In this document: one piece after another, positions 1 to 64,000 of the stretch
Position numbering within the stretch: the stretch's first letter is position 1
How the letters are laid out: the number at the start of each line of letters is the position of its first letter
Source of the DNA: Escherichia coli
GTDB taxonomy: Bacteria; Pseudomonadota; Gammaproteobacteria; Enterobacterales; Enterobacteriaceae
Strand: one strand, 5' to 3'
Length of the DNA stretch: 64,000 nt
Assembly (NCBI GenBank): GCA_005400705.1
Contig: GCA_005400705.1_4079.1
Translations under genes and position numbers: made by a program
The notes under the pieces: model-generated
Database searches by the model: none
Seen by the model: only the letters and a program-made list of their open reading frames with translations
What the model was told of the DNA's origin: nothing

Positions 1-440
1 TTGTTTTCAGTAAAAATGGCAACATAATATGCGTGGTTAATAACTTGCTTCATCCCAGCATCAATAACTTCCTGTGGAATATGATCAGTAACATCCAACC
101 AATCAAGGTTAGATGATGCAATATCTGGAGTACTGAATTTGTCAAATCTAGTTGAGCCACAAACTAGCACTCTATCATCATTTGTCAAAGCCACTGTGCT
201 AGTCTGCATATTAGAACTGAATGATTTAACATTACTAATGTTAGACTTGTACCAACCCTTATCAGCAGCACCCACCGTGAATCCGGTTCCCATTGATCCA
301 CTTGTACTTGTACCATAAGCCCACATCTCACCACTATATGTTAGTGCCATACAGTGGCTTCCATTTGCTTGGAAATCCTTTATACCAGTGGGAGCAACCA
401 CTGTATTCCCATAATCAAACATTCTAACAAAAGGTAACAT
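1..440 (-). CDS. RCC1-like repeat protein paralog (partial, C-terminus beyond left edge)
   Basis: ATG at 438-440 on minus strand encodes MLPFVRMFDYGN, identical to the four paralogs to the right; frame open to position 1. Confidence 0.6.
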   Translation of the reverse strand, partial: MLPFVRMFDYGNTVVAPTGIKDFQANGSHCMALTYSGEMWAYGTSTSGSMGTGFTVGAADKGWYKSNISNVKSFSSNMQTSTVALTNDDRVLVCGSTRFDKFSTPDIASSNLDWLDVTDHIPQEVIDAGMKQVINHAYYVAIFTEN

Positions 441-473
441 AACTAAAATCTCCATATAATAATTATAATGTAT

Positions 474-511
474 TTACAAAAAAATACCAGTACATATTTC
501 AGTACTGGTAT
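474..511 (-). terminator. Rho-independent terminator downstream of CDS 516-1688
   Basis: Inverted repeat ataccagtac/gtactggtat (484-511) followed on minus strand by a T-run (plus A-run 475-483). Confidence 0.5.
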
Positions 512-515
512 AATG

Positions 516-1688
516 TTATGGTAAAATAATAGCTTGTAACGAACTCATACCCAATGTTGGGACACTCGCCTGTGGTGCTGGTGCATTCACTTTTGGTGAT
601 GAAACCGCATAAGTCATTCCTGTACCCAAATCTGGATCAAAAACTACAGAACAATAATCCCCATTGTATATAAGTCCATTAGTATATCCTTGTGCACTTT
701 GAATGCATTTCGTGAACGTACCAATGTCAGTAGTGGCATTTATTAAGTTCCTCCCACGGTAGCCACAGGTGTATATGAAATTATCAACACCTATGTACAT
801 ACTCGCAGAACCAGAAGAACTACATAGATAAGACATATAAGCACGCATGTTTTTAGGAGCAACTGACAATGTACCAGCATAGAATTTATTATTCATACTC
901 GAAATATCACCATCACCCAAAGCACCAAAACTCCCCCAACCAGTACCATAATATCTCTTATCACTCAAGAATATAATACAGTTGTTATTACACATCTTGA
1001 CTTGATATATCAATGAAGGATCAACCCCAGGGAATGATTCAGTGTATGTTAGAACAGCCAGATCAGTACTAGCATTACATTGATGATATGTATTAGTACC
1101 AGCGGACAATATTGTACCATCAACTAATAGAATCCTCGAAGTGCCAGTACCAGCAATACAAGCAACAGCATTACCTGTATATATTTGTCTGAAAGTAAAG
1201 AAACCAACAGTCTTACTCCCCTGTCCACTCCAACCAGTATTATCAACACCACATGCCCATACTGAACCATCTTGCATGATCATCATTACACCATAGCGTT
1301 CTATCGAAATATAGACAATCTTCGTAGTATCAACTGCACTAAATCTAGAAGTTATATCAGTCCAAACCTTTACACTCACCGCCGTCGCACCGAAAGTAGG
1401 ATCTTCCCCTGCTATCATTATCCTACCATTGTTAGTCAGATACATTGTCTGACTATAACCAGTACTACAAAACTTAACACTATCAGTCTCTGGAACTTTT
1501 AACCACTCGTTGTAACGTGTTACGTTAGTGTTATTACCTAACTGATAATAGTTATTCATCCCAGATACATATAACACACCATCCTTTATTAAACTATAAG
1601 TCGCACTATAGTCACTACAGGTATAACGTGTACCCACAGGTCGCTCAACGACGTTCCCATAATCAAACATTCTAACAAAAGGTAACAT
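516..1688 (-). CDS. RCC1-like repeat (beta-propeller) protein paralog
   Basis: 390 aa ORF; N-terminus MLPFVRMFDYGN; repeated G-x-N-x-x-G-x-LG-x-G-like motifs (YVSGMNNYYQLGNN, YYGTGWGSFGALGDGD); SD upstream. Confidence 0.7.
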   Translation of the reverse strand: MLPFVRMFDYGNVVERPVGTRYTCSDYSATYSLIKDGVLYVSGMNNYYQLGNNTNVTRYNEWLKVPETDSVKFCSTGYSQTMYLTNNGRIMIAGEDPTFGATAVSVKVWTDITSRFSAVDTTKIVYISIERYGVMMIMQDGSVWACGVDNTGWSGQGSKTVGFFTFRQIYTGNAVACIAGTGTSRILLVDGTILSAGTNTYHQCNASTDLAVLTYTESFPGVDPSLIYQVKMCNNNCIIFLSDKRYYGTGWGSFGALGDGDISSMNNKFYAGTLSVAPKNMRAYMSYLCSSSGSASMYIGVDNFIYTCGYRGRNLINATTDIGTFTKCIQSAQGYTNGLIYNGDYCSVVFDPDLGTGMTYAVSSPKVNAPAPQASVPTLGMSSLQAIILP

Positions 1689-1724
1689 AATTAAATCTCC
1701 AAAATTAAAATAATTAGATAGTAT

Positions 1725-1761
1725 TTACAAAAAATACCAGTACATATTTCAGTACTGGTAT
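1725..1761 (-). terminator. Rho-independent terminator downstream of CDS 1769-2911
   Basis: Inverted repeat ataccagtac/gtactggtat with 8 nt loop, T-run on minus strand. Confidence 0.5.
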
Positions 1762-1768
1762 CGTAGCG

Positions 1769-2911
1769 TTAAAATGGCATCTTAACCTCTTTATATACTA
1801 ATATATCACCGGATAAACCAGGAAACGCAGAACCATTACCACATGCATATATAGTACTATCATTCCACACTGCTTGATGGTAATTGCCTATAGTACATTT
1901 ATAATTCGATAAATCAGTCACACCAGGTGTTAGTACATAATATACTGGTCCACTAGGTAAATTAAAATCAAATCTACCAAAGTAGTTCAAACCAGATGAA
2001 TAGGACTTGTCATTAGCAAATATTACAGTACCATCTTCTGTAAAAGAACTGTGAGAAATGTCTTTGAGATTGTTCACAACACCAGACGGTATTGATGTAT
2101 TCAACGTAAAGGACGTCAATGGTGCTGCACTTGGTGTGTTGTTCGCCGTGTAACCATAATATGCATAACCAGCTACATATACACTCGAATCTGAACAAAA
2201 TAAAAATGCACTCCTATAACCCAACCTAATACTCTCTATAGTCTTACTAAAAGTAACTTTAGTAAAGGTAGGAACTAAACCACTATATCCTACCCCACAT
2301 GTACCAAAATCATTCTTCCCAGTACTGTACAATTCGTTATTATTTGTAAGGTAAAATGACGCAGCAGCACCGCTATCTAAAGTACTGTAAACGTCTTTTA
2401 CATTACTCGCAATCAATTTAAATGCACTCAATACGGTAGCCGAACCATTGTTAGACAGCGTTGTTGAATCCGTGCCTTGTCCTATTGTATATAAATCTCC
2501 AGTACTAGTCAAAACAAATATACCATTAGTCGCCATAACAATTCTGTCATTCTTTAAATTAAATGAACTAAAAAGTGTACTTATATCAGTAAAGGTAGTA
2601 TAACGCCCACTCTGCCCTATACTCGATAAATTCCCACTCAAATAAACCTTATTATCATTACCAACAGCTACATAACAACCCCACCCAGCATATATCTGAT
2701 CAATGCCTTGTATCGGTATTTGTAACCATTCACTACCAGTTACCGAAGCAGTACTTCCAGTTCCAAGTTCACCAGAGTTATTAGCTCCGAATACATATAA
2801 ATTCCCACTATCCGATAAAACAACTGTATTACCAACTCCAGTTTTTATATCCTTGATACCATTCTTAGGAGCAACATTCCCATAATCAAACATTCTAACA
2901 AAAGGTAACAT
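1769..2911 (-). CDS. RCC1-like repeat protein paralog
   Basis: 380 aa ORF; N-terminus MLPFVRMFDYGN; motifs YVFGANNSGELGTGS, YLSGNLSSIGQSG; conserved 5' UTR tataatgaataaaggagg upstream. Confidence 0.7.
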   Translation of the reverse strand: MLPFVRMFDYGNVAPKNGIKDIKTGVGNTVVLSDSGNLYVFGANNSGELGTGSTASVTGSEWLQIPIQGIDQIYAGWGCYVAVGNDNKVYLSGNLSSIGQSGRYTTFTDISTLFSSFNLKNDRIVMATNGIFVLTSTGDLYTIGQGTDSTTLSNNGSATVLSAFKLIASNVKDVYSTLDSGAAASFYLTNNNELYSTGKNDFGTCGVGYSGLVPTFTKVTFSKTIESIRLGYRSAFLFCSDSSVYVAGYAYYGYTANNTPSAAPLTSFTLNTSIPSGVVNNLKDISHSSFTEDGTVIFANDKSYSSGLNYFGRFDFNLPSGPVYYVLTPGVTDLSNYKCTIGNYHQAVWNDSTIYACGNGSAFPGLSGDILVYKEVKMPF

Positions 2912-2944
2912 ATTTCCCTCCTTTATTCATTATACTATATTTAA

Positions 2945-2976
2945 TCAAAAAGAAAAGCCAGTACTTGAGTACTGGC
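2945..2976 (-). terminator. Rho-independent terminator downstream of CDS 2984-4111
   Basis: Hairpin gccagtact-tga-gtactggc (2957-2976) followed on minus strand by T-rich run. Confidence 0.5.
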
Positions 2977-2983
2977 ATAGTTT

Positions 2984-4111
2984 TCAAAAAGGTAAATCAA
3001 TTTGCTTAGTAATAATAGTATCTAACGGTATTGAACACAATGAGAAATTCTTTCCACCCGTATTTTCAGGATTATATCCATTCATCCATACATTATTACC
3101 TTCGTAAAATGTATTCCAGTATAAAGCCCCACTATATCGTGTATTCGAATTGAACGATGGAAAGTTGAATTCTTGGAATGATGTAAAATATGGAATGGAA
3201 CTTGAACTACTTCCCGTAAATGGGGTATACCCAGTTGCTATTAGTTTGTTTGTATCTGCATTAATTAAAAATACAACACTAGTCGAATAGTCCAACGAAT
3301 CAGGATGATATATATTACTCATATCACCTATAGTAAAACCAACATCAAAAACTTTACTATGTGCACCACTACCAGCAAAAGTAGTTCCAGTTGCATATAT
3401 TTTATTATCAGATGTTATCATTACAAAACCAGCACCAGAAACAAAACTGCATTTTATATCATAAGATATATCATCAAACAACGGAACAAATGTGGTTGCA
3501 TCACCCGATGTTGCTTTAACTTGAAAGCTGTTATTTGAACCTGAACCATATACAGTTCCATCGTTTTTAATCTTAAACAATGTATCGCCAAGGTAACCGC
3601 CAAATATATTATCCACATTAGTGTCAAGTACAGTCCACGCTGAAACATAATTTTTATGTCCTAAACCTAATGCACCACTTCGATTCCATCCTCTTCCATA
3701 AAGTGTTCCGTCTTTCATTAATATAAATGCTGTATAACCACATAACATTTTTTTAATTTGGGTAACATCTATACCAGTGAAATACACACCCCAGTCAGTA
3801 TATCCTTGTTGGAAAGTATCAGAATTCGTGAATGCATATGTTGAACCTGAACCATATATTTTATCACCTTTAATAACAACGGAAAACAATCCTAACCATA
3901 AGTCATCAACTTCAGTTGTGATTTGTTGAACTGCTCCTAACGATACAAACTGTGTACTTAAACCCGCATTATAGTTTGAATCTTCACCGTGTGCATATAC
4001 AGTGCCATCTTGCATTAGAAACATTTCAAGAGTGTAACTAACAACACTTTTCTTTATATTATTAACTTCGATTATATTCCCATAATCAAACATTCTAACA
4101 AAAGGTAACAT
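2984..4111 (-). CDS. RCC1-like repeat protein paralog
   Basis: 375 aa ORF; N-terminus MLPFVRMFDYGN; motifs YGRGWNRSGALGLGHK, YGSGSNNSFQ. Confidence 0.7.
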   Translation of the reverse strand: MLPFVRMFDYGNIIEVNNIKKSVVSYTLEMFLMQDGTVYAHGEDSNYNAGLSTQFVSLGAVQQITTEVDDLWLGLFSVVIKGDKIYGSGSTYAFTNSDTFQQGYTDWGVYFTGIDVTQIKKMLCGYTAFILMKDGTLYGRGWNRSGALGLGHKNYVSAWTVLDTNVDNIFGGYLGDTLFKIKNDGTVYGSGSNNSFQVKATSGDATTFVPLFDDISYDIKCSFVSGAGFVMITSDNKIYATGTTFAGSGAHSKVFDVGFTIGDMSNIYHPDSLDYSTSVVFLINADTNKLIATGYTPFTGSSSSSIPYFTSFQEFNFPSFNSNTRYSGALYWNTFYEGNNVWMNGYNPENTGGKNFSLCSIPLDTIITKQIDLPF

Positions 4112-4149
4112 AATTCCCTCCTTTATTCATTATACTTTATTTAATACAA

Positions 4150-4177
4150 ATAAGAATTCCTGTATCGAGTACTGGCA
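4150..4177 (-). terminator. Possible weak terminator hairpin downstream of CDS 4184-5332
   Basis: Imperfect inverted repeat gaattcc/ggcattc around AGTACT; less convincing than the other three. Confidence 0.25.
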
Positions 4178-4183
4178 TTCAAT

Positions 4184-5332
4184 TTATTGTAAAAAGGACA
4201 TATCTACTTCTGTATAACTAAGAATGTTTTGACCAGCAATTCCACCCATTACTACTATTGCATACCCACAATAATATAATTTCCCAGTGTCCGTAAGTAT
4301 AAGTGAACCAGAAGGTGTTCTTACCAAATTACACGAACTATTAAAAGAAGTATACGAAGGAGTATAGGAGTACTGATCAATATTATTACCAACACCTAAT
4401 TGACCACCCCTATTCGAACCAGATGCATAAAGTACTTCATCTGCTTTGACAATATGTGATGCCATGTTACCAACACATGCATATACACCATATACCCCTG
4501 TACTCAATAATGTAGGAGTCTTGTATTGAATATCAGTACTAGTAGATGTTCCACCTGTGCCAAATTCATTACCATATTGTGCTCCGTACTGCTTCCCACA
4601 TGCGTACAAATTATTATCGGACTTAATAAAAAATGTACTCTGATAACTTACATCAAAATCTATAACATCCGAAGAAATCATCGTTACCCCAGTAATCGAA
4701 GTTTGATTACCAGTACCCAACTGGTAGTAATAGTTAAAACCACAACCCCATAAAGTATTATCTTCTCGCAAATAAATGTTACCAACAGCCTTTTTAACAG
4801 ATGTTATAGTACTGACCTTCTTGAAGGTATTAAATGAATCAATGTTAGTACCATCTCCAAAGGAGGATATGTTCGATGCGTTATTAGCACCACAACAATA
4901 TAATGTCCCATCCTTCAGTACTAAATTTACCTTCATATCATTAAAACTGCTCATATACTCAATATCAGATACACTAATACCACCTGATGTTATCCACGTA
5001 GTACAGTCCGTCCATAACGTCTTCCTATCAGTTACCCCAGTAAATGCCTCCGTGTTACCAGTGATAAACACTTTACCAGTACCCTTTTCTTCATACAATT
5101 GACAATCACTACTGTTATCTTCCAATAAAACCCTCTGTACATTCTCTGCACAAAGAATAAATTTACTCGATGCTACACCTGTTCCAGTACCCCAATTCGT
5201 CGCAGAAGATGCATACAACTTATGTGTTAGTGTATCATGCAAATACATAGAACCACTAGAATATATTTTAAAACGCCCAGAGTTGGTAGGTGCTTCATTC
5301 CCATAATCAAACATTCTAACAAAAGGTAACAT
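4184..5332 (-). CDS. RCC1-like repeat protein paralog
   Basis: 382 aa ORF; N-terminus MLPFVRMFDYGN; motifs YASGSNRGGQLGVGNN, YACGKQYGAQYGNEFGTG. Confidence 0.7.
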   Translation of the reverse strand: MLPFVRMFDYGNEAPTNSGRFKIYSSGSMYLHDTLTHKLYASSATNWGTGTGVASSKFILCAENVQRVLLEDNSSDCQLYEEKGTGKVFITGNTEAFTGVTDRKTLWTDCTTWITSGGISVSDIEYMSSFNDMKVNLVLKDGTLYCCGANNASNISSFGDGTNIDSFNTFKKVSTITSVKKAVGNIYLREDNTLWGCGFNYYYQLGTGNQTSITGVTMISSDVIDFDVSYQSTFFIKSDNNLYACGKQYGAQYGNEFGTGGTSTSTDIQYKTPTLLSTGVYGVYACVGNMASHIVKADEVLYASGSNRGGQLGVGNNIDQYSYTPSYTSFNSSCNLVRTPSGSLILTDTGKLYYCGYAIVVMGGIAGQNILSYTEVDMSFLQ

Positions 5333-5370
5333 AATTCCCTCCTTTATTCATTATATCATATTTACCCCAT
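5333..5370 (-). promoter_or_regulatory. Conserved 5' UTR/promoter of the RCC1-like gene (tataat plus SD aaggaggg)
   Basis: Minus-strand tataatgaataaaggaggg immediately upstream of ATG; same block precedes the genes ending at 2911 and 4111. Confidence 0.4.
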
Positions 5371-5375
5371 AACCC

Positions 5376-5404
5376 TTGACATCCTTTCAGTACTGGTGTA
5401 CTAT
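5376..5404 (+). promoter_or_regulatory. Sigma70-like promoter for the plus-strand small-gene array
   Basis: TTGACA (5376-5381), 17 nt spacer containing AGTACT, TACTAT (5399-5404); ATG at 5430. Confidence 0.45.
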
Positions 5405-5429
5405 AGAAGGAATATAAGGAGAACTACAC

Positions 5430-5657
5430 ATGACAGCTACACTTAAGTACTACATTAATACTCTAAATGAACTAGAGTACGCGAAGTTTCTCGCGGATTG
5501 TTCGTGGCTAATAGAGCTAAAAACACATAACAGTACTGGATGTAACCTTATGCTGAACAGTGCACTTGATACCCTTGTAGTGAGTATTTTACACAGCAAC
5601 ATCTGCGTGGATAGCAATAAACAATTATCAAAAATCTTAGTACTGGTAGCTATATGA
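5430..5657 (+). CDS. Family A small protein
   Basis: 75 aa; KYYIN near N-terminus, hydrophobic tail ILVLVAI. Confidence 0.55.
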   Translation: MTATLKYYINTLNELEYAKFLADCSWLIELKTHNSTGCNLMLNSALDTLVVSILHSNICVDSNKQLSKILVLVAI

Positions 5658-5866
5658 ACACTATGAACATTAAACAGTACTACATCGATGCACTACCAAC
5701 AAAAGGTCTACGAGAAAGCCTACTGTATACACAAAATAATTTTATACACTACAAACGTTATCCTAAACTCCTGAACTCGTACAGGAATAATAACATAAGA
5801 AATGCTTTACAAGGGGTAGAAAGTATGCAATACTATTACATCCTTACCCTTTTAATCGAGTACTAA
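5654..5866 (+). CDS. Family A small protein
   Basis: 70 aa; IKQYYIDALP, tail ILTLLIEY; start overlaps previous stop. Confidence 0.6.
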   Translation: MNTMNIKQYYIDALPTKGLRESLLYTQNNFIHYKRYPKLLNSYRNNNIRNALQGVESMQYYYILTLLIEY

Positions 5867-5867
5867 T

Positions 5868-6053
5868 ATGTATAAAGAATTCTACTGTAGTAAGCTGCAC
5901 AAACAATACAGAGATTCATTTCCCAATGAACCTATGGACATGAATAGTCCCTTTTATAATTTTGACTTCAGACTGGAGACACGTTATGCAATAGAACATC
6001 AATTTCCTGAAACTAAGTACTTAGCTATCATGAACCTCATCTTTAAGTTCTAA
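5868..6053 (+). CDS. Family A small protein
   Basis: 61 aa; MYKEFY, tail IMNLIFKF. Confidence 0.6.
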   Translation: MYKEFYCSKLHKQYRDSFPNEPMDMNSPFYNFDFRLETRYAIEHQFPETKYLAIMNLIFKF

Positions 6054-6065
6054 AAGAGTACTATA

Positions 6066-6277
6066 TGAAAACTATGAACATTCATCAGTACTACTTAGAT
6101 ATTCTCCCTAAAGATGTGCAGAACATCCTTAAACAAGAATTCAGTACTTTAAAAAAACCTTAAAAGATCCGCACCGAATGTACTCATCCTGCACCAAATA
6201 AATGTAGTTGATAATATTCTACAAGGTGTACCAGGAACCGAGTACTTTAATATAGTAAGGCTAATTACATTACAATG
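6066..6277 (+). pseudogene. Family A member disrupted by stop/frameshift
   Basis: ATG 6066 gives MKTMNIHQYYLDILP then stop after about 32 aa; family-like C-terminus (YFNIVRLITLQ) continues in another frame to about 6277. Confidence 0.4.
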
Positions 6278-6460
6278 AATCATATAAGCTACTATTACCA
6301 AAAACTATCCGACCGAGACAAGTACAGCCACAACTCCCATGTATGGTACTACAAACGCGGTAGTATAAGGGACAAACAACATTACTTCTGTACTGCTATA
6401 AAAGAAACACTAACAACTAAGTACACGTACAGAGCAGTACTGAAACTTATTGATATGTAA
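6275..6460 (+). CDS. Family A small protein
   Basis: 61 aa; YYYQKL, tail VLKLIDM. Confidence 0.6.
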   Translation: MNHISYYYQKLSDRDKYSHNSHVWYYKRGSIRDKQHYFCTAIKETLTTKYTYRAVLKLIDM

Positions 6461-6470
6461 AGAGAATACT

Positions 6471-6656
6471 ATGAATACATTTGAGTACTATACAAATAAA
6501 CTATCTATGCCAGAAAGATCTCATCTCTATGTGTGGAGAAATGCGTATAAAAGCGGCAATAAACTTATACAAAGAAATTCCCTTACAGTGTGTACAAATT
6601 TAATTAAAGCAGAGTACCGCACATATATTGAAGTACTGAAACTAATCTCTATCTAA
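6471..6656 (+). CDS. Family A small protein
   Basis: Track ORF 6450-6656 trimmed to ATG 6471 (MNTFEYY); tail VLKLISI. Confidence 0.6.
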   Translation: MNTFEYYTNKLSMPERSHLYVWRNAYKSGNKLIQRNSLTVCTNLIKAEYRTYIEVLKLISI

Positions 6657-6664
6657 GGTACTCT

Positions 6665-6844
6665 ATGCAAGAATTCTATATCTATAAACTTCAGCACAAA
6701 GATAGATACAACTATAATAAATTCCAAAGGTACTACACAGTCGGGAACAAAAGAGATAAAAAACGATACTTTCTATCATGTACAGTAGAAGCACAAAACG
6801 AAAAGTACACGTACAGAGAAGTACTGAAACTCATCTCAATCTAA
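6665..6844 (+). CDS. Family A small protein
   Basis: 59 aa, hand-translated (below track cutoff): MQEFYIYKL...REVLKLISI. Confidence 0.55.
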   Translation: MQEFYIYKLQHKDRYNYNKFQRYYTVGNKRDKKRYFLSCTVEAQNEKYTYREVLKLISI

Positions 6845-6852
6845 GGAATAAT

Positions 6853-7032
6853 ATGCAAGAATACTATATAGAACACATAAGCATTAAAGACCGTTTCATG
6901 TACGACACCTTCGTGAAGTACTACAACCTGGCAACTAACAGTACTAAAAATATTAATCTCAATAGCTGCATTCATCACGCACTAACAAAAGATAATCCCT
7001 TCAGGGAAATCCTCGCACTAGCATCTGTATAA
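6853..7032 (+). CDS. Family A small protein
   Basis: Track ORF 6778-7032 trimmed to ATG 6853 (MQEYYIEH); tail ILALASV. Confidence 0.6.
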   Translation: MQEYYIEHISIKDRFMYDTFVKYYNLATNSTKNINLNSCIHHALTKDNPFREILALASV

Positions 7033-7042
7033 AGGAAACCAA

Positions 7043-7702
7043 ATGAAACTTAATGCACACAGCAAACAATACCTTAAGCACTTTAAGTACCTCAACAGTA
7101 TTCAAGCAGAATCTATTACATCTGCATATACGTATCACCCTAATGTACTAAAGAAACGAAATAAAAAGAAAAAATCCAGAAATGTTCTCGTATCTAAGAA
7201 CCTCAAATCGTACTTGAAGAAAAATAATATAGCTCTTGCTTTTATTAATATCTATAATACTGATTTAAAAGTATTGAGTACTAATACCAGCACAAAAGCA
7301 CTAAAGAATGCATCTATCTATATACACATGGATAATATCCCGTGCACTATAATTCTATCTTTCGGGAATGTATACTTCTTCGGGAATTGTAATAGCACCC
7401 ATGATATCAGTACTGCACAATTCCAAATCGGCGATATGTACTGCATGGGTTCAGAAAAAATACACGATAACATGCACTTCTTCCAAAAGCAACGTACTAA
7501 CGAAACTGATACAGTACTGCAATTCCTCAAAGAATTACAAAACAAAGAATTATCCGAGGAAGAAGAATTCATGTACAGTACTGTAATCGATAATCCAGAA
7601 CTCTATAAAAACGCGTACAATCTAACAAAACATGTACAGGAACTTATCAGTACTGATAAGAAATTTCATCACCTCATTACGTATATTTCAAACTATGTAT
7701 AA
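7043..7702 (+). CDS. Hypothetical protein with family C-like motif (EEEFMYSTVID)
   Basis: 219 aa ORF inside the family A array; lysine-rich N-terminal half; C-terminal half has a variant of the family C core. Confidence 0.55.
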   Translation: MKLNAHSKQYLKHFKYLNSIQAESITSAYTYHPNVLKKRNKKKKSRNVLVSKNLKSYLKKNNIALAFINIYNTDLKVLSTNTSTKALKNASIYIHMDNIPCTIILSFGNVYFFGNCNSTHDISTAQFQIGDMYCMGSEKIHDNMHFFQKQRTNETDTVLQFLKELQNKELSEEEEFMYSTVIDNPELYKNAYNLTKHVQELISTDKKFHHLITYISNYV

Positions 7703-7877
7703 AGAATACTACAAAGATAAAATCCCAATGCATCTACAACACCATATACCAAACGTTGCATTGGGTATCAAAGATCACGCAAAGATAATGTTCCAACAAT
7801 GTACTAAGTACACGCTCATATACGATGATAATCCATATATGCTGTACTACGTAGTAATGCTAACATTCAGGTACTAA
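7695..7877 (+). CDS. Family A small protein
   Basis: Track ORF trimmed to ATG 7695 (MYKEYY); tail VVMLTFRY. Confidence 0.6.
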   Translation: MYKEYYKDKIPMHLQHHIPNVALGIKDHAKIMFQQCTKYTLIYDDNPYMLYYVVMLTFRY

Positions 7878-7878
7878 T

Positions 7879-8058
7879 ATGAATACTTATAAAGAATTCT
7901 ACCTCTCGTACCTTAATTCCGATATAGTAACATCCAATACATTCAGTACTAAAATTATCTATAATGAATTAATGAAAGAATGTATTAAAGGTGCTATTAA
8001 CCCTAAAGATACGTATGACTTGTACTATGCAGTACTAACCCTTGTTTTCACGAAATAA
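7879..8058 (+). CDS. Family A small protein
   Basis: 59 aa hand-translated: MNTYKEFYLSYL...YAVLTLVFTK. Confidence 0.55.
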   Translation: MNTYKEFYLSYLNSDIVTSNTFSTKIIYNELMKECIKGAINPKDTYDLYYAVLTLVFTK

Positions 8059-8066
8059 CACATAAT

Positions 8067-8258
8067 ATGAATAACCACAAAGAATACTACATAGAGAAAC
8101 TCCCAATGTATCTCCAACACCTTGTACCAACAGAACCATTGGGTATAGAAAAAAACTACGAAAAAGACTACTTCATTCAGTGCACTAAATCCTCGATATA
8201 TATTGAAGACTATAATCGAGTACTGTATCACATCCTTTTACTAATATATAGGTACTAA
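8067..8258 (+). CDS. Family A small protein
   Basis: 63 aa; MNNHKEYYIEKLP, tail ILLLIYRY. Confidence 0.65.
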   Translation: MNNHKEYYIEKLPMYLQHLVPTEPLGIEKNYEKDYFIQCTKSSIYIEDYNRVLYHILLLIYRY

Positions 8259-8259
8259 T

Positions 8260-8442
8260 ATGCACAAAGAATACTACACACAATTTCTCCCCAGCATTTT
8301 TGAACACTACGCCAGATACAAAGTCCCTATGGATAACGATTTGGCAGTACTGGGATTCAATAACTGCATAGAACGAAGTATAGAAAATAGTAGTAGTTAT
8401 GACCAGCTATATAACACTATCCTACTTATATTCAGGTACTAA
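8260..8442 (+). CDS. Family A small protein
   Basis: 60 aa; MHKEYYTQFLP, tail ILLIFRY. Confidence 0.65.
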   Translation: MHKEYYTQFLPSIFEHYARYKVPMDNDLAVLGFNNCIERSIENSSSYDQLYNTILLIFRY

Positions 8443-8443
8443 T

Positions 8444-8629
8444 ATGCATAAAGAATACTACACACAATTTGTTAAAGGGAACTACAAACATGCCGTACCC
8501 AGAACCCCTTTAAATTCTCATGACCCAAGTACTATATTCTTGTTTAATGACGCAATACGTACAGTACTCAATACTAAAGATGAAGATGTGCAGTACGTAT
8601 TCTTACTATTACTTATATACAGACACTAA
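8444..8629 (+). CDS. Family A small protein
   Basis: Track ORF trimmed to ATG 8444 (MHKEYYTQF); tail LLLLIYRH. Confidence 0.65.
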   Translation: MHKEYYTQFVKGNYKHAVPRTPLNSHDPSTIFLFNDAIRTVLNTKDEDVQYVFLLLLIYRH

Positions 8630-8634
8630 CTAAT

Positions 8635-8844
8635 ATGAATAAAGAACATAAAGAATTCTACTCCAAATACATAAGCCCCTCAGAACAAATGTTTCTAAGG
8701 ACTACTCCACCTTTAAGTACTAATACATTTTTCGGCAGAGTATGCTACAATAATTGTATTCAAATGACTTTAAACGCAAACGAAGATGGTAACAGTACTA
8801 ACCTGTACTCAGGTATCATAGGTATACTATTCCTGTATGAATAA
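8635..8844 (+). CDS. Family A small protein
   Basis: 69 aa; MNKEHKEFY, tail IGILFLYE. Confidence 0.6.
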   Translation: MNKEHKEFYSKYISPSEQMFLRTTPPLSTNTFFGRVCYNNCIQMTLNANEDGNSTNLYSGIIGILFLYE

Positions 8845-9025
8845 TTACAAAGACTTCTATTTGAATACACTACCTACTGTACTTTCTCTAAGTGCTCAAT
8901 GTAAAATCCCGCTGGATAATGCTTACGCCAGATATAGCTATTCCATAACTGTTAATCGATGTATAGAGAATCATTGCAGTACTAACCAGTACTATAACAT
9001 AATCCTACTTATATTCAGGTACTAA
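8837..9025 (+). CDS. Family A small protein
   Basis: 62 aa; MNNYKDFY, tail IILLIFRY. Confidence 0.65.
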   Translation: MNNYKDFYLNTLPTVLSLSAQCKIPLDNAYARYSYSITVNRCIENHCSTNQYYNIILLIFRY

Positions 9026-9026
9026 T

Positions 9027-9209
9027 ATGAATAAAGAACATAAAGAATTCTATATACGAAAACTAACATTCGTCCCCGTAAGAATATATAAAGAATGCGA
9101 CCCAAGATTATACCTATGGCACTTCAATGAGTGCATAAAAGATTCTATATACCATAAGAACTATAAAGAACAATTGTGCTCAGTACTAACACTAGTACTA
9201 TCATATTAA
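9027..9209 (+). CDS. Family A small protein
   Basis: 60 aa; MNKEHKEFY, tail LTLVLSY. Confidence 0.6.
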   Translation: MNKEHKEFYIRKLTFVPVRIYKECDPRLYLWHFNECIKDSIYHKNYKEQLCSVLTLVLSY

Positions 9210-9224
9210 TTAATAGAGAATACT

Positions 9225-9416
9225 ATGTATAAAAACTTCTATATAAGTAAACTAAAAGAAAATGAACAAGTATGGATTAGATCTATAATTCCACTGGCAT
9301 TTAATAGATATGCATTTAACAGATGTACCGAGATTGCTATAGACCCTTATAATATTAAAGAGAATGTACAGTATAATCAGTACTACTATATCTTAATGCT
9401 TATATATAGAAAGTAA
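9225..9416 (+). CDS. Family A small protein
   Basis: 63 aa; MYKNFYISKL, tail ILMLIYRK. Confidence 0.6.
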   Translation: MYKNFYISKLKENEQVWIRSIIPLAFNRYAFNRCTEIAIDPYNIKENVQYNQYYYILMLIYRK

Positions 9417-9693
9417 TTAAACACAAGTAGACAGGGGAAGCTCCTAGTGAACAACCTTTATGTACAGGCGAATTGTTAAAATTCAGCCTGGACAAATGCG
9501 ATCACTAGGATTCTCCCCAGGCTAAACCCCGTAATCATAGGTAGTCATAAGTAATCATATATAAACATTTATATGAGCACCGTAGAATCACAGAATGATT
9601 ATATATGATTCAGTACTGATTAGTATAGACAAGATTGCTCAAGAATGCACGGAAATGTGTGTGAATGATTCAGTACTGATATCCCACTAAGTA

Positions 9694-9720
9694 GGCAGAG
9701 GAAGTCTGCCGTACTTTTTA
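9694..9720 (+). terminator. Terminator-like hairpin
   Basis: ggcag-aggaagt-ctgcc followed by gtacttttt. Confidence 0.4.
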
Positions 9721-9826
9721 GTTTCCAAGCTCCTTTTCCATTTTTCAAATTACATCAAATGTAATCAAAAGTAATCACGCAATGATTAGTACTGAATTAT
9801 TACTTTCACCTTAATTACAATTACCC

Positions 9827-9846
9827 TTTTACCCTTCGGGGTAAAA
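9827..9846 (+). other. Perfect 8 bp stem with UUCG tetraloop
   Basis: ttttaccc-ttcg-gggtaaaa; no T-run after it. Confidence 0.5.
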
Positions 9847-10054
9847 TTCCATTACCCCTTGAGGCTCCAGCAAAAAGTTGGTTAGTACTCCATCCTAAAT
9901 CTCGATCCTAAAAATTTTGGAGTACCTATGAAATAAAAGTTGGATCTTCGAAAGTTGAAATTTACGTTGGGACGTTTATGATTTGTGGGATATAATGATG
10001 TTTGTAGTCGGGTAGTTCTCAAGAATATCAGTACTGAATGATGAAAGAAAGCTA

Positions 10055-10082
10055 TTGACTTTATGATTCAGTACTGTATAAT
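10055..10082 (+). promoter_or_regulatory. Sigma70-like promoter with no ORF downstream
   Basis: TTGACT (10055-10060), 16 nt spacer containing CAGTACTG, TATAAT (10077-10082), then gttttacat; following 150 bp non-coding and ends in a T-run near 10190. Confidence 0.45.
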
Positions 10083-10420
10083 GTTTTACATAGAGAGATG
10101 AGTTGCCGCAAACAATTCATTCACTCTACTTCCTGTCGTGAGACAGTACAGAAAGATAGTTCCTCCTATGGGTGGTACATCTTTTAGAACCTCTTTTTTC
10201 GTAATATGAACAGTACTGATATTAACAGAATGGTGTCAGTACTGATTTTAATTTAATGCATTATGCCACCAGCACAAGCTGGTGGATTCCCTCTAACAGT
10301 ATTCAGTACTACATGATGGTCTTCATCCTCCTAGGGTAACATAGTGAGGGCTATGATGGCAGTACTGAATACTCCCTTTCAAAAGATAGATCTATGGTAT
10401 AGTACTGACGGATTTTGGGC

Positions 10421-10600
10421 GTAGTTACCCTGGATGGATTTTGGACGTAGATATGTCTAGCCCTCCAGAAGTCTGGAAGTAAAGATGGCTATCCATCTAG
10501 ACGGCTAAACGGCTAGATTTCTGGATGGCTGGATGGCTAGACGTTTGGACGGCTAAACGGCTAGATGGTTACACGTCTGGAAGTATAGACGGCTAAATCA
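10421..10600. repeat. Iteron-like cluster of short direct repeats
   Basis: gacggctaaacggctagat x2, gtctggaagta x2, ggattttggRcgtag x2, ctggatgg x3, ggctag x4 within 180 bp. Confidence 0.6.
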
Positions 10601-11220
10601 AAATTTTATTTTGTTTTTTCCAATAGTTCCCCTACCGCGTGGGGATAGTTTCCCCGCAGTATCTGGAGTTAGATTTTTCTGAATCTGGAATCATTATCTT
10701 ATAAACTGGGGGCAATGTCAACCGCCTGGACGGATATTTTTAAAAATTTTTTCAGTACTGAATTTTGGGCGTAACTATGCACCCGGTGGGCTTGAGTCTT
10801 TCTCGACTTGATGGAACTATTATACAGTACTGGAAAAATAAAGCAATACCCTGGAAGCAAAAAAGTTTTAATTAATTTGCTTGCTATCCTGGGCCGGACT
10901 ATGGTACTATATTTCAGTACTGAGAAAGTGCGTTTACCTGCTAGGGTGCGGGAGTGTATCCTTTTTTTATATCTTGAATTTTGGGCGTAATTCCGCACCC
11001 TCTGGGGTTTCCGCTTTCTCGCGTCTATGTAGTAATTATACGCTTTTTCAGGATCAAGTCAATACCTAAAAACAAAATAATTGAAAATAATTTAACGCGT
11101 TTAAACGGCCCGTAAAGCCCTGGAATGATTGGAATGGTGCAAATGTATAGCTTAGGTGTATTAATGCGTTAGAATGCGTCTGAGGCCGTTTTACGGGGTA
11201 TAGGGATGATTTGGTGGATT

Positions 11221-11310
11221 GATTCAGTACTGAATGATAGTACTACTATATAGAAAGATAGTTCCCCTGAATGGTTGCAGTACTGAATGATAGTTCCCCT
11301 ATATAGAAAG
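11221..11310. repeat. Two direct repeats of about 45 bp (cagtactgaatgatag...tatatagaaag)
   Basis: Near-identical tandem copies immediately upstream of the first PeSL-type promoter. Confidence 0.5.
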
Positions 11311-11340
11311 AAAACTATTTTAAAAGTATTTGTAGAAAGT

Positions 11341-11402
11341 ACTTGCAAACTAAGTTTAACGGCGTATAATGTTTTACATCGAGAGCGGGAACACTTCCCG
11401 CT
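11341..11402 (+). promoter_or_regulatory. PeSL-type cassette: sigma70-like promoter plus 5' stem-loop
   Basis: aAGTACTTGCAaact, TATAAT at 11365-11370, gttttacatc, hairpin agcgggaa-cac-ttcccgct (11384-11402). Confidence 0.6.
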
Positions 11403-11425
11403 ACATATTACGAGAGATTAAAACG

Positions 11426-11788
11426 ATGGCGACTCAAATCACTAAAATTATTGCTAACCTGGTTAACTTTCGCGACGAGATGAAAGATCTTCCGGCAGAA
11501 ACGGTAAAAATTCACATTTCAGCTTATCGGGAACTTATTGCAATGTTACCGCTTAAGCGTGAACAATACGCCGCGACCGTGATGCTTGATGCGATGATCC
11601 ATAAGATGATCGCCAGTGATTTAACGATGGTTTATCAGTATATGGGCGAAAATTTCGCGGTGTATAGTAAACCAGTACCAGGAATGGAAAGTACAGAAGT
11701 ATTACACGGTTTAAATTTAAAACAAGATGCATGGGATAATATGCCTCGTTTCCTGGTATGGGCTGACAGTGGCAAGATTTACGAATAA
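11426..11788 (+). CDS. Hypothetical protein
   Basis: Track ORF 11369-11788 trimmed to first ATG after the hairpin (11426, MATQITK); 120 aa. Confidence 0.65.
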   Translation: MATQITKIIANLVNFRDEMKDLPAETVKIHISAYRELIAMLPLKREQYAATVMLDAMIHKMIASDLTMVYQYMGENFAVYSKPVPGMESTEVLHGLNLKQDAWDNMPRFLVWADSGKIYE

Positions 11789-11799
11789 GTTTTAGAAAG

Positions 11800-11861
11800 T
11801 ACTTGCAAACTAAGTTTAAAAGCGTATAATGTTTTACATCAGGTGGGGAATAGTTCCCCAC
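11800..11861 (+). promoter_or_regulatory. PeSL-type cassette
   Basis: agtacTTGCAAact, TATAAT 11825-11830, hairpin gtggggaa-tag-ttccccac. Confidence 0.6.
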
Positions 11862-11881
11862 TATATAAGAGGATTAAAAAA

Positions 11882-12121
11882 ATGGCTAAATCAAAAATGT
11901 TCTTAGGTCACAAAAACAAAACTCATTGGAATGTAAGCCTTTGGATTAATAACGATGAGTCATTGTACCGGTTGGCCCAGGACTTTATTAACGATAGCAC
12001 TAATCGCAATGATGCGGCCCGTCATATGATGTTATTTTTAGAACAGACTGGACAAGATAAAACACCGGACGGATTCAAATATAGCACTACTGCGATCCGT
12101 GCGGCGATGGTTGGAATGTAA
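11882..12121 (+). CDS. Hypothetical protein
   Basis: ATG 11882 (MAKSKMF) after SD aagagga; 79 aa. Confidence 0.65.
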   Translation: MAKSKMFLGHKNKTHWNVSLWINNDESLYRLAQDFINDSTNRNDAARHMMLFLEQTGQDKTPDGFKYSTTAIRAAMVGM

Positions 12122-12134
12122 TAGAATATATTTA

Positions 12135-12170
12135 AAGTACTATCGCAAAAAATGATAGTACTTTATAATA
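12135..12170 (+). promoter_or_regulatory. Promoter variant with AGTACT in spacer (degenerate -35)
   Basis: aaagtactatcgcaaaaaatgatAGTACTttataatag; homologous to the promoter at 23762-23796, which has a TTGACA -35. Confidence 0.4.
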
Positions 12171-12206
12171 GTGTTTTATTCATACACAAACGATAAGGGC
12201 AACAGC

Positions 12207-12473
12207 ATGAATATTAAGTATTTTGCGACGCGTGAACAAGCTCGGATCGCCGCACGCCAGGACGGGGCAACGTTTAAAGATATGGGCGTACAATCGGAAC
12301 GTGGTAAACGTTGGGCCATTATAAAGCGTAGTACCGCCAGATCATTACAGTACTGGTTAGCGGCGTTAAAAAGTCCTGATAGTGTATCGCGTCGAGTGGT
12401 AGAAATAAAGCTCGACCGAAAGGGCAACCGCGTGACCGTGTACCGTACTAAAAAGATAGCAGTACTTGAATAA
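12207..12473 (+). CDS. Hypothetical protein; paralog of 23839-24234
   Basis: ATG 12207 (MNIKYFATREQARIAARQDGATFKDMG...DRKGNRVTVYRTKK) matches KFYATREAARIVAREEGAAFKDMG...DRKGNSVTVFSKRR. Confidence 0.65.
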   Translation: MNIKYFATREQARIAARQDGATFKDMGVQSERGKRWAIIKRSTARSLQYWLAALKSPDSVSRRVVEIKLDRKGNRVTVYRTKKIAVLE

Positions 12474-12540
12474 AAGTACTTGCATACTATGTTTAAAGGC
12501 GTATAATGTTTTACATCGAGAGCGGGAACACTTCCCGCCT
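12472..12540 (+). promoter_or_regulatory. PeSL-type cassette
   Basis: aaagtacTTGCATact, TATAAT 12502-12507, hairpin gcgggaa-cac-ttcccgc. Confidence 0.6.
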
Positions 12541-12559
12541 ATAACCTGGAGTAATAAAA

Positions 12560-12790
12560 ATGACTAATATGTATATGACTGAAGTTAAAACTGTAAAAGA
12601 TACTACCACGAATAAAACTACTTACTTACAGCGGATCTGTGGTGTCTGGCAACGTATCAGCAAAATAAAGTACTATAAATTGACATCACATGCTAACCGT
12701 TCGGATTCATTCAGTACTGAAATAAAAGGTAATAAAGTACACCAATACGGCACTTATTATTATTATAGCCTGGATGCGATTGCAGTATAA
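12560..12790 (+). CDS. Hypothetical Thr/Tyr-rich protein
   Basis: 76 aa ORF after PeSL and SD ggag. Confidence 0.6.
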   Translation: MTNMYMTEVKTVKDTTTNKTTYLQRICGVWQRISKIKYYKLTSHANRSDSFSTEIKGNKVHQYGTYYYYSLDAIAV

Positions 12791-13034
12791 GCAGTTTACA
12801 AATCTTTACAATTGCCGGTATTGACTTATTTTGTCAGTACTGGCATAATGTATTCATTGGCAGATAAGCCGTAGCCCATAGGGTGCGGGAGTGTATCTAT
12901 AGAAAAAGTAGTTTATTACAGTTACAATTGTGCACCCGGTGGGTTAGCTGTTGTCATGGGGTATATTATACCAGTACTGGATAGTGCTGTCAATACCTTT
13001 TTACTATTCAGTACTGAAAACTATTTTTAAAAAG

Positions 13035-13066
13035 TACTTGCAAACTATGTTTAAAGGCGTATAATG
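13035..13066 (+). promoter_or_regulatory. PeSL-type promoter driving a structured leader
   Basis: aaagtacTTGCAAact, TATAAT 13060-13065. Confidence 0.55.
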
Positions 13067-13070
13067 TTTT

Positions 13071-13150
13071 ACATCAGGACGGGGAACGAAATAAGTAACT
13101 TCCCGTTAAGTAGCCCAGGAGTAAGGCACACGAAAAACTCCCCTGATAAA
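13071..13150 (+). ncRNA. Conserved structured RNA element, copy 1 (candidate cis-regulatory leader or small RNA)
   Basis: caggacggggaacgaaataagtaacttcccgttaagtagcccaggagtaaggcacacgaaaaactcccctg; identical copy at 22916-22990, diverged copy about 16030-16110; two predicted stem-loops. Confidence 0.35.
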
Positions 13151-13155
13151 ATAGT

Positions 13156-13183
13156 TTGACAAATGTTTTTAAAAGCGTATAAT
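13156..13183 (+). promoter_or_regulatory. Second sigma70-like promoter after the structured element
   Basis: TTGACA 13156-13161, 16 nt, TATAAT 13178-13183. Confidence 0.5.
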
Positions 13184-13215
13184 ACTTACATCAACTACTG
13201 AATGAGGGTTACAAA

Positions 13216-13827
13216 ATGAAAACTATCACTACTACTACTTTCGTTATGGCTTTTTCTGAATTGAACGCAGAACAACAAACGTCAGCTATCGAACTGGTTC
13301 GGGATCGGGAACGTTCAAGCGGTGATGATTTCTTTTCTGAGTCAGTGATCGAGTACTATAAAGAAACAGTACTACCAGAATATGGAATTGATGACGCTGA
13401 TTTGCAATTCAGTGGTTTTTGGTCGCAGGGTGACGGTGCATCAATCAGTACTGACCACGTTGACGCTGTGAAGTTTTTACGCAAGATTAAAGCATTAACT
13501 AAGTATCGTTCTATCCGTCACCTGCTGAATGAAGATGATTTGGCGATGAGTGTAAAGCGTTCTCACTCCCACTACTCGCATGAAAACACTGTAAGCGGGT
13601 ACATTGAATCGGGGTACACTGATTTAACCGCAAAACAAGAAACGTTAGTTAATGAGCTTGAGGAACTACTCACTGAAACTATTCGTGAATTATCCCGCAA
13701 GTTGTACCGTGATTTAGAGAATGCATATGAGGATCAATTCACTACTGAAAACATTACGGCACTGATTGAGGGTAACGAATATCAATTCAATGTTATTGAT
13801 GGCGTAGTAGAATCTATCGAATATTAA
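13216..13827 (+). CDS. Hypothetical acidic protein
   Basis: 203 aa ORF; SGFWSQGDGASIS motif; family not recognised. Confidence 0.7.
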   Translation: MKTITTTTFVMAFSELNAEQQTSAIELVRDRERSSGDDFFSESVIEYYKETVLPEYGIDDADLQFSGFWSQGDGASISTDHVDAVKFLRKIKALTKYRSIRHLLNEDDLAMSVKRSHSHYSHENTVSGYIESGYTDLTAKQETLVNELEELLTETIRELSRKLYRDLENAYEDQFTTENITALIEGNEYQFNVIDGVVESIEY

Positions 13828-13844
13828 TTCAGTACTGAATCAAT

Positions 13845-13863
13845 GGCGGGAGTGGTTCCCGCC
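13845..13863 (+). promoter_or_regulatory. 5' stem-loop without adjacent promoter
   Basis: ggcggga-gtgg-ttcccgcc then SD aggag and ATG 13884. Confidence 0.45.
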
Positions 13864-13883
13864 TATAACCAGGAGTAAGCATC

Positions 13884-14117
13884 ATGATCGAACAAATTCA
13901 AACGACCACAAGCCGGAGCGGAACGAAAGTACATTACATCGCTGATACTGATAAAGGTGTACCCTATTGTGCTGTACACGTAAATACTGACGGTGACTAT
14001 TGGTTAACTGTATACGGGCGTTACTCGTTTGCTTTTAGTGCACATTGTAAGATCCTGGAAGTAGTGAAGCCTACCGGTAAGAATATCACGCCGGGAAAAT
14101 GTTTTACTAAGCACTAA
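13884..14117 (+). CDS. Hypothetical protein; paralog of 15039-15275
   Basis: 77 aa; shared GVPYCAVHVNT(D/E)G(D/N)YW(L/F)TVYG...PTGKNIT. Confidence 0.7.
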   Translation: MIEQIQTTTSRSGTKVHYIADTDKGVPYCAVHVNTDGDYWLTVYGRYSFAFSAHCKILEVVKPTGKNITPGKCFTKH

Positions 14118-14118
14118 A

Positions 14119-14185
14119 AAGTACTTGCATACTAAGTTTAAAAGCGTATAATACTTTATATCGAGGCGGGGGAATGGTTCCCGCC
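14119..14185 (+). promoter_or_regulatory. PeSL-type cassette
   Basis: aaagtacTTGCATact, TATAAT 14147-14152, hairpin ggcggggga-atgg-ttcccgcc. Confidence 0.6.
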
Positions 14186-14203
14186 TTTACTGAGGATTAT
14201 CTA

Positions 14204-14491
14204 ATGAGCAAAGTAATTAACTATACAGTACTAAGCAAGTCATTATCTATTAGCCAGTGCACCGATGGTTTTTGGCTGTACGATGAAACGCGTGGCATGA
14301 ATTTAGCTATGCGGGAGAAAACTGCTGAGGCGGCGTATTTACAAGCCCTGGAATACTACCAGGAACGTTTAAAGGAAGTAGAAAACAATTATCAAAATTT
14401 AAAAGAGAAAGTAGATAATTTCGTTTGTCAATTCGTTGACGATGACGAGGAAGACGGGCACTACTGCAACCGTTGCGGATCTTACAATTAA
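14204..14491 (+). CDS. Hypothetical protein with C-terminal Cys pair (HYCNRCGSYN)
   Basis: Track ORF 14174-14491 trimmed to ATG 14204 (MSKVINYTV); 95 aa. Confidence 0.6.
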   Translation: MSKVINYTVLSKSLSISQCTDGFWLYDETRGMNLAMREKTAEAAYLQALEYYQERLKEVENNYQNLKEKVDNFVCQFVDDDEEDGHYCNRCGSYN

Positions 14492-14554
14492 GTACTTGCA
14501 ATTAGTTTTCAGTACTGTATAATGGTTTACATCAAAGGGAGAAATGGTTCTCCC
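14490..14554 (+). promoter_or_regulatory. PeSL-type cassette
   Basis: agtacTTGCAAttagttttcAGTACTgTATAAT, hairpin gggagaa-atgg-ttctccc. Confidence 0.6.
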
Positions 14555-14573
14555 TGGTAATGAGGAAAATAAA

Positions 14574-14795
14574 ATGGCTAATATCACTACTCTTTCCCAA
14601 CTGGAAGCACTGGTTAAATCTATGCGGGAACATGCCGACAAAATCGGCGTACAAGATCCAGCCGTTTGCTTCTGCGACGAATTGAATGATGATACCCTGG
14701 TAATAGCAGAAGTCCAGGACGTTTCTAACTATTCCTCGCGTTACACTGGCGGCGTAGCAAATAAAGGTGACTTCTGTTTATACCTTACAAAATAA
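14574..14795 (+). CDS. Hypothetical protein
   Basis: ATG 14574 (MANITTLSQ) after SD gaggaaa; 73 aa. Confidence 0.65.
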   Translation: MANITTLSQLEALVKSMREHADKIGVQDPAVCFCDELNDDTLVIAEVQDVSNYSSRYTGGVANKGDFCLYLTK

Positions 14796-14796
14796 C

Positions 14797-14830
14797 AACG
14801 CGGGGAGATAATAACTCCCCGTTACTTTTT
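14797..14830 (+). terminator. Rho-independent terminator
   Basis: cggggag-ataataa-ctccccg followed by ttacttttt. Confidence 0.55.
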
Positions 14831-14959
14831 CAGTACTGAATCATTTAATAGACGGATCTCGGCACCCGGTGGGTTAGTGACTGTTTCGTCTTGATGTAGT
14901 AATTATGCCAGTACTGGATGCACTTGTCAACAATTATTTTTCAAATACTTTTTATTAAA

Positions 14960-15018
14960 ATACTTGCAATTAGTTTTTAAACGCGTATAATGTTTTGCAT
15001 AGGGGGAGCGGTTCCCCT
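14960..15018 (+). promoter_or_regulatory. PeSL-type cassette
   Basis: aatacTTGCAAttag, TATAAT 14986-14991, hairpin ggggagcggttcccc. Confidence 0.55.
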
Positions 15019-15038
15019 GGTAACTAAGGAATAATAAA

Positions 15039-15275
15039 ATGCTTGAACAAATCAAATCAACGTCTTCGAATGTAACGGGAACGGTAGCACACTTTACTAG
15101 TGATGAATCGCGGGGCGTTCCCTATTGTGCTGTACATGTAAACACTGAGGGTAACTACTGGTTTACGGTTTACGGTTCATATTCATTTGGACGGCCAGGG
15201 CATCAAAAAATTCTGGATAAAGTACAGCCAACGGGTAAAAATATCACTGCTGAAATGTTTTATAAAAAATCATAA
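15039..15275 (+). CDS. Hypothetical protein; paralog of 13884-14117
   Basis: 78 aa ORF. Confidence 0.7.
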   Translation: MLEQIKSTSSNVTGTVAHFTSDESRGVPYCAVHVNTEGNYWFTVYGSYSFGRPGHQKILDKVQPTGKNITAEMFYKKS

Positions 15276-15340
15276 AGTACTTGCAATTAGTTTTTAGTAC
15301 TGTATAATATTTTACATCGCAAGGGGGAGCGGTTCCCCCT
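15276..15340 (+). promoter_or_regulatory. PeSL-type cassette
   Basis: aagtacTTGCAAttagtttttAGTACTgTATAAT, hairpin gggggagcggttccccc. Confidence 0.6.
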
Positions 15341-15359
15341 GGTAACTAAGGATAATCAA

Positions 15360-15659
15360 ATGAAAATTGCAATCATCGCCCTGGCTTTATCTGTTTCCTC
15401 TTTCGCTGTTAATGCGTCATTAGATGTAAGTAGTGAAAAATTCATTCAGTGCACTGTTGCAATGACCGATGAAAGTACTGGCGAGATTGTTTTAAAGGAT
15501 TTAGAGATCCAGCCCGAAGCATTTAAAAACGGGCCGTTCCATGAAGAAGACGAAAAAGGTAGCACGACAATTTATTACGATGCAAGTACTAAACGCGGTT
15601 CGGTCACTGTTATGGATACTGAGAAAGTAACTCATACTGGCGTTATTAATTGCCGTTGA
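15360..15659 (+). CDS. Small secreted or periplasmic protein (predicted signal peptide)
   Basis: 99 aa; N-terminus MKIAIIALALSVSSFAVNA is signal-peptide-like. Confidence 0.65.
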   Translation: MKIAIIALALSVSSFAVNASLDVSSEKFIQCTVAMTDESTGEIVLKDLEIQPEAFKNGPFHEEDEKGSTTIYYDASTKRGSVTVMDTEKVTHTGVINCR

Positions 15660-15680
15660 TAGATACTACGGGGTAACATC

Positions 15681-15911
15681 ATGACTAAGCGAATTGTTTT
15701 ACTTAACGAAAGCAGTACTACACAACTACTTAACGCCGTGCATTATGATATTGAAACGAGCGTTAATCTTATCAGTACTGTAGTACTGTTGGACACTGGA
15801 AAGGTCGCCAATGATAAAGCGATTGCAGGTATACTAACGGATCTTGAGCCTGGTAGCAGTGCACCAATAACGTTAAATGGTAAAGTGTTTAATATTTTAC
15901 TCACTGATTAA
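15681..15911 (+). CDS. Hypothetical protein
   Basis: 76 aa ORF after short gap, followed by a terminator. Confidence 0.6.
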   Translation: MTKRIVLLNESSTTQLLNAVHYDIETSVNLISTVVLLDTGKVANDKAIAGILTDLEPGSSAPITLNGKVFNILLTD

Positions 15912-15916
15912 GTACA

Positions 15917-15945
15917 TAGCCCACCTGGTGGGCTTTTTTGTTTTT
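15917..15945 (+). terminator. Rho-independent terminator
   Basis: agcccacc-t-ggtgggct then ttttttgtttttg. Confidence 0.6.
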
Positions 15946-15992
15946 GTAGTATCGTAGTACTGAGATACTTTGAAAATAGTTTTAAAAAATAG

Positions 15993-16020
15993 TTGACATT
16001 ACCGCAGAAAAGCGTAGAAT
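15993..16020 (+). promoter_or_regulatory. Sigma70-like promoter
   Basis: TTGACA 15993-15998, 16 nt, TAGAAT 16015-16020. Confidence 0.5.
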
Positions 16021-16029
16021 GTATTACAT

Positions 16030-16110
16030 CAAGACGGGGAGCACTAAGTAGACCGCCAGTAAGTCGAACGAAAAACTGGACACGTCGAGAAAACTTTGAT
16101 ACACTAATAA
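16030..16110 (+). ncRNA. Diverged third copy of the structured leader element
   Basis: agacggggagcactaagtagaccgccagtaagtcgaacgaaaaactggacacg shares gacgggga, agtaag and acgaaaaact with the element at 13071-13150. Confidence 0.25.
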
Positions 16111-16143
16111 ACGTAAACTAAACTTTAATTGAGGATTTATAAA

Positions 16144-16626
16144 ATGGCTAATGTAAAATCATTCATCAAAGCACTGGTAGCAAATGAAACTAACGTCGCG
16201 GCAGAGATCCTGGCTGATCTGGATAACGATACCATGAAAGCGGTACGCAATAATTTTAACATCGCTTATAGTACTGCGAAAGAACTACAAGCAAATAAAG
16301 CGGCAGAAATTGAAGCGGCAAAGGCGGCCCGTGAAGCAGAACTACAAGCAACAATTGAAAGTATCCAGGCGGCAGTAGTTGGATTGGATCTGGAAGTAGT
16401 TACAGAGATGGCACAAAAAGCCCTGGCGGTTAAGTATGGGGAAGATAAGCCGGAATCTAAGCCTAAAAAATGGATTCAAAAACGTGTAGCGGTAGTACTG
16501 GACAACGGGGAAGAATATCTGATTCCGGTGCGTGGTAACTGCATTGCGGTAGTACTGGATGCGATTAACTCCAGTGGTATGACTCGCGAGGAATGGATCG
16601 AAGCTCATCGCAAAGTTGAAGCATAA
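16144..16626 (+). CDS. Hypothetical protein with N-terminal coiled-coil
   Basis: Track ORF trimmed to ATG 16144 (MANVKSF); Ala/Glu-rich heptad-like stretch AAEIEAAKAAREAELQATIESIQAA; C-terminal internal repeat VAVVLDN/IAVVLDA. Confidence 0.65.
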   Translation: MANVKSFIKALVANETNVAAEILADLDNDTMKAVRNNFNIAYSTAKELQANKAAEIEAAKAAREAELQATIESIQAAVVGLDLEVVTEMAQKALAVKYGEDKPESKPKKWIQKRVAVVLDNGEEYLIPVRGNCIAVVLDAINSSGMTREEWIEAHRKVEA

Positions 16627-16645
16627 CAATTAAAGTACTGAATCA

Positions 16646-16678
16646 CTAGCCCACCTTAAACGGTGGGCTTTTTTGTGT
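16646..16678 (+). terminator. Rho-independent terminator
   Basis: agcccacc-ttaaac-ggtgggct then ttttttgtgttt. Confidence 0.65.
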
Positions 16679-16824
16679 TTATCGTTTACCAGGCCACCAG
16701 CACCGCCTAGAAACGATTCTAACGCATTAAACTGATTATCTGATGCATTGCCCTAGCTGGTGGCGTTAAGGCTGTAAGAACGCGATTGAGAGCGTTTAAA
16801 GTATTTTGCAAAAAGTAATAAAAA

Positions 16825-16885
16825 GTACTTGCACGATTAAGAGATTAGCGTATAATGTTTTACATCGAGAGGGGGAAACGGTTCT
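16825..16885 (+). promoter_or_regulatory. PeSL-type cassette (imperfect hairpin)
   Basis: aaaagtacTTGCACgat, TATAAT 16851-16856, GC-rich gggggaaacggttctcc. Confidence 0.5.
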
Positions 16886-16911
16886 CCTTCCAAATCAAAG
16901 GAATTAAAACA

Positions 16912-17139
16912 ATGGCTATCGTAATCACTCGCGTAACTGGTACTACTGGCAATTCTTCTACTGTTGCTGTAATTACTAATAAGAAAGGTGCGGAATTGCA
17001 TTTTGCAATGGATAAATGGGCCGTTAATGAGTTCGGTCAGTGGGCAAGTGTAGCATACATTGAAACCTATCAAGTGCCGTCGATTAGTTTAACTGATTTG
17101 GGCGTTGAGCGTATCCTTTGCCTGGATGAATTAAATTAA
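16912..17139 (+). CDS. Hypothetical protein
   Basis: Track ORF 16855-17139 trimmed to ATG 16912 (MAIVITRV); 75 aa. Confidence 0.65.
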   Translation: MAIVITRVTGTTGNSSTVAVITNKKGAELHFAMDKWAVNEFGQWASVAYIETYQVPSISLTDLGVERILCLDELN

Positions 17140-17142
17140 AAA

Positions 17143-17206
17143 AGTACTTGCAAAGTAAATCAGATAAAGTATAATACATTACATCAAGGGGAGAAATGGT
17201 TCTCCC
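17143..17206 (+). promoter_or_regulatory. PeSL-type cassette
   Basis: aaagtacTTGCAAagt, TATAAT 17170-17175, hairpin gggagaa-atgg-ttctccc. Confidence 0.6.
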
Positions 17207-17225
17207 TGATAATGAGGAAACTAAT

Positions 17226-17369
17226 ATGAAAACTTGTCAATGTGGTAAAAAATCTATTACTGGTTTAAAGCGGGGCGTTGCACTTTGCCAGTACCATTAT
17301 AATTTACAAGTATGGGGTAAAGAATGGGCCGACCAGGTGGAAGCAGCAAAGAAAGCAAAAAGTAAGTAA
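17226..17369 (+). CDS. Small Cys-rich protein (possible zinc ribbon)
   Basis: 47 aa hand-translated (below track cutoff): MKTCQCGKKSITGLKRGVALCQYHYNLQVWGKEWADQVEAAKKAKSK; PeSL and SD upstream. Confidence 0.5.
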   Translation: MKTCQCGKKSITGLKRGVALCQYHYNLQVWGKEWADQVEAAKKAKSK

Positions 17370-17384
17370 AAATATTATCACAGT

Positions 17385-17420
17385 ACTATTGACATAGTTT
17401 GATAGTACTGGCATAATAGA
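17385..17420 (+). promoter_or_regulatory. Sigma70-like promoter with AGTACT flanking -35 and in spacer
   Basis: cAGTACTatTGACAtagtttgatAGTACTggCATAAT (TTGACA 17389-17394, CATAAT 17412-17417). Confidence 0.5.
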
Positions 17421-17450
17421 TTTTATCAAGACAACTAAGAGGAAATTAAA

Positions 17451-17795
17451 ATGGCTAATATCAACACTATCGCAAAACAAAATATCAACCTGTCTTCTGT
17501 TGAAGTTGTACATATTGCCGCTCGGCGTTGGTTCCAGGCTTCATATGGTAACACTTATTTCTCTTTAAGTGTAGACGTAGAAATTGATGGTAATTTTATT
17601 GAAGTAGTAAACGTGCCGTTCCAATATGGATACGGGGATCACTTTGACACTGTAGCAATGGAAGAATTTAGCAAGGTTATTAATATGGAAGATAAGGAGT
17701 TTACACGCGGATCGTACCTTTCACGTTTTTGCCGTGATAATAATATCACTGTTTACAGTTCGGTAACTGATGTTAAACGCAAAAAAGATCTTTAA
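17451..17795 (+). CDS. Hypothetical protein; paralog of 23420-23743
   Basis: 114 aa; shared C-terminus (VTDVKRKKDL vs YYDVKRKKDM) and internal GYG motifs. Confidence 0.7.
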   Translation: MANINTIAKQNINLSSVEVVHIAARRWFQASYGNTYFSLSVDVEIDGNFIEVVNVPFQYGYGDHFDTVAMEEFSKVINMEDKEFTRGSYLSRFCRDNNITVYSSVTDVKRKKDL

Positions 17796-17875
17796 TTCGC
17801 TTTACTTTATGCAGATACTTTGATATAGTGTCTGCATAGGGGAAAGAAATTAAATTAACTTAAGAGGAACGTATA

Positions 17876-18145
17876 ATGAAAAATATCAGTACTTTAATCG
17901 ATGCAGGTACACATGTTCGGCGGTCAATGGTTGCAACCAGTACTACAAAACAAGTAGCGAGCGGTTATCTTGTATTTGTGCACGATGGTAAACTCCTGGA
18001 ACGTTCAATCAATTTTGATGTTAAAAACAATTGCCGTTTTATTATCTTTCGCCGTGAACAATATAAGATCGACATTCCAGCGAAGCCCATTAGCGGTGCG
18101 TACAACGTGCAATCATTGTTTGAGCGTCAACCATACACCTATTAA
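17876..18145 (+). CDS. Hypothetical protein
   Basis: 89 aa ORF after SD aagagga. Confidence 0.6.
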   Translation: MKNISTLIDAGTHVRRSMVATSTTKQVASGYLVFVHDGKLLERSINFDVKNNCRFIIFRREQYKIDIPAKPISGAYNVQSLFERQPYTY

Positions 18146-18196
18146 TCAAAACATCGTTAGCGGTTGATTTAGGCCGCTTATATTGAGGATTATACC

Positions 18197-18469
18197 ATGA
18201 ACGTTAATCAAGTACTGAATGAGATCGAAAGCATCATTAAACCGATGAAGCGTACTGATGCTATGTTAACACCGGAAGAATGCCGCCTATATGAGCGTTA
18301 TAGCGTCGAACAAGTCCAGGCAATGGCTATGGCTACCACAGCCGTTAAACCGCCTGAGAATGCGTTACAGGACGTTACAGGGGATTATATCATCAATCCA
18401 GTACTAGGGAAGATGGCTGCAATCACCGAAGATCAACAAGACTACTTAAGCCAGTACTTAAAAGGTTAA
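18197..18469 (+). CDS. Hypothetical protein
   Basis: 90 aa ORF after SD tgagga. Confidence 0.6.
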   Translation: MNVNQVLNEIESIIKPMKRTDAMLTPEECRLYERYSVEQVQAMAMATTAVKPPENALQDVTGDYIINPVLGKMAAITEDQQDYLSQYLKG

Positions 18470-18474
18470 TTAAT

Positions 18475-18684
18475 ATGCTTACTGTACAGGATAAGATCGA
18501 CATCTTAAAGGTTAATATGTATGTGATTGATGCCGTACCTGGTAAAGTATTTGCATACGATGATAGTACTGTAAGCGATTTCTACTATAGCCAGGACGTG
18601 GGGGATCTTTCTGTACAGTCGGTTATTGAAAACGTAGTTAATGCAGCGTATGAGCATTTACTTTCAAATAGTACTTGCAATTAG
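18475..18684 (+). CDS. Hypothetical protein
   Basis: 69 aa ORF. Confidence 0.55.
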   Translation: MLTVQDKIDILKVNMYVIDAVPGKVFAYDDSTVSDFYYSQDVGDLSVQSVIENVVNAAYEHLLSNSTCN

Positions 18685-18733
18685 TTTTTAAACGCGTATA
18701 ATGTTTTACATGAAGGGGAGAAATGATTCTCCC
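18670..18733 (+). promoter_or_regulatory. PeSL-type cassette
   Basis: agtacTTGCAAttag, TATAAT 18697-18702, hairpin ggggagaa-atga-ttctcccc. Confidence 0.6.
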
Positions 18734-18753
18734 CACTAATTAAGGAATATGAA

Positions 18754-18900
18754 ATGAAAGCATCAAAAAAGAGTAATACCAAGAAAGCATGTTCACCTTT
18801 CGCTGGGGTATTCCCTTTACGTTTCGTTGATGAAGTGGTTTCCTACCCGCCGGGCCTTACTCCTGAGATGGTAGAAAGTTTGCGTAAATCTAAAAAATAG
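18754..18900 (+). CDS. Small basic protein
   Basis: 48 aa hand-translated: MKASKKSNTKKACSPFAGVFPLRFVDEVVSYPPGLTPEMVESLRKSKK; PeSL and SD aaggaa upstream. Confidence 0.5.
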   Translation: MKASKKSNTKKACSPFAGVFPLRFVDEVVSYPPGLTPEMVESLRKSKK

Positions 18901-18963
18901 TACTTGCAATTAGTTTTCAGTACTGTATAATGTTTTACATGAAGGGGAGAAATGATTCTCCCC
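18899..18963 (+). promoter_or_regulatory. PeSL-type cassette
   Basis: tacTTGCAAttagttttcAGTACTgTATAAT, hairpin ggggagaa-atga-ttctcccc. Confidence 0.6.
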
Positions 18964-18981
18964 AATAACAGGAGAAACAAA

Positions 18982-19134
18982 ATGAAACAATACAACGCTC
19001 GGTTTGATGTTACTATCGGTAACGGCAAAGGTCAATTCTCTTTCAGTACTCGCAAAAGTTATACAGAAAACTTCCTGCGTAATTGTGCACTGACCGCCGC
19101 TCAAATTAAACATTACTTTCAGGCTAAAAAATGA
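18982..19134 (+). CDS. Small protein
   Basis: ATG 18982 (MKQYNARFD) after SD caggag; 50 aa. Confidence 0.55.
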   Translation: MKQYNARFDVTIGNGKGQFSFSTRKSYTENFLRNCALTAAQIKHYFQAKK

Positions 19135-19220
19135 AATCATTAGCTTACTATAGTTCGGCCCTGGTCGGTACATTGATCGCGGCATTGTTAGTAACCTATC
19201 TATTCTTTATGGTGATTTAA
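19131..19220 (+). CDS. Small hydrophobic (single transmembrane) peptide
   Basis: 29 aa MKSLAYYSSALVGTLIAALLVTYLFFMVI; ATG overlaps previous stop (ATGA). Confidence 0.4.
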   Translation: MKSLAYYSSALVGTLIAALLVTYLFFMVI

Positions 19221-19364
19221 ATGAATCCAACAGGTTTAAATTATAAAAGTTGTTCGGCGTTTACGAAAGCAAATAAAGCGAATGCACGTAAAGCGAAAGT
19301 ACAGGAATACATCAAGCAAGGCATGACGCGAAAGGCGGCGATTCTAAAAGCTAAAAATAAATGA
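19221..19364 (+). CDS. Small basic peptide
   Basis: 47 aa MNPTGLNYKSCSAFTKANKANARKAKVQEYIKQGMTRKAAILKAKNK; ATG adjacent to previous stop. Confidence 0.4.
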   Translation: MNPTGLNYKSCSAFTKANKANARKAKVQEYIKQGMTRKAAILKAKNK

Positions 19365-19373
19365 AAAAAGTGG

Positions 19374-19401
19374 TTGACTCCGGTCAGCCATTTTGCTATT
19401 A
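19374..19401 (+). promoter_or_regulatory. Promoter inside the repeated 100 bp element (copy 1)
   Basis: TTGACT 19374-19379, 16 nt, TATTAT 19396-19401; followed by agcccacagggtgcataagtgtatc. Confidence 0.45.
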
Positions 19402-19489
19402 TATATTCATTGAGAGATAGCTCACTAGCCCACAGGGTGCATAAGTGTATCTATTATATAAGTATTGAGTACTGAAAACTATTTTTAAA

Positions 19490-19554
19490 AAGTACTTGCA
19501 AACTATCTCAATTGGCGTATAATGTTTTACATCGCAAGGGGAAACGGTTTCCCC
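19490..19554 (+). promoter_or_regulatory. PeSL-type cassette
   Basis: aaagtacTTGCAAact, TATAAT 19518-19523, hairpin ggggaaac-g-gtttcccc. Confidence 0.6.
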
Positions 19555-19574
19555 TGGTAATAAGGAAACGAATC

Positions 19575-19916
19575 ATGACTATCTCAATTGCTCAATCTAA
19601 CTTTGAAAACGAAATCATCGCCCAGGCACTGCGTTTAAATGATGGTCGGGCCGAAATTAATTACGGTTTCAATTCAGGCGGTTGCGAAAAATATCAGTAC
19701 TTTGTAACGGCTGATGGCGGTGTCCTGGGGATCAATACAGTTATTGTAAACATTCAGAAAATTAATTTCAATGATCCAGAAGATAGCCAGTTTTACATCA
19801 CGGGCGTGAACGTGAACTATGAGGATGATTATCTAACTGATGATCACACTGGCGAGAAGTTAGAAAGTGCATACGGTGAAGATGATTATCAGTCCGGTCC
19901 AGAAGATTTTGAATAA
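19575..19916 (+). CDS. Hypothetical protein
   Basis: Track ORF 19512-19916 trimmed to ATG 19575 (MTISIAQ); 113 aa. Confidence 0.65.
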   Translation: MTISIAQSNFENEIIAQALRLNDGRAEINYGFNSGGCEKYQYFVTADGGVLGINTVIVNIQKINFNDPEDSQFYITGVNVNYEDDYLTDDHTGEKLESAYGEDDYQSGPEDFE

Positions 19917-19927
19917 TATTAAAAAAT

Positions 19928-19990
19928 AGTTTGACAATAGATTATAGTACTGTATAATAAGTTACATCAAGGGGAGAAATGATTCTCCCC
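19928..19990 (+). promoter_or_regulatory. PeSL-type cassette with TTGACA -35
   Basis: tagTTTGACAatagattatAGTACTgTATAAT, hairpin ggggagaa-atga-ttctcccc. Confidence 0.6.
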
Positions 19991-20010
19991 ACTAACAAAG
20001 AGAAAACAAA

Positions 20011-20223
20011 ATGGCTAATATCTGCACTGTACTGAAAAATGCAAAACAAGTTTTATTTTCTGATCATGAAAATTTCAACAAGGATATTACGGGCGTTCGG
20101 AATATCAAAGATGTAAAAAGTGTTATGGGTATCTATTGCAATATGAAACGTGTTGGTACGTTCGGCGACAAAGTACTATACCAGGCAGGGGATTATAACT
20201 TTACATTAACCATTATCAATTAA
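20011..20223 (+). CDS. Hypothetical protein
   Basis: 70 aa ORF (MANICTVLKN). Confidence 0.65.
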   Translation: MANICTVLKNAKQVLFSDHENFNKDITGVRNIKDVKSVMGIYCNMKRVGTFGDKVLYQAGDYNFTLTIIN

Positions 20224-20237
20224 AATATATTACCAGT

Positions 20238-20272
20238 ACTATTAACAATGATTGATAGTACTGGCATAATAA
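20238..20272 (+). promoter_or_regulatory. Promoter variant
   Basis: ccAGTACTaTTAACAatgattgatAGTACTggCATAAT. Confidence 0.4.
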
Positions 20273-20314
20273 CTTTTATCAACAGTAGTTAACTTAACAA
20301 AAGAGAGAAACAAA

Positions 20315-20458
20315 ATGATCGCACTAGATTCATTCATCGACGCAGTACTGGCAAAAACTGGCGAGGATCTGACCGCAGAACAATACGCGATGATCGAACA
20401 ATGTCAGCAAAACGGTAAATCGGTGAAAGATACTGTTAAGATTATCCGCAAGATGTAA
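20315..20458 (+). CDS. Small acidic protein
   Basis: 47 aa hand-translated MIALDSFIDAVLAKTGEDLTAEQYAMIEQCQQNGKSVKDTVKIIRKM; SD aagagag. Confidence 0.45.
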   Translation: MIALDSFIDAVLAKTGEDLTAEQYAMIEQCQQNGKSVKDTVKIIRKM

Positions 20459-20461
20459 GAT

Positions 20462-20494
20462 TATAGCCCACTGGTTAACGCTGGTGGGCTATAA
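20462..20494 (+). other. Long hairpin (10 bp stem) without a T-run
   Basis: tatagcccac-tggttaacgctg-gtgggctata; contains GCTGGTGG. Confidence 0.4.
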
Positions 20495-20563
20495 TTCATT
20501 ACCCTATACAATGCCAGTACTCAACCGTTTATCTCGTTAGAATGCGTTACAGGACGTTTACCA

Positions 20564-20761
20564 ATGATTAGCATGAAATCAGTACAAAAACAAATAGAAA
20601 CATTATCAAAAATTAAACGTAAACAGTACTCGTTAGAATATACAATCAATGGTAACTATCATCTAATGAAAGAGAATAATTTTATCGTCATTGATGAATC
20701 ATTGCAAGTTATTAGTATAGTACTGAAAGCATTAATCAATGACAGAAAAAAATTAAAATAA
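20564..20761 (+). CDS. Hypothetical protein
   Basis: 65 aa ORF. Confidence 0.5.
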   Translation: MISMKSVQKQIETLSKIKRKQYSLEYTINGNYHLMKENNFIVIDESLQVISIVLKALINDRKKLK

Positions 20762-20763
20762 TC

Positions 20764-20796
20764 TATTGACAATATCCTCCAGTACTGGCATAATAC
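20764..20796 (+). promoter_or_regulatory. Sigma70-like promoter
   Basis: TTGACA 20766-20771, 17 nt spacer with ccAGTACTgg, CATAAT 20789-20794; followed by about 290 bp of ORF-free leader. Confidence 0.5.
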
Positions 20797-20859
20797 TTAC
20801 ATCAAGACGAGAACGTCACCAACCCATAGGGTGCACAAATGTAACTATATAATATCGAT

Positions 20860-20950
20860 CAATAAATGATCAAAAAAGTACTGGATCAATTTAGCATAAG
20901 GCGTATAATTCTGATCAATTCTTGATCAAAGGCAATATACGCAGTTGAAT
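20860..20950. repeat. GATC / tGATCAa cluster
   Basis: Five GATC sites within about 85 bp (cgatcaataaatgatcaa...ggatcaat...ctgatcaattcttgatcaa). Confidence 0.55.
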
Positions 20951-21090
20951 TTATATAGACAGTACAAAGGCGTTACTATCCGTGGTAATGCTGGTGGATA
21001 TGTAGTATCATATGGTTTGAATAAGATAAACACTAGTAGTATTATTGTAGCATTACAGTACTATAGTATTTTTATAATGAGGTTAAAATA

Positions 21091-21348
21091 ATGGCAGTAG
21101 GATACGCGAAAGACGGGGCCGAACAAGACGAGATTCATGCAGTGATTCAGGCCGCCGTTAACCACGCTAGAAAGCAAATTAACGCACAAAGAGAATCACT
21201 GGTACATTGCCTCGACTGCGGCGATAAAATTCCTGAGAATCGACGCCAGGCCGTTATAGGGTGCATGTATTGTATTACTTGCCAGGAGGATCATGATAGT
21301 ACTTTTAAAAGAGATCCGCGTAATTGTTGGCATAGATCTATGAGATAA
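21091..21348 (+). CDS. TraR/DksA-family C4 zinc-finger protein
   Basis: 85 aa; CLDCGDKIPENRRQAVIGCMYCITC fits CxxCG-x2-IP-x2-R...CxxC of the TraR/DksA zinc finger. Confidence 0.65.
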   Translation: MAVGYAKDGAEQDEIHAVIQAAVNHARKQINAQRESLVHCLDCGDKIPENRRQAVIGCMYCITCQEDHDSTFKRDPRNCWHRSMR

Positions 21349-21352
21349 AAAG

Positions 21353-21386
21353 TAATTGACAGTACTGAAAGATAGTGTATAATGTT
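21353..21386 (+). promoter_or_regulatory. Sigma70-like promoter
   Basis: aaTTGACAgtactgaaagatagtgTATAATgttttatatc. Confidence 0.5.
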
Positions 21387-21412
21387 TTATATCTTAACTG
21401 AGGATAGAAATC

Positions 21413-21769
21413 ATGGGAATACAACATATCACGCGTACTACTGACAATGGCGAGATCACTGGTTATCAAGTACAGGGCAAAGTAGCACAATTGCAGTACT
21501 GGTTTGTTAAACGTGGAATCATTGCACCGGATCTTGATTATGACCGTGTAGCGTTTATTGATTCTCTTTATGTTGATCCTGATAGTCGGGGCAATGGTGA
21601 AGGTAACGAATTAATGAATGCCTTTATCGATGCCGCCGATGATTCAGATTGTATCATCTTAGAATGCGATACGGGAGAAGATAACGCCTTTAATCTTAAA
21701 GAATGGTACGAAGGTTTCGGATTCGAGGTATTGATAGATAGTGAATATCCTATCATGATTTTATCATAG
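21413..21769 (+). CDS. Small GNAT-like acetyltransferase (putative)
   Basis: 118 aa; LYVDPDSRGNGEGNELMNAF resembles GNAT motif A (V-x-P-x2-RG-x-G-x-G). Confidence 0.45.
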   Translation: MGIQHITRTTDNGEITGYQVQGKVAQLQYWFVKRGIIAPDLDYDRVAFIDSLYVDPDSRGNGEGNELMNAFIDAADDSDCIILECDTGEDNAFNLKEWYEGFGFEVLIDSEYPIMILS

Positions 21770-21830
21770 TACTTGCATTTAGTTTTCAGTACTGTTATAG
21801 TACTTGCATCAAGGGGAAACATCTTCCCCT
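21768..21830 (+). promoter_or_regulatory. PeSL-type cassette with weak -10
   Basis: tagtacTTGCATttagttttcAGTACTgttatag, hairpin ggggaaac-atc-ttcccc. Confidence 0.45.
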
Positions 21831-21847
21831 ACTAAGAGGAAATAAAA

Positions 21848-22036
21848 ATGGAAAACTTATCAAGTATTTTAGTACAAGATGATTTCGGTAATCCTGGAAG
21901 TGCTATCATTGTTCGGGGTAATAAAGCAACGTTTGTTATTGCTGGTGGACCCGTACAGCGTAGCATTAAAAATAATGCTGTTACCATTAATAATGTACGC
22001 TATCGCTTAGATAAAGAATTGATTCATAAACTGTAA
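21848..22036 (+). CDS. Hypothetical protein
   Basis: 62 aa ORF after SD agagga. Confidence 0.6.
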   Translation: MENLSSILVQDDFGNPGSAIIVRGNKATFVIAGGPVQRSIKNNAVTINNVRYRLDKELIHKL

Positions 22037-22039
22037 AAA

Positions 22040-22104
22040 AGTACTGGACAATAGATTATAGTACTGTATAATAAGTTACATGAAGGGGAGAAATGATTCT
22101 CCCC
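22040..22104 (+). promoter_or_regulatory. PeSL-type cassette
   Basis: agtacTGGACAatagattatAGTACTgTATAAT, hairpin ggggagaa-atga-ttctcccc. Confidence 0.55.
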
Positions 22105-22122
22105 AGTACTGAGGAAAGAAAA

Positions 22123-22335
22123 ATGCAAGGTCAACTAATCGTTCGTAAATGGTCTGATACTAACGCTAAACCGTGGGATGTACAATACATCGGCCCCAAT
22201 GGTGAATCCAGATATCAACCAGGTGTAACGCATAGTACTGAGCAATTCGCCGCCGCTCATCGTGAACGTCTGTTACAATCAATGCAGCAAGGTTCCGGTG
22301 AAAAATTCATTCAGGATCATTGGCTGAAAGATTAA
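22123..22335 (+). CDS. Hypothetical protein
   Basis: ATG 22123 (MQGQLIVRK) after SD gaggaaag; 70 aa. Confidence 0.65.
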   Translation: MQGQLIVRKWSDTNAKPWDVQYIGPNGESRYQPGVTHSTEQFAAAHRERLLQSMQQGSGEKFIQDHWLKD

Positions 22336-22337
22336 AA

Positions 22338-22401
22338 AGTACTTGCACAGTACTGAATAAAGTGTATAATGTTTTATATCGAGAGGGGAATAGTTCCCCT
22401 C
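22338..22401 (+). promoter_or_regulatory. PeSL-type cassette
   Basis: aagtacTTGCACAGTACTGaataaagtgTATAAT, hairpin gaggggaa-tag-ttcccctc. Confidence 0.6.
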
Positions 22402-22421
22402 CTAACAAAAAGGAAAGTATA

Positions 22422-22595
22422 ATGATCCAAGTAGAATTATCAGTACTGAAAGATCTATTTTATCGGTTAGGTACTAATGGCGAGTATCCTAAAAGTGATA
22501 CCGCAAAACTTTTTGTATCACTCGACTTATGGCAACGCGAACAATTAGTAATGTCGTGGCGTAAAGGTAAAGCAGATCGCGAGGTGAAAGCATGA
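22422..22595 (+). CDS. Small protein
   Basis: ATG 22422 (MIQVELSVL) after SD aaggaa; 57 aa. Confidence 0.55.
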   Translation: MIQVELSVLKDLFYRLGTNGEYPKSDTAKLFVSLDLWQREQLVMSWRKGKADREVKA

Positions 22596-22741
22596 AAGAA
22601 TTCTTATTTGAAGTAGTGTTTCAAGGTGTCGGTAATAACCAACTGATTCGATCAAGTGGTTATAATGTTAACCAGGCATGGAATAACATTAAACAAATGT
22701 ACCCTAACGCTATCACCTATCGCAACCCGAAAGAAGTTTAA
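22592..22741 (+). CDS. Small protein
   Basis: 49 aa hand-translated MKEFLFEVVFQGVGNNQLIRSSGYNVNQAWNNIKQMYPNAITYRNPKEV; ATGA overlap with previous stop. Confidence 0.45.
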   Translation: MKEFLFEVVFQGVGNNQLIRSSGYNVNQAWNNIKQMYPNAITYRNPKEV

Positions 22742-22758
22742 AAATAATTGAAAAAGGG

Positions 22759-22787
22759 ATTGACTCCGGTCAGTCCCTTTGCTATTA
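22759..22787 (+). promoter_or_regulatory. Promoter inside the repeated 100 bp element (copy 2)
   Basis: gggaTTGACTccggtcagtccctttgcTATTAT; -35 sits in near-palindrome gggattgac/gtcagtccc. Confidence 0.5.
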
Positions 22788-22874
22788 TATACGCATAGAA
22801 ACAAATCAGCCCACCGGGTGCATAAATGTATCTATTGTTTGCTGGTGGCTAGTACTGAAAACTATTTTTAAAAA

Positions 22875-22906
22875 GTACTTGCATTGTACTTAGAATCAAG
22901 TATAAT
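22875..22906 (+). promoter_or_regulatory. PeSL-type promoter driving structured leader (copy 2)
   Basis: aaagtacTTGCATtgtacttagaatcaagTATAAT. Confidence 0.55.
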
Positions 22907-22915
22907 GTTTTACAT

Positions 22916-22990
22916 CAGGACGGGGAACGAAATAAGTAACTTCCCGTTAAGTAGCCCAGGAGTAAGGCACACGAAAAACTCCCCTGATAA
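22916..22990 (+). ncRNA. Conserved structured RNA element, copy 2
   Basis: Identical over about 90 bp to 13071-13160. Confidence 0.35.
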
Positions 22991-22996
22991 AATAGT

Positions 22997-23024
22997 TTGA
23001 CAATAGAAAGTAAACGAGTATAAT
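22997..23024 (+). promoter_or_regulatory. Second promoter after the structured element
   Basis: TTGACA 22997-23002, 16 nt, TATAAT 23019-23024. Confidence 0.5.
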
Positions 23025-23057
23025 ACTTACATCAACCACTGATAAGGAAACATTAAA

Positions 23058-23333
23058 ATGCGGATTCTACTGACAGCTAACGAAATCGAACAAGTACTGA
23101 CTACTAACCTGGAACAATGGAAACGTGATGCAGATATCCAGGCGGTTCAATGGCTTAACGATAAGTTAACGCCGGATGACTTAAGCAAGATTGTAGATCC
23201 TCAATTCTACGAAGATATCCACGACACCGCGTTAAGCGTCGAGGATGTACTTGATAAGCACTACATTGATACTGATTTACAGGTTTACGGTCGTAAAAAC
23301 TTTATCACTATCCACGACATTTACAATAATTAA
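23058..23333 (+). CDS. Hypothetical acidic protein
   Basis: 91 aa ORF after SD aaggaaa. Confidence 0.65.
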   Translation: MRILLTANEIEQVLTTNLEQWKRDADIQAVQWLNDKLTPDDLSKIVDPQFYEDIHDTALSVEDVLDKHYIDTDLQVYGRKNFITIHDIYNN

Positions 23334-23398
23334 GTATTGACAAAGTATCTTAGTACTGTATAATAGTTTACATCAAGTGAGGGGAAACGGTTCCCCTC
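23334..23398 (+). promoter_or_regulatory. PeSL-type cassette (tattgacaaagta class)
   Basis: gTATTGACAAAGTAtcttAGTACTgTATAAT, hairpin gaggggaaac-g-gttcccctc. Confidence 0.6.
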
Positions 23399-23419
23399 CT
23401 AACAAAGAGAGAAATAAAA

Positions 23420-23743
23420 ATGGCTATGATCCTTACCCAGAAAGTAGAACTGAAAATTGTAACCTCCTTTGACATTAAAGTTAATCGCTGGACTGATCGG
23501 AACGGCAATACTTACCACTCTTGCTACGTGTCTGCATTGATTGGTGATCGTTGGGAAGACCTGGGACACGAAACTTTTACATACGGTTACGGTACGCAAG
23601 GCGAATACACGGGCTTGGAGATCATTAAAGAAACCGTTATAGGTTTCAACCCGAAAGAAAAAGTTATTCACCGCATCGAAAAAGAGATTAACAAAGAAAT
23701 AACAGTTCGCTACTACGATGTAAAACGTAAGAAAGACATGTAA
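23420..23743 (+). CDS. Hypothetical protein; paralog of 17451-17795
   Basis: 107 aa ORF. Confidence 0.7.
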   Translation: MAMILTQKVELKIVTSFDIKVNRWTDRNGNTYHSCYVSALIGDRWEDLGHETFTYGYGTQGEYTGLEIIKETVIGFNPKEKVIHRIEKEINKEITVRYYDVKRKKDM

Positions 23744-23761
23744 TAGAATCCATTTAAAGTA

Positions 23762-23796
23762 CTATTTGACATTACACAGATAGTACTTTATAATAG
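23762..23796 (+). promoter_or_regulatory. Sigma70-like promoter (homolog of 12135-12170)
   Basis: aaAGTACTaTTTGACAttacacagatAGTACTtTATAAT. Confidence 0.55.
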
Positions 23797-23838
23797 ACTC
23801 TAGCTTGTAGTACTAACTTAACTAATAGGATGTATACC

Positions 23839-24234
23839 ATGATTACTAAATTCTACGCTACCCGTGAAGCTGCCCGTATTGTTGCACGCGAGGAAGGAGC
23901 AGCATTTAAAGACATGGGCAAAGATGCACCGAAAGGCCAACGCTGGGCCGTACAGTTCAAAGAGATCTCTGATATTGTGAATTCACCGGAGCCAGTACTG
24001 ACAGCAGCAGAACAGAAGAAAGCTGATGAACTGTCAGCAGTTCTTAACGCTCAAGATGACTTTATCGCGGGTTCTGATATTAAAGTTTCCGTAAATTCGA
24101 ATGCATGGACTCACGCGGATCATCTGGCTAACTTGAAGCGTCCAAGTGTACTGATTCGCAACCAACGAGAGATCCGCCACGACCGCAAGGGAAACAGTGT
24201 TACTGTATTCAGTAAACGCCGCCAGGTTATCTAA
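23839..24234 (+). CDS. Hypothetical protein; paralog of 12207-12473 with central insertion
   Basis: ATG 23839 (MITKFYATREAARIV...); 131 aa. Confidence 0.65.
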   Translation: MITKFYATREAARIVAREEGAAFKDMGKDAPKGQRWAVQFKEISDIVNSPEPVLTAAEQKKADELSAVLNAQDDFIAGSDIKVSVNSNAWTHADHLANLKRPSVLIRNQREIRHDRKGNSVTVFSKRRQVI

Positions 24235-24256
24235 TAACTTGCAGTACTAACAACAC

Positions 24257-24284
24257 GGCGGGTTCAGTTCCCGCCTTTTTTTTA
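24257..24284 (+). terminator. Rho-independent terminator
   Basis: ggcggg-ttcagtt-cccgcc then tttttttt. Confidence 0.7.
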
Positions 24285-24298
24285 TAGGATAAACTAAA

Positions 24299-24553
24299 AT
24301 GATGAAGGTACAACTATCTAAAGATAATATCTTGCGGGTACACTATAAAGCACCACAGAGAATCATCACAAAGGCCGTACAGCTTGCTAATGAGTTTATT
24401 AATGGTAGTCTATTACCCAGGAAGTTAAGCAACGGGAAACTACGTGTTATCGATGTAGACACTAACAATAGAATAGTAATTGAGAGTACTGGAAAAATTA
24501 ATCTATATGAACACCAACAATACAATAAAAAAATAAAACTAATATCACGTTGA
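24299..24553 (+). CDS. Hypothetical protein
   Basis: 84 aa ORF. Confidence 0.5.
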   Translation: MMKVQLSKDNILRVHYKAPQRIITKAVQLANEFINGSLLPRKLSNGKLRVIDVDTNNRIVIESTGKINLYEHQQYNKKIKLISR

Positions 24554-24580
24554 CAGTACTCAATTGTTTTAGTATTATGT
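24548..24580 (+). promoter_or_regulatory. Sigma70-like promoter (duplicate module A)
   Basis: TTGACAgtactcaattgttttagTATTAT; near-identical to 24824-24856. Confidence 0.5.
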
Positions 24581-24606
24581 ACACATACCAACACGGGAGA
24601 AACAAA

Positions 24607-24825
24607 ATGAAATTATCTAAAATCGAAAAGAAAACTATTGATGAAGCAGTTAAGCACGGTTATACCTTTCGTAATGATTCACATTTTACCAATTTTCAAC
24701 AAGGGTATCGTACTATTAAAAAACTAATTGACAAAGGTTTATTAGTTGAAGTCAATAACGGCAATGGCATTGAGTATCAACCAACACAGGACGCATTTTA
24801 TTTTAAGAAATATAATATTATCTAA
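24607..24825 (+). CDS. Hypothetical protein
   Basis: Track ORF 24550-24825 trimmed to ATG 24607 (MKLSKIEKK); 72 aa. Confidence 0.6.
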   Translation: MKLSKIEKKTIDEAVKHGYTFRNDSHFTNFQQGYRTIKKLIDKGLLVEVNNGNGIEYQPTQDAFYFKKYNII

Positions 24826-24856
24826 TTGACAGTACTCAAATGTTTTAGTACTATAT
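24824..24856 (+). promoter_or_regulatory. Sigma70-like promoter (duplicate module B)
   Basis: TTGACAgtactcaaatgttttagTACTAT; same leader accaacacggg(g/a)a(a/g)aaacaaaATG as at 24580-24606. Confidence 0.5.
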
Positions 24857-24883
24857 GTACATACCAACACGGGGAAAAACAAA

Positions 24884-25126
24884 ATGATTACTTTAGAAAA
24901 ACGTATCAAAGAAACTACATCGCTGGTGGAACTGTTAACAGTACTGAAATGTAAAACAACACCATTCAGCACGCCGGACTTTATTAATATGGTTGATGTT
25001 AATGGTCGCTATCGCATCACGGTCGAACAAGGAGCGGCGAAAGTATTCAGTACTAAAAACACCAAGGAAGTGATCCACGCCGTTAATGTTAAAAAAGTAG
25101 TTGCCATTGATAGTAAAGTACTGTAA
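24884..25126 (+). CDS. Hypothetical protein
   Basis: 80 aa ORF. Confidence 0.6.
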   Translation: MITLEKRIKETTSLVELLTVLKCKTTPFSTPDFINMVDVNGRYRITVEQGAAKVFSTKNTKEVIHAVNVKKVVAIDSKVL

Positions 25127-25157
25127 TATAGTTTCATTAACTCAAGGAGAACATGCA

Positions 25158-25742
25158 ATGCGTAATTATACTAAATTCATCCGTACACTGTCAGAAATGG
25201 AAACCAACAAAGAGATCCTTTCAGCTTGTCGGTTAGCTGGCCTGGAGATCATCGGTGCTGGTTCTTCCCGTATAGTATTCGCTTTAAATGATCGGTTAGT
25301 GATTAAGGTCGCGAATTGTGATGCGGGTGTAGAACAAAATGAAACTGAATGTAAGGTATGGAATTTTTTAGACTATGACCGCCCTCAGTTGAAACAGTAC
25401 TTTGCAAAGGTGCATATGCATTTATGCGATCCTGATAATATGTTTATCGTTATGGATCGGTTGAGTACTGCAAGCAAAGGCAGTGTGAAGCACGTTAACG
25501 CGTGCAATGAATTAAAGTACAATATTAAACGTAATGCCATTGAACGCCAGCACCGCTTTGCTGATGCACTACAACACGTTGATGATACCTTATCAACACT
25601 AACTATAAGAGATATCAGAAAACAGAATATCGGCCAGGATCGCAACGGCTTGATTAAAGTACTTGATTACGGTTTAACCCGCAATATCTGGAATCAGTAC
25701 TATAAAAAGCGTGATGTAAAAGCCGTAACTATAACACGATAA
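25158..25742 (+). CDS. Putative minimal protein-kinase-like protein
   Basis: Track ORF trimmed to ATG 25158 after SD aaggaga; 194 aa with kinase-like motifs in canonical order: IGAGSSRIVF, VIKV, FIVMDRL, RDIRKQN, VLDYG. Confidence 0.45.
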   Translation: MRNYTKFIRTLSEMETNKEILSACRLAGLEIIGAGSSRIVFALNDRLVIKVANCDAGVEQNETECKVWNFLDYDRPQLKQYFAKVHMHLCDPDNMFIVMDRLSTASKGSVKHVNACNELKYNIKRNAIERQHRFADALQHVDDTLSTLTIRDIRKQNIGQDRNGLIKVLDYGLTRNIWNQYYKKRDVKAVTITR

Positions 25743-25760
25743 AAAAGATTAAAAAAGGGA

Positions 25761-25789
25761 TTGACTCCGGTCAGTCCCTTTGCTATTAT
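25761..25789 (+). promoter_or_regulatory. Promoter inside the repeated 100 bp element (copy 3)
   Basis: gggaTTGACTccggtcagtccctttgcTATTAT. Confidence 0.5.
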
Positions 25790-25872
25790 ATATGCATGAA
25801 AACAATCTAACCCACCGGGTGCATAAATGTATCTATTATATAAGTATTCAGTACTGAAAACTATTTTTAAAA

Positions 25873-25937
25873 AGTACTTGCATACTATCTCAATTCGCGT
25901 ATAATGTTTTATATCGAGAGGGGGAAATGGTTCTCCC
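25873..25937 (+). promoter_or_regulatory. PeSL-type cassette
   Basis: aaagtacTTGCATact, TATAAT 25900-25905, GC-rich hairpin agggggaa-atgg-ttctccct. Confidence 0.6.
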
Positions 25938-25959
25938 TGGTACATTAAGGAATAAAATC

Positions 25960-26367
25960 ATGACTACTACCAATCAAGCTCGGAACATCACCAACGATAA
26001 AAATCATGCTGCAATGGTCGCTGGATACATTGAAGCTATGCAATTCAGTACTGTATACAATGAGAACGGCGATTACCTGGAAGATTATGAATTATCAGAG
26101 CAAGCCCATCAAGCGGCAGTGATTGCATGTTCACGTTTCCTTGCTGTACATGGTGAAGATATGGAAACAGTACAAAAACACCATAATCCTGATTATACTT
26201 ATAATCATGCAGGTCATGATCTCTTTCTTACTCGCGAAGGTCACGGCACTGGCTTTTGGGATCGTGATATCGGTCACTATGACGATGTATTCACTAAGTA
26301 CTGCGAAGAAATCAACGTTTGCGATCCCTATGTAGGCGATGATAATCTAATCTATATGGGCGAATAA
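25960..26367 (+). CDS. Hypothetical protein (His/Asp-rich)
   Basis: Track ORF 25927-26367 trimmed to ATG 25960 (MTTTNQARN); 135 aa. Confidence 0.65.
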   Translation: MTTTNQARNITNDKNHAAMVAGYIEAMQFSTVYNENGDYLEDYELSEQAHQAAVIACSRFLAVHGEDMETVQKHHNPDYTYNHAGHDLFLTREGHGTGFWDRDIGHYDDVFTKYCEEINVCDPYVGDDNLIYMGE

Positions 26368-26369
26368 AA

Positions 26370-26432
26370 GTATTTGACAAAGTATATCAGTACTGTATAA
26401 TAGTTTACATCAAGGGGAGAATAGTTCTCCCC
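26370..26432 (+). promoter_or_regulatory. PeSL-type cassette (tattgacaaagta class)
   Basis: TATTTGACAAAGTAtatcAGTACTgTATAAT, hairpin ggggagaa-tag-ttctcccc. Confidence 0.6.
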
Positions 26433-26456
26433 ACACCAATAAAAGGAAACAAAATT

Positions 26457-26729
26457 ATGTCCAGCTACTCCGCTACTATGATCATTAAAGATATGAACGG
26501 TAATCCTACTTCTGCTGGTGGATCATTTGGAAATATTAACTTAGATGGGCGGTTATCCATGCAATCAGCCATTGATGCAGCGAAAGAAGTTTTTAAGAAT
26601 GAATGTACTGTAAGTAAGCTGGATTATATGGGATTCGCTATCGAGAAAACTAATCGTTTTGTGAACTACAAAAATCCACTGATGATCGATACTAACCTGA
26701 AAGCAAACGAAGTGGAATACTTATTATGA
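26457..26729 (+). CDS. Hypothetical protein
   Basis: 90 aa ORF after SD aaaggaaa. Confidence 0.65.
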   Translation: MSSYSATMIIKDMNGNPTSAGGSFGNINLDGRLSMQSAIDAAKEVFKNECTVSKLDYMGFAIEKTNRFVNYKNPLMIDTNLKANEVEYLL

Positions 26730-26917
26730 CAGTTGAAGAAGTTAAAAAAGTACTGGCAGTACTACGCTATCATAATCATTGTAAGGTGAAGAATGATCCT
26801 GATTATGTTGATTCATCCCTGGAGGAAGACACCTTAAACGCGATAAGCCATATGCAAACATTAGCAAAGCGTATGACCGAAAAGAATAGGCCGGACTATA
26901 TCGGAAATAAAATTTAA
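26726..26917 (+). CDS. Hypothetical protein
   Basis: 63 aa ORF; ATGA overlap with previous stop. Confidence 0.55.
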   Translation: MTVEEVKKVLAVLRYHNHCKVKNDPDYVDSSLEEDTLNAISHMQTLAKRMTEKNRPDYIGNKI

Positions 26918-26918
26918 A

Positions 26919-26986
26919 AAGTACTTGCATTGTAGTTAGATTAACGTATAATGTTTTATATCGAGAGGGGGAAATGGTTTCCCCTC
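26919..26986 (+). promoter_or_regulatory. PeSL-type cassette
   Basis: aaagtacTTGCATtgtag, TATAAT 26947-26952, hairpin gagggggaaa-tg-gtttcccctc. Confidence 0.6.
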
Positions 26987-27004
26987 AAGTCCAGGAGATA
27001 CACC

Positions 27005-27268
27005 ATGAACGCTATTGAAATCACTATCAATGCACACGTATACGACAACGTAGTACTGCAAACTACTATGACCGCTAACGATACCAGTACTTTGCGGAAT
27101 ACTGTTATTAGTGCTGTATGTGCCGCTATCGGTGATGTCGCCCTGGAAAATGCAAAACACGTAAACGATGGTTTCACTATGTGCAAACGTGATAACGCAA
27201 AACATATCATCGTAGAAGGTTACGGCGGTGTAGAATATAATGTTTATATGAAAAAAGTACTTGCATAG
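27005..27268 (+). CDS. Hypothetical protein
   Basis: Track ORF 26951-27268 trimmed to ATG 27005 (MNAIEITINA); 87 aa; 3' end overlaps next promoter. Confidence 0.65.
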   Translation: MNAIEITINAHVYDNVVLQTTMTANDTSTLRNTVISAVCAAIGDVALENAKHVNDGFTMCKRDNAKHIIVEGYGGVEYNVYMKKVLA

Positions 27269-27317
27269 TACTGAATAAAGCGTATAATGTTTTGCATAGG
27301 GGGAGATATCCTCCCCC
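27255..27317 (+). promoter_or_regulatory. PeSL-type cassette
   Basis: aaagtacTTGCATAGTACTGaataaagcgTATAAT, hairpin gggggag-atatc-ctccccc. Confidence 0.6.
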
Positions 27318-27335
27318 ACTAAAAGGAGTATTAAA

Positions 27336-27560
27336 ATGGCTAACTTTGATGAACTGATGCGGGAAGTAGCTAACCTGGCAGAAGAGAAGAAATCATTCGA
27401 TTCTATCTATAACACCGCTCACCGTGATTCAGTACTGGCATGTAACCAGGATCAAAAAGATGAACTAATCGCCACATATCATGAAGCATGGAAGTACTAC
27501 CGACAATGGGAGAAAGAAGAAAGCGAGTCTACCATCGAAGGTATCAATAATCTAATCTAA
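27336..27560 (+). CDS. Hypothetical acidic protein
   Basis: 74 aa ORF after SD aaaggag. Confidence 0.65.
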   Translation: MANFDELMREVANLAEEKKSFDSIYNTAHRDSVLACNQDQKDELIATYHEAWKYYRQWEKEESESTIEGINNLI

Positions 27561-27577
27561 AAGTTTTATTTCAGTAC

Positions 27578-27612
27578 TATTGACATAGCTTGATAGTACT
27601 GATATGATAACT
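27578..27612 (+). promoter_or_regulatory. Sigma70-like promoter (same class as 17385-17420)
   Basis: cAGTACTaTTGACAtagcttgatAGTACTgaTATGAT. Confidence 0.5.
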
Positions 27613-27635
27613 TTACTAACTAAAGGGGAAACATA

Positions 27636-27893
27636 ATGGAACAGTTCACACAATATCGGGTAAATCCAATTGCTACAGCCTACGTAGAAGACCATAAAAC
27701 GTTACCAGTACTGCAACCAGTTAAAGGCCGTATCTATCGTGGCCTTGCCTGGGATACGGCCCAGGATGGATATAAAACCGTCGCCGTGGGGATGTATTGC
27801 GGGAATGGTGAATGGTTTGATCCTAACAATCCGATTGCACTTGACAGTACTGAAAAAATGAAATGGTCCGACTACATCGAAGATATTTCATAA
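27636..27893 (+). CDS. Hypothetical protein
   Basis: 85 aa ORF after SD aagggga. Confidence 0.65.
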   Translation: MEQFTQYRVNPIATAYVEDHKTLPVLQPVKGRIYRGLAWDTAQDGYKTVAVGMYCGNGEWFDPNNPIALDSTEKMKWSDYIEDIS

Positions 27894-27897
27894 AAAC

Positions 27898-27962
27898 TAT
27901 TTGACAGTACTAACCAGTAATGTATAATGTTTTACATAGAGCGGGGGAATAGTTCTCCCGCC
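27898..27962 (+). promoter_or_regulatory. PeSL-type cassette
   Basis: TTGACAgtactaaccagtaatgTATAAT, hairpin gcggggga-atag-ttctcccgc. Confidence 0.6.
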
Positions 27963-27983
27963 AATAGTTTGGAGTAAAACATT

Positions 27984-28184
27984 ATGTCTATCGCTATCGC
28001 CCTGGTTGAAGTACTGAAAGAAGCTAAAGCCAACCTTATCGATGTACAGATTAAGGAATTGCAAAACGGCTTAATCGGCTGTACTTGTACCGCTGGTGGA
28101 GCGGCAGACTATCGAGAACACGAATCACTCGAATCACTGGTTCGGTATCTTACCATGATCGTTGATGATTGGAGAATCATCTAA
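27984..28184 (+). CDS. Hypothetical protein
   Basis: 66 aa ORF after SD ggag. Confidence 0.6.
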   Translation: MSIAIALVEVLKEAKANLIDVQIKELQNGLIGCTCTAGGAADYREHESLESLVRYLTMIVDDWRII

Positions 28185-28205
28185 CAAAAAAGAATAAAAA
28201 AGGGA

Positions 28206-28234
28206 TTGACTCAGGTCAGTCCCTTTGCTATTAT
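28206..28234 (+). promoter_or_regulatory. Promoter inside the repeated 100 bp element (copy 4)
   Basis: gggaTTGACTcaggtcagtccctttgcTATTAT. Confidence 0.5.
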
Positions 28235-28343
28235 ATACGCATAGACAAAAACTAGCCCACAGGGTGCATAAGTGTATCCAAAATATATAGTTAATAACGG
28301 TGAGTAACTATCTGCTGGTGGAGTGAAAACTATTAATAAAAAA

Positions 28344-28378
28344 AGTATTGACAAAGTATATCAGTACTGCGATAATGT
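28344..28378 (+). promoter_or_regulatory. Sigma70-like promoter (tattgacaaagta class)
   Basis: gTATTGACAAAGTAtatcAGTACTgcGATAAT. Confidence 0.5.
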
Positions 28379-28429
28379 ATCTCGTAGGGCGGCAATGGTG
28401 CGACGGCCCACAAAGTTAGGAGATTCAAA

Positions 28430-28762
28430 ATGACTACTTCAATCGCTATCGTTAAAGCTTTCATCCGTACTAATGTTTCCTCTGTATTCATCGACGGCCT
28501 CGACCGTAACGTAGAATACTCAATCATTATCGCACAAACGGCAAACGGTTCTCGGTACATCCTGAATGATAGTGAAGCAAATCACTACTACTTCACTAAA
28601 GCCACTGGCTTTAAACGCATCGATGCTGATGTAGTATACGCTAAGATGAATAAGCTGGTAGACAAGATTAACGCGAAAGGTACTATCGATTTACAGTACT
28701 GGACCGAAACCGATCCAGAATATGGATCACACCGCTACCTGAATCCAGGTATCAAAATGTAA
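28430..28762 (+). CDS. Hypothetical protein
   Basis: 110 aa ORF after SD aggag. Confidence 0.65.
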   Translation: MTTSIAIVKAFIRTNVSSVFIDGLDRNVEYSIIIAQTANGSRYILNDSEANHYYFTKATGFKRIDADVVYAKMNKLVDKINAKGTIDLQYWTETDPEYGSHRYLNPGIKM

Positions 28763-28763
28763 A

Positions 28764-28831
28764 AAGTACTTGCATAGTACTTAGATTCATGTATAATGTT
28801 TTACATAGAGAGGGGGAAATGGTTCTCCCTC
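28764..28831 (+). promoter_or_regulatory. PeSL-type cassette
   Basis: aaaagtacTTGCATAGTACTtagattcatgTATAAT, hairpin gagggggaa-atgg-ttctccctc. Confidence 0.6.
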
Positions 28832-28851
28832 CTAAATTAAGGAGTTTTATC

Positions 28852-29253
28852 ATGACCTTCTCAATCACTTCCTTCGCTGACGTTTTAGTACTGGCTCGGA
28901 CTTTTGGTAAAGATGCACTGGAGTACGCTGTAAGTAATGGCACTATCCAACCGGAACAGTGCCGCATCATTGGAAACTGCAAACGTTGGGCGGTATCCAA
29001 TACTATTGCACTGGAAAACTTCAACGATGGCAACAATGAATATTCTGTTGATGCAGTATTCGAAGCCGTAGACCTGGGCGGTATCTATAACACTAACCTG
29101 AATGATGTGCGTATCGTTCGCACTGGCTTCGGTGCTTATGATGTATCTATCCGTGAAGCTATGGACAAGGGATACATTAGCAAGGACCAGTTAGCTTACA
29201 TCATGCAGCAAACTAAGGAGCGTAACGAAGCCCGTACTATCTTAGGGTTGTAA
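28852..29253 (+). CDS. Hypothetical protein
   Basis: Track ORF 28789-29253 trimmed to ATG 28852 (MTFSITSF); 133 aa. Confidence 0.65.
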   Translation: MTFSITSFADVLVLARTFGKDALEYAVSNGTIQPEQCRIIGNCKRWAVSNTIALENFNDGNNEYSVDAVFEAVDLGGIYNTNLNDVRIVRTGFGAYDVSIREAMDKGYISKDQLAYIMQQTKERNEARTILGL

Positions 29254-29277
29254 GCGTTACACATCACCAAACATCAT

Positions 29278-29297
29278 AGGCCGCCTTGTAGCGGCCT
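29278..29297 (+). terminator. Hairpin, possible weak terminator
   Basis: aggccgc-cttgta-gcggcct; no clear T-run. Confidence 0.3.
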
Positions 29298-29321
29298 TAA
29301 CTATATCAGGAGTACATACAC

Positions 29322-29531
29322 ATGATCTATACAGTATATAGCGTTCTAGGTACTATTGCAGGCGTACACGATAACGTCGATAGTGCTATGCGTACAGTAC
29401 TGCAACAGGTTCCACTAAAGCCTAAGACCATTAAGCAGATGACAGCACGACTAACCAGGGCGACGGCTGGCGTGGAAGTATGGCAGGACTATGGGGATAC
29501 ACAGATAATCGTAAGCGTAACGAAGGATTAA
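29322..29531 (+). CDS. Hypothetical protein
   Basis: 69 aa ORF after SD caggag. Confidence 0.6.
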   Translation: MIYTVYSVLGTIAGVHDNVDSAMRTVLQQVPLKPKTIKQMTARLTRATAGVEVWQDYGDTQIIVSVTKD

Positions 29532-29566
29532 TGCGTAAAAGGATTTAGTACTGATTCAGAAAAAAG

Positions 29567-29628
29567 TCAAGGCGTTTTTAAAATTATGCGTTAAAAAAAT
29601 GCATAGGTAATCCCTTGACTTTTTTGAA
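29567..29628. other. 14 bp inverted repeat flanking a 30 nt loop
   Basis: gaaaaaagtcaagg ... ccttgacttttttg. Confidence 0.4.
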
Positions 29629-29722
29629 ATAAAAGGGATTGGACTATGGCAAAATGCGTAGGGGGGCTAAAGTGCGGGTAACTTAGCGACTTCGATAAAA
29701 GGGTATTACGAATAAAATGTTA

Positions 29723-29750
29723 TTGACTTTTTATATAAATCGTATAAAAT
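29723..29750 (+). promoter_or_regulatory. Candidate promoter at head of family B array
   Basis: TTGACT 29723-29728 then tataaaat; spacer 14-16 nt depending on which -10 hexamer is used. Confidence 0.35.
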
Positions 29751-29780
29751 ATGATTGATAATAATTTTAAGGGAGTCCCT

Positions 29781-29978
29781 GTGCGTATTTTAACTCAAGC
29801 AGAACACCACGAAAGACTTATCAATAACATGGCTATGATAATGTATAAGTCCCATGAACGTGGTATTGCCTATAAGCGTGAATTAGTACTGGAACTATTC
29901 ATTGGAACTAACTTTCAGGAAAGGTATGTCAACGATTGGATTTGGTATTTAATTGAAGATATAACGAGTAAACTATGA
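29781..29978 (+). CDS. Family B small protein
   Basis: Track ORF 29751-29978; start moved to GTG 29781 after SD aagggag because ATG 29751 abuts the -10; core IGTNFQERYV. Confidence 0.5.
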   Translation: MRILTQAEHHERLINNMAMIMYKSHERGIAYKRELVLELFIGTNFQERYVNDWIWYLIEDITSKL

Positions 29979-30169
29979 TAATTTTAACTAAAAAAGAATA
30001 TCAAGAACTGTTACGTAAAAACTACGTAAAGATTTACAATACAGACACACACGTAGAACGAATGGAGTTATACCTTTTGATTACATTGGGAACTAACTAT
30101 CAGGAAAGATGGGTGATTCAATATATGGATACATTGAAAAATAAAATATTGTCCACGAGGAAACAATGA
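29975..30169 (+). CDS. Family B small protein
   Basis: 64 aa; core LGTNYQERWV. Confidence 0.65.
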   Translation: MIILTKKEYQELLRKNYVKIYNTDTHVERMELYLLITLGTNYQERWVIQYMDTLKNKILSTRKQ

Positions 30170-30375
30170 AAATCATAACACACAGACAAGCATTGGGTCG
30201 TATGGTGAAGTATCTTGAATTGATGGTGTCTATACCAAAGAGCTTACCAAAAACTGAAAGAGCGATACATTCAGCAGAGTATCGTCTGTTAGCAGTACTG
30301 AATACTAACTACCAAGATGAATATGTTGACGATTGGATTCTATCATTAATAGAAGATATAAAGAGTAAACTATGA
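30166..30375 (+). CDS. Family B small protein
   Basis: 69 aa; core LNTNYQDEYV. Confidence 0.65.
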   Translation: MKIITHRQALGRMVKYLELMVSIPKSLPKTERAIHSAEYRLLAVLNTNYQDEYVDDWILSLIEDIKSKL

Positions 30376-30584
30376 TTTTTTTAACACCAGAAGAATATAA
30401 GATACGTTTTGTTTCTGTCCAGAATAAAATCTTAATTATATACAATTCAAATGCAGACCTTAACTTATCAAGGGTATTAGAAAAAGATTTACTTATGGGT
30501 GCATTTTTGGATACAGACTTTCAGGAGTATTATGTAGGGGAATACTTAATTGCACTCAAGAATTATATTAAGAGTAAACTATGA
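30372..30584 (+). CDS. Family B small protein
   Basis: 70 aa; core LDTDFQEYYV. Confidence 0.65.
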   Translation: MIFLTPEEYKIRFVSVQNKILIIYNSNADLNLSRVLEKDLLMGAFLDTDFQEYYVGEYLIALKNYIKSKL

Positions 30585-30796
30585 ATATCATTGCAAACTC
30601 AAATCAATATACCGAACGCGTCGCTGCAAGACAACTTGAAATTCTCATAGTATACGAAGAGACTTCTGATTTAAACTTAGCCGAGGTATTGGAAAATGAT
30701 ATACTATTGGGTGCATTCCTCGGCACAGACTATCAGGAGCACTTCTTGAATGAGTATATAATTGCACTCCAGAAATACATTAAGAGCAAACTATGA
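30581..30796 (+). CDS. Family B small protein
   Basis: 71 aa; core LGTDYQEHFL. Confidence 0.65.
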   Translation: MNIIANSNQYTERVAARQLEILIVYEETSDLNLAEVLENDILLGAFLGTDYQEHFLNEYIIALQKYIKSKL

Positions 30797-31029
30797 AACA
30801 TTTAAGTAATTCCGAGAAGAATAAAATTATCGTTGCTGCAATAAACAAATATTTTACACTTCCTCACACAGAAGGTTTATGTGTAAGAGAACACAGGATA
30901 AACACCACCGATATACGCATGATGGCTGTACTGGGGACTAACTTTCAGAAGGAGTATGTTGATGCACACATTACCGCACTGATGAACTTTATAATGGGAA
31001 AGGTAAATGAAACACTTAACACTAGATGA
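30793..31029 (+). CDS. Family B small protein
   Basis: 78 aa; core LGTNFQKEYV. Confidence 0.65.
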   Translation: MKHLSNSEKNKIIVAAINKYFTLPHTEGLCVREHRINTTDIRMMAVLGTNFQKEYVDAHITALMNFIMGKVNETLNTR

Positions 31030-31264
31030 ATATGAAACTATAGTCCGTAAACTAACCCCTATAGCAAGGATAGTCTACGATGACCCCAGCCTTACATGGA
31101 ACCAAATGCGAGCTAAAGTTAATGAGCTATGGTTGCTGTACTTTATGGGAACGCAATATCAAGATAAGTTTTGCACAGAATATGTCGAACAATTAATGAA
31201 TGTTATACAGGATAAACTAGATGATTATTGGCTCGCAAAACATGAAGACTTTATCAGGAGTTGA
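31007..31264 (+). CDS. Family B small protein
   Basis: 85 aa; core MGTQYQDKFC. Confidence 0.6.
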   Translation: MKHLTLDEYETIVRKLTPIARIVYDDPSLTWNQMRAKVNELWLLYFMGTQYQDKFCTEYVEQLMNVIQDKLDDYWLAKHEDFIRS

Positions 31265-31493
31265 GTATCAAACTGCCCTATTCTCTTTAATCCATACCCT
31301 TAGAAAAAACAATGCCTTACATGGTGCACCTGAAGTGGATGTTATCAACGGTGAACTTTATCTGATGAAATTCATTGGAACAAACTATCAAGATCTGTTC
31401 ATTCAACGATACCTATCAGCATTAAGAAACCAAATCCAATATAAAACCATCAAGGCCAAAAAAGAATGGAATAAACAATGCGACACAGACTAA
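31221..31493 (+). CDS. Family B small protein (start uncertain, 31221 or 31242)
   Basis: core IGTNYQDLFI. Confidence 0.55.
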   Translation: MIIGSQNMKTLSGVEYQTALFSLIHTLRKNNALHGAPEVDVINGELYLMKFIGTNYQDLFIQRYLSALRNQIQYKTIKAKKEWNKQCDTD

Positions 31494-31729
31494 ATCACAA
31501 AATGTATTGTAAACTATTGCAGACACTGGCACAGAAACACTATGACACGGTATCTGAAATATTACCCTATGATATCATGCGTTTACTTCACTGTGAGGCC
31601 GAGATGCTTGTACTGATGACAGGCACAGATAAAAAAGCAATTGCCAAATCAATAGATATGTTCATCGAAGCACAATGTCAACACATTAGAACCGAGATAT
31701 GGAGGCGAGAGAATGATAACCCTAAATGA
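31478..31729 (+). CDS. Family B-like small protein (degenerate core)
   Basis: 83 aa; core TGTDKKAIAK. Confidence 0.5.
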   Translation: MRHRLNHKMYCKLLQTLAQKHYDTVSEILPYDIMRLLHCEAEMLVLMTGTDKKAIAKSIDMFIEAQCQHIRTEIWRRENDNPK

Positions 31730-31928
31730 GTATCAGTATCATTGGAGGTTACAAGCTATAAGAAGGAAAGTTGTTAGTATTTCTTTAGACAAGTCTATTG
31801 CACAAGAGGACAAATGTGTTATAATAGCTGAAATGAAGTTGGGTGTTTTCGTAGGGACAAACTATCAAAACATCTACACTGACGTATTGTTAAGTGTCTT
31901 ACGTAACAAGGTGATATCAAAAGAATGA
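31713..31928 (+). CDS. Family B small protein
   Basis: 71 aa; core VGTNYQNIYT. Confidence 0.65.
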   Translation: MITLNEYQYHWRLQAIRRKVVSISLDKSIAQEDKCVIIAEMKLGVFVGTNYQNIYTDVLLSVLRNKVISKE

Positions 31929-32143
31929 GAAAATTACAAGGCTTTGAATACATCAGGCTCCTGAAAACATGTGGCAGCAGAAGGAGAATGATATCAAGCG
32001 ATAAGAGCATCTCTATTGACCTGAAGCACGCAATGAAAGCTGAACTCTATGTAGGAGCACTATTGGGGACAAACTATCAACAAATGTATGTAGACCTATG
32101 GATTGATGCATTAGTCAAGGAGGTCCAAAGTAAATGCAAATGA
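31925..32143 (+). CDS. Family B small protein
   Basis: 72 aa; core LGTNYQQMYV. Confidence 0.65.
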   Translation: MRKLQGFEYIRLLKTCGSRRRMISSDKSISIDLKHAMKAELYVGALLGTNYQQMYVDLWIDALVKEVQSKCK

Positions 32144-32352
32144 TTAATTTAAGTAAAGATGAATTTTATGTTCTACTGGCGAAAACTTATTCATTACGCA
32201 AGGCCGTTTATGATAGTCACATTATTGAACCAACAAAGAAGTTGATTTTAGTATCTGAGATAAAGATGCTTTCAGTCTTAGGAACAAACTACCAAGAGAA
32301 TGCTGTACTGTTGTTAATTGATGCCCTCAAGAGAGAGATACAAAGTAAATGA
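32134..32352 (+). CDS. Family B small protein
   Basis: 72 aa; core LGTNYQENAV. Confidence 0.65.
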   Translation: MQMINLSKDEFYVLLAKTYSLRKAVYDSHIIEPTKKLILVSEIKMLSVLGTNYQENAVLLLIDALKREIQSK

Positions 32353-32588
32353 TTCATTTATCTTACCATGATTATCAAAAACGTTTAAATGCATCAAGGG
32401 ATATAAGAATTCAAATCTTCAATAACAAAAAATTGAAACCTGACACCAGAAGAATCAAAATAATCGAAGCAGAGTTATGCAACTTCCTGGGGACGAACTA
32501 TCAGGCAGGTAAGGTAAAAAACTATCTTAGAGAACTCATGAATTGTATCGAAAATAAATGCGATGCTTTGGAGGATAAAAATGATTAA
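32349..32588 (+). CDS. Family B small protein
   Basis: 79 aa; core LGTNYQAGKV. Confidence 0.65.
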   Translation: MIHLSYHDYQKRLNASRDIRIQIFNNKKLKPDTRRIKIIEAELCNFLGTNYQAGKVKNYLRELMNCIENKCDALEDKND

Positions 32589-32838
32589 TTTAAATTCTGA
32601 TGAATATCATGAACGCATGGCTAAAATCTCAACTAAACGAAATGAAATCTATCACAACCCAGAAATTCAACACAGTAAGAAAATGATTATGATGCGTGAG
32701 TTAAAGTTGGGTGTATTCTTAGGAACAAACTATCAAGAACCAGAGGTCCAACGCGTATTAAATGAATTACTAATGGAAATCAGAGGTAAGCTTTACTTTC
32801 ATCAAATGACCCAACCACTGAGGTGTACTGTGAAATGA
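32581..32838 (+). CDS. Family B small protein
   Basis: Track ORF trimmed to ATG 32581 after SD ggagga; core LGTNYQEPEV. Confidence 0.65.
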   Translation: MINLNSDEYHERMAKISTKRNEIYHNPEIQHSKKMIMMRELKLGVFLGTNYQEPEVQRVLNELLMEIRGKLYFHQMTQPLRCTVK

Positions 32839-33050
32839 TCAACATCACATTACAAGAAAGATTCATCCGAATCAACTATGCAATTTCCAAATTAGATGCT
32901 ACAATAGGATTTCAAAGTCTACCGTTCAAAACCAGAATGATATTAGAGTGCGAAGCCAGGTTAGGTGTACTGTTAGGGACGCAACACCAACAACGATATG
33001 TGGAAATCTGGATTGATCTTTTAACCCAAAATGCACATGAGAGAATGTAA
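32835..33050 (+). CDS. Family B small protein
   Basis: Track start 32823 is GTG; ATG 32835 overlaps previous stop; core LGTQHQQRYV. Confidence 0.6.
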   Translation: MINITLQERFIRINYAISKLDATIGFQSLPFKTRMILECEARLGVLLGTQHQQRYVEIWIDLLTQNAHERM

Positions 33051-33281
33051 ATGCAAAATGAAATGATATACTTAACACATGATGAATTTCAAGAGAAGAT
33101 GTTAAAAGCCAATAACATTACTCTTAAGTTCGTTCCAAATCAATCAATATATGAAATGTCTGCGAATGTATTGTTTGAGAAGCTACCATACGTTCTTGGA
33201 ACTGATAAACAAGAATTTATGGTTCAAAATATGATTGAGCATCTTGCAATGAGTATTATGGAAAAAGTAAATGCAAAATGA
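33051..33281 (+). CDS. Family B small protein
   Basis: 76 aa; core LGTDKQEFMV. Confidence 0.6.
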   Translation: MQNEMIYLTHDEFQEKMLKANNITLKFVPNQSIYEMSANVLFEKLPYVLGTDKQEFMVQNMIEHLAMSIMEKVNAK

Positions 33282-33531
33282 AATGAAATACTTAACATAT
33301 AATGAATACGTCGAGAGATTAGTTAGTGCCAAGAGATATGCCAATCAACTTCCTAATGATCCAAACCAAACCCCAGAGGAAAAGAATGCGGAAGCTCTAT
33401 TCCAAGCACTACCATACCTTCTTGGAACTGATAGGCAGGAGTATCACGTTGAACGTATAATTAAATCTCTTAAAATCACTATTAAGGAAAAAGTAAATGC
33501 AAAAGGAAATGATATACTTAACAGACGATGA
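33271..33531 (+). CDS. Family B small protein
   Basis: 86 aa; core LGTDRQEYHV. Confidence 0.6.
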   Translation: MQNEMKYLTYNEYVERLVSAKRYANQLPNDPNQTPEEKNAEALFQALPYLLGTDRQEYHVERIIKSLKITIKEKVNAKGNDILNRR

Positions 33532-33754
33532 GTTAAAAGAACGATTAATTAAATCCAGAAAACTTACAAATCAACTTCCAAACGACACAAACAAGTCACC
33601 TGCCGAAAGGAGTGCAGAAGTTTTATACATTCAACTCATGTACTTTCTTGGAACTGACAGACAAGAGTATTACATTGAAAGTATGCTTCGATATCTTAAA
33701 TTCTCTATAAAGGAAAAGATACATGCTCAAGAATTTAAAAATCCTAACAGCTAA
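33497..33754 (+). CDS. Family B small protein
   Basis: 85 aa; core LGTDRQEYYI. Confidence 0.6.
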   Translation: MQKEMIYLTDDELKERLIKSRKLTNQLPNDTNKSPAERSAEVLYIQLMYFLGTDRQEYYIESMLRYLKFSIKEKIHAQEFKNPNS

Positions 33755-33980
33755 TGAATATCATAAGATTGTAATGGAAACTAATAGTGCTTACGCTAAA
33801 AAATCAAACCCAAAGTATATACTGGAACACACATTTGAAGAACGTCAATTAGCTCTAGTTGAAGCAAAACTTCTTGCACTATTAGGAACAAACTATCAGG
33901 AAGAATACAATAGAAAACTAATATACCTTTTAACTAAACACATCAGGAAAAGAAAAAAGCATGAAACACTTGACAGATGA
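33723..33980 (+). CDS. Family B small protein
   Basis: 85 aa; core LGTNYQEEYN. Confidence 0.6.
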   Translation: MLKNLKILTANEYHKIVMETNSAYAKKSNPKYILEHTFEERQLALVEAKLLALLGTNYQEEYNRKLIYLLTKHIRKRKKHETLDR

Positions 33981-34191
33981 TGAACATGGGCTTATAGTAA
34001 TGGATGTAATCAACATCGAATTCAAAAAGTTGATACGCTACCGTTGTTATGAAGATAAGCAACTCGTTCTAGCAGAACAGAAGTTGTTTCGACTCTTAAA
34101 CACAAACTACCAAGCACAATACGAAGAATCGTATATGTACCTTTTGGCGAGGAAAGCAAAAAGAGATTATGAAAATTTTAAGCCACGATAA
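33961..34191 (+). CDS. Family B small protein
   Basis: 76 aa; core LNTNYQAQYE. Confidence 0.6.
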   Translation: MKHLTDDEHGLIVMDVINIEFKKLIRYRCYEDKQLVLAEQKLFRLLNTNYQAQYEESYMYLLARKAKRDYENFKPR

Positions 34192-34384
34192 ACAAACAGA
34201 ATTGTTAATCTTTAATACAAGTAAATTCTTAAACATAACATTGTCTGATATAGATGAGGATGAAAAAGAGTTACTTAGAGCAGATTTAAGAGTTCTTTTA
34301 TATATTGGAACTAACTTCCAAGAGCAATTCGTTGAGGACTACATCGATGAACTTAAAGAATCTGTACTGAGAACATGCAAATGA
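34169..34384 (+). CDS. Family B small protein
   Basis: 71 aa; core IGTNFQEQFV. Confidence 0.65.
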   Translation: MKILSHDKQTELLIFNTSKFLNITLSDIDEDEKELLRADLRVLLYIGTNFQEQFVEDYIDELKESVLRTCK

Positions 34385-34626
34385 AAATCCTTTCACCAAG
34401 TGAATACCACGAACTATTAAGTAGTTTAATTCTAAAATTGTATATAGCAAAGACCACAGATTTACCAGATGAAGAAAAAAATATTCTAATGAGTGAAATC
34501 TATGTTAATTCTACCCTAGGGACTAACTATCAAGAATGTAATATTAATGATTACATCAAAGAACTAAAAAGGTTTATCCAATGCAAATGCGAATCATTAC
34601 CGGAGAAGAATACCGAACAATCATAA
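34375..34626 (+). CDS. Family B small protein
   Basis: 83 aa; core LGTNYQECNI. Confidence 0.65.
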   Translation: MQMKILSPSEYHELLSSLILKLYIAKTTDLPDEEKNILMSEIYVNSTLGTNYQECNINDYIKELKRFIQCKCESLPEKNTEQS

Positions 34627-34823
34627 ATGGACTGTTTTTGAAGTTATTTGCCATTAACACATCAAAACTACCAGATACGGATAAAATTATTAAGTTAAAT
34701 GAAATCTACGTTCAAGCAACTCTAGGAACTAACTATCAAGAAGCCAATGTTTATAATTACATTAATACACTTAAAAGGGTAATACAATTAAAATGCACAG
34801 ACAGCACATACACAAACCCCTAG
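34581..34823 (+). CDS. Family B small protein
   Basis: 80 aa; core LGTNYQEANV. Confidence 0.65.
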   Translation: MQMRIITGEEYRTIINGLFLKLFAINTSKLPDTDKIIKLNEIYVQATLGTNYQEANVYNYINTLKRVIQLKCTDSTYTNP

Positions 34824-35023
34824 GAACAGCAGAATACATTGAACTAATGGCAGCAAACTTCTCATCCTTTCAGAAACTGATGCAAGAATCAAATAATGAT
34901 TTAGAATATCATATCAAAAGTTCAGATTTAAGATTGTTACTCACTCTAGGAACAGACAGTCAGTACAAATTCGTACAGGAGCATATTAGAGCACTTTTAA
35001 ATGGCATCAGGAATAAACTATGA
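34793..35023 (+). CDS. Family B small protein
   Basis: 76 aa; core LGTDSQYKFV. Confidence 0.6.
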   Translation: MHRQHIHKPLGTAEYIELMAANFSSFQKLMQESNNDLEYHIKSSDLRLLLTLGTDSQYKFVQEHIRALLNGIRNKL

Positions 35024-35235
35024 AGGTAATATCAAACCAAGAGTACTTGGCACTATTCAGAAAAAATAGTCAAGAATTTCTGAATCTTGATACAAGAACT
35101 GATATAAGTGAACTTGAAAAAAATCTTTTGCGTTCAGAGATGATAGTACTGACACTCTTAGGAACACAGCACCAAGAGAGAACTGTTAATTCACACATAG
35201 GGATTCTTATACAGATAGTACAGGAAAAGATATGA
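35020..35235 (+). CDS. Family B small protein
   Basis: 71 aa; core LGTQHQERTV. Confidence 0.65.
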   Translation: MKVISNQEYLALFRKNSQEFLNLDTRTDISELEKNLLRSEMIVLTLLGTQHQERTVNSHIGILIQIVQEKI

Positions 35236-35453
35236 GAATCATAACACAACAAGATATTCTTAAGTTCACAAGGGTTCATGCATCTGAATTTGATGCTATA
35301 TTATCAAAAAGTTACAACAACCCTTATACAGAAGATGTACACTACAGTGAATTATGGGTGTATATACTTTTAGGTACAGATCATCAAGAGCAAGCAGTAC
35401 AGAAGTATTTGTTAGCGTTAAGTACTGCTACTGCTAATGGAGTATGTGTTTAA
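35232..35453 (+). CDS. Family B small protein
   Basis: 73 aa; core LGTDHQEQAV. Confidence 0.65.
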   Translation: MRIITQQDILKFTRVHASEFDAILSKSYNNPYTEDVHYSELWVYILLGTDHQEQAVQKYLLALSTATANGVCV

Positions 35454-35697
35454 TATGAAAGTACTGACAGAATTAGAAATGTATCATAGATTTAATAAGT
35501 ACTATCATTTACTTAAACCTATACAGAGGATTAAGTGTCCCTTTGTAGTGAAACAGGTATTAATTTATGAGCATAAGTTATTTGTATCATTAGGTACGAA
35601 TGAACAAGAGTATTATTTGAAGTTGTACTTAATTACTTTAATTGAATTGATTAATTACAAAACTCAGAAAGCGAAGAAATCTAAAAATGAAAACTAA
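35437..35697 (+). CDS. Family B small protein
   Basis: 86 aa; core LGTNEQEYYL. Confidence 0.6.
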   Translation: MEYVFNMKVLTELEMYHRFNKYYHLLKPIQRIKCPFVVKQVLIYEHKLFVSLGTNEQEYYLKLYLITLIELINYKTQKAKKSKNEN

Positions 35698-36028
35698 AAT
35701 TCAACTCAGGGTATACATATCGTATGAAAATATATACGTTAAAAGTAGTCTATGTAAAGATGTAATGGACTACAAAGGTAAACCATTCACAGTTACTTAC
35801 AGTTTAACAGGAGGTTTATATATCTCTTTTGCTAATTACGAAAATAATATGTACGAACACATTGACATTGAAGATTTAAGTACTTTATCACCAGAGGAAT
35901 ACTTCCAGGAATCATTAGTATGGGATTTAGAGTTCCCTATGCCATTAGTACATAAGATGATAGTACTAATGAAAGAATCTAAACAGGAGCCTAATAGTGC
36001 TTATGAAGAACACATTATTGAGTATTAA
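35687..36028 (+). CDS. Family C protein (embedded in family B array)
   Basis: 113 aa; core EEYFQESLVWD. Confidence 0.65.
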   Translation: MKTKIQLRVYISYENIYVKSSLCKDVMDYKGKPFTVTYSLTGGLYISFANYENNMYEHIDIEDLSTLSPEEYFQESLVWDLEFPMPLVHKMIVLMKESKQEPNSAYEEHIIEY

Positions 36029-36040
36029 GAGTACTGATAT

Positions 36041-36256
36041 ATGAAAAGATTATCATACAAAGATTACAGTAAACTTATCAGTACTTTACAACCAGAAATT
36101 AGAAGAATTAATTATCTTCCTATATCTAACGAAGAACGTGTAGTACTGAAAAATGAGTTAATCTTAAAACGCACAGTAGGTACTAACTATCAAGATAATA
36201 GTGTTCGCGATTTAATTAGAGGGTTAATGATCACAATAAAGGCCAAGTGCTATTGA
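36041..36256 (+). CDS. Family B small protein
   Basis: 71 aa; core VGTNYQDNSV. Confidence 0.65.
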   Translation: MKRLSYKDYSKLISTLQPEIRRINYLPISNEERVVLKNELILKRTVGTNYQDNSVRDLIRGLMITIKAKCY

Positions 36257-36262
36257 CAGTAC

Positions 36263-36291
36263 TTGACGGAGCTTTTCATTACTGATATAGT
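36263..36291 (+). promoter_or_regulatory. Internal sigma70-like promoter
   Basis: TTGACG 36263-36268, 17 nt, TATAGT 36286-36291. Confidence 0.4.
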
Positions 36292-36320
36292 GCATCAACG
36301 TTAATCATAGGGTACAGATT

Positions 36321-36566
36321 ATGTTAAAATTTTTAAATTTCCTTATCGTCTTGTGTATTGTTCTTGGAATTGCACCGTTTGTATTAGCGTATCTGGATTC
36401 AGATGAAATGCAGAAGATGAATTGCACAAAGACAGGACAGAGTAGAGAAGAGACGGTTATGATGCCTGTAACGGTTATTGTGAATAACATACCAATTACG
36501 AACATGATTCCTACCCTAACGACAACGTACCAGTACTCTTGTGCTGACGGAGAGAGGTGGAGATGA
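36321..36566 (+). CDS. Small membrane protein
   Basis: 81 aa; hydrophobic N-terminus MLKFLNFLIVLCIVLGIAPFVLAYL. Confidence 0.55.
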   Translation: MLKFLNFLIVLCIVLGIAPFVLAYLDSDEMQKMNCTKTGQSREETVMMPVTVIVNNIPITNMIPTLTTTYQYSCADGERWR

Positions 36567-36874
36567 AATTTAATATAGCAAAAACATCGAGTATATGTAT
36601 TTTTGGTTATTCCTATGAATTGGGTGATATTGACATTCTATTGTACAAAACGAATGGTGTTATGCATTTCAAGTACCAGGATGAAGAGGCAGACAATTAT
36701 CTTTTACCTAATTTAGTACAAATGCAGGAAGAGGAATTATTCCAGTACAGCTTAATATACGACATTGATATTTGCACGATGCCAGTATTAATTAGTATTC
36801 AAAAAGTGATGCTCGATATGTATGATAAGCTAATACAAGGTATGTCAGGGAGGATCATTGAAATCGATATATAA
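36557..36874 (+). CDS. Family C protein
   Basis: 105 aa; core EELFQYSLIYD. Confidence 0.65.
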   Translation: MEMKFNIAKTSSICIFGYSYELGDIDILLYKTNGVMHFKYQDEEADNYLLPNLVQMQEEELFQYSLIYDIDICTMPVLISIQKVMLDMYDKLIQGMSGRIIEIDI

Positions 36875-37070
36875 GAATTTACCTAATGAATATTTGTTGA
36901 AGTACAAAGAGTTTATTAAAGATGTATATGTAGATCCTTTTAATATCAAATTTGCAGAGTTCGAAGTATCATTTTATCTAGGGACAATAGTACAGGACCA
37001 ATACGTTGATAATCTAATAAGGTGTTTGAAAAAGGAGATACAATGCAGACCCAAATGTACAAAAAAATAA
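36858..37070 (+). CDS. Family B small protein
   Basis: 70 aa; core LGTIVQDQYV. Confidence 0.6.
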   Translation: MKSIYKNLPNEYLLKYKEFIKDVYVDPFNIKFAEFEVSFYLGTIVQDQYVDNLIRCLKKEIQCRPKCTKK

Positions 37071-37306
37071 ACTGTTATTTGTATGCATCAAAGTACAGGG
37101 ATTTTTGTTTACGAGGGGGAGAGGAAGATTTTGCTCTGAGATTATCGGAATTTAATATGTTATTTTATCTTGGTACATCAGTACAAGAAGAAATGGTACA
37201 GAAATTTATCAATCACCTTGTACAAAAAATTAATATGCAAATTTTGATGCTTGAGTTACAGAATGAGATAAACAAATATGAACCCAACAATAGTACAGGA
37301 TCTTAA
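37043..37306 (+). CDS. Family B small protein
   Basis: Track ORF trimmed to ATG 37043 after SD aaaggag; core LGTSVQEEMV. Confidence 0.6.
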   Translation: MQTQMYKKINCYLYASKYRDFCLRGGEEDFALRLSEFNMLFYLGTSVQEEMVQKFINHLVQKINMQILMLELQNEINKYEPNNSTGS

Positions 37307-37667
37307 ACAAGTAATATTCCTTTTGAATACAAGAAGTGAAATGTATACAGAGTTTAAAGAGATTAATGCATTTTATCAGAATTTTGTAATTCAAGAGTTC
37401 AGTGATTTAATTACAGATGCATTATTTGAATTATCGGAAAAATACAAAGGAACAGAGTTCAGTGTTAAAAATGTATTACGTTCTTTATCAACGCGTATAA
37501 TAAAATTAGATCATTTCAAATTTGAAAATAAAGATTTATTCAGTCACAATCCAAGTACAGCTTTATATTTTATTCCTGATTCAGACAAAAATCATCCTAT
37601 TCATTACGGATGGATTTTGTCGTACATAGTACAAGGAAAGGAGTATCCTATTAAATGGAACGATTAG
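37278..37667 (+). CDS. Hypothetical protein
   Basis: 129 aa ORF, no family motif. Confidence 0.5.
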   Translation: MNPTIVQDLKQVIFLLNTRSEMYTEFKEINAFYQNFVIQEFSDLITDALFELSEKYKGTEFSVKNVLRSLSTRIIKLDHFKFENKDLFSHNPSTALYFIPDSDKNHPIHYGWILSYIVQGKEYPIKWND

Positions 37668-37815
37668 GGCGATTAGATTATTACACAATTAATACAAATT
37701 ATTTGTTGCGTAATATAAAATCCGATTACAAAATATGGATAAAGAACAGAGATAGTATGTGTTATGAATTTTATTTAGATTATGCCATCAAACGCTTTTT
37801 AAGAGAAGAACATTA

Positions 37816-38007
37816 ATGCACACACCGCACAAAGAGCACAAAAATACAAAAACGATAAATGTTTTAAATGATTCTTTATTGGTGAGTATAAATTTATATT
37901 ATAAAATTCATTTAAATGGTGGTATTGAAAATTTTAGTTATTATTTGAGTGCAATATCGCAAGAGCATTTAATATACCAAGATCATTTATTGCACCCGAA
38001 TCCATAA
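37816..38007 (+). CDS. Hypothetical small protein
   Basis: 63 aa ORF, low complexity. Confidence 0.3.
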   Translation: MHTPHKEHKNTKTINVLNDSLLVSINLYYKIHLNGGIENFSYYLSAISQEHLIYQDHLLHPNP

Positions 38008-38015
38008 GGCGAATT

Positions 38016-38561
38016 ATGAATGAGATAGAATTATTAGCACACAAGATTAGTACAATAATGCTTATCCTAAATAACAACCATCCTATATCGCAGATAGATG
38101 GAATCCTGAGTCAGAGGACAGGTGGTAGTTTATATTTGACATTAACAGAGGTTATCGCAAGGAATTACATTGATATTGAAATCGAGAACAGTGATGCATC
38201 AGGAAAGGTTGATGTAGGTGCATTAATCAGTTCAAATCCAGTATCAGCATCCCCATTGACCAAAGGTGTTAGTACAGGATTCGAAGGGTATTTGTGGTAC
38301 AATACCAATGATGATTATTTTATATATCAGCATTCCAATACAAATTATGATGAAGACAAATTTCAGTTCATAGACCCTTATGATGAAGCTGAAGTATTTC
38401 AAAAATCATTAATCACAAAACCGCATGAGATGATGTATCTAATGTTATTCAGTACAATGCATTTGAATCCATTAATTAAAGGTTTAAAATTTTATATTCA
38501 ATTAAATTTAGTCCATGTAGTTTATGATTTATTAATGCAAGGATATAGTTATGAAGTATAA
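38016..38561 (+). CDS. Family C protein
   Basis: 181 aa; core EAEVFQKSLITK. Confidence 0.65.
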   Translation: MNEIELLAHKISTIMLILNNNHPISQIDGILSQRTGGSLYLTLTEVIARNYIDIEIENSDASGKVDVGALISSNPVSASPLTKGVSTGFEGYLWYNTNDDYFIYQHSNTNYDEDKFQFIDPYDEAEVFQKSLITKPHEMMYLMLFSTMHLNPLIKGLKFYIQLNLVHVVYDLLMQGYSYEV

Positions 38562-38862
38562 AATGATGTATACCCCAGATATGATTTATGTTGAATTAGA
38601 AGATGATGACGATGGGTGGAATTTGATTTATTCAAGAAGTTCAGGTTGGTACATGGCACATTTAAATGATTCGATAGTTACAGATTATTTTGTAGATTTC
38701 AATACATTATCCGATGAAGAATTGTTCCAACAGCAATTAGTGATTGACACGGGTGGTTATGATGTCTTATTATTAAAAAAGATACAAAAAGCTGTTATTG
38801 ATTTTAAGCCCATGATATGGCAAAGGAAATATTATGACCTCGAAGTACCATACCAGCAATGA
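38551..38862 (+). CDS. Family C protein
   Basis: 103 aa; core EELFQQQLVID. Confidence 0.65.
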   Translation: MKYKMMYTPDMIYVELEDDDDGWNLIYSRSSGWYMAHLNDSIVTDYFVDFNTLSDEELFQQQLVIDTGGYDVLLLKKIQKAVIDFKPMIWQRKYYDLEVPYQQ

Positions 38863-39400
38863 AATTCAGTACACCTACGCTAATGCAATCCTTATGGGAC
38901 AAAAGTTAGCTTGTATTGTTGCAGCCTTATATAATGCCCAGAAATATCACAAGCGTCATTTCCACAAATGTATTGGTATTATTCCATCGAAGTACAATAC
39001 ATATATTGCGTGCACGAGTCATTTTGATAAACGATTCAATACACCTGATACCCCAAATGCCAGTAGTGTTATTGGTCTTTTGGATTTCGCACCTGGTGCT
39101 GTTATTGGAAAGAATGATTTAGAGTACACATGGTATAATAAAAATGCCCCGTTAGTAATGGGAAAATATGATACAGAAACGAATAAAACAATAGAGTACA
39201 ATACATATAAATCAGAGGAAGAATTTTTCCAAGGTTCATTGCTTGTACCAGTGCGTTTGTTGTTTTATAATGTCCTTATTAGTACAGTACACAATAGTCC
39301 ATTACACAAGAATCACAAAATTAATTTCAATTTTTGTGCTTATGCGATTGATGGTGTGTATGAGTGTTTAATGGAGGTATTGAGCTATGAAGCTGAATAA
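38834..39400 (+). CDS. Family C protein
   Basis: 188 aa; core EEFFQGSLLVP. Confidence 0.65.
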   Translation: MTSKYHTSNEIQYTYANAILMGQKLACIVAALYNAQKYHKRHFHKCIGIIPSKYNTYIACTSHFDKRFNTPDTPNASSVIGLLDFAPGAVIGKNDLEYTWYNKNAPLVMGKYDTETNKTIEYNTYKSEEEFFQGSLLVPVRLLFYNVLISTVHNSPLHKNHKINFNFCAYAIDGVYECLMEVLSYEAE

Positions 39401-39728
39401 TACATTTGATATTAATAAGTTAAGAGAATGGTTTTATAGTATTGAAATTGAAGCCATCCCGTATCATAGATATGAACAATATAATTTAACCAGTATTGAT
39501 ATCCGTGAGTTGTACGCGTATTATCAAAGTGCATTAGAGATGCATAAGTTATTTTTGAGTACAGATTTTGTTATAAATTACAATTTTGAGGAATTTAATA
39601 ATTATAATTTAGTACAGAAATATGTAGTAGCAAAGTACATGTACCTTCAAGGAATTACAAGTAATTTGGAATTCAATACAGTCCTGGCTTTAGTTGAGGT
39701 AATTTTATGCAGTACATGTATGATTTAG
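39387..39728 (+). CDS. Hypothetical protein
   Basis: 113 aa ORF; no clear family core. Confidence 0.5.
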   Translation: MKLNNTFDINKLREWFYSIEIEAIPYHRYEQYNLTSIDIRELYAYYQSALEMHKLFLSTDFVINYNFEEFNNYNLVQKYVVAKYMYLQGITSNLEFNTVLALVEVILCSTCMI

Positions 39729-40213
39729 AGTTTAGTTTAGATGCTGCCTTTAAATTTGTTCACAAGATAGAAACAATATACAGTACATTATGTGCAATAC
39801 AATCAGTATCATCTGAGTTTGATGTTGGTGAAAAATATCAGGTATGGAATAATACATTTCTAAACAAAGAACGTTGCTCTACGGGGTTTAATATTTTAAC
39901 ATTTAACCCCAGCAATTGTTACCCAGAGAAGCATGAACGTTATCCGAATGACGACATGTGGTTTGATTACACAAAAGATGGTGATATGTCATCCCTTGTA
40001 GTTCCTGATGATTTTAATGCCGAAGATTTAACGAAAGAGTGGTGGTTTCAACAGAATTTAGTACACGATGATATTGATTTATTTTTTTATGTAGTATTTA
40101 AAATGCTTTACCACAACAATATATTAAAAGATAGTGTGTTTTTTTCATGTCTATATATTGATGATTTGTACAATGAAATCCAAATCAACATGCCCAGAAC
40201 GCCTGTATCGTAA
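39707..40213 (+). CDS. Family C protein
   Basis: 168 aa; core KEWWFQQNLVHDD. Confidence 0.65.
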   Translation: MQYMYDLEFSLDAAFKFVHKIETIYSTLCAIQSVSSEFDVGEKYQVWNNTFLNKERCSTGFNILTFNPSNCYPEKHERYPNDDMWFDYTKDGDMSSLVVPDDFNAEDLTKEWWFQQNLVHDDIDLFFYVVFKMLYHNNILKDSVFFSCLYIDDLYNEIQINMPRTPVS

Positions 40214-40239
40214 GATATGGGCTTTTTTCGTTTTGGTAT

Positions 40240-40268
40240 TGACAAAGAAGTGCAAAGCTGTTATCATG
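40240..40268 (+). promoter_or_regulatory. Internal sigma70-like promoter (tattgacaaag class)
   Basis: gTATTGACAAAGaagtgcaaagctgtTATCAT; preceded by gggcttttttcg. Confidence 0.5.
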
Positions 40269-40295
40269 TGTAATCATTTTAAAGGAGAACATATA

Positions 40296-40817
40296 GTGAG
40301 TTTCATAATCCCAAGTACATACGAAGATGCATCAAGTGCAGTGTATAAGGTTCATTATATTTTTAATTTAATTATTAGTGCATCAAAAAATAAAATGTAT
40401 GCACCTCTTGTGAAATATGATAAAAATGAGGAAATTTTTGTTAGCACAGAACAAACGATTTTTCCATATTTCAAAGAAGATAGATTGTGGTTCATGCATT
40501 CAGTCGCATTACAAAGATATAATATAACAAGGTCCAATGAGCATGATTATTTGGATATACAATTAGATCAACCCGATATTGGAGAGGATGAATATTTTCA
40601 GTACAGCACAGTACACCACCATGAAGATATCTTTGCTGCTATGCTTATTGCTAAATTGAACACCGTTGATTTGGAGCAGCACAAATACAATAATAAATCA
40701 TGTAAGATCATAATCCCTGCATTCATTGCTCTTTATGATTACATTGTGCATAACAAAAAAGATGATACATATGCTTTCAATGAAGAGTATTTGAATTTTT
40801 TTAAGGAGAACATATGA
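40296..40817 (+). CDS. Family C protein (probable GTG start)
   Basis: Track ORF 40134-40817; ATG 40266 lies in the -10; in-frame GTG 40296 follows SD aaaggag; core DEYFQYSTVHHHE. Confidence 0.5.
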   Translation: MSFIIPSTYEDASSAVYKVHYIFNLIISASKNKMYAPLVKYDKNEEIFVSTEQTIFPYFKEDRLWFMHSVALQRYNITRSNEHDYLDIQLDQPDIGEDEYFQYSTVHHHEDIFAAMLIAKLNTVDLEQHKYNNKSCKIIIPAFIALYDYIVHNKKDDTYAFNEEYLNFFKENI

Positions 40818-41341
40818 GCAGTGAAGTGCTGAAATCAATGACATTCAATGAAATTGGTGCATTTAAAGATAAGATCATTGATTGCATTGAATACATGATT
40901 TGTAGTAATATCGAAAGTATTGAGATATTTAACAAGACAAATCGCTCTTACCATATGATGTACATTGCAAACAATAATGGTATCATTCCATTTATTTCGG
41001 ATAGTACAATATGGTACGCATGTGATACGAAAAAAACCACAATAGGTTTACATTCATTTGAGACACATTATGATCTAATTATTCCTGAACATTGTATGCA
41101 AGAAGAAGAATATTTTCAAATGCAATGTATACATTCACCATTAGTGTTGTTTAGTTTATATATTATACCTTATATCACCAAATGTGTTCATGAGAATAAA
41201 GCTCCGTGGAATCATGAATTTGTATCGTTGAAGTTATTGTATAATGTATTAGTAGAATATTATGATTACAGGCACAATGGTACAATCAGTGATGTATGGG
41301 ATTTTGAATCGCTAAGGGTGAAAACATACACAGGTGAATGA
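40814..41341 (+). CDS. Family C protein
   Basis: 175 aa; core EEEYFQMQCIHS. Confidence 0.65.
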   Translation: MSSEVLKSMTFNEIGAFKDKIIDCIEYMICSNIESIEIFNKTNRSYHMMYIANNNGIIPFISDSTIWYACDTKKTTIGLHSFETHYDLIIPEHCMQEEEYFQMQCIHSPLVLFSLYIIPYITKCVHENKAPWNHEFVSLKLLYNVLVEYYDYRHNGTISDVWDFESLRVKTYTGE

Positions 41342-41957
41342 TATGACCAGAATTAAAATGTATGATTTGATGCAGTACAGTAAAATTGCCATTCCAGTGC
41401 TTAATAAAGTGCTGGATGCATTCATTGCCAAATACCCTGAGAATTCAGTGTTATGTATTCCATTTAGTGTTCCAGATAAAGATGATATATTCCAAGTGAA
41501 TGTCAGTACACGTGGTATTACATTGCAGCAGAAATACATGGATACGGAATATTATGGAATAAAGTTGGATTCAGTACAGGGTTCAAAATCAGCCTATGAT
41601 TTTTTTGTTCCTAATAATATAGAGTCATGGGAAACAAACATTTCAAAGAAAGATGAAAATGATGTTCCTATTAGTGGTGTGTTCAACAATAAAGTTTTTT
41701 ATTATTACGAAACCGACAAATTCCCTGAAGAGTTATATTACAATTCAGAAATGAATGAAGATGTAGATGCATTCATGTTTCAATTATCGTTAGTACATGA
41801 TATCATTGATGTTCAAGAGTTAAGAGCAGAAATCAATTTAGCTAAAGAGTTATCGGACATGCTGCCACCGTTTAGTATGCTTTTTTGTGAAGGAGGTTAT
41901 TTTTCAAAAGAAGTGTTTGAACATTTCGTAGATGTTGTAAAAGGGTTGGATATATAG
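41334..41957 (+). CDS. Family C protein
   Basis: 207 aa; core DAFMFQLSLVHD. Confidence 0.65.
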   Translation: MNDMTRIKMYDLMQYSKIAIPVLNKVLDAFIAKYPENSVLCIPFSVPDKDDIFQVNVSTRGITLQQKYMDTEYYGIKLDSVQGSKSAYDFFVPNNIESWETNISKKDENDVPISGVFNNKVFYYYETDKFPEELYYNSEMNEDVDAFMFQLSLVHDIIDVQELRAEINLAKELSDMLPPFSMLFCEGGYFSKEVFEHFVDVVKGLDI

Positions 41958-41958
41958 T

Positions 41959-42153
41959 ATGCTTACAGTTGATGTTAAACAAAAATACCGTAAGTTTGAT
42001 TGGTTCACCGACAGTTTCCAGCTTGAATTATTACATTTGAATATCTGTGAAACATTATGTGCAGAAACACAAGATGAATTTGATGATAGAGTGCTTCACA
42101 TCGTAGTTCTTTCTTGCTTTAAACATTTTGGTTATTTTTTCGGACAGAATTGA
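41959..42153 (+). CDS. Hypothetical small protein (possible truncated family C)
   Basis: 64 aa; DSFQLELLHLN. Confidence 0.4.
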   Translation: MLTVDVKQKYRKFDWFTDSFQLELLHLNICETLCAETQDEFDDRVLHIVVLSCFKHFGYFFGQN

Positions 42154-42161
42154 GGTAAAAA

Positions 42162-42680
42162 ATGCATCAACACAAGCATCATTCATATGATTTTGCAATT
42201 AACATTATGAAGTTCATTCGAGCGTTGGAGGATGGGAAGCTTAGTCATAAGTACACCAAAGTGGGTGACAATTGGTTCAGAAATGATGATGATGAGTTCA
42301 GAAGTCATAAGATTGTTTACAGCAATAATTACAGTGCCAATTACCTACAAGATGTAGTGATGTGTTTTGAATACGTGTTACAGTTCAGGGGTTCCATCAG
42401 TCCTGAGCTAAGAGAACACATGTACATTCGATACCTACCAATGCTTAAGGATGAGAAATCAATATTCAATTCAGTACACCACAGAGTACGAGAGAGAACA
42501 TTCAGAGATATTTTGGAAGATGAAGCTGCCTATTTTCAGCAATCATTGATTGATGCTCCTGATGTGTTACAGATGCAGAATTTGTATAATGTATTAGATG
42601 CGAACATCGATACGGATATCTTTTTTTCCTTAAGTGATTATGAAACATTTTTGGAAGATTTAAAGGAAATAGGATTATGA
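42162..42680 (+). CDS. Family C protein
   Basis: 172 aa; core EAAYFQQSLIDA. Confidence 0.65.
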   Translation: MHQHKHHSYDFAINIMKFIRALEDGKLSHKYTKVGDNWFRNDDDEFRSHKIVYSNNYSANYLQDVVMCFEYVLQFRGSISPELREHMYIRYLPMLKDEKSIFNSVHHRVRERTFRDILEDEAAYFQQSLIDAPDVLQMQNLYNVLDANIDTDIFFSLSDYETFLEDLKEIGL

Positions 42681-43021
42681 GTAGATTTTCAGTTTATATA
42701 GTAAACGTCAGTAAAGATGGTAGTTTAATTGAATTTGATGTAGTTGATAACAATGATAATTCATATGGTATTAAGGTACAGGACAATGATGTACAGTTCA
42801 GTACAAGGACAAATTTTGAGAATCCAGTCCAAGTTCCGAATTTCATAGAAGATGAAGCTGCACGATTCCAATACGAAACGGCCTTTGATAATTTAGCGAT
42901 GCATATTATTATGCAAGAAAGTTTAGTTCAATTGCTTCAGGTATTCAGACAAAATATATATGTACATGAAGTGTCGATTAATGGCATTCAAAGTTCCGTT
43001 TTGTTCGGTACAAATATGTAA
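42677..43021 (+). CDS. Family C protein
   Basis: 114 aa; core EAARFQYETAFD. Confidence 0.6.
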   Translation: MSRFSVYIVNVSKDGSLIEFDVVDNNDNSYGIKVQDNDVQFSTRTNFENPVQVPNFIEDEAARFQYETAFDNLAMHIIMQESLVQLLQVFRQNIYVHEVSINGIQSSVLFGTNM

Positions 43022-43031
43022 GGAAAGTACA

Positions 43032-43586
43032 ATGAGTTCAATGAGTTTATTAGATACATTAGAAAAAGACAGAAGTGCCATTAAGAGATTAAAAAATCTT
43101 GTCCAGAGCATTGCGAACAACGCTGAGAAGTTCAGTGACAATCTTAGTATAGGTGATATAACCAGTACAGGAATAAAATCCCTGAAGTCAGATTTATTAA
43201 TTCATAAGGAAGATAAATTATTATTTGTATTGAGTTCAGATTTAATGGTTGCAAGTAATGGTTTCAATTCGATATCAACACAAGATGGTAGCACAGGATT
43301 ATATCTATCACAGGGTGTCCAGACGAACGAACAGAAGTGTTTTAGTTCAGGAGTACAGAATCCCTTTAAGTTCAGTACAGAACAAGCTACAGAGCTTTTA
43401 GAGGCTTCAGAAGAGATGTTATTTCAGTACAAAACGGTTCATACAGATTTTGAATTACGATGCATGTACGCTGTTAAGCATTATGTTCAGGAGTTCGAGG
43501 ATTTAAGTTATCTTTTAGTTCGAACGAATACAAAGAACATTGGTGCATTAGAAGATTACATTTCAAAAGTTGTTAAAGGTTGTTAA
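43032..43586 (+). CDS. Family C protein
   Basis: Track ORF 42960-43586 trimmed to ATG 43032 after SD aaggaaag; core EEMLFQYKTVHTD. Confidence 0.6.
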   Translation: MSSMSLLDTLEKDRSAIKRLKNLVQSIANNAEKFSDNLSIGDITSTGIKSLKSDLLIHKEDKLLFVLSSDLMVASNGFNSISTQDGSTGLYLSQGVQTNEQKCFSSGVQNPFKFSTEQATELLEASEEMLFQYKTVHTDFELRCMYAVKHYVQEFEDLSYLLVRTNTKNIGALEDYISKVVKGC

Positions 43587-43749
43587 AGGGTGCTGATGAA
43601 AGAGTTATTTGAAGAACAGTTCGATACATATGTGGATAATATTCTTTATTCTAGCCGTGCTAGTCAACGAGGAAATCGTGCTTACAACATAGATTACCTA
43701 TTAACGGTGCTGAGTTCACAGTACACCTACGCTGTACAGAGGACATATT

Positions 43750-43953
43750 ATGAATAATTTTAGAGATGTTGCAAAGGAGAAGTTCAAGTGCAGTTTAGAT
43801 TACGGTTTAAATGATTTTCTTACATGCACAATGTACAGGAATGATGATTATGAGCAATCCGTAATTTCGTTGCACAGATATTTCGAAATAATTTACGCAA
43901 GATATCTTAGAAGGTTAGATGGGATAGGGGATTGGAATTATGATTACGTTTGA
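43750..43953 (+). CDS. Hypothetical small protein
   Basis: 67 aa ORF. Confidence 0.45.
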   Translation: MNNFRDVAKEKFKCSLDYGLNDFLTCTMYRNDDYEQSVISLHRYFEIIYARYLRRLDGIGDWNYDYV

Positions 43954-44164
43954 AGAGCCGGAAGTGGTATATTGCTTTAGTGTGAAAGGTTTTGAATACA
44001 TGATGGATTCGATTTTGAAGGATACATATTTGGTTCAGATTGCAGTTACAGATAATACAGATAATGCATTACAGCGTGTAATGAATATGTACGAGAAGAC
44101 AAGTCGAAGGCTTTGTGCAATGAAAAGGATTGAAGAAATCAAGGTTTCTAGGCTGAATAAATAG
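43940..44164 (+). CDS. Hypothetical small protein
   Basis: 74 aa ORF. Confidence 0.45.
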   Translation: MITFEEPEVVYCFSVKGFEYMMDSILKDTYLVQIAVTDNTDNALQRVMNMYEKTSRRLCAMKRIEEIKVSRLNK

Positions 44165-44364
44165 AGACGTTTCATTTTGACAGGCCGCAGGGGGGTCAAA
44201 AAAATTTCCGCTGAAAAACATGCTAAGGTATATGTTTAATATAAAGTTTTATATTGTGTTTTTCAGAGTACAGTTTATGTTTCCTGAAACAAAAAAAAAA
44301 TACCCCGCCACCGAACGTGCTCCTTATATTGGAGTTTACCTTATTAATTATAGTAGAGATTAAG

Positions 44365-44742
44365 ATGGAAATAAAATATAATGAATTTTGTGCAAGGACA
44401 TGGATGTACACTGGTGAGTTAGTTACGCACTCTAACTTATACAAGGGTGATTTAAACTACGCTAGGGACAAGATTTTAAAGTACTGGAATGCTGACTTTT
44501 ATTTGATGGATTTTAGTACTGGGTTTAGGGGTAAAGCAACCGAGATGTTGGACTATACAGTACTTGATGATGCTGCACTGTTTCAGGAGGCATTAGTATT
44601 TGATAAGAAGTACATCTGTACATTAGAAGAGATGATTGAATTACAGCGTAGAATTAAATGTATTCACAGGGAATGTATAGATATCTGGTGCAGTACTGGT
44701 GAAGTTGATTTTTGTAATCATTTCAATCTAGGGGAAGTGTGA
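44365..44742 (+). CDS. Family C protein
   Basis: Track ORF 44254-44742 trimmed to ATG 44365 (MEIKYNEF); core DAALFQEALVFDKKYICT. Confidence 0.6.
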   Translation: MEIKYNEFCARTWMYTGELVTHSNLYKGDLNYARDKILKYWNADFYLMDFSTGFRGKATEMLDYTVLDDAALFQEALVFDKKYICTLEEMIELQRRIKCIHRECIDIWCSTGEVDFCNHFNLGEV

Positions 44743-45098
44743 TGGAATTTGATTTTTTAATATCAGTACATTCTTTTAAGCACAGTTTTCAGTACTTTTG
44801 TAATTTAAACAAAGGTGATTTAATGCACAGTGCGAATGAGTATATTCATTTTACTGATGGTAAATTCTCATTTATTGATTACAGTTCATTAGATTTTCCA
44901 TACACTGATATGCCGGACTATACATTGATGGATGCTGGTGAACTATTTCAAGCTGCATTAGTATTTGACAAGAAGTACATCTGTACATTTGAAGAAGTAA
45001 TTACTATACAAAATGAAATGAAGGTGTATGCATCGTTGAATAAACCTAATGAATGTATTAATCAAGAATACAAATTCAATATAGGAATTCCAAAATGA
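44739..45098 (+). CDS. Family C protein
   Basis: 119 aa; core GELFQAALVFDKKYICT. Confidence 0.7.
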   Translation: MMEFDFLISVHSFKHSFQYFCNLNKGDLMHSANEYIHFTDGKFSFIDYSSLDFPYTDMPDYTLMDAGELFQAALVFDKKYICTFEEVITIQNEMKVYASLNKPNECINQEYKFNIGIPK

Positions 45099-45454
45099 CA
45101 TATGATTATTCTATGTACTATTATAAGTTACCTAAAGGATGGGACTTGTGCTGTAATCTTATTAAGGGAGACTCGGAACATGAGTTGAGTTTATATATGC
45201 ACTACAAAGATTCTTGTTTTAAATTTATTCATGTATTACATGATGGCTATGACTATGAATCTGAGAGTCTTATAGATTATACAGTACTGGACGATGGTGA
45301 ACTATTTCAGGAAGCATTAGTGTTTGATAAGAATAAGTACTCCTGTACATTTGAAGAAATGGTTTCTTTGCAAAATGAAATGAAGAGATTTGAAAAAGAA
45401 AACGTATTTAATCCATCCCCATCAAGAACGAATAATTATTATTTCAATATATGA
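45095..45454 (+). CDS. Family C protein
   Basis: 119 aa; core GELFQEALVFDKNKYSCT. Confidence 0.7.
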   Translation: MTYDYSMYYYKLPKGWDLCCNLIKGDSEHELSLYMHYKDSCFKFIHVLHDGYDYESESLIDYTVLDDGELFQEALVFDKNKYSCTFEEMVSLQNEMKRFEKENVFNPSPSRTNNYYFNI

Positions 45455-45463
45455 GATTATAAA

Positions 45464-45958
45464 ATGACATTACAGAGTTCATTGGAAAAAGCAAAGAAGA
45501 TTCATGAGTACATGAATATGGCAAAAGAAGGTTCAGTTTACGGTGTTTTCAAAGACACAAGTACTCAATATTATGTGCCGGATAACCTCCTTTATAATGA
45601 CTGCTCAGATACAGAAACGTGCGTACTGGATACAGAAACGTGCATACTAGATACCGACCCTAATGATTATGAATGTTTCATTGATATGCATAATGAGTAC
45701 ATGGTCTATATTAATGATGCAGATATTACCATATACAGTACTGACTGCGATTCCGATGACATTATAATTCCGAGTGAAGTACTAGAAGGTCAGTGGGATA
45801 GTGAAGAGTATTACTTCCAACAAAGTACTGTTTACGATGATGAAGTACTTGAAGTATTAGTTATTATGTGGTACTTTAAAAGTATTGGTTCTGGGAACTT
45901 CTATTTCGATTACAGATACGTAACGAAAACTGTAGATAACGGTATTAACAGGGGTTGA
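45464..45958 (+). CDS. Family C protein
   Basis: 164 aa; core EEYYFQQSTVYDDEVLEVLVIMWYFK. Confidence 0.7.
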   Translation: MTLQSSLEKAKKIHEYMNMAKEGSVYGVFKDTSTQYYVPDNLLYNDCSDTETCVLDTETCILDTDPNDYECFIDMHNEYMVYINDADITIYSTDCDSDDIIIPSEVLEGQWDSEEYYFQQSTVYDDEVLEVLVIMWYFKSIGSGNFYFDYRYVTKTVDNGINRG

Positions 45959-45959
45959 A

Positions 45960-46430
45960 ATGAGTTTAGAAAGAGCATTAGAGATTGCGAAGTTAATTGA
46001 TTTATGCAGCAAAGAAATTGTATCAAATTGTCTCAATGGATATCTATTCAAGGAAGGTAAATCATATTGTCGAATGATATACGATGACAGTAGTGAATAT
46101 ATCCATATGTATGAAGAAAACTTAGATGATTCTGACATAGTACTCACAGGATGTGATGTTAATTTGGAAGATAATTACATGTACTTCTGCCGTGATGCTG
46201 ATATTTTAATCCAAGATTCATTAATTCAAACAGGTGCACCAGAGGTATATCTTCCGTATTCAGTACTGGATAATAACTGGGGTAGTGAAGATTACTATTT
46301 CCAGCAGAGTACTATATATAATGAAGATATACTTGACAAACTTGTTATTTCTTGGTACTTTCATAACACGGATTATAGTAGCTTCTACATAGACTTGGAT
46401 CTACTAAGAGTACTTAAAGAGGATATATGA
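45960..46430 (+). CDS. Family C protein
   Basis: 156 aa; core EDYYFQQSTIYNEDILDKLVISWYF. Confidence 0.7.
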   Translation: MSLERALEIAKLIDLCSKEIVSNCLNGYLFKEGKSYCRMIYDDSSEYIHMYEENLDDSDIVLTGCDVNLEDNYMYFCRDADILIQDSLIQTGAPEVYLPYSVLDNNWGSEDYYFQQSTIYNEDILDKLVISWYFHNTDYSSFYIDLDLLRVLKEDI

Positions 46431-46867
46431 GTTTAGAAAAAGCACTAGAACTAGCCAACAAAATACATCAGTACCATGATAAAATAAAAAGTGGGTTCTA
46501 TGCTGATAAAGTACATGCATATGGGAATGAATATTACCTCACTGGAGTAAAGAGATACTCTAATGATATTTTACTTATGGGTCATGATAAAGACAATAAT
46601 ATACAGTACTCTTCATGTAGTCAATATACTAGTTTTATGGTATATATTCCTGGTACTAAGATTACTTTTGACACATCAAATACACCTGTTGACTTCGGAG
46701 TACTTGATGGCCCGTGGGGTACTGAAGAGTATTACTTCCAACAGAGTCTCATTTTTAACCAAGAAATGCTTGATTCCTTGGTTGTGTTGTGGTACTTTAA
46801 GGAATTGAATTTTGAACCATTCTTTCTTGACTGGGGATCATGTGAGTATTTAATTTCAGGGGAATAA
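46427..46867 (+). CDS. Family C protein
   Basis: 146 aa; core EEYYFQQSLIFNQEMLDSLVVLWYFK. Confidence 0.7.
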   Translation: MSLEKALELANKIHQYHDKIKSGFYADKVHAYGNEYYLTGVKRYSNDILLMGHDKDNNIQYSSCSQYTSFMVYIPGTKITFDTSNTPVDFGVLDGPWGTEEYYFQQSLIFNQEMLDSLVVLWYFKELNFEPFFLDWGSCEYLISGE

Positions 46868-46869
46868 TA

Positions 46870-47358
46870 ATGTCATTACAAAGTGCATTGAAAGAAGCAA
46901 AGAAAATTCATGAGTACATGATTATGGTACAGGAAGGTTCAGTACCAGGTGTATACAAAACATCAGATACGGAATTCTTCGTTAAGGATAGAGATGATTA
47001 TGACGAATCAGAGGTATGTGCAGAAACATTAGTACTGCACACTGATACTGGTGACAGTGATAACTGTGAATATCATATGTACAACCAGTACATTAGTTAT
47101 TGCCGTAATGAAGATATTACCATCTACAACACAGATAGTGATGCTGATGACACTATCATTCCTTATTCAGTACTGGAAGGTCAGTGGGATAGTGAAGAAT
47201 ATTACTTCCAGAATAGTACTATCTACAATGAAGAAGAACTGGATGTTATTGTGATTATGTGGTATTTCAAAAGTATTGACTCCAGTAGTTTCTATTTTGA
47301 TTATGAATATGTAGAGAATACAGTAGGAGAAGGTAATGTCATTACAAAGTGCTCTTGA
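46870..47358 (+). CDS. Family C protein
   Basis: 162 aa; core EEYYFQNSTIYNEEELDVIVIMWYFK. Confidence 0.7.
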   Translation: MSLQSALKEAKKIHEYMIMVQEGSVPGVYKTSDTEFFVKDRDDYDESEVCAETLVLHTDTGDSDNCEYHMYNQYISYCRNEDITIYNTDSDADDTIIPYSVLEGQWDSEEYYFQNSTIYNEEELDVIVIMWYFKSIDSSSFYFDYEYVENTVGEGNVITKCS

Positions 47359-47788
47359 AAAAGCAAAAGAACTACATGGATACTTTGAAGATATAAAGGC
47401 CGGAAAGTTCAAAGAAGTGTACAAAGCCGAGAACGGTAACTACTACAAAGATGAAATGTATAATAACTCCGTTAGTGTAAGGGTTATTCTTGGGTTGAAT
47501 TCCAATAGTCCTATATCGTTTTCTGAATACAATAGAGATGCAGAATTTATTAGTTATGTTGAAAATGGTAGCATTCGTTTTATTAATAGACAAAAACCAT
47601 TAATTTTGAATTATGAAGTACTGAATGGTCCGTGGAATAGTGAAGAGTATTACTTCCAAAACAGTACTGTATATGATGATGAAGTACTTGAAGCATTAGT
47701 TATTATGTGGTACTTCAAGAGTGTTAGCTGTCCTCGATTTTATTTGGATTTCGAAGATCTTCGTAAAGATCCAGAAGGTATAGAATGA
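47336..47788 (+). CDS. Family C protein
   Basis: 150 aa; core EEYYFQNSTVYDDEVLEALVIMWYFK. Confidence 0.7.
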   Translation: MSLQSALEKAKELHGYFEDIKAGKFKEVYKAENGNYYKDEMYNNSVSVRVILGLNSNSPISFSEYNRDAEFISYVENGSIRFINRQKPLILNYEVLNGPWNSEEYYFQNSTVYDDEVLEALVIMWYFKSVSCPRFYLDFEDLRKDPEGIE

Positions 47789-48099
47789 AAAACTTATTCA
47801 GTGTTCAGTACGTTCCTGGTGAAATTGGTTTATTGTATCTATTTGACCATGATAATTCATTATTACTAGTAGTGAAGAAATGCCAAGCTAGTTCGTTTGT
47901 TGAATACATTCACGATAGTGAATACATTCCTGATTTCCTAGAGTGTGATTATCACGATGAACATGAATCATTTATTTTTCAGGAATCACTCGTTTGGAAT
48001 AAGTCTATTAACTTCTTTACGTTAATTGAATTACAAAAGCAGGTGAAGTATCATTGGGATTACTTAATTACACAGGATTACATTGAGATAGAAATATAA
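47785..48099 (+). CDS. Family C protein
   Basis: 104 aa; core ESFIFQESLVWN. Confidence 0.65.
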   Translation: MKNLFSVQYVPGEIGLLYLFDHDNSLLLVVKKCQASSFVEYIHDSEYIPDFLECDYHDEHESFIFQESLVWNKSINFFTLIELQKQVKYHWDYLITQDYIEIEI

Positions 48100-48407
48100 T
48101 GACTAAAAATGAATTTGATTCACTTTGTACGGTTTATAATTCATTGACAGAAATACCTGACTTTATTAATTACATTTCAGCTTTAAATCAAATTATGCAT
48201 AGTTTTGAACAATCGTTTGAAGAGAAATATGCAGGTAGAAAAGTTCTATGTCATATGTCAATGTACTTGGGAGATGGTGAGCCTTACACTACCAGTACTA
48301 CATGTGAAATAAAAAAATATAATATATTATTGGGGACAATAGAATTCAAGGTATCCAATGGTGGTAGTTATATGTACTTTAGAGATGGAGTGGTTGAATT
48401 ATTATGA
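48099..48407 (+). CDS. Hypothetical protein
   Basis: 102 aa ORF without family core. Confidence 0.5.
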   Translation: MTKNEFDSLCTVYNSLTEIPDFINYISALNQIMHSFEQSFEEKYAGRKVLCHMSMYLGDGEPYTTSTTCEIKKYNILLGTIEFKVSNGGSYMYFRDGVVELL

Positions 48408-48853
48408 GTTACGAAAGTGCAATCAAGAAAGCAAATGATATTCTAAAAGTTGTTAAGTTCTTCAAAGAAAATCCTGAATACTTAGCTGATGAAAACCATG
48501 ATCACGATGAGAGATTGAGACGAAAAATTGTTTCTTTATTTGACACTAATGCAGATAATTATAGTCTAATTGAGTTAGCATACGATTATATTTCATTGAA
48601 CCGAAACGGAAATTTAGTTAATATAGAAAGACATGAGAGTGAAGAATCTTTTAAAATTTCAGACATTTTATCCCTGAGTACTGAAGAAGGGTACTTCCAG
48701 GGTAGTACTGTTTATGAACAAGGAACACTTGACAATCTATGCACATTCAGTGTAATATATCAGAAATCAGTACTGGATGTATTTTATCTTGACACTGCTG
48801 AACTGGATACACTAACCAATTTTGTTACTACTGAAGAGGCCACATTCGAGTGA
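48404..48853 (+). CDS. Family C protein
   Basis: 149 aa; core EEGYFQGSTVYE. Confidence 0.65.
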   Translation: MSYESAIKKANDILKVVKFFKENPEYLADENHDHDERLRRKIVSLFDTNADNYSLIELAYDYISLNRNGNLVNIERHESEESFKISDILSLSTEEGYFQGSTVYEQGTLDNLCTFSVIYQKSVLDVFYLDTAELDTLTNFVTTEEATFE

Positions 48854-49386
48854 TGAAAGTTAACATCAATGACTTTGATGCATTACAAGATTTATCAAAA
48901 AAGATTCGTATCATCGTACCAGTACTAAAAAAATGCAGTACTGGTTTAATTGATCCTAGTACTGTTGTTAATGAGAAGTACAATTTTCATCGTGTATTAC
49001 AGGGTACAGGTGCATTTCAGAAGTGTGATGTACGTGAGAAACACGTAATTGATACATCATTGTTTTCTATTGGTGCACCTGTGTCGAATAATTCTATTTT
49101 CTTGGATAACGCAGGAAATATTCAACAATTAACATTTAAGAAAAGGAAAAAGAACAATAACATTGGTGTGTACGCGATGAAGTGGGGGCAACCTGATTTG
49201 AAGCGTGAAATTCACATCCCTAAGTACAATTACAATGCATTTGACGAACAGTGTTTTCAACTATCGTGTACTGACCCTGACTATGCAATCATTCAGTTCT
49301 ATATGGAATTGCAGATAGCATTTAATAGTAATTTGTATATTAACTTATTGGCGATGAACATCGATGAAGTATTCAAAAACATTTAA
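48850..49386 (+). CDS. Family C-like protein
   Basis: 178 aa; core DEQCFQLSCTD. Confidence 0.55.
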   Translation: MMKVNINDFDALQDLSKKIRIIVPVLKKCSTGLIDPSTVVNEKYNFHRVLQGTGAFQKCDVREKHVIDTSLFSIGAPVSNNSIFLDNAGNIQQLTFKKRKKNNNIGVYAMKWGQPDLKREIHIPKYNYNAFDEQCFQLSCTDPDYAIIQFYMELQIAFNSNLYINLLAMNIDEVFKNI

Positions 49387-49582
49387 TCGAATTGAATACA
49401 TGAGAACTGTGAGTGCAGTGTGGGATATATGGTTCACTACTAAACCAAAAATGGATTACCATGACTTTAAGCTATTGTTCTTCATTGGCTCTAACAAACA
49501 GGATGTTGCAATGAAGGGTTATATTCAGCACTTACAGGAACTAATACAGAAGAGGGTTAATGAAAATAATAGACCAAGATGA
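49364..49582 (+). CDS. Family B small protein (embedded in family C array)
   Basis: 72 aa; core IGSNKQDVAM. Confidence 0.55.
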   Translation: MKYSKTFNRIEYMRTVSAVWDIWFTTKPKMDYHDFKLLFFIGSNKQDVAMKGYIQHLQELIQKRVNENNRPR

Positions 49583-49751
49583 TATTGCTAAACTATTCAA
49601 TATATATTCTACTAGAATGATGCAAACAGACTCATATAGTACTGAATTCAAAGAGTTGAAAGTACTGATGTACTTGGGAACCCAATATCAGGAACAAGTT
49701 ATTTTGGAATATATTAATTCGTTGAAGAAGGATATCCGTTATGTACGATGA
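49560..49751 (+). CDS. Family B small protein (embedded in family C array)
   Basis: 63 aa; core LGTQYQEQVI. Confidence 0.6.
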   Translation: MKIIDQDDIAKLFNIYSTRMMQTDSYSTEFKELKVLMYLGTQYQEQVILEYINSLKKDIRYVR

Positions 49752-50301
49752 TTTAGATCTTGCGTTTGAACGTATGGTAATTTTAATGCAATGTGCAGAA
49801 ATGCATGAAACAATCCGTCGCACCAAAGGGATTGAATATACAAGTAAACTATTCTCATACGAAAGTCGTCGAGGGATGGATCATTTTTACTGCACTGATT
49901 GTTCAAAGTTTTCAGTACTGAAATATTATCATCCTACTGTTTCCAATAATAGTTTAATATCCACATATGATGGTGATCTGTTTAGTGTAATGTATGACAC
50001 ATTACATCCATCAATTTCAATCTATAAAGATTGCGATAGTAGTTTATCGTATATAATTGAAGATTACTTATCTCCTAATACTGAAGAGAATATTTTTCAG
50101 AACAGTGTGTTGCATGATGAATTAAGTATAAAATGCATCTATATGTTCAATAAGTTAAAAGAGTACGCCGATAATAATTACTTCATTGATGATTTAGCGG
50201 TATTGTCTGTTTCCGTTTTTAATACAAATGATATTGATATGAAATACTATAATGAGATTTGTAAAGTACATCATATGTATAAGGAACTATTATGTCAATA
50301 A
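49741..50301 (+). CDS. Family C protein
   Basis: 186 aa; core EENIFQNSVLHD. Confidence 0.65.
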   Translation: MYDDLDLAFERMVILMQCAEMHETIRRTKGIEYTSKLFSYESRRGMDHFYCTDCSKFSVLKYYHPTVSNNSLISTYDGDLFSVMYDTLHPSISIYKDCDSSLSYIIEDYLSPNTEENIFQNSVLHDELSIKCIYMFNKLKEYADNNYFIDDLAVLSVSVFNTNDIDMKYYNEICKVHHMYKELLCQ

Positions 50302-50894
50302 ATGCAAATAAATGTTGTAGTGCAAATGTGCATTTGTTTTTTAAGAAATTAGCAAATGATATTATATATATGCAGGAAATGATTTATCACAAACGAGCGG
50401 ATTTAGAAAAAGCATTAGTACAGTTCTCATTTATGCTTGATGGTGATATATTTCTAGAGAGTGATGCATTGCGAATAGTATTAGACAAAAATGCTAAAAG
50501 ATTTTTATTTCATATAGATAATAAATTATGTTCCTCCGTATGTCGTACTTTTTATAATCGTGATTCGGACTTATATCAATTCCTTTATTCCAAAGGTGCA
50601 GTAGAAGCATCATATGGTGATGGTTATGCCCTAGGAAAGAGTATTCCATTTATGAAATCATTTAAAATAGAACACATCAGTACTGATGAAGATGCAATGT
50701 TCACAAATGATATAACTATGGGACGTGAAGATGCAATGCGATATATTACAAATTCTATGCATACATTCTTTCAACGAACAGAATTTGATAATGTATATAT
50801 ATCAAATGTAAATATTTTCAATGACCTGTGTCAGTACTTGAGAAGTGTTTGTGACTTCGATGAAAGTTATTGTAAGCTATACACTGAGGTATAA
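50292..50894 (+). CDS. Hypothetical protein (degenerate family C core)
   Basis: 200 aa; DEDAMFTNDITMG at the expected position. Confidence 0.5.
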   Translation: MSINANKCCSANVHLFFKKLANDIIYMQEMIYHKRADLEKALVQFSFMLDGDIFLESDALRIVLDKNAKRFLFHIDNKLCSSVCRTFYNRDSDLYQFLYSKGAVEASYGDGYALGKSIPFMKSFKIEHISTDEDAMFTNDITMGREDAMRYITNSMHTFFQRTEFDNVYISNVNIFNDLCQYLRSVCDFDESYCKLYTEV

Positions 50895-50899
50895 AACAA

Positions 50900-51262
50900 A
50901 TGAACACATTAAGTATTACATACTATACAACTAAAAAATTAGTTACTTGTTTAATATCTTTGAAGACAAACCATGATGATATGTTTGATATGGCTGCATA
51001 TGAATTAGAATTATCAGAAGATGGCTTCAAGAGCTATGAATTATATAGCTATGTCCGTGAAGATGTAATTGACACTACACTAATGCAAGAGGATGAGTTA
51101 TTCCAAGAAAGTTTAGTATGGGATAATAAGTACGATTGTAACTTTGATTTCTTATGTTTAATCCAGAAAGAAATGAAAAGAATCTTTGATAATTATCCAA
51201 TCAAACGTTTCAGTACTGCACCTGAGCAATATAAAAGGATTATATTCACCTATGAAGATTGA
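50900..51262 (+). CDS. Family C protein
   Basis: 120 aa; core DELFQESLVWDNKYDCNF. Confidence 0.65.
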   Translation: MNTLSITYYTTKKLVTCLISLKTNHDDMFDMAAYELELSEDGFKSYELYSYVREDVIDTTLMQEDELFQESLVWDNKYDCNFDFLCLIQKEMKRIFDNYPIKRFSTAPEQYKRIIFTYED

Positions 51263-51629
51263 ATTTGAAGTTATTACATATAGTATAGGTGATGGTATCC
51301 GTTGCTATGTACAAGCAAGGCATATGGTTCCTGATGATAAACTGTCACCCAAAAGCTTCTGTATCACACAAGATCTCTTAGATATCAACGGAGAGTACAA
51401 GTACATATATTATCTTACTAAGGGTTATTGTAGTACACGTGGTTTTAATATTGTAGCTGTTTCTAGAGATGAAATTGATGATTTAACTGAGTACGGGGAA
51501 GAAGAGATGTTCCAGTACAGTACTGTTTTTAATGAACTGGATGTGTTTCTGTTACGAAAAATACAACACATTATGCAAAAATGTTTGCATCATAAGAGAG
51601 GTATTGTATGCGACGTGAATCTGAATTAG
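51252..51629 (+). CDS. Family C protein
   Basis: Track ORF 51186-51629 trimmed to ATG 51252 (MKIEFEV); core EEMFQYSTVFNE. Confidence 0.6.
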   Translation: MKIEFEVITYSIGDGIRCYVQARHMVPDDKLSPKSFCITQDLLDINGEYKYIYYLTKGYCSTRGFNIVAVSRDEIDDLTEYGEEEMFQYSTVFNELDVFLLRKIQHIMQKCLHHKRGIVCDVNLN

Positions 51630-51949
51630 TTAAAGTAATGTACGCTACTCATATTAAACTACTACTTGTTAAATTTGATTATAATAAAAAACATAATGAT
51701 TTCTATACTTTAATTCGTGATGAAAATACATTCTCCTTGCGATGCAACAATATACCCTTGAAGATAAATGATTTTACTTCACTTGACGAGGGGGAATTAT
51801 TTCAAGAATCATTAGTTTTTAATAGTAATATAAAAATTGATATAGAAGTTATTAAAAAATACCAGATTCTATTGAACAAAATTATGAATTGTTATCCATG
51901 TGAAATAGGTGGTCATATGCAGTTCAAATCAAAAATGTATGAATTATGA
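51608..51949 (+). CDS. Family C protein
   Basis: 113 aa; core GELFQESLVFNS. Confidence 0.65.
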   Translation: MRRESELVKVMYATHIKLLLVKFDYNKKHNDFYTLIRDENTFSLRCNNIPLKINDFTSLDEGELFQESLVFNSNIKIDIEVIKKYQILLNKIMNCYPCEIGGHMQFKSKMYEL

Positions 51950-52493
51950 GGTTTATATGTTAGATAAAAAAATGAACTCTGGAACCCAATATAATCATCT
52001 TAAGTTGGATACATTCGAATCAGCTATCAGTACAGCACAAGATATAATTGATATTATCAAGTTCATTAAAGAAGATAAGTTCAAATGTTTGAAAATACTA
52101 AATCGTTCAATGTACCGTGATAAAAATATTCATGTATCAGTACGTAGACCGAAAGATCAAGAAAGTGGGAGAGATTTCTATAACAACAGTGAGCAGTTCG
52201 AATGTGAATATGATCCAGAATTTAGAGGTGGTTTCATGTGTTACTGTATGAAGGATACCTCACACATTGAGATACGTTCATCGAAAGGTGGCATACGTAC
52301 ATTAGAGTTTATTGATATAGTTTTAAATCAGGAATACTACTTTCAACTATCATTATTGTTTCCTGCATACGATTTAGGAGTTCTATTCATGTATAAGTAC
52401 TTTTATGAGCACTGGAATGAAGACTTCTATCTGGACTTAGAAGATTACCAATTAGTTTGGAAAGAAATGGTAAAACTTCGCAACCCATCTTGA
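51909..52493 (+). CDS. Family C protein
   Basis: 194 aa; core QEYYFQLSLLFP. Confidence 0.6.
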   Translation: MVICSSNQKCMNYEVYMLDKKMNSGTQYNHLKLDTFESAISTAQDIIDIIKFIKEDKFKCLKILNRSMYRDKNIHVSVRRPKDQESGRDFYNNSEQFECEYDPEFRGGFMCYCMKDTSHIEIRSSKGGIRTLEFIDIVLNQEYYFQLSLLFPAYDLGVLFMYKYFYEHWNEDFYLDLEDYQLVWKEMVKLRNPS

Positions 52494-52519
52494 CACCCTC
52501 CGATTCTTTGTGATATAAT
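52490..52519 (+). promoter_or_regulatory. Internal sigma70-like promoter within an inverted repeat
   Basis: TTGACA 52490-52495, 18 nt, TATAAT 52514-52519; tgtgatataa (52508-52517) pairs with ttatatcaca (52541-52550). Confidence 0.45.
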
Positions 52520-52552
52520 CTCTTTATATTAATTGTAAAGGGTTATATCACA

Positions 52553-53035
52553 ATGTCCAAAGACCTATCATTTAGCAATGCACAAAAAATCGCACAAAAT
52601 ATCATTAAACTTCATAAGTTCCTTTTAACAGTTAAAGAGAATATAATTCTCCCACGATGCACACTTTATGCGTACAAAAATTATTTGTCAATGAATAGCA
52701 ATTTGTTGCATACTACAGATGAGAATTTCTGTGGTATTCGTGTACTTGACGATGCACCAACAGGGGATTTTATCTCATATTGTTTCCATACATCTGATAG
52801 TTTTAAGTACTATCATCCTAGATTTAATGATGATGAATATGAATATGACACATTTAATGTTAGATCAGAAGAAGAATTCTTCCAGTACAGTACTTTGTAC
52901 AATGAGAGAATCGTGTTTAGTTCTACAATTTTTACAGTACTTAAAGATGAACTCAATGACGCAGATGATAGATTCTATATGGATTTAAACTTCGTAGATG
53001 AAATCATTGAGTACATGGAGAAAAATGGTCTATGA
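52553..53035 (+). CDS. Family C protein
   Basis: 160 aa; core EEEFFQYSTLYNE. Confidence 0.65.
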   Translation: MSKDLSFSNAQKIAQNIIKLHKFLLTVKENIILPRCTLYAYKNYLSMNSNLLHTTDENFCGIRVLDDAPTGDFISYCFHTSDSFKYYHPRFNDDEYEYDTFNVRSEEEFFQYSTLYNERIVFSSTIFTVLKDELNDADDRFYMDLNFVDEIIEYMEKNGL

Positions 53036-53514
53036 TTACAACAGAATATGATTACGATGGTGTTTTAGAATTTGCATCTAACATTCATCGCATTGCAAAG
53101 GAGTTCAGAAGTCCCCAACCTTTCGGTGGAATGCCTTTTGGTGGAATGTTCCAATATGACCAATTCAGTTCAACCAAAGGAAGACTTGCCTTTAAAAATA
53201 ATAAGGGCAATCAAGTATATGCTGAGTTCTTTGACGATAATGACTTTCACTACAGAGCTGAATATATTTCATATTGTCAAGGGTCTGATTTGAAGATTAA
53301 CATTGATACATTTAGAGATTCAGTGTTTATCCCTTATAGTGAGTTAGTTTTCATGACAGAAGAAATGTACTTCCAAGGGTCTTGTATTCATGATGCAAAA
53401 GTACTTAATGCTATATTACTTTATGGTGCACTACTTCATCATTACAAATACAAACAACGATTCTTTATAGATTTAGTTGTATACCATCAATGCGTGGATT
53501 ATTTGAATGCATAA
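53032..53514 (+). CDS. Family C protein
   Basis: 160 aa; core EEMYFQGSCIHD. Confidence 0.65.
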   Translation: MITTEYDYDGVLEFASNIHRIAKEFRSPQPFGGMPFGGMFQYDQFSSTKGRLAFKNNKGNQVYAEFFDDNDFHYRAEYISYCQGSDLKINIDTFRDSVFIPYSELVFMTEEMYFQGSCIHDAKVLNAILLYGALLHHYKYKQRFFIDLVVYHQCVDYLNA

Positions 53515-53869
53515 TACAACAACAATTCAGTACATGACGGATGGCAATGATTGCTTTGCTTCAAGATATGAATTCATCAAGAACCATTTCGTAACCTATA
53601 TCCCTGAATATAATCAGTTTTATCTACAGATTTACCAAAATGATTCATATATGAATGAGATATATTCTGAAATAAAAATCCCTGATTATAGTACTTTATC
53701 AGAAGAGGAATTGTTTCAGGAGAGCACTGTCAATACTGAAGATGTGTACGAACTAATGGAATACCAGAAGGTACTTAAATATTTCCATGAAGTTCAGGAT
53801 ATACAAATGGATAGTGTTAAAACGTGGAATTATAACACATACGAGGTAAATTATGTTCGAAATGATTAA
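53507..53869 (+). CDS. Family C protein
   Basis: 120 aa; core EELFQESTVNTE. Confidence 0.65.
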   Translation: MHNTTTIQYMTDGNDCFASRYEFIKNHFVTYIPEYNQFYLQIYQNDSYMNEIYSEIKIPDYSTLSEEELFQESTVNTEDVYELMEYQKVLKYFHEVQDIQMDSVKTWNYNTYEVNYVRND

Positions 53870-54266
53870 AATTATGCAACGATGCATTGTTGACCAACAT
53901 GGAATATATGGATATAGTTTAAGTGCAGCTATTGACAAAAACAAAACAACCTATGTAAGATATAATGCAGTACTTGGATTTGATATATTCATTGATGCTA
54001 ACAATAAAATCAAACAAGCTAAGGATGTGTCTATAATGACCCCTGACGAGTTATTTCAGTACAGCTTAGTTCTGCCCACCTGTATTGATTTACAACGCCT
54101 AGGAGCTATACAGAAGGTTTTACGCGAACATAAAGTACAACCAAATAAAATTACACACATCCCAGAAACATTCTACAAACCAATAGAAGTAGAAACACCT
54201 GATTATATGTTAAGTGATGATGAGTTCTACAAGAAACACTTCCCTGGTAAAGTTTGGAGAGAATAA
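53853..54266 (+). CDS. Family C protein
   Basis: 137 aa; core DELFQYSLVLP. Confidence 0.65.
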   Translation: MFEMIKIMQRCIVDQHGIYGYSLSAAIDKNKTTYVRYNAVLGFDIFIDANNKIKQAKDVSIMTPDELFQYSLVLPTCIDLQRLGAIQKVLREHKVQPNKITHIPETFYKPIEVETPDYMLSDDEFYKKHFPGKVWRE

Positions 54267-54748
54267 TGAACAGAAAGTACAGAGAAACTATGAAGTTCGC
54301 TAAGGAGTGTTTAGAGACAGTTGATTTCATTTTCGATAACAAAGACTCATTGGGTCGCCACTTCGTAATTACAAAGAAAGAAGATAAGAGATACAAATGT
54401 CAACGATTAGGATACAGTATTGAGTTCTCCTTAATGATTGACGGAATGATAAACTCCTTATATGAATGTGGTAAGACTGATTACATTTCATTTAGATCAT
54501 GGAGTGAAGGTATCATGTTCTTGAGAACAAATGGAGTTATATATCCTTTTATTGATGATTTATCAGAAGAAAGTTACTTTCAAAATACTTTAATTTACAC
54601 AGAAAAAGAACTCAAGATGCTATTCATTATGTCGTACTTTAAAAAGTACTGCAAATTTAAATCATTAGCTTTTGAGATTTCTGCAATGAAAGTATTCATT
54701 AAAAATGTAAAAGAATTAAAGAGGATTTACGATGTACATAGAAAATGA
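54254..54748 (+). CDS. Family C protein
   Basis: 164 aa; core EESYFQNTLIYTE. Confidence 0.65.
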   Translation: MERIMNRKYRETMKFAKECLETVDFIFDNKDSLGRHFVITKKEDKRYKCQRLGYSIEFSLMIDGMINSLYECGKTDYISFRSWSEGIMFLRTNGVIYPFIDDLSEESYFQNTLIYTEKELKMLFIMSYFKKYCKFKSLAFEISAMKVFIKNVKELKRIYDVHRK

Positions 54749-55274
54749 TAATGTAAAATGCATTACTGACATTTGTATAAAATTAATGAAAATTTTCATT
54801 AACCCAAAATACAAGACTCGTTCTTTACGTCATAACATTGATGATCATTGTGTAATTACTATTCTAGGTAGTATGCTTGATGTAAAATACGATGGTAAAT
54901 TGTTATTCGGTGTCCGAGAAGAGAAGATAGATGATGCATTCTTTTCCTGTAAAGATAAATTTGAACCTTCTGATTATAAAGTAATTATTCGTGATGATAG
55001 CATCTACATTAGTAGTGATTATTCAAATTACTTCGATAAAATATACACTGAAAACGTTGACTACCATTATGAAATGATAGATTTACCAGTAACAGACATT
55101 GATATGGAGAGAATCAAATTTTCATTATCAGATAATGAGTACTTAGGTATACAAACATATTATTCACTACAAGGAAAGATTCCACCTGCTATGTATATAA
55201 GGATTGAGATTGGTAATGTATTCAATGATAAGGTTATATCAATTGCTGATAAAATATTGAGGGTTGAATTATGA
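54732..55274 (+). CDS. Hypothetical protein (degenerate family C)
   Basis: 180 aa ORF in array, no FQ core. Confidence 0.5.
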   Translation: MYIENDNVKCITDICIKLMKIFINPKYKTRSLRHNIDDHCVITILGSMLDVKYDGKLLFGVREEKIDDAFFSCKDKFEPSDYKVIIRDDSIYISSDYSNYFDKIYTENVDYHYEMIDLPVTDIDMERIKFSLSDNEYLGIQTYYSLQGKIPPAMYIRIEIGNVFNDKVISIADKILRVEL

Positions 55275-55834
55275 ATATCAATGATTACCAATTTCATAGG
55301 CTTGAATTTCGTCATTGTGTTGCATTTGCAAAAACATTGATGTGCATCATTGACACTCTTTCATCCAAACAATTTCGTAAGGATAATGATTTATTTCTGA
55401 AAAAAGGTCGTGTAACATCAACTGATATCGGTATTGAACTATTTGTTGATATCAGTGTTGATACCGGAGACAGTACAAGGGTTGGTTGTATAGGTCATAT
55501 TGGTACACATTGCTTCACATGGAATCCAAATACAAGTCAAGTGCGAATTGATTATAGAAATTCACGTTGGGTTGATCTTAGTACTGAATCAGATTTAGAA
55601 TCAGCTATGTTCCAGCTAAGTTTAATTCATAATCCTAATGAACTTCTTTACATTATTACTTTCAGTTATCTGTTACAAAACTACGATAATCCATCAGGGT
55701 TTTTCATGGAATCGGATATAGAAGAAATTATGGCAGTGTTTCCTAGTTTAAAGGATATTCTGGAAGAAAAAGATTTCTATGAAGACTTCAGAGATTTATA
55801 CGACATGCACTTGGAGTTATTTAAGAATGGATAA
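55271..55834 (+). CDS. Family C protein
   Basis: 187 aa; core ESAMFQLSLIHN. Confidence 0.65.
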   Translation: MNINDYQFHRLEFRHCVAFAKTLMCIIDTLSSKQFRKDNDLFLKKGRVTSTDIGIELFVDISVDTGDSTRVGCIGHIGTHCFTWNPNTSQVRIDYRNSRWVDLSTESDLESAMFQLSLIHNPNELLYIITFSYLLQNYDNPSGFFMESDIEEIMAVFPSLKDILEEKDFYEDFRDLYDMHLELFKNG

Positions 55835-56345
55835 AGATGATATTCTAATTAGACTAATTAATAGTTTAATAAAGTTCTCAAATAATGATGTCGATACATA
55901 CAAAGTAGGGGATATTGAATTTAAATCATTTGGTATGTACGGTGAGGATAAAACATATTATGCGTCAATGAAATTTCAAGATTTTCACGAGATGTTAATA
56001 TCGTTATCATATGAAGATGTTGATCCAAGATGGAGTTCCAGTATTTCACTATCGAGAATGGTAATTCGTAGTAAGCATCGTTATATTTCGTCAAAGAATA
56101 CTCCTAACTTGATTAATATTGTGTTGAATGAAAATACAAATCCCCTATCTAAACATGATATCGTACCGTTAACCGATGAAGTTCTTTTTCAATTGAGTAC
56201 CATTTGTGATGAAGATGTGATATCATGTATGAAAATTTATGAGAAGGTTGGGAGTGATATTCCCATGAACTATTACCTAACTATAGATGGAACGTACCTT
56301 CGAGATGAGGTTCTAGCGTACATTGACAGTGTTTTACCAAAATAA
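55827..56345 (+). CDS. Family C protein
   Basis: Track ORF 55779-56345 trimmed to ATG 55827 (MDKDDILIRL); core DEVLFQLSTICDE. Confidence 0.6.
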   Translation: MDKDDILIRLINSLIKFSNNDVDTYKVGDIEFKSFGMYGEDKTYYASMKFQDFHEMLISLSYEDVDPRWSSSISLSRMVIRSKHRYISSKNTPNLINIVLNENTNPLSKHDIVPLTDEVLFQLSTICDEDVISCMKIYEKVGSDIPMNYYLTIDGTYLRDEVLAYIDSVLPK

Positions 56346-56368
56346 AGACCCGTATGGGTCTTTTTGTG
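56346..56368 (+). terminator. Rho-independent terminator inside the family C array
   Basis: agaccc-gtat-gggtct then ttttgtgttt. Confidence 0.6.
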
Positions 56369-56375
56369 TTTATGG

Positions 56376-56404
56376 CTTTACAAGAGCATTCAGGTGTGTT
56401 ATAC
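56376..56404 (+). promoter_or_regulatory. Internal sigma70-like promoter
   Basis: TTTACA 56376-56381, 17 nt, TATACT 56399-56404; SD ggagg before ATG 56433. Confidence 0.4.
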
Positions 56405-56432
56405 TTGATTTTAAATAGAGTTGGAGGAATCT

Positions 56433-56999
56433 ATGAGTACTGAATTAATTAAAGAAGTCACATTACTTCTGAAGCATTGTTTTAAGTTCATTCCTGATAC
56501 TGGTTCCCGCCAGTACATTAAAGTCAATGAGAAATATAACATCAATATCCTTGCATCCGAAACTGCAAGCAGTTATGCTAACATTGAGTTGGATTCTGAA
56601 GAAAAATATACAGTATTACAAATCATATCAGATGTACAACGTAAACAAGATTATCGTTCTTCATTTTACAACGATCATCTGTGTGTTTGCTCAAACTTCA
56701 GTGAGAATAAAATTGTGTATACGAATTTATACACACATGAAGTGATTGATACATATAATTATAAAATTTCATCTGATGAATACAATGTTCTAATGTTCAA
56801 CGCAAACCTTTTGTATGATGCCAGTACTGTACGCTGTTTAGAGTTAGCATATAAAATTCCAAAGATCATGGAAAGAAAAGATTTGATTCACTTTAAAACT
56901 ATTTTAAAATACAGTACAAAAGAATTAGAGGATTTAGTACAGGCTCTTAAGAATTTCATTAATGAACATGTACCTGTTAAATTCGAGGATGCACAATGA
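56433..56999 (+). CDS. Family C-like protein (degenerate core)
   Basis: Track ORF trimmed to ATG 56433 (MSTELIKE) after SD ggagg; DEYNVLMFNANLLYD. Confidence 0.55.
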   Translation: MSTELIKEVTLLLKHCFKFIPDTGSRQYIKVNEKYNINILASETASSYANIELDSEEKYTVLQIISDVQRKQDYRSSFYNDHLCVCSNFSENKIVYTNLYTHEVIDTYNYKISSDEYNVLMFNANLLYDASTVRCLELAYKIPKIMERKDLIHFKTILKYSTKELEDLVQALKNFINEHVPVKFEDAQ

Positions 57000-57580
57000 A
57001 CCATATCAGAACTAAAATTTTGAGACTCATGCATGACATTGCAGAACTTTCAGAGATTCATGACATTACGGAAATTGTTGAATTTGATAATTATCGACTG
57101 AAAATTGAAAACAAATCCAAACATCGTTTTGGTTCAGTTCAGTTGGATGTATATAAAACTTATGAATTTTCTAAAAAAATTAAAAGTTCATGGGATACGA
57201 TTACTATGTACATTCGCACATCCAGAAATCGTGAACGTATTGGTTCTATTTCTTATAATATGGTATTTGCGAATGCATTACATGAAAAAATGAATAAAAT
57301 TGTAGAATCTAATTTCAGTGAAGATGATGGTTTTATTGGTTTGGAAGTTCCACCAGAATTAGACCAAAGTGAAGATATTCGAGATGCATTCATTTTCCAG
57401 AAATCATTGTTGGACAATTACAAAGAATTCGAGTACTTAATGCTTTGTTACGATACTGCAAAAGTTCTTGATTGTGGTGAACTAGTTATGTACAATGATT
57501 TTATCAATTGCAAGACTGATGTTCTGAATACACTACTTCAAAATATAGAATCTGTTAAGGAAAAATATGAACGCTTATAG
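56996..57580 (+). CDS. Family C protein
   Basis: 194 aa; core RDAFIFQKSLLDN. Confidence 0.65.
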   Translation: MNHIRTKILRLMHDIAELSEIHDITEIVEFDNYRLKIENKSKHRFGSVQLDVYKTYEFSKKIKSSWDTITMYIRTSRNRERIGSISYNMVFANALHEKMNKIVESNFSEDDGFIGLEVPPELDQSEDIRDAFIFQKSLLDNYKEFEYLMLCYDTAKVLDCGELVMYNDFINCKTDVLNTLLQNIESVKEKYERL

Positions 57581-58145
57581 TTATATGACAGAACGCCATC
57601 AGTTATTATATGATATCAGTAAAAAAATGCTATCAATTGTTGGTAGTGCGAAAGAAATTGAAAAACAATCTCTCATCCGTGATGTAGCAATTTCATCTAA
57701 ATGTTGGTCAAATGAATATTACGACCACGGTATTCTTACTATTTCTGGGGCCAGAAATATTTGTATTGTAAAAAATAAAAGTAAAAGTAATGAAGAGTGT
57801 GAGATTAGAACCGATATACAAATTAAGGATGATGGAAGTTTTTCACATCACCCATTCCATATTAGTACTGTTGGTGTTTTATATAATATTAAAGTTCTAT
57901 TCGGTGATGAAGAGTATGTGTTAAAAGCTATCAATCCAGATTCAAGTACAGTTGAAGAAGAACTGTTCCAGATGAGCACTGTTATACCTGAAGAGGTTCT
58001 TAGTACTGTTATTTTTTGTAGTTTAATTTATCATGAATACAAAAAGAACCAGTTCGATTTCCACATGTTAGGAACGTACATCTTCAATAATTTGAATGTA
58101 GATCGTTTAAAAGCATTAAATTCAGCAATGGATAAGGTGCTATAA
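57567..58145 (+). CDS. Family C protein
   Basis: 192 aa; core EEELFQMSTVIPE. Confidence 0.65.
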   Translation: MNAYSYMTERHQLLYDISKKMLSIVGSAKEIEKQSLIRDVAISSKCWSNEYYDHGILTISGARNICIVKNKSKSNEECEIRTDIQIKDDGSFSHHPFHISTVGVLYNIKVLFGDEEYVLKAINPDSSTVEEELFQMSTVIPEEVLSTVIFCSLIYHEYKKNQFDFHMLGTYIFNNLNVDRLKALNSAMDKVL

Positions 58146-58573
58146 TGACAAGAGATGATTGTTTGTACATATGGGATATAATTGAAACTACACTTTCAAA
58201 TCCAGAAAATTATAAAACACAAAAAAGACAACGACACAAAACATGGATAGATTTGTTCGTTGAGGACATACACGCAGTGACTATTTGGGATTCACCGAGG
58301 ACATCAGCATCTACTCTGTTGGACAATGAATGCATTGATTGTATTAATTCCACTTTTCATCTCCACGGTACTACAATTTTTGGTACATTTCTGGATATTG
58401 AAAGTAAAGATGATATTGATTCACTTGCGTTACAATACCAAGTACTGTATAATACTAAATTAATTTACGATTTAGTACTAGCTTCTTATGTGTATAAATT
58501 AATGATGAAATATAATCATATTTCTGTTTCAGTTTATACTAAGGATATTCTTTCATTAAGAGACAAAACATGA
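58145..58573 (+). CDS. Family C-like protein (degenerate core)
   Basis: 142 aa; SLALQYQVLYN. Confidence 0.5.
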   Translation: MTRDDCLYIWDIIETTLSNPENYKTQKRQRHKTWIDLFVEDIHAVTIWDSPRTSASTLLDNECIDCINSTFHLHGTTIFGTFLDIESKDDIDSLALQYQVLYNTKLIYDLVLASYVYKLMMKYNHISVSVYTKDILSLRDKT

Positions 58574-59079
58574 GTTTATTAAATGCACGCGAATTGGTTG
58601 AGATGTATGAGATTTTGTCTTCATATAAAAATTCTCATGGAGATGTGATTCTCGACAAAAAGTTCCATGTCAGTGTTGAAAATATATCAAATATAGATAT
58701 GATTTCTTTGGTGGAAAGTAATAAGTCAGGTCTTGAACGCGATATCATGCGTTTGATTTATATTCCCAAACCATCATATACTAATGATAGTTCAATTAGT
58801 AATGAGACATTCATGTATAGTCCTGGTACGGATTCTACTATAGTATCGCTGTCCAATAAATCAATGGGTACTTTCCAATTCATCTATACCAGTACTGATA
58901 ACATTGAAGAAATTGAATTTCAAAACAATACATTAAGTCCATGTAGTAGTGTTATAACCTTTATGTCATATCTATGGTCAACTAAAACAAGTGCTGTTGT
59001 ATATAGTTCAAATTATACACAAGATAGTATTGTTGAATCATATAAAGTTCTAAAGGAATACTATGAAAATAACAAATGA
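58570..59079 (+). CDS. Family C protein
   Basis: 169 aa; core EEIEFQNNTLSP. Confidence 0.6.
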   Translation: MSLLNARELVEMYEILSSYKNSHGDVILDKKFHVSVENISNIDMISLVESNKSGLERDIMRLIYIPKPSYTNDSSISNETFMYSPGTDSTIVSLSNKSMGTFQFIYTSTDNIEEIEFQNNTLSPCSSVITFMSYLWSTKTSAVVYSSNYTQDSIVESYKVLKEYYENNK

Positions 59080-59644
59080 TTTTATTAAAAGTGTAGTACA
59101 CCCTATGCTTAGTATTATGAAAAAAATACAGAATCTACCGGAAGATAACGATTACAAGTTTAATCGTTTTGATTCAGATGTGTTTTGTATTGAAATTGAA
59201 ATTAATAACAATCGCAATTTACATTTAAAATTCAAAGAATCGTCAAGTCCGTACTACAACTTTGATATGAATTTTAAAATAGATACTGACATTGAAGAAA
59301 ACGTAATATCAAATCATACTAGCAAAAATGGTTTTATGCATAGAACTACTATGTACAATAATAAAAATAGTATTATATCTAAATGGAATCATCAATTCAC
59401 TAAAATTTGTGAAATTGTATATAGTGATTTTGGTGAAGAGAATTACTTTCAGTTAAGTACAATTCATGAACTTCCACCGTATGATTATGTTAAAACATGG
59501 TTTGATATTCATAATATAATTGATGATGCAATCAAACTTCCATTTGGTGTGTCAATATCATATACTGCTCCTAAAACATTTGTTTTTACTGAAGATATGA
59601 TTATGAAAAAGATATGGGCAATTATCCCACTTATGATGGATTAA
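59063..59644 (+). CDS. Family C protein
   Basis: 193 aa; core EENYFQLSTIHE. Confidence 0.65.
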   Translation: MKITNDFIKSVVHPMLSIMKKIQNLPEDNDYKFNRFDSDVFCIEIEINNNRNLHLKFKESSSPYYNFDMNFKIDTDIEENVISNHTSKNGFMHRTTMYNNKNSIISKWNHQFTKICEIVYSDFGEENYFQLSTIHELPPYDYVKTWFDIHNIIDDAIKLPFGVSISYTAPKTFVFTEDMIMKKIWAIIPLMMD

Positions 59645-59658
59645 ATTCGTACCAGGGG

Positions 59659-59687
59659 TTGACTCTGGTATTTTTGTATGATACATT
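59659..59687 (+). promoter_or_regulatory. Candidate internal promoter
   Basis: TTGACT 59659-59664, 17 nt, TACATT 59682-59687; overlapping inverted repeat accag/ctggt. Confidence 0.3.
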
Positions 59688-59705
59688 GTCCTAAAGGAGA
59701 ATTTT

Positions 59706-60257
59706 ATGAACTACAATCATGATCTTTTTACATTATGTGCATCCAAATGTGTTGATGGATGGACAGATAAAATCAATACCATAATTCATCGATATCTGGT
59801 CTTTAGTTCTCGTGCACGAAGTGAGGGGGCTATGGATTTCAAATATACACTATCTATTGATGGTGTAACTATCCATGCAGACGAAGAACGTCTGAGCATT
59901 AATTTGTATGATTCCTGTGTATTTGCTATTCACCAAAAGATGGGGAAAGGATGGGGTTGTAATAACATTAACTCAAAAGCTATCTTTTGGGTTGGTCACC
60001 ACCAGACAGTACTTGATCCTTCAATCAAATCTAATCTTTTATCCGATAATATGGTTTATGATTTATTGTACTCCGAAGAACAACATTTTCAGTTAAGTAC
60101 ATTACATGATCTGGCACAGTACGAGGATTGTTACAAAACATTAGAACTATGCCATTCCCTTGAACTTAAAGATAAATTGATACAAGTTTACCCTTCATTC
60201 TTTCATGAAGAAGTACAAAGTACACTAGATCATATTTTATATGGATACGATAAATGA
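59706..60257 (+). CDS. Family C protein
   Basis: 183 aa; core EEQHFQLSTLHD. Confidence 0.65.
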   Translation: MNYNHDLFTLCASKCVDGWTDKINTIIHRYLVFSSRARSEGAMDFKYTLSIDGVTIHADEERLSINLYDSCVFAIHQKMGKGWGCNNINSKAIFWVGHHQTVLDPSIKSNLLSDNMVYDLLYSEEQHFQLSTLHDLAQYEDCYKTLELCHSLELKDKLIQVYPSFFHEEVQSTLDHILYGYDK

Positions 60258-60856
60258 GAAAAAGTTATCAAGAAGCTATTGACTTAATTCGTGAAGTTAT
60301 CAAGGTGGCTCCTGCTGCTATTGAGTTCAAGAAGTCCATATACAAGAAGTATGGTTCAATGTCGAGTATGTGCTTTCAAAAGAAACGTAGAGCATTCACT
60401 ACCCAGTACTGGAATGATTCTATCATCCTGAGCAATGAGACTCAGCGTATTTTAACACTAGAATCTGAACCTAATGAGTACGGGGAAGGGAACATTTGTG
60501 TACCTGATTATGATGAAATTAACTTCAACTGCGGTGATTTTGAAACAACATTATTACTTCATGAGGGTTATCCAGAAGGTGATGTATTAGCTGAGTACAA
60601 TCCAAAAACTAAAATTCTCAAAAGAGGAATCCAGTTCACTATTAATAACAAAGATGATGTTCAAGCAGCACTGATGCAACTGAGTACAAGTGAACCTATC
60701 ACTATTAGTGTAGAAGAGTTATGGGGAATTATTTCAGTACTCAATGAGTGCTATAAAGTAAAATCATTGCGTAAACACAGCATTATATTACATACCAATA
60801 TGGCAAATATAAAATGTAAGCACATTCAAGAAATGGTGGTTCCAGATGGACTTTAA
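60254..60856 (+). CDS. Family C-like protein
   Basis: 200 aa; core QAALMQLSTSEP. Confidence 0.55.
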   Translation: MRKSYQEAIDLIREVIKVAPAAIEFKKSIYKKYGSMSSMCFQKKRRAFTTQYWNDSIILSNETQRILTLESEPNEYGEGNICVPDYDEINFNCGDFETTLLLHEGYPEGDVLAEYNPKTKILKRGIQFTINNKDDVQAALMQLSTSEPITISVEELWGIISVLNECYKVKSLRKHSIILHTNMANIKCKHIQEMVVPDGL

Positions 60857-61430
60857 AGAAATTGAAAGTAAATTAAAGTACTTCAAAGATATCAAACTTC
60901 TTTGGGAAAAGTATAAAGTTGATTACAATTTCAGTGATGATGACACTGTAAAAACAATTGAGATTAATATCAAAATCAAGTTCAAGAATAATAATTATGG
61001 TGAAGTAACCTTAAATCATACTGGTATATCACTCAAGGACTATGATGGTTCAACACTCGCATATTTTGACTTCACACCAGAACCAGGTGAAACACTACTT
61101 AGTGAGATAAATTCCTATGACATGGAAGTGTTCGGCGGGAATCCGTTACTGTTCCGACTTTCTGAAGATTGGAGTGAAGAATACTACACTTACAAAGATG
61201 GTGTAGTACTTGACATTAATGGTGAAGTTGTGAATGACTTGGAAGAACGCTTGTTCCAAGAATTGTGTGTTTCAAATACTTCATATGCATACAATCATAT
61301 CCTTGACATGTTTGATTTATATAGTAAAATAGATGCTGAAATGAATGCACATGGTATTCATTATCTTACAATCAACGACTATGCTCAACTTGAAACTGTA
61401 GTGAAAGCATTGACTAAAGTACTGAAATAG
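60846..61430 (+). CDS. Family C protein
   Basis: 194 aa; core EERLFQELCVSN. Confidence 0.6.
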   Translation: MDFKEIESKLKYFKDIKLLWEKYKVDYNFSDDDTVKTIEINIKIKFKNNNYGEVTLNHTGISLKDYDGSTLAYFDFTPEPGETLLSEINSYDMEVFGGNPLLFRLSEDWSEEYYTYKDGVVLDINGEVVNDLEERLFQELCVSNTSYAYNHILDMFDLYSKIDAEMNAHGIHYLTINDYAQLETVVKALTKVLK

Positions 61431-61439
61431 GAATGAAAT

Positions 61440-61853
61440 ATGAAACTGTATCATGCGAGTACTGTAAAAATTGATAACTTTTATATCCCGTATGGTGGTC
61501 TTCATATGGGAGGTAAACACAGTGCTTTGGAAGCTGCATTACGCAAGCTCAGAAGTCCACTGAACGTAGTAGACGCATGTACAGTATACTTGCATACCTT
61601 AGAAGTTGATGTTGATAACGTGCTTCTGTGTGAAGATTTAGGCAGTGATGATGAGTGGCGTTCACTTATTGAGAATTGCACTGCTCAAGGTTATGATGCT
61701 GTTCAGTACAAAAATGATTACGAGCCAGACAATGTTCCTAGTTTTATGATTTGGGATGCATCTAAAGTTCGCATCATTGAAGTTGATGCTATGCATATGG
61801 ATGAAGCTGAAATGATTATCGAAGATTTTCTTGATGAATATGAAGGTGTATAA
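61440..61853 (+). CDS. Hypothetical protein
   Basis: 137 aa ORF without family core. Confidence 0.5.
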   Translation: MKLYHASTVKIDNFYIPYGGLHMGGKHSALEAALRKLRSPLNVVDACTVYLHTLEVDVDNVLLCEDLGSDDEWRSLIENCTAQGYDAVQYKNDYEPDNVPSFMIWDASKVRIIEVDAMHMDEAEMIIEDFLDEYEGV

Positions 61854-62371
61854 TGATTGAACCTATGACAGTACTAGCACGTACTAAATTATTATTGAGG
61901 ATTGGTGAGATATTCACTGATATTTTGTACAGTGGGATTGATATACTTGAATTAGGCATTAAGCAACCGTGGGAATTAACCAAGTTCTCTGCGTTCCATC
62001 GTTTATCCTATAAAGGGGAAACGGTTCTTGACTTGAACCCCAAAGCCAGATTCATGGACTATGCAGCTTTATATGGAACATGTGGAGGAATAACAAATGA
62101 TTTCAAAGAAATTAAAGTTCAAACAGCGTCACATGAATTTAATGATTTATTATATCCAGAATTTAAGTTAACAGAAGAATCATTCTTCCAGTACTCATTG
62201 ATTTTAAAAGATCTTAATGATTTAGAGTACTACAAAGAGTTAGTAGATATTTTTATTAATACACGACTTTCAAAAGATATTGTGATATTCTGGTATACAG
62301 AGCATGTTACGGAGGAATTGCTTACTGAATTTCTTCTAAATATGACAGCTATAAAGGAGAAGTTATGTTAG
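61853..62371 (+). CDS. Family C protein
   Basis: 172 aa; core EESFFQYSLILKD. Confidence 0.65.
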   Translation: MIEPMTVLARTKLLLRIGEIFTDILYSGIDILELGIKQPWELTKFSAFHRLSYKGETVLDLNPKARFMDYAALYGTCGGITNDFKEIKVQTASHEFNDLLYPEFKLTEESFFQYSLILKDLNDLEYYKELVDIFINTRLSKDIVIFWYTEHVTEELLTEFLLNMTAIKEKLC

Positions 62372-62838
62372 ATATTTTAGGAAACATCGACACTGCAAAT
62401 TATTTTATTCAAGATGCATTGTTTAATACAGTACAACAAGGTTTAGAAGTTCACCACAATGTTTATCAGGGTGATGGATATTTTGTTGATATTATCGAGA
62501 CACGTAAAAATACATTTAATGTTAACATTACGACGCTTGGAAGACAGAACATTGCACGAATTTTAGTAAGTAAAGATGAAATAGTACTGAGATACAGTGC
62601 TAAGTTTATGTTGACTTATAAGAAAAAAACTGATATGTTCAGTACTAATTTATTTGATGAGCCATTTGACCTTGAAGATATTGAAGCTACTTTCTTTACT
62701 CAAAGTACTATGGTAAAATACACTGATGTTCAATTTTCTGCTGATGTAATGTCAGAAACATTACAAATGATCAAGGTATTATTTTATGCATTTGAGCAAT
62801 TTAGAGAAGAAAGAAACAAGGTTAACAACCACAGATGA
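62365..62838 (+). CDS. Family C-like protein
   Basis: 157 aa; core EATFFTQSTMVKY. Confidence 0.55.
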   Translation: MLDILGNIDTANYFIQDALFNTVQQGLEVHHNVYQGDGYFVDIIETRKNTFNVNITTLGRQNIARILVSKDEIVLRYSAKFMLTYKKKTDMFSTNLFDEPFDLEDIEATFFTQSTMVKYTDVQFSADVMSETLQMIKVLFYAFEQFREERNKVNNHR

Positions 62839-63199
62839 ACTAATAGAGGCGATCACTAAGGAGTCAAAATACCATAAAGGTATTCGTCTATACTTTATAG
62901 ATACTGGTTCGATGGAAGGTACATACATTTATGGTTCACAATCGTTGTCTTATGATGCAATGCCAAATAAACATGTTAAAATCTTTTTAGGTTCAAGTAA
63001 TAAAACTTTCTTGACAATTAATGATAGCAGTGTTATTATGAATTCGTTGGGTCATGATAAGGTGGAAATTGATCTAAACACGCTGGAGGATATTGATTTT
63101 TTTCAATACGAGTGTTTAGGTGTTGACTTACATGGCATTAGTAGCGATATGATAAAATCATTAATCAAATATTTCGAAGGTGTTCATAAATGTATCTAA
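62786..63199 (+). CDS. Family C-like protein (start uncertain)
   Basis: 137 aa; core DIDFFQYECLGVD; 52 nt overlap with previous ORF. Confidence 0.5.
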   Translation: MHLSNLEKKETRLTTTDELIEAITKESKYHKGIRLYFIDTGSMEGTYIYGSQSLSYDAMPNKHVKIFLGSSNKTFLTINDSSVIMNSLGHDKVEIDLNTLEDIDFFQYECLGVDLHGISSDMIKSLIKYFEGVHKCI

Positions 63200-63687
63200 C
63201 TAAATCAATGAAAAATTCATTTGATAAAATCAAGAGTTGTCTTGATGGAGAAAATATTACAAGTGTTACACAAACTGCTGACCAAATTCAAAGCAGTTCA
63301 AGTGATTGCACTGTTATTTTTGGTTTACATAGTCTGCGTTTATCAATAGTAAATAATATTGACAACACTGCTATTGTAATCACACCATGCAATATTCAAA
63401 ATGAGAATGGTGTATATCTTCATCACATGGGAACAGTATTTCACATTTTCAATTCAAACGAAAACATTGTTAAGGAATACAATACTCTTAATATTGATTC
63501 AGGTGAATTATTTCAAATGAGTACTTTGTACTCATGTAATTTTACAGATACTTCATGTATTTTGCCATTTTTCTTGGAAATTATTAAGAAAATGGAAAAT
63601 TTAAAACGTGAATACAATAAAGAAATGGTTCCTGAAGCTATATTAAATATTACTAATGCTATAGAGAAGTATAATGCAGTGACTTAA
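63190..63687 (+). CDS. Family C protein
   Basis: 165 aa; core GELFQMSTLYS. Confidence 0.65.
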   Translation: MYLTKSMKNSFDKIKSCLDGENITSVTQTADQIQSSSSDCTVIFGLHSLRLSIVNNIDNTAIVITPCNIQNENGVYLHHMGTVFHIFNSNENIVKEYNTLNIDSGELFQMSTLYSCNFTDTSCILPFFLEIIKKMENLKREYNKEMVPEAILNITNAIEKYNAVT

Positions 63688-63729
63688 TAAAAACGCACAT
63701 GGAGTGCATTAGAAGATCAAGGATAGATC

Positions 63730-64000
63730 ATGGAGATTAAAACTGTTGAAAATGGGAAAATTGATGACATTTTAGAGTTGGACGCATTCAAAGTTCATGA
63801 TATAATGTTTAATGTGAAGGACATTATTCAATGTCTATTTTTGTGTAGCAAGACAATGCATGATTTTTTTCACAACCCAAATACTAACGTTTTTATACTA
63901 ACAATCAGTACTGAAAACTCGTTTATCATGGGTATGCCTATGAGTACAAATGAACAATATATTGATTGTGTTATTCGTAATAACGATAGTATTACGCCAC
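63730..64000 (+). CDS. Hypothetical protein (partial, continues beyond right edge)
   Basis: ATG 63730 (MEIKTVENGKIDD...) open to end of window, hand-translated with no stop. Confidence 0.5.
   Translation, partial: MEIKTVENGKIDDILELDAFKVHDIMFNVKDIIQCLFLCSKTMHDFFHNPNTNVFILTISTENSFIMGMPMSTNEQYIDCVIRNNDSITP

Follow-up and report, generated by a model that had tools for sequence, protein, structure and literature searches.

A predicted pseudoknotted RNA domain in the early leaders of a jumbo coliphage, with a core shared by the A1–A2 interval of phage T7

An element of about 75 nt, found three times between tandem promoters in the early region of a jumbo coliphage, is with high confidence a self-contained 5′ RNA domain that is transcribed by the host sigma-70 RNA polymerase from the upstream early promoter of each tandem, and that belongs to an unannotated RNA family. 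The best-known instance of this family is found in phage T7, between its promoters A1 and A2. The family is new and well supported, is of the phage early-leader kind and has its archetype in T7; no description of the T7 or jumbo-phage element was found in the searchable literature, the older subscription literature lying outside the search. The analysis shows the repeat, the promoters, the distribution and, by covariation, the fold; the transcription start, the transcript, its stability, its partner and the effect of the domain are inferred.

Few phages have been studied as intensively as T7, whose A1–A2–A3 region is a standard tool, yet the best-conserved non-coding feature there has no Rfam family and is unannotated in almost all listed records. 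That phages with hardly anything else in common carry the same fold suggests that they have one host target in the first minute of infection, and that virulent phage families trade regulatory RNA modules along with promoters. Expression and in vitro transcription templates based on T7 A1, refactored T7 genomes and therapeutic jumbo phages carry or delete the element unknowingly.

Promoter cassettes and the three copies in the window

Around the element, the window (the whole stretch of 64,000 nucleotides that was analysed) matches jumbo coliphages of the PBECO4/121Q/phAPEC6 type, genus Asteriusvirus, at ~94–95% identity, and by its sequence the window is the early region of an Asteriusvirus-like jumbo coliphage, rich in PeSL promoter cassettes. 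The PeSL (promoter-early stem-loop) architecture is known from T4-type phages, and its cassettes are known recombination substrates (Arbiol 2010, PMC2839356; Comeau 2014, PMC4122927). At least 24 promoter-cassette copies (repeat families D1–D5 and D17) crowd the window from ~10 to 29 kb, each laid out as GTACTTGCA or TTGACA, a spacer of 16–17 nt, TATAAT and, in most, a GC hairpin ahead of a ribosome site and a small gene. The ordinary cassettes of families D2, D3 and D17 carry a simple GC hairpin at the place where the hairpin HP1 of the present element sits. In relatives that were assembled with their ends, the equivalent region is part of the direct terminal repeat, at a distance of a few kb from the end of the genome.

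Copy A of the element follows a PeSL-type upstream promoter, P1 (13038–13065, plus strand, TTGCAA-16-TATAAT), which was found by promoter scan, belongs to the 24-copy family D1/D2 and is preceded by an A/T-rich region from ~13010. Behind the element the scan placed a downstream promoter, P2 (13156–13183, plus strand, TTGACA-16-TATAAT), that matches the consensus at 12 of 12 positions and stands ahead of a gene at 13216–13827 (phrog_5162, unknown function). Copy B is arranged in the same way, with P1 at 22879–22906 (plus strand, TTGCAT-16-TATAAT; member 22868–22926 of family D1), a P2 of equally perfect consensus at 22997–23024 (plus strand, promoter scan) and a gene at 23058–23333 (phrog_14947, unknown function). 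At the third site, copy C, the scan gave a P1 at 15993–16020 (plus strand, TTGACA-16-TAGAAT), with an intrinsic terminator just before it at 15918–15934, and a weak P2 at 16096–16124 (plus strand, TTGATA-17-TAAACT), behind which lies a gene at 16144–16626 (phrog_27871). The earlier reading of this DNA from the letters alone (hereafter the sequence-only reading) had placed copies A and B between a PeSL-type promoter and a second promoter, ahead of unrelated genes, and both the promoter scan and the comparison agree with this.

That reading had also proposed two exact copies and a diverged third. The two exact copies hold, with a first start, given as 13071, that was about 4 nt too early: the 87-nt string runs at 13075–13161 and 22916–23002. 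The exact repeat proper is longer than had been reported, at 104 nt (13059–13162, identical to 22900–23003), and takes in everything between the P1 −10 box and the P2 −35 box, both boxes included. The third copy was recovered by a covariance model, R1, that was built from related sequences and with which both strands of the 64 kb were scanned. Exactly three matches were obtained, at 13107–13144 and 22948–22985 (52.3 bits each) and at 16045–16082 (53.7 bits), with E-values of about 1e-16 (2e-16 for copy A), the next best in the 64 kb reaching 10.5 bits. The string ACGAAAAACT was seen three times in the window, against an expectation of 0.16.

A single segmental duplication that had carried its flanks along would have refuted the proposal of a separate module, and is not what the comparison of copies A and B shows. 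The upstream A/T tract and the P1 −35 box were reported as identical (the hexamers being listed as TTGCAA and TTGCAT), and so are the P2 −10 box and ~12 nt beyond it, after which unrelated genes follow; the 16-nt P1 spacers and the P2 spacers are both completely different. A simple recent duplication was therefore rejected, since it would have copied the spacers, while here the functional boxes and the element are identical and both spacers and genes differ. The loop of HP1 is the same in copies A and B, varies among relatives and differs between the two copies of phage 121Q, and the identity of so variable a loop indicates, as far as sequence can tell, a recent homogenisation of A and B in this lineage on top of selection.

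This homogenisation is also what might be expected if the element were a feature of DNA only, that is, the UP-element part of P2 joined to the initial transcribed sequence of P1, without any function as RNA, and maintained in identical form through gene conversion among PeSL cassettes, or left as the scar of a deleted gene. The role of PeSL cassettes as recombination substrates (PMC2839356, PMC4122927) speaks for it, as do the A-tracts that lie at UP-element distances from the downstream −35 box in T7-like phages and in copies A and B. We nonetheless give this explanation very little credence, and it is largely refuted by the compensatory changes and strand-specific G-U pairs described below, which a double-stranded DNA site leaves unexplained. 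The distance from knot to −35 box, moreover, is variable (~8 to 42 nt in a pattern scan, ~50 nt in the jumbo phages Munch and Hallingskeid), and one member, on contig L028, has no downstream promoter at all; the reading as an UP element alone was rejected on these two grounds.

Predicted fold and covariation of the crossing stems

The P1 transcripts are inferred to start at A13073, A22914 and A16028 by analogy with T7 A1, which we take to run from the −10 box over 7 nt into ATCGAGAGGG, with +1 at the A of AUCGAGAGGG. The RNA domain of copy A would then extend over 75 nt from the inferred +1 (13073–13147, plus strand). Folding predicts a closing helix, P0, between AUCAGG at 13073–13078 and CCUGAU at 13142–13147, the latter directly after the last arm of the knot, and a hairpin, HP1 (ACGGGGA/UUCCCGU), at 13079–13106. 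The R1 match at 13107–13144 covers the pseudoknot core, in which a linker UAAGUA (13107–13112) is followed by S1a GCC (13113–13115), loop L1 CA, S2a GGAG (13118–13121), loop L2 UAA, S1b GGC (13125–13127), loop L3 ACACGAAAAA (13128–13137) and S2b CUCC (13138–13141), with S1 supported by covariation and S2 by both folding and covariation. The arm order S1a, S2a, S1b, S2b makes the predicted core an H-type pseudoknot. The domain of copy B (22914–22988, plus strand) is identical at an offset of +9841. Copy C (16028–16100, plus strand) is without HP1 and has its own helices: P0 would pair AUCAA (16028–16032) with UUGAU (16096–16100), a second closing part would pair GACG (16033–16036) with CGUC (16083–16086), and the core would consist of the linker UAAGUA (16045–16050), S1 between GAC (16051–16053) and GUC (16063–16065), S2 between CCAG (16056–16059) and CUGG (16076–16079), and an L3 of GAACGAAAAA (16066–16075).

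In general terms the core is laid out as UAAGUA-[GNC]-[S2 5′ arm]-UAA-[GN′C]-NNACGAAAAA-[S2 3′ arm], with a first loop of 1–2 nt, a junction of UAA or AUAA and an A-rich third loop of 10 nt; the near-invariant single-stranded stretches are UAAGUA, UAA and ACGAAAAA. Closure by P0, in which the first nucleotides of the transcript pair with those just past the knot, is predicted for all three copies, and single-sequence folds gave the same closed architecture with different closing sequences in outra, muut, A73, 121Q, EJP2, Hallingskeid, Munch and a related metagenomic jumbo phage. Two stem-loops had been proposed from the letters alone; folding does give two hairpins, together with the closing helix, but the second of them is one stem of the pseudoknot. 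The z-score of single-sequence folding for the element, −1.39, is unremarkable.

The element had also been described as free of open reading frames. A mechanical frame of 31 amino acids does exist at 13064–13159, and was rejected as a small protein and judged noncoding, since its ATG lies inside the −10 box, upstream of the inferred start, and since relatives carry 2- and 4-nt indels in this region while the downstream nucleotides stay conserved.

Covariation was followed over 19 cores in a first run and over 31 distinct cores in a later one. In the 31 cores, 96.4% of the cells pair, against 15–39% in controls in which the arms were slid, and neither this pairing nor the covariation score was reached in any of 500 shuffles. 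As the search pattern itself prescribed the invariant G and C of S1, these are uninformative; the middle pair of S1 and all pairs of S2 were left free. That middle pair was never broken (AU in 21 cores, CG in 5, UA in 4 and GC in 1), the variants seen being GAC..GUC, GCC..GGC, GUC..GAC and, in one metagenomic T7-like contig, GGC..GCC; in UE-S1 and 121Q the change of GCC to GUC goes together with that of GGC to GAC. S2 was encountered as GCCUG/CAGGC, GCCUG/CAGGU, ACCUG/CAGGU, GCUUG/CAAGC, GCCUG/CGGGC, CCAG/CUGG, GGAG/CUCC and GGUG/CACC, with pairs switching between CG and GC, between UA, AU and UG, and between GC, GU and AU. The G-U pairs fit the plus strand only, which is the direction of P1 transcription.

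A relaxed DNA pattern, whose matches in IMG/VR were mostly due to chance, served only as a null for covariation, and of its matches without promoter context 27 of 89 showed S1 complementarity; among metagenome pattern matches that likewise had no such context it was 1 of 11. Members that were recovered by BLAST or by the model, and not by the pattern, keep the core with a few loop changes. RNAalifold, applied to the T7-like sequences, independently yielded S2 and the upstream HP1, which covaries there as well (CCGG/CCGG, CCAG/CUGG, CCAC/GUGG, CCCG/CGGG). A covariance search, which had been put forward as a check on the element, thus supports two crossing stems with compensatory changes, and because these come together with strand-specific G-U pairs, selection at the level of RNA is shown, in so far as covariation can show it. 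A comparison of eight Asteriusvirus genomes revealed that the regulatory block as a whole is less variable than the coding sequence next to it; within the block, the element was not more conserved than the flanking promoters.

Distribution of the core and the T7 leader

Copies of the A/B type recur at 87–100% identity in 45 phage records, some of them from clearly distinct families, namely Justusliebigvirus (outra, muut) and Vequintavirinae (A73 and others). Copy C gave short matches to jumbo phages of Erwinia, Salmonella and Klebsiella and to the left end of T7-like Yersinia phages, and the core shared across those loci reads TAAGTAG-N-C, a short arm, TAAG-N′-C, NN-ACGAAAAAC and the complementary arm. 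In phiA1122 and T7 its place is between A1 and A2, two promoters for the host polymerase. Scanning IMG/VR with the pattern gave 32 loci, almost all of them in T7-like genomes of ~38–40 kb, and BLAST with the T7 hairpin plus core returned 486 phage records with one site per genome (Escherichia 225, Klebsiella 83, Salmonella 37, Yersinia 20, and others by host). The core is also found in other jumbo phages and in rV5-like and phi92-like phages. Over the T7-type element, GenBank carries no annotation in almost all listed records, and a hypothetical-protein CDS call in a few. Two papers merely print the T7 sequence in constructs.

Outside phages the pattern was practically absent: in 185,579 bacterial species genomes it gave only two matches, one on a contig of a metagenome-assembled genome, which in view of its T7-like promoter context is probably phage DNA, and one at a Pseudomonas site that fails the covariation test and is a chance match; 5,426 E. 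coli genomes gave no match to the element. Mimicry of a host RNA with a bacterial counterpart was rejected on these counts. Mimicry of 16S rRNA, for which we take the segment at nt ~870–912 to be the relevant one, was likewise rejected, as five members aligned locally to the rrnH operon no better than shuffled sequences. ToxI-like sequences are found in 200 phage records, and among the records and organism counts listed there were no T7-like phages and no Asteriusvirus; with the motif also lacking a bacterial counterpart, a role as pseudo-ToxI or antitoxin mimic was rejected.

The T7 interval (nt ~533–590, and its equivalents in Autographiviridae) contains the same core, UAAGUAGAC-A-GCCUG-AUAAGUC-GCACGAAAAA-CAGGU, with the two crossing stems and, as in copies A and B, a hairpin directly upstream; as in the window, it occupies the leader of the first early promoter for the host polymerase and is followed by a second strong promoter. 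The T7-like phages differ from the window in several respects. Their knot starts ~55 nt from +1, behind two hairpins and without a 5′–3′ closing helix, S2 is GCCUG/CAGGY instead of the GGAG/CUCC of copies A and B, there is one copy per genome, and a boxA and the RNase III site R0.3 lie downstream. The boxA, CGCUCUUUA, follows the knot in about half of the T7-like leaders and is situated downstream of all tandem promoters; on contig L028, which lacks a downstream promoter, it comes 17 nt after the knot. The T7 leader is cut from the mRNA by RNase III at R0.3.

The pairing of the 5′ end lends itself to an explanation without any partner, in which the element is an elaborate PeSL stem-loop that, with its buried 5′ end and compact knot, passively armours or insulates transcripts from the upstream promoter against 5′-end-dependent decay (RppH, RNase E scanning), and may also stop the leader from mispairing. 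P0 pairs from +1 in all copies of the myovirus type, the T7 A1 RNA begins with a hairpin at +2, and the ordinary PeSL cassettes of the window have their simple GC hairpin at the same place. Yet loops that are near-invariant across podophages and myophages are not needed for stability, a T7 leader that is cut away at R0.3 cannot protect the coding RNA, and transcripts from the stronger downstream promoter are without the element. Passive protection alone is, in our judgement, unlikely.

Modularity, known systems and possible modes of action

In Asteriusvirus, Justusliebigvirus and Vequintavirinae the module stands ahead of at least five different genes: those at 13216 and 23058 in the window, the latter in a cassette that is also present in muut (93.6% over 515 nt), the gene of copy C, and homologues of the window’s 11.8-kb cassette in outra and of its 16.85-kb cassette in A73. 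Pfam and PHROGs assigned only unknown function to the downstream genes and gave no functional clue. Outra, muut and A73 have early cassettes homologous to those of the window, in another order. Munch and Hallingskeid, both jumbo phages, have the copy C unit (promoter, knot, promoter, gene) in synteny, and for this reason the unit looks vertically inherited within the jumbo lineage, the A/B type being the one that appears to travel. The sequence-only reading had suggested a mobile or selected RNA module, and this is supported by the covariation, the non-duplicated flanks and the wide spread, with no transcript, processing site or function demonstrated; that the module is mobile or ancient is supported by the variety of genes behind it and by the core held in common with T7-like podophages.

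All three window copies possess what defines the motif family, namely the core sequence, the two crossing helices and a position in an early sigma-70 leader. Their relation to PeSL cassettes is closer in some features than in others. The module, like a PeSL cassette, has a near-consensus sigma-70 early promoter followed by a GC stem-loop, lies in intergenic DNA amid small ORFans, and borders on cassettes that are reshuffled from phage to phage: P1 with HP1 directly downstream fits the PeSL description in copies A and B (copy C is without HP1), and the shuffled borders fit it too, with a cassette order that differs in Justusliebigvirus and Vequintavirinae. An ordinary PeSL cassette, however, has a single promoter, and its hairpin leads straight to the ribosome site and gene; the window copies depart from this in that the pseudoknot, the closing helix and a whole second promoter come in between. 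The knot also occurs in podophages without a PeSL system.

No known RNA family accounted for the core. A covariance search of the window with Rfam 15 gave no gathering-level match, and with E-values admitted up to 10, over the window and the T7-like, Munch and Hallingskeid loci, nothing fell on the pseudoknot core; the sole overlapping row was a weak chance match to Methylobacterium-1 (13.7 bits, E 5.8). Membership in a known Rfam family, including preQ1, SAM-II, guanidine, ToxI and the ribozymes, was rejected for want of a relevant covariance match. In size and topology the ~36-nt core resembles the smallest pseudoknot riboswitches, and aptamers of the preQ1-I and SAM-II classes offer a comparison for its fold. 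A riboswitch-like aptamer for a small molecule or ion, formed by this H-type pseudoknot with its A-rich third loop, would agree with that resemblance and with the combination of covarying stems and invariant loop and junction nucleotides that is typical of aptamers. It seems to us highly improbable: even the permissive Rfam search had no match, no expression platform (terminator, or sequestered ribosome site in front of an ORF) is present, what follows next being a promoter, and the genes behind the copies bear no relation to one another.

The leader of T4 gene 32 has an H-type pseudoknot at the 5′ end of the mRNA with A/U-rich sequence next to it, and is in these points similar to the module. 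There, the knot nucleates the binding of the protein encoded downstream, whereas the gene downstream of the module varies and the T7 leader is cleaved off; the constant downstream gene that an autoregulatory leader of this type demands is missing, with at least five different genes in its place.

A further parallel may be found in the put RNA of phage HK022, which is an early-transcript RNA of ~70–75 nt with two helical arms that requires no phage protein (PMC9378689). The main rival to the reading that we favour is built on this parallel, or on nut/boxB, and holds that the element modifies the host RNA polymerase in cis as nascent RNA: the domain would fold on emerging from the polymerase that made it and would stay bound to it, so that this polymerase resists pausing, termination and the promoter-bound polymerases or PeSL hairpins ahead. 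Only polymerases from the upstream promoter would be modified; they would follow the polymerases from the downstream promoter and could drive the convoy ahead of them. In position and size the element agrees with putL (start at +1 to +3 of an early transcript, length ~75 nt, two helical arms), it does not depend on which gene lies downstream, and the boxA that follows the knot in many T7-like leaders, with no promoter between the two on contig L028, would suit such a role. If RNA polymerase is the partner, this would be a second, structurally unrelated case of put-like RNA control of transcription.

Against it stands, in the first place, the absence of homology: R1, run with filters off on the whole HK022 genome, reached at best 8.5 bits, with nothing at PL or PR, and homology to putL and putR was rejected. 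The put RNA, which binds the zinc-binding domain of the polymerase β′ subunit and suppresses pausing and termination, consists of two stem-loops with a triplex and not of an H-type pseudoknot, and it belongs to a temperate phage in which it is present in every PL transcript. The element, by contrast, lies upstream of the other tandem promoters, so that most early transcripts would escape modification, and the layout of terminators after the three window copies reveals no consistent need for read-through. The resemblance to lambda nut and to rrn boxB–boxA, a structured element with a boxA in an early leader, is confined to the T7-like relatives. No boxA (YGCUCUUUA) was found within 2 mismatches near any window copy, matches elsewhere in the window being at chance level, and a boxA partnership or a nut/rrn site in the window was rejected; the loop of 16–17 nt is not a boxB pentaloop, and no N-like protein is implied for the element. 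Cis modification remains possible but doubtful.

The favoured reading, which is itself tentative and for which no function has been shown, is that the element gives rise to an autonomous immediate-early RNA that binds a conserved host factor. The upstream promoter and the domain would together constitute a small “gene” of their own for this RNA, which would act as RNA regardless of the gene behind it. The pseudoknot would present its invariant loop nucleotides to a conserved enterobacterial factor, with RNA polymerase, ribosomal protein S1, Hfq and RNase E as candidates, and would titrate or recruit it during host takeover, while the paired termini would keep the domain stable after its release from the transcript, which would come about in T7 through RNase III at R0.3 and in the myoviruses, presumably, within the A/U-rich spacer. 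That a domain without a terminator of its own becomes a discrete small RNA in this manner is an assumption. Should the RNA prove to work as a decoy, a new host-takeover or anti-defence RNA would have been found.

An RNA acting in its own right fits the near-invariant loops across unrelated phages, the paired termini and the independence of the downstream gene. It also fits the placement: leaving aside the member on L028, the element is always upstream of a second promoter (of perfect consensus in copies A and B), and many transcripts of the gene therefore lack it; the T7-like phages have one to four promoters and carry it only behind the first; and it is confined to virulent enterobacterial phages. 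The removal of the T7 leader by RNase III points in the same direction. Action in trans and action in cis on the polymerase cannot be told apart by sequence analysis.

A still bolder generalisation, which we hold a little less firmly than the autonomous RNA itself, is that these elements make up a new class of regulatory RNA that is protein-independent and immediate-early, is exchanged horizontally among unrelated virulent enterobacterial phages and binds one host machine. The phages concerned would be T7-like podophages, RaK2/121Q-like jumbo phages and rV5-like and phi92-like myophages, and in the T7 A1 leader the class would have been overlooked for decades. The host machine would most attractively be RNA polymerase, or else the ribosome or a component of RNA decay. 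As for the dose of such an RNA, the A2–A3 spacer of the T7-like phages, an extra copy of promoter plus leader, seems to have lost the knot, and this apparent loss argues against a sponge that is driven purely by dosage.

Promoters and leaders resembling the T7 early region

The 24 promoter copies found between 10044 and 28817 of the window were set against the A1 promoter of T7-like phages (loci L009 and L041). The promoter-early stem-loop (PeSL) cassettes of the window have an initial transcribed sequence, ACATCGAGAGGGGGA..., that is very similar to the one of T7 A1, CATCGAGAGGGACACGG, and it seems that window-type and T7-like phages, which are unrelated groups, have in common not only the pseudoknot but also the promoter and its start region. 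The spacer between A2 and A3 of T7 (CTTAAGCGCACCACGGCACATAAGGTGAAACAAACGGTTGACA; also at ~265-320 of L009) has kept the TAAG and the A-rich run but lost the S2 pairing, and has the appearance of a degenerate paralogue of the pseudoknot core that lies between A1 and A2. The T7 boxA is closely preceded by a hairpin, GGUCUAACGAAACCUGACC, whose loop reads ACGAAAC.

The gene behind the pseudoknot copy at 16028-16100 (copy C) has the leader aaactaaaCTTTAAttgaggatttataaaATG (16118-16146), with a counterpart in phage Munch, TTAAACTTTAAGAGGAAATATACAATG (~535-560 of its locus). The translational enhancer and ribosome site of T7 gene 10 is TTTAACTTTAAGAAGGAGATATACATATG, which is resembled by the copy C leader and especially by the Munch counterpart.

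Further promoters around the pseudoknot copies

A second repeated promoter module (families D14, D16 and D20) is located at 19331-19410, 22717-22836, 25718-25837 and 28163-28282, and also at 20812-20847. Its -35 box lies inside a 12-bp hairpin (AAAGGGATTGACTCCGGTCAGTCCCTTT), followed by TATTAT and finally by a conserved AGCCCACNGGGTGCATAAATGTATCTA block. One member (22760-22788) is a third tandem promoter, ~118 nt upstream of P1 (22879-22906), the promoter preceding copy B of the pseudoknot, a spacing similar to that of A1/A2/A3 in T7. Near copy A (13073-13147), the minus strand carries a promoter (12993-12965) that matches the consensus perfectly and has its -10 box extended (TTGACA-17-TG-TATAAT); it lies immediately upstream of that copy's own P1 and is directed away from the pseudoknot.

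Shared early cassettes and ToxI-like sequences

Small early gene cassettes at 11435-12121, 16850-17795, 19923-20313 and 22900-23410 are common to the window and the phages outra and muut (Justusliebigvirus) and A73 (Vequintavirinae), with 69-94% DNA identity and in shuffled order, which indicates that cassettes are exchanged between families of virulent coliphages. At the left border of the early cassette region (10435-10595), degenerate units of 8 nt (GGATGGCT / AGACGGCT / AAACGGCT; TRF periods 16, 24, 32 and 48) form an array; they may be iterons or a series of sites bound by a protein.

When a phage collection was searched with the Pectobacterium ToxI antitoxin repeat, ~200 phage records matched at identities of at least 90%, 163 of them Klebsiella phages and others Salmonella, Escherichia and Pectobacterium phages, suggesting widespread antitoxin-RNA mimicry among phages. 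These sequences have no relation to the pseudoknot element of the window.

Repeated coding sequence

Repeat families within coding sequence are located at 405-5399 and 43410-57991. The former contains five copies ~1.2 kb apart (D9, D12), whose counterpart in 121Q consists of RCC1-like genes on the minus strand. Further repeat arrays lie at 44.5-47.8 kb (D6, D10, D18), and a 38-nt motif, GAAGA..TTCCAG..AGTACTGT, occurs 12 times (D8).

Follow-up and report, generated by a model that had tools for sequence, protein, structure and literature searches.

In T4-type phages, small genes without known function are flanked by PeSL (promoter-early stem-loop) motifs, which are strong sigma-70-like promoters joined to stem-loop terminators, and these motifs mediate modular shuffling (Arbiol et al. 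2010, PMC2839356; Comeau et al. 2014, PMC4122927). PeSL promoters and terminators have been demonstrated to be active in T4-type phages, and a stem-loop just downstream of the -10 box marks one described PeSL subclass (PMC2839356). For the RaK2-like phage CBB, sigma-70 promoters clustered among short genes and reaching the terminal repeat have been read as marking an early host-takeover region (PMC5259590). The locus described here lies in a 64-kb stretch of Asteriusvirus DNA (hereafter the window), that is, DNA of a PBECO4/121Q-like jumbo phage of Escherichia coli with a genome of about 350 kb. With 601 nt around the locus as query, 36 Asteriusvirus records matched over at least 80% of the query length, with nucleotide identities of 89-99%. 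The cassette at 18904-19394 is a three-gene unit, A-B-C, which runs in the order sigma-70 promoter, 5' hairpin, ORF A, ORF B, ORF C and terminator, with ORF B and ORF C as its second and third cistrons.

Layout and expected timing of the cassette

Upstream of ORF A, a promoter scan found a sigma-70-type early promoter on the plus strand at 18904-18931 (TTGCAA-16-TATAAT, 10 of 12 matches), the promoter half of the PeSL, and direct reading of the same strand gave the stem-loop GGGGAGAA-atga-TTCTCCCC at 18944-18963, shortly after the -10 box and within the 5' leader. The promoter has AT-rich sequence upstream of it and a stable stem-loop next to it, and the whole is intergenic; the motif recurs many times amid short genes without known function, as is characteristic of PeSL. 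Near-identical promoter and hairpin motifs number at least 19 on the plus strand of the window, between 10055 and 28770, and none on the minus strand; most of the 19 plus-strand promoters have the same hairpin type downstream.

ORF A (18982-19134, plus strand) is the first cistron. It encodes 50 amino acids, follows a directly read ribosome-binding site, AGGAG, at 18970-18974 on the plus strand, belongs to PHROG 7119 (E=1.3e-27) and ends in TGA at 19132-19134. The initial annotation had reported two small peptides behind a PeSL gene at 19131-19364, and the promoter and hairpin that precede ORF A agree with that placement. The ORF listing returned both peptides on the plus strand, namely ORF B at 19131-19220, which begins with ATG and would give the 29-aa predicted single-transmembrane microprotein MKSLAYYSSALVGTLIAALLVTYLFFMVI, and ORF C at 19221-19364, which also begins with ATG and would give the 47-aa Lys-rich protein MNPTGLNYKSCSAFTKANKANARKAKVQEYIKQGMTRKAAILKAKNK. 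The overlap that had been described between the 29-aa frame and the previous stop is also present, the ATG of ORF B at 19131 lying in an ATGA with the ORF A stop, and the ATG of ORF C stands directly after the TAA of ORF B. The ribosome-binding site of ORF B is weak (AGG, 7 nt before the ATG), and ORF C possesses a good one of its own, GGTGAT, read directly on the plus strand at 19211-19216, within the last codons of ORF B.

The cassette ends in an intrinsic-terminator-like hairpin on the plus strand at 19367-19394, AAAGTGGTTGAC-tccg-GTCAGCCATTTT, in which the terminator scan found 12 pairs followed by a T run and for which the fold z-score is -2.8. The homologous hairpin is annotated as a terminator in phage G17, and the copy in EJP2 has one stem partner changed with pairing kept (G:C here, a G·T wobble in EJP2). 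The promoter scan placed the next sigma-70-type promoter at 19374-19402 on the plus strand (TTGACT, 17 nt, TGcTATTAT), with the 5' arm of the terminator hairpin serving as its -35 box. This promoter is part of a repeated regulatory module that occurs in five plus-strand copies in the window, against 0.01 expected. Some pipelines call a 33-aa ORF with a TTG start at 19374-19475; we rejected it, as it overlaps both the terminator and the promoter and has a premature stop in UE-S1. An Rfam scan of 18000-20500 matched no family. The promoter, hairpin and ribosome-binding site upstream, the layout of the junctions, and the 12-pair hairpin with its T run downstream together point to a single transcription unit with three coupled cistrons.

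The homologous locus of phage fEgEco12 lies at 9,064-9,544, and that phage has a direct terminal repeat of 20,993 bp (PMC13070987); in vB_Ec-M-J and Muenster the region is annotated as terminal repeat. Location of the cassette inside a direct terminal repeat of about 21 kb in relatives suggests immediate-early expression, and we infer from promoter type and position that the cassette would be expressed early, in keeping with the phage early region named in the initial annotation. The literature on the Asteriusvirus phages phAPEC6, Sharanji and fEgEco12 yielded no transcript or proteome evidence for ORF B or ORF C.

Conservation of the three reading frames

We aligned the homologous locus from 20 relatives, of which 19 were of good quality; the exception, the CMSTMSU record, is flagged UNVERIFIED_ORG, carries several single-base deletions and is the sole relative without both short ORFs intact. 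The frames of ORF B and ORF C are open in all 19 good-quality relatives in this alignment. Substitutions were counted on a minimum-change basis over the aligned relatives, and each ORF was compared with its two alternative frames. For all three ORFs the alternative frames gave dN/dS ratios of 1-2, and a synonymous excess appeared only in the stated frames. The excess is strongest in ORF A, with 19 synonymous to 5 nonsynonymous substitutions (dN/dS about 0.07, p=1e-9) and variable sites distributed 4/2/18 over the three codon positions.

ORF C shows the same pattern, with 27 synonymous and 26 nonsynonymous substitutions (dN/dS about 0.25, p=1.3e-6) and 33 of its 53 variable sites in third codon positions (12/8/33). 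Its indels across the relatives, of 6 and 15 nt, are all multiples of three, and at its 3' end a poly-A indel of 1 nt does no more than exchange the ending ...KNK* for ...KK*. The whole protein matches PHROG 29913 (E=1.3e-21), with its residues 1-47 aligned to positions 1-45 of the 45-position profile, and G17 has two copies of the product. Of 18 annotated relatives, 15 include ORF C, always as a "hypothetical protein", and 8 include ORF B under the same name, the other 10 omitting it. By these counts, and with ORF C in a PHROG family, the pair had not escaped earlier annotation. On this sequence record ORF C is very probably a gene.

For ORF B, tblastn coverage was end to end in 36 phage records, and the ORF was confined to Asteriusvirus. 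We counted 8 synonymous and 9 nonsynonymous substitutions (dN/dS about 0.35, p=0.028), with variable sites distributed 6/2/9 by codon position. Random single-base changes in ORF B would give less conservative amino-acid replacements than the nine observed, namely K>R, S>T, L>F, L>V, L>M, V>I, G>V and two T>A (P=0.027), and in no relative did a hydrophobic or small position gain a stop or a charged residue. The only indel is 6 nt long and in frame, and it occurs in the error-prone CMSTMSU record. RNA of the ORF B region folds no better than shuffled sequence (z=0.19), which together with the lack of an Rfam match argues that RNA structure does not explain the conservation. The evidence is modest owing to the short length of the ORF and the identity of at least 86% among relatives, and the evolutionary signal amounts to 17 substitutions among close relatives, with p about 0.03 in each of two tests. 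Even so, the substitution pattern makes it likely that ORF B is a gene.

The three ORFs differ in how far they reach beyond the genus. Homologues of ORF A occur in RaK2-like (56% identity), rV5-like (49%) and CR3-like (44%) phages, a far wider spread than that of ORF B, and an IMG/VR scan with ORF A returned phage 121Q itself only. No membrane ORF follows ORF A in EJP2, in rV5-like and CR9-like phages or in two metagenomic lineages. Cassettes that neighbour the one studied here are present in some relatives and absent in others. For ORF C, an exhaustive HMM search found a distant relative outside Asteriusvirus, the 46-aa protein P0007 (profile E=3e-6), which shares with it the pattern MNP...TKAD...G-x-T-R...A-I-x-KAK. 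P0007 is the first gene of an early-looking operon beside helicase and exonuclease genes on an unrelated 59.7-kb phage contig, and its vicinity holds no membrane peptide, which indicates that ORF B and ORF C are not obligate partners; an obligate pair was rejected on this ground. The two belong to one cassette and need not work together. The HMM search also found P0008, a 541-aa protein with two copies of an ORF C-like motif in an uninformative genomic context. CR9-like Certrevirus phages have a 51-aa ORF two genes downstream of the ORF A homologue, unannotated in CR9, which is weakly linked to ORF C (hhalign E=8e-4, probability 25%) and may be a remote relative of it.

Products of ORF B and ORF C and alternative readings

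The description of the 29-aa peptide as transmembrane-like was upheld by two scales. Residues 11-29 have the best 19-residue Kyte-Doolittle mean, 2.56, and a summed Hessa value of about -2.9. A Lys occupies position 2, and from about residue 10 the peptide is hydrophobic through to its C-terminal …LFFMVI. The peptide shows a hydrophobic stretch of at least 19 residues, favourable predicted insertion and no other domain, as in membrane microproteins, and a single transmembrane segment is credible from its sequence. Hydrophobicity in a short ORF is by itself weak proof of a gene, since such ORFs arise by chance in an AT-rich genome: among the 376 ATG ORFs of 20-60 aa in the window, four are as hydrophobic as ORF B or more so, mostly antisense, and ORF B is the most hydrophobic of those on the coding strand. 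Searches of PHROG and Pfam with ORF B gave no significant match and no homologue with known function; PHROG 32088 aligned at E=0.03 and 15.4 bits over profile positions 34-58 of 60 only, which probably reflects a likeness of hydrophobic composition.

The product of ORF C is basic, as had been stated for the 47-aa peptide, with 10 Lys and 2 Arg against 1 Glu and a pI of 10.5. AlphaFold2 modelled helices at residues 8-32 and 37-46 (pLDDT 73.6), so that a two-helix basic hairpin is predicted. Its two predicted helices contrast with the three-helix bundle of an HTH domain, and no Pfam HTH family matched. No significant match was obtained from Pfam, NCBIfam, a PDB sequence profile or Foldseek with the AlphaFold2 model, and neither a word-indexed search over 5.8 billion proteins nor an exhaustive HMM search over 1.84 billion representatives returned anything but hypothetical phage proteins or noise. 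Sub-threshold noise matches included SUV3_C, aureocin A53 and perm_prefix_1.

We propose that host RNA polymerase with sigma-70 would start at the consensus-like promoter at 18904-18931 and make a transcript that carries the 5' hairpin, ORF A, ORF B and ORF C and ends at the hairpin at 19367-19394. Ribosomes finishing ORF A would re-initiate on ORF B by translational coupling, so that B would be made in step with A, and ORF C would be translated both through coupling and independently from its own GGTGAT site. The ORF B product would span the inner membrane once as a helix; by the positive-inside rule, its Lys-2 end is predicted to be cytoplasmic and its C-terminus to reach the periplasmic face. 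There it would most likely bind a host inner-membrane protein or complex early in infection, rather than form a pore, a role suggested by analogy with characterised bacterial membrane microproteins. The host membrane modulator put forward in the initial annotation is a reasonable but likewise tentative suggestion. The ORF C product would be a soluble basic helical hairpin, most likely binding nucleic acid or an acidic partner, and the two share an operon without being obligate partners. The activities proposed for the two products, drawn from composition and context, are tentative and may well be otherwise. The explanation as a whole, in which ORF B and ORF C are genuine, separately translated cistrons of an immediate-early cassette with the coupling and activities described, is in our judgement probable, if narrowly so.

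Several other readings bear on the same data. ORF B may yield no functional peptide, being either a spacer or a frame whose translation serves as a ribosome relay from ORF A to ORF C, with hydrophobicity that follows from T-rich codons. This would fit its very short length, its weak ribosome-binding site, the equally hydrophobic chance ORFs elsewhere in the window, the marginal statistics and its omission from more than half of the annotated relatives; moreover, its last three codons, ATG GTG ATT, are invariant and double as the ORF C ribosome-binding site, which implies constraint at the nucleotide level. We nevertheless consider it unlikely. The synonymous excess is confined to the ORF B frame, each of the nine replacements leaves a hydrophobic or small residue in place with no stop or charged residue appearing, the sole indel is in frame, an unrelated transmembrane ORF takes the same coupled position in RaK2-like phages, and ORF C, with a good ribosome-binding site of its own, needs no relay. 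If ORF B is translated into a functional peptide, it could instead damage the membrane, in the manner of the type I toxins TisB, Hok and Ldr or of a pinholin, depolarising the cell for host shutdown or phage exclusion. The type I toxins TisB, Hok and Ldr resemble ORF B in size and in having a single hydrophobic helix, and the strong early promoter would suit such a role. Against it, there is no evident antisense-RNA partner: the minus strand has a single promoter-like site, at 19035-19007 (9 of 12 matches), which lies within ORF A and not ORF B, and no Rfam family matched. There is also no charged C-terminal tail, neighbouring endolysin or late promoter as expected of a holin or pinholin, the neighbours of ORF B being small genes without known function; no family match was found for ORF B, and early depolarisation would be expected to harm a jumbo phage with a long cycle. 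A toxin is on these points an improbable identification.

The junctions could alternatively be sites of recoding, with a -1 slip in the A6 run joining A to B as a 79-aa tail-anchored protein and read-through of TAA joining B to C. ORF B does lie in the -1 frame of ORF A, with the overlap in an invariant run of six A (GCT AAA AAA TGA), and ORF B and ORF C share one frame, split only by an invariant TAA. Yet the T AAA AAA before the stop gives no canonical X XXY YYZ heptamer in the ORF A frame, no stimulatory RNA structure follows (the z-score of 0.19 again), the RaK2-type junction AAA TAA TG lacks a slippery run, UAA leaks least among the stop codons, and a frame shared by ORF B and ORF C is a one-in-three coincidence; we regard fusion products as very improbable. 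Finally, ORF C could be a cationic peptide that acts on membranes together with ORF B, as the leaderless bacteriocin aureocin A53 would suggest. Its length and Lys-rich composition are similar, and it has a weak NCBIfam match to the aureocin A53 family NF033881 (E=0.03), but the 14 bits of that match are far under the curated cut-off of 27 bits, the protein has no tryptophan, and its relative P0007 occurs without a membrane peptide. ORF C is also not amphipathic, with a negative mean hydrophobicity and a maximum hydrophobic moment of 0.41 that 772 of 2000 shuffles equal, and an amphipathic membrane-active peptide was rejected on the latter ground. The bacteriocin reading is hardly credible, and we retain the reading of ORF B and ORF C as separately translated cistrons.

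Comparison with known phage cassettes and membrane microproteins

In the Alcyoneusvirus phages RaK2, K64-1 and Muenster, a 38-aa hydrophobic ORF with a single helix directly follows the ORF A homologue. Its start overlaps the stop of that homologue and its own stop overlaps the start of the next gene; it is gp442 in the K64-1 annotation and is unannotated in RaK2 and Muenster. Between RaK2 and Muenster we counted 8.5 synonymous and 11.5 nonsynonymous substitutions, with conservative replacements and 2 of 20 changes at second codon positions. The ORF overlaps a promoter-like TTGACA...TATTAT, an overlap that may explain part of its conservation. K64-1 gp442 is thus like ORF B in its position after the ORF A homologue, its overlapping start, its single hydrophobic helix and its conservative substitutions, and unlike it in its length (38 against 29 aa), its promoter-like overlap, the gene that follows it and its sequence, comparison of the two having detected no similarity.

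In two jumbo-phage genera, a gene of the ORF A family is paired with a transmembrane microprotein coupled to it. Conceivably, the ORF A-family proteins of RaK2-like phages would work paired with a downstream coupled membrane microprotein that recruits or regulates the soluble 50-aa partner at the host inner membrane, the microprotein being ORF B in Asteriusvirus and the unrelated 38-aa ORF (gp442) in Alcyoneusvirus. Such a pair would act within minutes of the onset of infection, and slippage by -1 in the A6 run might also yield the two as a fusion. On this view, one membrane partner would have given way to another at least once, with its position and coupling unchanged. We think it improbable that the pairing has this general meaning.

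Judged from their sequences, ORF B and ORF C are best read as genuine conserved small early phage proteins of the PeSL-cassette type. GenBank lists both as hypothetical, and they are what one would expect of the early region of a phage. RaK2-group jumbo phages have hundreds of very short early genes without known function, which probably serve to take over the host and to counter its defences. A coding signature in a 29-codon frame that more than half of the annotated relatives examined leave out supports consistent annotation of microproteins, and A-B-C is a small, well-defined operon suited to cloning and testing.

Single-pass bacterial membrane microproteins of fewer than 50 aa include KdpF (29 aa), PmrR (29 aa), YohP (27 aa), AcrZ and MgtS, and are thought to act by binding larger membrane proteins. 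ORF B resembles these five in size, in having one hydrophobic helix that extends to or near the C-terminus and in its basic N-terminal residue. It differs from them in being phage-encoded and early, and no sequence relationship to them was found.

The cassette itself is closest to the PeSL-ORFan cassettes of T4-type phages. As in those, a sigma-70-like promoter with a GGGG...CCCC stem-loop is repeated, here 19 times on the plus strand in 19 kb, the genes flanked are very short, a terminator bounds the unit, and cassettes are present or absent among relatives. The differences are that the host of the cassette is a RaK2-like jumbo phage, that three coupled cistrons take the place of one ORFan, and that promoter and terminator are here predicted from sequence. 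By analogy with the T4-type examples, the whole cassette would count among the accessory modules, flanked by PeSLs, that are exchanged between related phages.

A repeated terminator-promoter module at the 3′ end of the cassette

Downstream of ORF C, the 47-aa lysine-rich protein at 19221-19364, lies a regulatory module (19366-19445, plus strand) composed of a terminator hairpin, a sigma-70 promoter and a 16-nt box, with further copies on the same strand of the window starting near 12821, 22760, 25761 and 28206. The 5′ arm of the hairpin doubles as the promoter's -35 box (TTGACT), which is followed by a 17-nt spacer and TATTAT in the manner of sigma-70 promoters, and the conserved 16-nt box TAGCCCACAGGGTGCA sits about 25 nt past the promoter. 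Inverted copies of this box were additionally found at 10778, 12931 and 14861. Comparison across Asteriusvirus shows stronger conservation of the module than of the ORFs beside it, and blastn matches outside the genus come from RaK2-like Klebsiella phages, Salmonella phage Munch and Pectobacterium phage CBB. In phage EJP2, the module directly follows ORF A, and one partner of a stem pair has changed there relative to the window with pairing retained (G:C in the window, G·T wobble in EJP2). An Rfam search of the module returned no match. A phage regulator could use the module as its operator; alternatively, a small RNA of approximately 80 nt could begin here.

Several relatives carry an annotated CDS over this module (for example, WPEC3 CDS038, JP4 CDS0284 and SHEFM2K M2K_0191), corresponding to a 33-aa ORF with a TTG start (LTPVSHFAIIYSLRDSSLAHRVHKCIYYISIEY; 19374-19475, plus strand). 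Because it sits on the terminator and promoter, and the UE-S1 version contains a premature stop, we rejected this candidate as probably not a gene.

Conservation and frame geometry of the cassette

ORF A (50 aa, 18982-19134) is under strong purifying selection (dN/dS of about 0.07), and its conservation reaches RaK2-like, rV5-like and CR3-like phages; in the rV5-like group, the homologous sequence makes up the C-terminal portion of a protein of 65-94 aa. Its match to the Pfam SMF/DprA SAM domain (PF25317) is sub-threshold, scoring 20.5 bits (E=5.8e-4) where the cut-off is 27. At the junction with ORF A (19126-19134), the 29-aa transmembrane-like ORF B (19131-19220) is shifted into the -1 frame, with the ATGA overlap falling inside an invariant run of six A residues. 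At the junction with ORF C (19218-19223), the two ORFs share one frame and are separated by a single invariant TAA. Recoded fusions across these junctions are conceivable but unsupported.

Two records of related phages require care. In UE-S1, a minus-strand CDS (1740-1943 of locus L003) is placed across the conserved ORF A, which is itself left out of the record; this CDS is likely a mis-annotation. At several points along the locus, single bases are deleted from homopolymer runs in the CMSTMSU sequence (MH494197.1, flagged UNVERIFIED_ORG), which frameshifts ORF A and ORF C, and we consider this record unfit as evidence for gene loss.

Small ORFs in more distant relatives

A 38-aa hydrophobic ORF (MIVKVLTTIIQYCIITGVAFVLAVAIVFSTVIVLGNIS), coupled to the genes on both sides, occurs in RaK2 (locus L021, 1050-1166), Muenster (L026, approximately 650-766, with a TTG start) and K64-1 (L027, 650-766), and is annotated only in K64-1 (gp442). 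Despite its overlap with a promoter-like TTGACA...TATTAT, the substitution pattern fits a coding sequence. For the CR9-like phages, a 51-aa ORF (MNPHKLLITAYPNKGDKRHTLDRLTRYYQEAGHSKATARAMAKKELRFGKN) was found in Cronobacter phage CR9 (L023, 1419-1574), where it is unannotated, and in a second locus (L040, 1329-1484). Enterobacter phage vB_ExiM_F5M1E and metagenomes contain homologues of the same length. In CR9, it overlaps the stop of CR9_162, two genes past the ORF A homologue, and profile comparison (hhalign E=8e-4) points to a possible remote relationship with ORF C.

Follow-up and report, generated by a model that had tools for sequence, protein, structure and literature searches.

The window, the whole 64,000-nt stretch that was analyzed, is DNA of an Asteriusvirus (121Q/PBECO4-like) jumbo phage and shares 90–96% identity with phages of this genus. 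Its box-bearing part corresponds to the direct terminal repeat (DTR) of these phages, with ~21 kb of early genes: the repeat annotated at 1–21525 in vB_Ec-M-J equals positions ~8743–30267 of the window, and the DTR of Sharanji measures 20,668 bp. A repeat of ~100 bp, pointed out by an earlier sequence-only reading, is indeed present at four places (~19354–19458, 22740–22840, 25740–25840 and 28185–28285), which share one cassette (Table 1). The sequence GGGATTGACTCCGGTCAGTCCC occurs at 22756, 25757 and 28202 with 0–1 mismatch, where shuffles are expected to give 0 matches; the copy at 19370 is the diverged GTGGTTGACTCCGGTCAGCCAT, whose changes are compensatory, and repeat families D14, D16 and D20 together retrieve all four copies. 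Similarity among the copies begins abruptly ~20 bp before TTGACT, just past the upstream stop codon, and collinear similarity stops 72–207 bp downstream. Since these borders are sharp and the flanking genes unrelated, a segmental duplication ending in the copies, which the sequence-only reading had named as its own refutation, can be rejected. The −35 was said to lie in a palindrome, and TTGACT is found in the 5′ arm of the hairpin, with TTGACT-17-TATTAT scoring as promoter-like at 4 of 4 sites. Another promoter follows each copy, as claimed, although the distance from −35 to −35 is 117–142 bp and not 60–120 bp.

Table 1. Positions of the cassettes, box units and neighboring promoters in the window
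Feature	Position	Strand	Description	Basis
Copy 1, stop codon of upstream ORF	19364	+		ORF coordinates
Copy 1, predicted intrinsic terminator of upstream ORF	19367–19394	+	hairpin AAAGTGGTTGAC-TCCG-GTCAGCCATTTT	terminator-like in scan, stem covariation
Copy 1, −35	19374–19379	+	TTGACT, on 5′ arm of hairpin	
Copy 1, sigma-70 promoter	19374–19402	+	TTGACT-17-TATTAT, TGn extended −10	promoter scan
Copy 1, predicted start	~19409	+	A of CAT	
Copy 1, predicted box RNA	19409–19456	+		covariance model (63.5 bits), pair counts, conservation profile
Copy 1, stem 1	19411–19424	+	UGAG-AGAUAG-CUCA; linker CUAG	
Copy 1, box	19429–19440	+	CCCACAGGGUGC; conserved tail AUAAGUGUAUCUAUUA next	
Early promoter after copy 1	19496–19578	+	standard; TTGCAA-16-TATAAT, GC-rich 5′UTR hairpin, Shine-Dalgarno, ATG (19576)	families D1–D3, D7
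Copy 2, terminator hairpin (predicted)	22753–22780	+	after stop codon 22741	
Copy 2, promoter overlapping hairpin	22760–22788	+	TTGACT (22760)-17-TATTAT (to 22788)	scan
Copy 2, predicted box RNA, short form	22795–22837	+	A-rich linker AUAGAAACAAAUCAG instead of stem 1	37.9 bits
Copy 2, box	22810–22821	+	followed by tail	
Equivalent promoter module after copy 2	22879–22906	+		
Copy 3, terminator hairpin (predicted) with overlapping promoter	25754–25789	+	TTGACT (25761)-17-TATTAT; after stop codon 25742	
Copy 3, predicted box RNA, short form	25796–25838	+	box 25811–25822	43.8 bits
Equivalent promoter module after copy 3	25878–25905	+		
Copy 4, terminator hairpin (predicted) with overlapping promoter	28199–28234	+	TTGACT (28206)-17-TATTAT; after stop codon 28184	
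Copy 4, predicted box RNA, short form	28241–28283	+	box 28256–28267; diverged tail GUAUCCAAAA	42 bits
Promoter after copy 4	28348–28376	+	TTGACA-17-GATAAT	
Box unit	10761–10846	−	TTGCTT-16-TATAAT; stem 1 AGUC-GAGAAA-GACU; box 10790–10779	
Convergent pair	10912–11062	both		scan, covariance model
Degenerate member of this pair	10938	+	box CTGCTAGGGTGC	only 13 bits
Minus member of this pair	11062–10995	−	promoter 11062–11035; box 11006–10995	
Box unit, left member of convergent pair	12821–12904	+	ordinary promoter TTGACT-17-CATAAT without hairpin; stem 1 UGGC-AGAUAA-GCCG; box 12875–12886	scan, covariance model
Box unit, right member of convergent pair	12914–12993	−	TTGACA-17-TATAAT (12993–12965); box 12943–12932	
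Stand-alone small-RNA-like unit	14790–14930	−	TTGACA-17-CATAAT (14930–14902); stem 1 GAC-GAAACA-GUC; box 14873–14862; ends at bidirectional terminator 14821–14801	
Box unit	20766–20852	+	TTGACA-17-CATAAT; stem 1 GACG-AGAA-CGUC; box 20823–20834	

The hairpins start 3–15 nt past the upstream stop codons and form 9–12 bp with a UCCG or UUCG loop on the sense strand; TTTGCTATTAT comes next, and the U-tract is short (UUU/UUUU-GC-UAUUAU). The sequence thus holds the three marks of an intrinsic terminator, a GC-containing hairpin, a U-tract and a gene end, and termination is predicted there. The scan called 4 of 4 hairpins terminator-like, and homologous hairpins are annotated as an ARNold terminator in G17, a stem-loop in GAP32 and a terminator in Munch. 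In 4 of 4 copies, AAAAAA stands ahead of TTGACT-17-TATTAT with TGn, and promoters of this hairpin type lie on the + strand of their source in 26 of 26 cases, which is gene-sense wherever gene orientation is known. The 9-bp stem was compared in 22 distinct copies, taken from six or more phages, and is 99.5% paired. Both sides change at all four outer pairs (GGGA/TCCC, GTGG/CCAT, GTAC/GTAC, AAGG/CCTT and others), variation at the inner pairs is limited to the 3′ arm, and U·G is the commonest pair at one position (19 of 22 copies). TTGAC itself is invariant, probably because it also serves as the −35 of the TTGACT-17-TGnTATTAT promoter. A single DNA segment would then carry two constraints, terminator stem and −35, with one arm frozen and the other varying within the pairing rules.

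The palindrome had been taken for an operator, and on that reading the dyad GGGATTGAC/GTCAGTCCC would bind a dyad-specific repressor of the promoter, the box being a second dyad site. The dyad does overlap the −35 and is conserved in the three closest copies; moreover, DNA palindromes may matter in this phage because CAGTACTG is hugely over-represented in it. However, a protein operator would conserve both half-sites and a T·G pair would break a DNA dyad, whereas here the half-sites covary, T·G dominates one position and only the TTGAC arm stays constant. The place behind the stop codon, the flanking A- and T-tracts and the UUCG-type tetraloop fit a terminator, and a dyad of this kind is missing from the box units that have unrelated promoters. 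The box, also described as palindromic, is only partly so (CCC-N3-GGG), and its fixed orientation, always 21–29 nt after the −10 hexamer, speaks against a free-standing dyad site. Judged by its pattern of variation, the palindrome is a sense-strand RNA hairpin, and an operator is extremely improbable. By contrast, a terminator hairpin doubling as a sigma-70 promoter is well supported in silico, in line with the earlier suggestion of regulatory modules.

Downstream of the cassette promoter lies the box CCCAYMGGGTGC, present in 11 copies in the window, all between 10.76 and 28.29 kb. A search with GCCCACCGGGTGC (up to two mismatches) gave 10 matches against 0.13 expected, at 12874, 19428, 22809, 25810 and 28255 on the + strand and at 10779, 12932 and 14862 on the − strand, which agrees with the inverted recurrences claimed at 10780, 12940 and 14865; the remaining two of the ten, at 15919 and 15921, belong to a terminator palindrome that is unrelated. 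A looser pattern and the covariance model added boxes at 20823 (+) and 11006 (−) and the degenerate one at 10938 (+). The minus-strand unit at 10761–10846 is directed at the iteron region and minus-strand genes. Every Rak2-like jumbo phage examined carries 7–12 nearly unchanged box copies in its terminal repeats, and 12 of 12 copies in the 23.5 kb of CBB examined fall within its 22,456-bp repeat. Altogether, 79 distinct copies come from phages of Escherichia, Klebsiella, Pectobacterium and Cronobacter and from related phages. CBB and GAP32 are of a different genus, and when window positions 10–30 kb are compared with them by blastn, there are hardly any matches besides the box elements. IMG/VR matches come only from Rak2-like genomes of 345–378 kb and one 109-kb fragment, and none of 185,579 species genomes of bacteria and archaea holds a true box copy. 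Three pattern matches in metagenome-assembled genomes of Ruminococcus, Spirochaeta and Sulfurovum are taken as chance, because two score only 14–15 bits with the model and the third (Sulfurovum, 27.7 bits) showed no promoter at the spacing of the family upon inspection. The Rfam collection (4227 models) gave zero matches over the whole window at gathering thresholds and zero at any box with E-values up to 1, and a tRNA/tmRNA scan found nothing. The literature on 121Q, PBECO4, CBB, RaK2, phAPEC6 and Sharanji gives generic promoter and terminator counts only; the short RNA motif started by the cassette promoter is not previously described.

All 79 distinct box copies have a promoter that matches at least 8 of 12 consensus positions, and in 66 of them it matches at least 10; a TGn extended −10 is present in 53 of 79, and CAT occupies the expected start site in 46 of 79. 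The −10 and the box are 21–22 or 25–29 nt apart. Given this constant orientation and spacing, the box behaves as part of a transcript. Furthermore, the promoter-plus-box unit occurs with unrelated promoter sequences, on both strands and in three settings: before genes, as discrete terminated RNAs of ~100 nt (predicted) and as back-to-back convergent pairs. Therefore, the payload of the unit is probably the first ~50 nt of RNA. At least 16 copies have their own terminator within 50–75 nt, and 17 have a convergent partner. The 14873 (−) unit and at least 16 copies in relatives have what a small-RNA gene would have, an own promoter and terminator in an intergenic position, and no coding sequence. 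Unlike such a discrete gene, the four reported copies run into the next promoter and gene: the next ATG lies ~170–200 nt downstream of the cassette promoter, past the box RNA and a second early promoter with its own 5′UTR. What is said here of start sites, of termination at the hairpin and of the box RNA itself is predicted from the DNA sequence.

The predicted transcript has a variable, covarying hairpin (stem 1) ~15–22 nt past the start, then the 12-nt box (consensus CCCAYAGGGUGC) and a 15-nt tail (consensus nGARnUGYRUCUAU); in three of the four reported copies, stem 1 is absent and an A-rich linker takes its place. Changes on both sides are seen at all four pairs of stem 1, which is 93% paired among 82 distinct sequences against 23–53% when the partners are slid, a figure to be read with the leaning of covariance-model alignments towards the model structure and with the ~20–30 independent stem-1 lineages, far below the number of cells counted. 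None of 500 shuffles reached the observed pairing, the result was repeated in an independent metagenomic set and in an ungapped, box-anchored seed alignment, and RNAalifold returned stem 1 together with the box hairpin. Identical stem-1 variants reappear across genera. The box can fold either as a hairpin, RCCC-AYA-GGGU, or by pairing GGGUG with the downstream YRUCY, the two being mutually exclusive. The box hairpin scarcely varies (two U-A and two U·G variants among 82 sequences), which leaves its pairing barely tested; the alternative helix is equally compatible (97% paired, one-sided variation only), and extending it to 7 bp lowers compatibility to 89%. In the box-anchored ungapped alignment, no convincing helix appears besides stem 1 and the box. 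Single folds also joined the tail to the 5′ end or to the loop of stem 1 (AGAUA/UAUCU, AUAGA/UCUAU), but inconsistently across copies, and single-sequence folds of the window copies are no more stable than shuffles (z-scores −1.3 to +0.4). These comparisons show a box module that is conserved and structured; its function we infer. Comparison with CRISPR-repeat mimics, CsrA/Hfq sponges, a DnaA box, an ops/RfaH-like site, a tRNA-Thr anticodon-stem mimic and the tmRNA PK1 region gave no real similarity. Box-complementary 8–9-mers, sought as antisense targets in the window, occur at chance level only, and neither a partner protein nor a complementary target was found.

The two exclusive folds would suit a small attenuator, in which GGGUG pairs with the upstream CCC or the downstream YRUCY and so decides between a ~50-nt abortive RNA and read-through. 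For either helix, compatibility with the sequences reaches at least 97%, the copy at 10943–10962 is terminator-like in the scan, T-runs lie past the tail in ~10 copies, and in some a YRUCY hairpin is followed by a U-run. Nevertheless, the second helix is mostly G·U with one-sided variation, the U-tract is missing after it in most copies, including the four reported, and nothing points to a ligand or protein; such an attenuator is very unlikely. The invariant 12-mer could equally be read as DNA, and the element might act as such, either as primer-RNA origins resembling the R-loop origins oriF/oriG of T4 or as sites for replication or packaging proteins of the terminal repeat. Indeed, all units fall inside the terminal repeat, the DNA behind the box is AT-rich, an array of 8-bp iterons at 10435–10594 is flanked by three units, and convergent pairs could prime in both directions. 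On the other hand, 11 origins in 20 kb are implausible and the units lie between ordinary early genes, while the covariation of stem 1, G·U pairs included, favors RNA. We therefore consider action as DNA scarcely probable.

The sequence-only reading also spoke of recombination hotspots, which is plausible: in a comparison of the window with 121Q, a single genome pair, collinear blocks break at cassette or promoter edges, and the gene at 25969–26368 is replaced between two promoter modules. In a stronger version, the cassettes would chiefly serve as joints for recombination or be selfish mobile promoters (shuffling units like PeSLs, inverted pairs like REPINs), the box being kept by gene conversion and spread and not by a function of its RNA. 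The repeats are intergenic only and stand between unrelated genes, inverted pairs with fixed spacing occur in several genera, and PeSLs are documented as mediating such shuffling. Yet gene conversion does not explain a box that is invariant across genera in which all surrounding similarity is lost and stem 1 diverges with compensation, and the strong promoter at fixed distance and orientation in every copy is left unexplained. As the principal role of the cassettes, recombination is unlikely, but it is compatible with the explanation that we prefer and does not exclude it.

We propose that the four copies are a two-layer intergenic cassette of the early region, a terminator/promoter followed by a box RNA with one conserved partner, and put the probability of this explanation at roughly 0.6. 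The hairpin and its U-rich tail would end the transcript of the upstream early gene, with 3′ ends predicted in the UUUGCUAUU tract. With TTGAC as the 5′ arm of the stem and TGnTATTAT in the U-tract region, the terminator DNA would also be a near-consensus sigma-70 promoter, and host RNA polymerase could therefore restart ~30 nt past the termination point. The new transcript would open with the ~50-nt module of 5′ hairpin, box and tail, which the host polymerase would make abundantly as an immediate-early product, each terminal repeat having 11 such promoters in this phage and 8–12 in the relatives examined. One conserved partner, a phage protein or else a machine of the host (RNA polymerase, for example), would recognize the invariant core, and in the four + strand copies the module would double as upstream tandem promoter and leader of the next early gene. 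A protein-recognized early small RNA or leader is thus the favored view of the box RNA. Less probably, it may be a phage regulatory RNA of a new class, found in Rak2-like jumbo phages alone and made in bulk from 8–12 strong promoters of the host type in each terminal repeat during the first minutes after infection, which either reprograms host RNA polymerase as put does, with an unrelated fold, or is a decoy for a conserved host factor or defense protein. The Rak2-like phages (121Q, PBECO4, RaK2, K64-1, GAP32, CBB) are candidates for phage therapy, their early program is essentially uncharacterized, and the genes of their terminal repeats are mostly ORFans. The box is the most conserved nucleotide sequence of the terminal repeat across genera and therefore likely marks a key step of host takeover. 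It is a candidate new non-coding RNA family, for which a covariance model is now available for annotation.

Promoter-proximal elements of nascent RNA are known from early phage transcripts, and the box module might likewise be a cis-acting signal for processive antitermination or anti-pausing, as are HK022 put, lambda nut and the rrn leader, one that would make RNA polymerase resistant to the many early-region terminators. Its copies always lie near the promoter and in one orientation, 7 of the 11 window copies are oriented like the genes, and the region is rich in terminators (24 terminator-like sites against 10.8 expected). Moreover, the order of non-conserved hairpin, conserved 12-nt box and tail parallels that of boxB, boxA and boxC in rrn leaders and of nut sites. 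There is, however, no match in sequence or structure, no antiterminator protein is known in these phages, and read-through into genes makes no sense for the many copies that are terminated small RNAs or stand face to face with a partner. HK022 putL, which lies just downstream of PL, does work without proteins; put RNA is ~70 nt long, and its two long stem-loops bind the zinc-binding domain of the RNA polymerase β′ subunit and suppress terminators in cis (PMC9378689). Such long stems, which in put are accompanied by a triplex, differ from the 3–5-bp and 4-bp hairpins of the box module, and we regard antitermination as quite unlikely.

For the box RNA that we favor, multicopy bacterial small-RNA families and the 6S RNA of lambda PR′ offer another comparison. 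As with these, a strong constitutive promoter would drive a short terminated RNA, and several paralogues share one conserved core; in the box RNA, which is predicted, the core is 5′-proximal, the four copies run on into genes, and neither a target nor dependence on Hfq nor a factor like Q is known. The DTR of the Pseudomonas jumbo phage PA5oct, a relative of the Rak2-like group, is a site of early transcription, the host polymerase is used throughout infection, and two unannotated ncRNAs of the repeat account for 2–5% of phage reads (PMC7318152). An early terminal repeat with abundant ncRNAs would be the common trait, whereas in PA5oct the two RNAs measure 236 and 451 nt, are single-copy and come from RNA-seq with no motif or structure reported.

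The closest counterparts are the PeSL (promoter-early stem-loop) cassettes of T4-like phages, ~100-bp intergenic repeats in early, ORFan-rich regions (Arbiol et al. 2010, PMC2839356; Comeau et al. 2014, PMC4122927). In both, a consensus sigma-70 promoter with AT-rich DNA ahead of it overlaps a stem-loop that is placed to end upstream transcription. Recombination between PeSL copies gives gene indels bounded by cassettes, and mini-circles; gene replacement may be bordered by cassettes here too, judging by the one comparison of the window with 121Q. They differ in that here the stem has the −35 as its 5′ arm, while in PeSLs it is placed over the −10 or else between the two hexamers, and in that a box RNA and a second promoter follow the four copies in place of the 3′ Shine-Dalgarno and start codon that directly follow in PeSLs. 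Furthermore, PeSLs belong to Tevenvirinae and the present cassettes to Rak2-like jumbo phages. Taken by its architecture, the cassette appears to match the composite terminator/promoter PeSL type, and regulatory cassettes in the style of PeSLs evidently reach beyond the classical T4-like phages.

The four-copy repeat was borne out: the 22-mer GGGATTGACTCCGGTCAGTCCC is found at 22756, 25757 and 28202 (expected number, 0), and the copy at 19370 reads GTGGTTGACTCCGGTCAGCCAT. Across the four aligned copies the A-tract, TTGACTC.GGTCAG, TTTGCTATTATATA and CCCAC.GGGTGCATAA.TGTATC are invariant. In pairwise blastn comparisons of 3-kb regions, collinear similarity between copies starts 20–22 bp 5′ of TTGACT and stops 72–207 bp downstream, and the ORFs flanking the copies are unrelated to each other. 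Because collinearity is thus sharply confined to the vicinity of TTGACT and the flanks are unrelated, self-alignment rules out that the copies are merely the ends of a segmental duplication. The second palindrome of the sequence-only reading, here termed the box (12 nt, CCCAYAGGGUGC), was confirmed by pattern search at all seven places listed there, with further sites at 12875, 20823 and 11006 and a degenerate one at 10938. A covariance model run over the window gave 10 strong matches and one weak match (10938), all within 10.76–28.29 kb, and no credible match in the remaining 44 kb.

The palindrome around the −35 had been taken for an operator. Consensus scans call each of the four sites promoter-like (TTGACT, 17 nt, TATTAT, with TG before the −10) and also terminator-like (12 pairs, a 4-nt loop, then GCTATTATAT), the hairpin beginning 3–15 nt past the stop of the upstream ORF (stops at 19364, 22741, 25742 and 28184). 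In an alignment, ungapped in the stem, of 22 distinct homologues from the window, 121Q, RaK2, CBB, GAP32 and uncultivated relatives, 99.5% of 198 pair cells are paired, and pairing falls to 19–56% when partner columns are slid. The four outer pairs, which lay outside the selection pattern, display both-sided changes at every pair (G-C, A-U, U-A, C-G); the five inner pairs vary on the 3′ arm only (U-G/U-A, U-A/U-G, G-C/G-U), with TTGAC constant. Because the outer pairs covary and TTGAC alone is frozen, the in silico data demonstrate a dual-use terminator/promoter hairpin, namely, a predicted RNA terminator stem whose 5′ arm doubles as the −35 hexamer, and the operator was rejected, since a protein operator is not expected to show such stem evolution. 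All 26 hairpin-embedded promoters are on the plus strand of their source, which is gene-sense wherever gene orientation is known here. Homologous hairpins are annotated as an ARNold terminator in G17, an ARNold stem-loop in GAP32 and a terminator in Munch.

Nor is the box a free-standing dyad; tied to a promoter at a set distance from the −10, it behaves as part of a transcript. All 11 box copies of the window lie downstream of a near-consensus promoter of one of several kinds, either hairpin-embedded TTGACT/TATTAT or TTGACA-17-CATAAT/TATAAT with CAGTACTGG in the spacer. In a set widened to K64-1, CBB, GAP32, RaK2, 121Q, Serratia BF and uncultivated genomes (79 distinct copies), every copy matches the promoter consensus at 8 or more of 12 positions and 66 copies at 10 or more; 53 have the TGn extended −10, 46 have CAT at the expected start site, and the gap from the end of the −10 to the box is 21–22 or 25–29 nt. 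The conservation profile delimits a core, UAR-CCCAYAGGGUGC-nGARnUGYRUCYAUW, that begins 3 nt upstream of the box, reaches 27 nt past its start and is preceded by an A-rich segment. Ordinary terminators at 15918–15934 and 16648–16669 have stems AGCCCACC...GGTGGGCT, the 5′ arm of which is identical to the box start; half of such a terminator may have given rise to the box, or the box may mimic it.

Approximately 60 of the 79 copies have a 3–5-bp hairpin (stem 1) between the predicted start and the box, with purine-rich loops of 4–9 nt (GAGAAA, GCGAAA, AGAUAA, AGAACAA), ending 4–6 nt 5′ of the box. Across the 79 copies, 32 distinct stem sequences emerged from the hairpin finder, a few off-position matches included, and shuffled controls scored far below the real copies. 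In an ungapped, box-anchored seed of 17 sequences, biased in that these were picked for hairpin register, pairing in stem 1 reaches 97%, with both-sided changes at each of the four pairs. Covariance model R1 found 87 copies in 15 sources; on its alignment stem 1 is 93% paired, with 133 double-changed cells, versus 23–53% for slid partners, none of 500 shuffles reached the observed value, and the result was repeated with an independent metagenomic set (76 copies, 36 loci). RNAalifold predicted the same two helices, that is, stem 1 and a hairpin within the box, RCCC-AYA-GGGU. The box hairpin is 98.8% paired and almost invariant, its only informative variants being two CCU...AGG (U-A) and two U.G. 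A rival helix of GGGUG with YRUCY 8 nt downstream is 97% compatible, with one-sided transitions only and mostly G.U pairs; the two are mutually exclusive, and the sequence data are compatible with each. Three of the four repeat copies represent a short form with an A-rich linker in place of stem 1. Single-sequence folding energies of box RNAs are unremarkable.

The next early promoter follows the box in 28 copies, 50–88 nt past the box start (132 nt in one minus-strand copy); nearly all of these are on the plus strand, and they include the first three repeat copies. A convergent partner follows in 17 copies at a fixed spacing of 58 or 76 nt, with the units abutting at their tails, and such pairs are found in E. 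coli, Pectobacterium, Cronobacter and Erwinia-type phages. An intrinsic terminator follows in at least 16 copies, mostly 50–75 nt past the box, predicting a discrete RNA of ~100 nt. Since nothing but the promoter and the first ~50 nt of the transcript is common to all copies, we place the function there. In RNA that reads through a convergent pair, box and antibox are predicted to form a perfect stem of ~17 bp (−50 kcal/mol, z-score −6.4 for a CBB pair), likely to be an RNase III substrate or a strong transcription barrier. CBB_7, a minus-strand ORF annotated as ‘hypothetical protein’ (3793–3966 of CBB), exactly overlies a convergent box pair and is probably a spurious gene call.

A 101-bp query matched 64 phage records, all Rak2-like, with hosts in Escherichia, Klebsiella, Salmonella, Erwinia, Pectobacterium, Cronobacter and Serratia. 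Box elements are almost the sole blastn similarity between 10–30 kb of the window and CBB or GAP32, and copies number 11 in this window, 8 in K64-1, 12 in CBB and 11 in GAP32. In IMG/VR, the strict pattern is found only in Rak2-like genomes of 345–378 kb and one 109-kb fragment. Its three matches among 185,579 bacterial and archaeal species genomes were taken as chance: two score only 14–15 bits with the model, and the Sulfurovum match (27.7 bits) is, on inspection, without a promoter at box-family spacing.

Collectively, the in silico evidence establishes a structured module that is coupled to a promoter and subject to strong purifying selection. We infer that the module works at the RNA level and has a single conserved partner that recognises it; the first-ranked reading is an early small RNA or leader made in abundance. 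Antitermination of the put/nut type is less likely, given that many copies run into a terminator or face a convergent partner and that the fold is unlike that of put (PMC9378689); an attenuator and an origin of replication are likewise weaker readings. Recombination-joint behaviour probably coexists with the main function of the module.

The 4-kb stretch around the repeat is 90–96% identical to Escherichia jumbo phages of the 121Q/PBECO4 group (Asteriusvirus, 348–386 kb), and 11–30 kb of the window is packed with small plus-strand ORFs. Because the vB_Ec-M-J homologue of 22740–22840 (13998–14098) is enclosed by a direct terminal repeat (DTR) annotated at 1–21525, we equate ~8743–30267 of the window with the terminal repeat; DTRs measure 20,668 bp in Sharanji and 22,456 bp in CBB. 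Early promoter modules carry 5′UTR hairpins such as GAGAGGGGGAAATGGTTCTCCCTC, in the same 5′-proximal place as stem 1. The iteron array, a candidate origin or protein-binding array, lies within a 1.3-kb non-coding gap close to the terminal repeat's left edge, with minus-strand genes on one side and plus-strand early genes on the other, and is flanked by three box units and further promoters. Chi (GCTGGTGG) occurs 12 times at 10266–28321 (~0.5 expected), always in the terminal-repeat region and on the plus strand in 10 cases; the sites at 22841 and 28314 are just 3′ of repeat copies, and some relatives have Chi within the spacer of a box-RNA promoter. Plus-strand clusters are also present in K64-1, CBB, GAP32 and 121Q (7–8 sites per 18–30 kb versus ~0.1 expected). 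The 8-bp palindrome CAGTACTG is found 71 times in the window versus 0.85 expected (e.g. 10753, 12835, 14909, 20780, 25849) and shows comparable enrichment in related phages (64 in 30 kb of K64-1). Its early-region copies are situated in promoter spacers directly before the −10, as cagtactgGCATAAT or cagtactgTATAAT, and 3′ of box RNAs, as TTCAGTACTGAA; at 44–64 kb part of the occurrences encode a motif (FQxSTV) shared by a family of paralogues. The palindrome might be recognised by a phage regulator or modification enzyme.

Coordinates of features in the window and, where stated, in phage CBB
Feature	Position	Strand	Description
Terminated box unit (promoter and box RNA), example	14930-14790	-	intrinsic terminator after box
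Convergent box-unit pairs	12821-12993; 10912-11062		
Convergent box-unit pairs, CBB (L002)	984-1100; 3794-3910; 20816-20932		
Segments matching CBB/GAP32	10750-10792; 12845-12906; 19353-19477; 22731-22860; 25748-25859; 28195-28287		blastn; plus one early promoter
Early promoter module family	10044-28817		at least 24 sites; AAAAAGTACTTGCA-N16-GTATAATGTTTTACAT, GC-rich 5′UTR hairpin, Shine-Dalgarno
Iteron array	10435-10594		~20 tandem 8-bp iterons, (A/T)(G/A)GA(C/T)GGCT
Tandem paralogues	400-5400	-	five units, ~1.2 kb each, start ATGTTACCTTTTGTTAGAATGTTTGATTATGGGAA
Second tandem paralogue array	45684-47750		period ~450-480 bp

The repeat is real and more than the sequence-only reading supposed, combining a PeSL-like cassette with a highly conserved terminal-repeat RNA motif that none of the genome papers examined describes. 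The DTR of the distant relative PA5oct is transcribed early, the phage depends on the host polymerase, and the repeat contains two abundant ncRNAs (PMC7318152). The terminal clustering of Chi resembles that of lambdoid phage LLS (PMC12315714) and suggests, by analogy, RecBCD-dependent protection or recombination of terminal repeats. The closest described element to the cassette is the promoter-early stem-loop (PeSL) of T4-like phages, an intergenic repeat in which a strong sigma-70 promoter is overlapped by a stem-loop that terminates as well as rrnB T1, and which acts as a recombination joint in ORFan shuffling (PMC2839356; PMC4122927).
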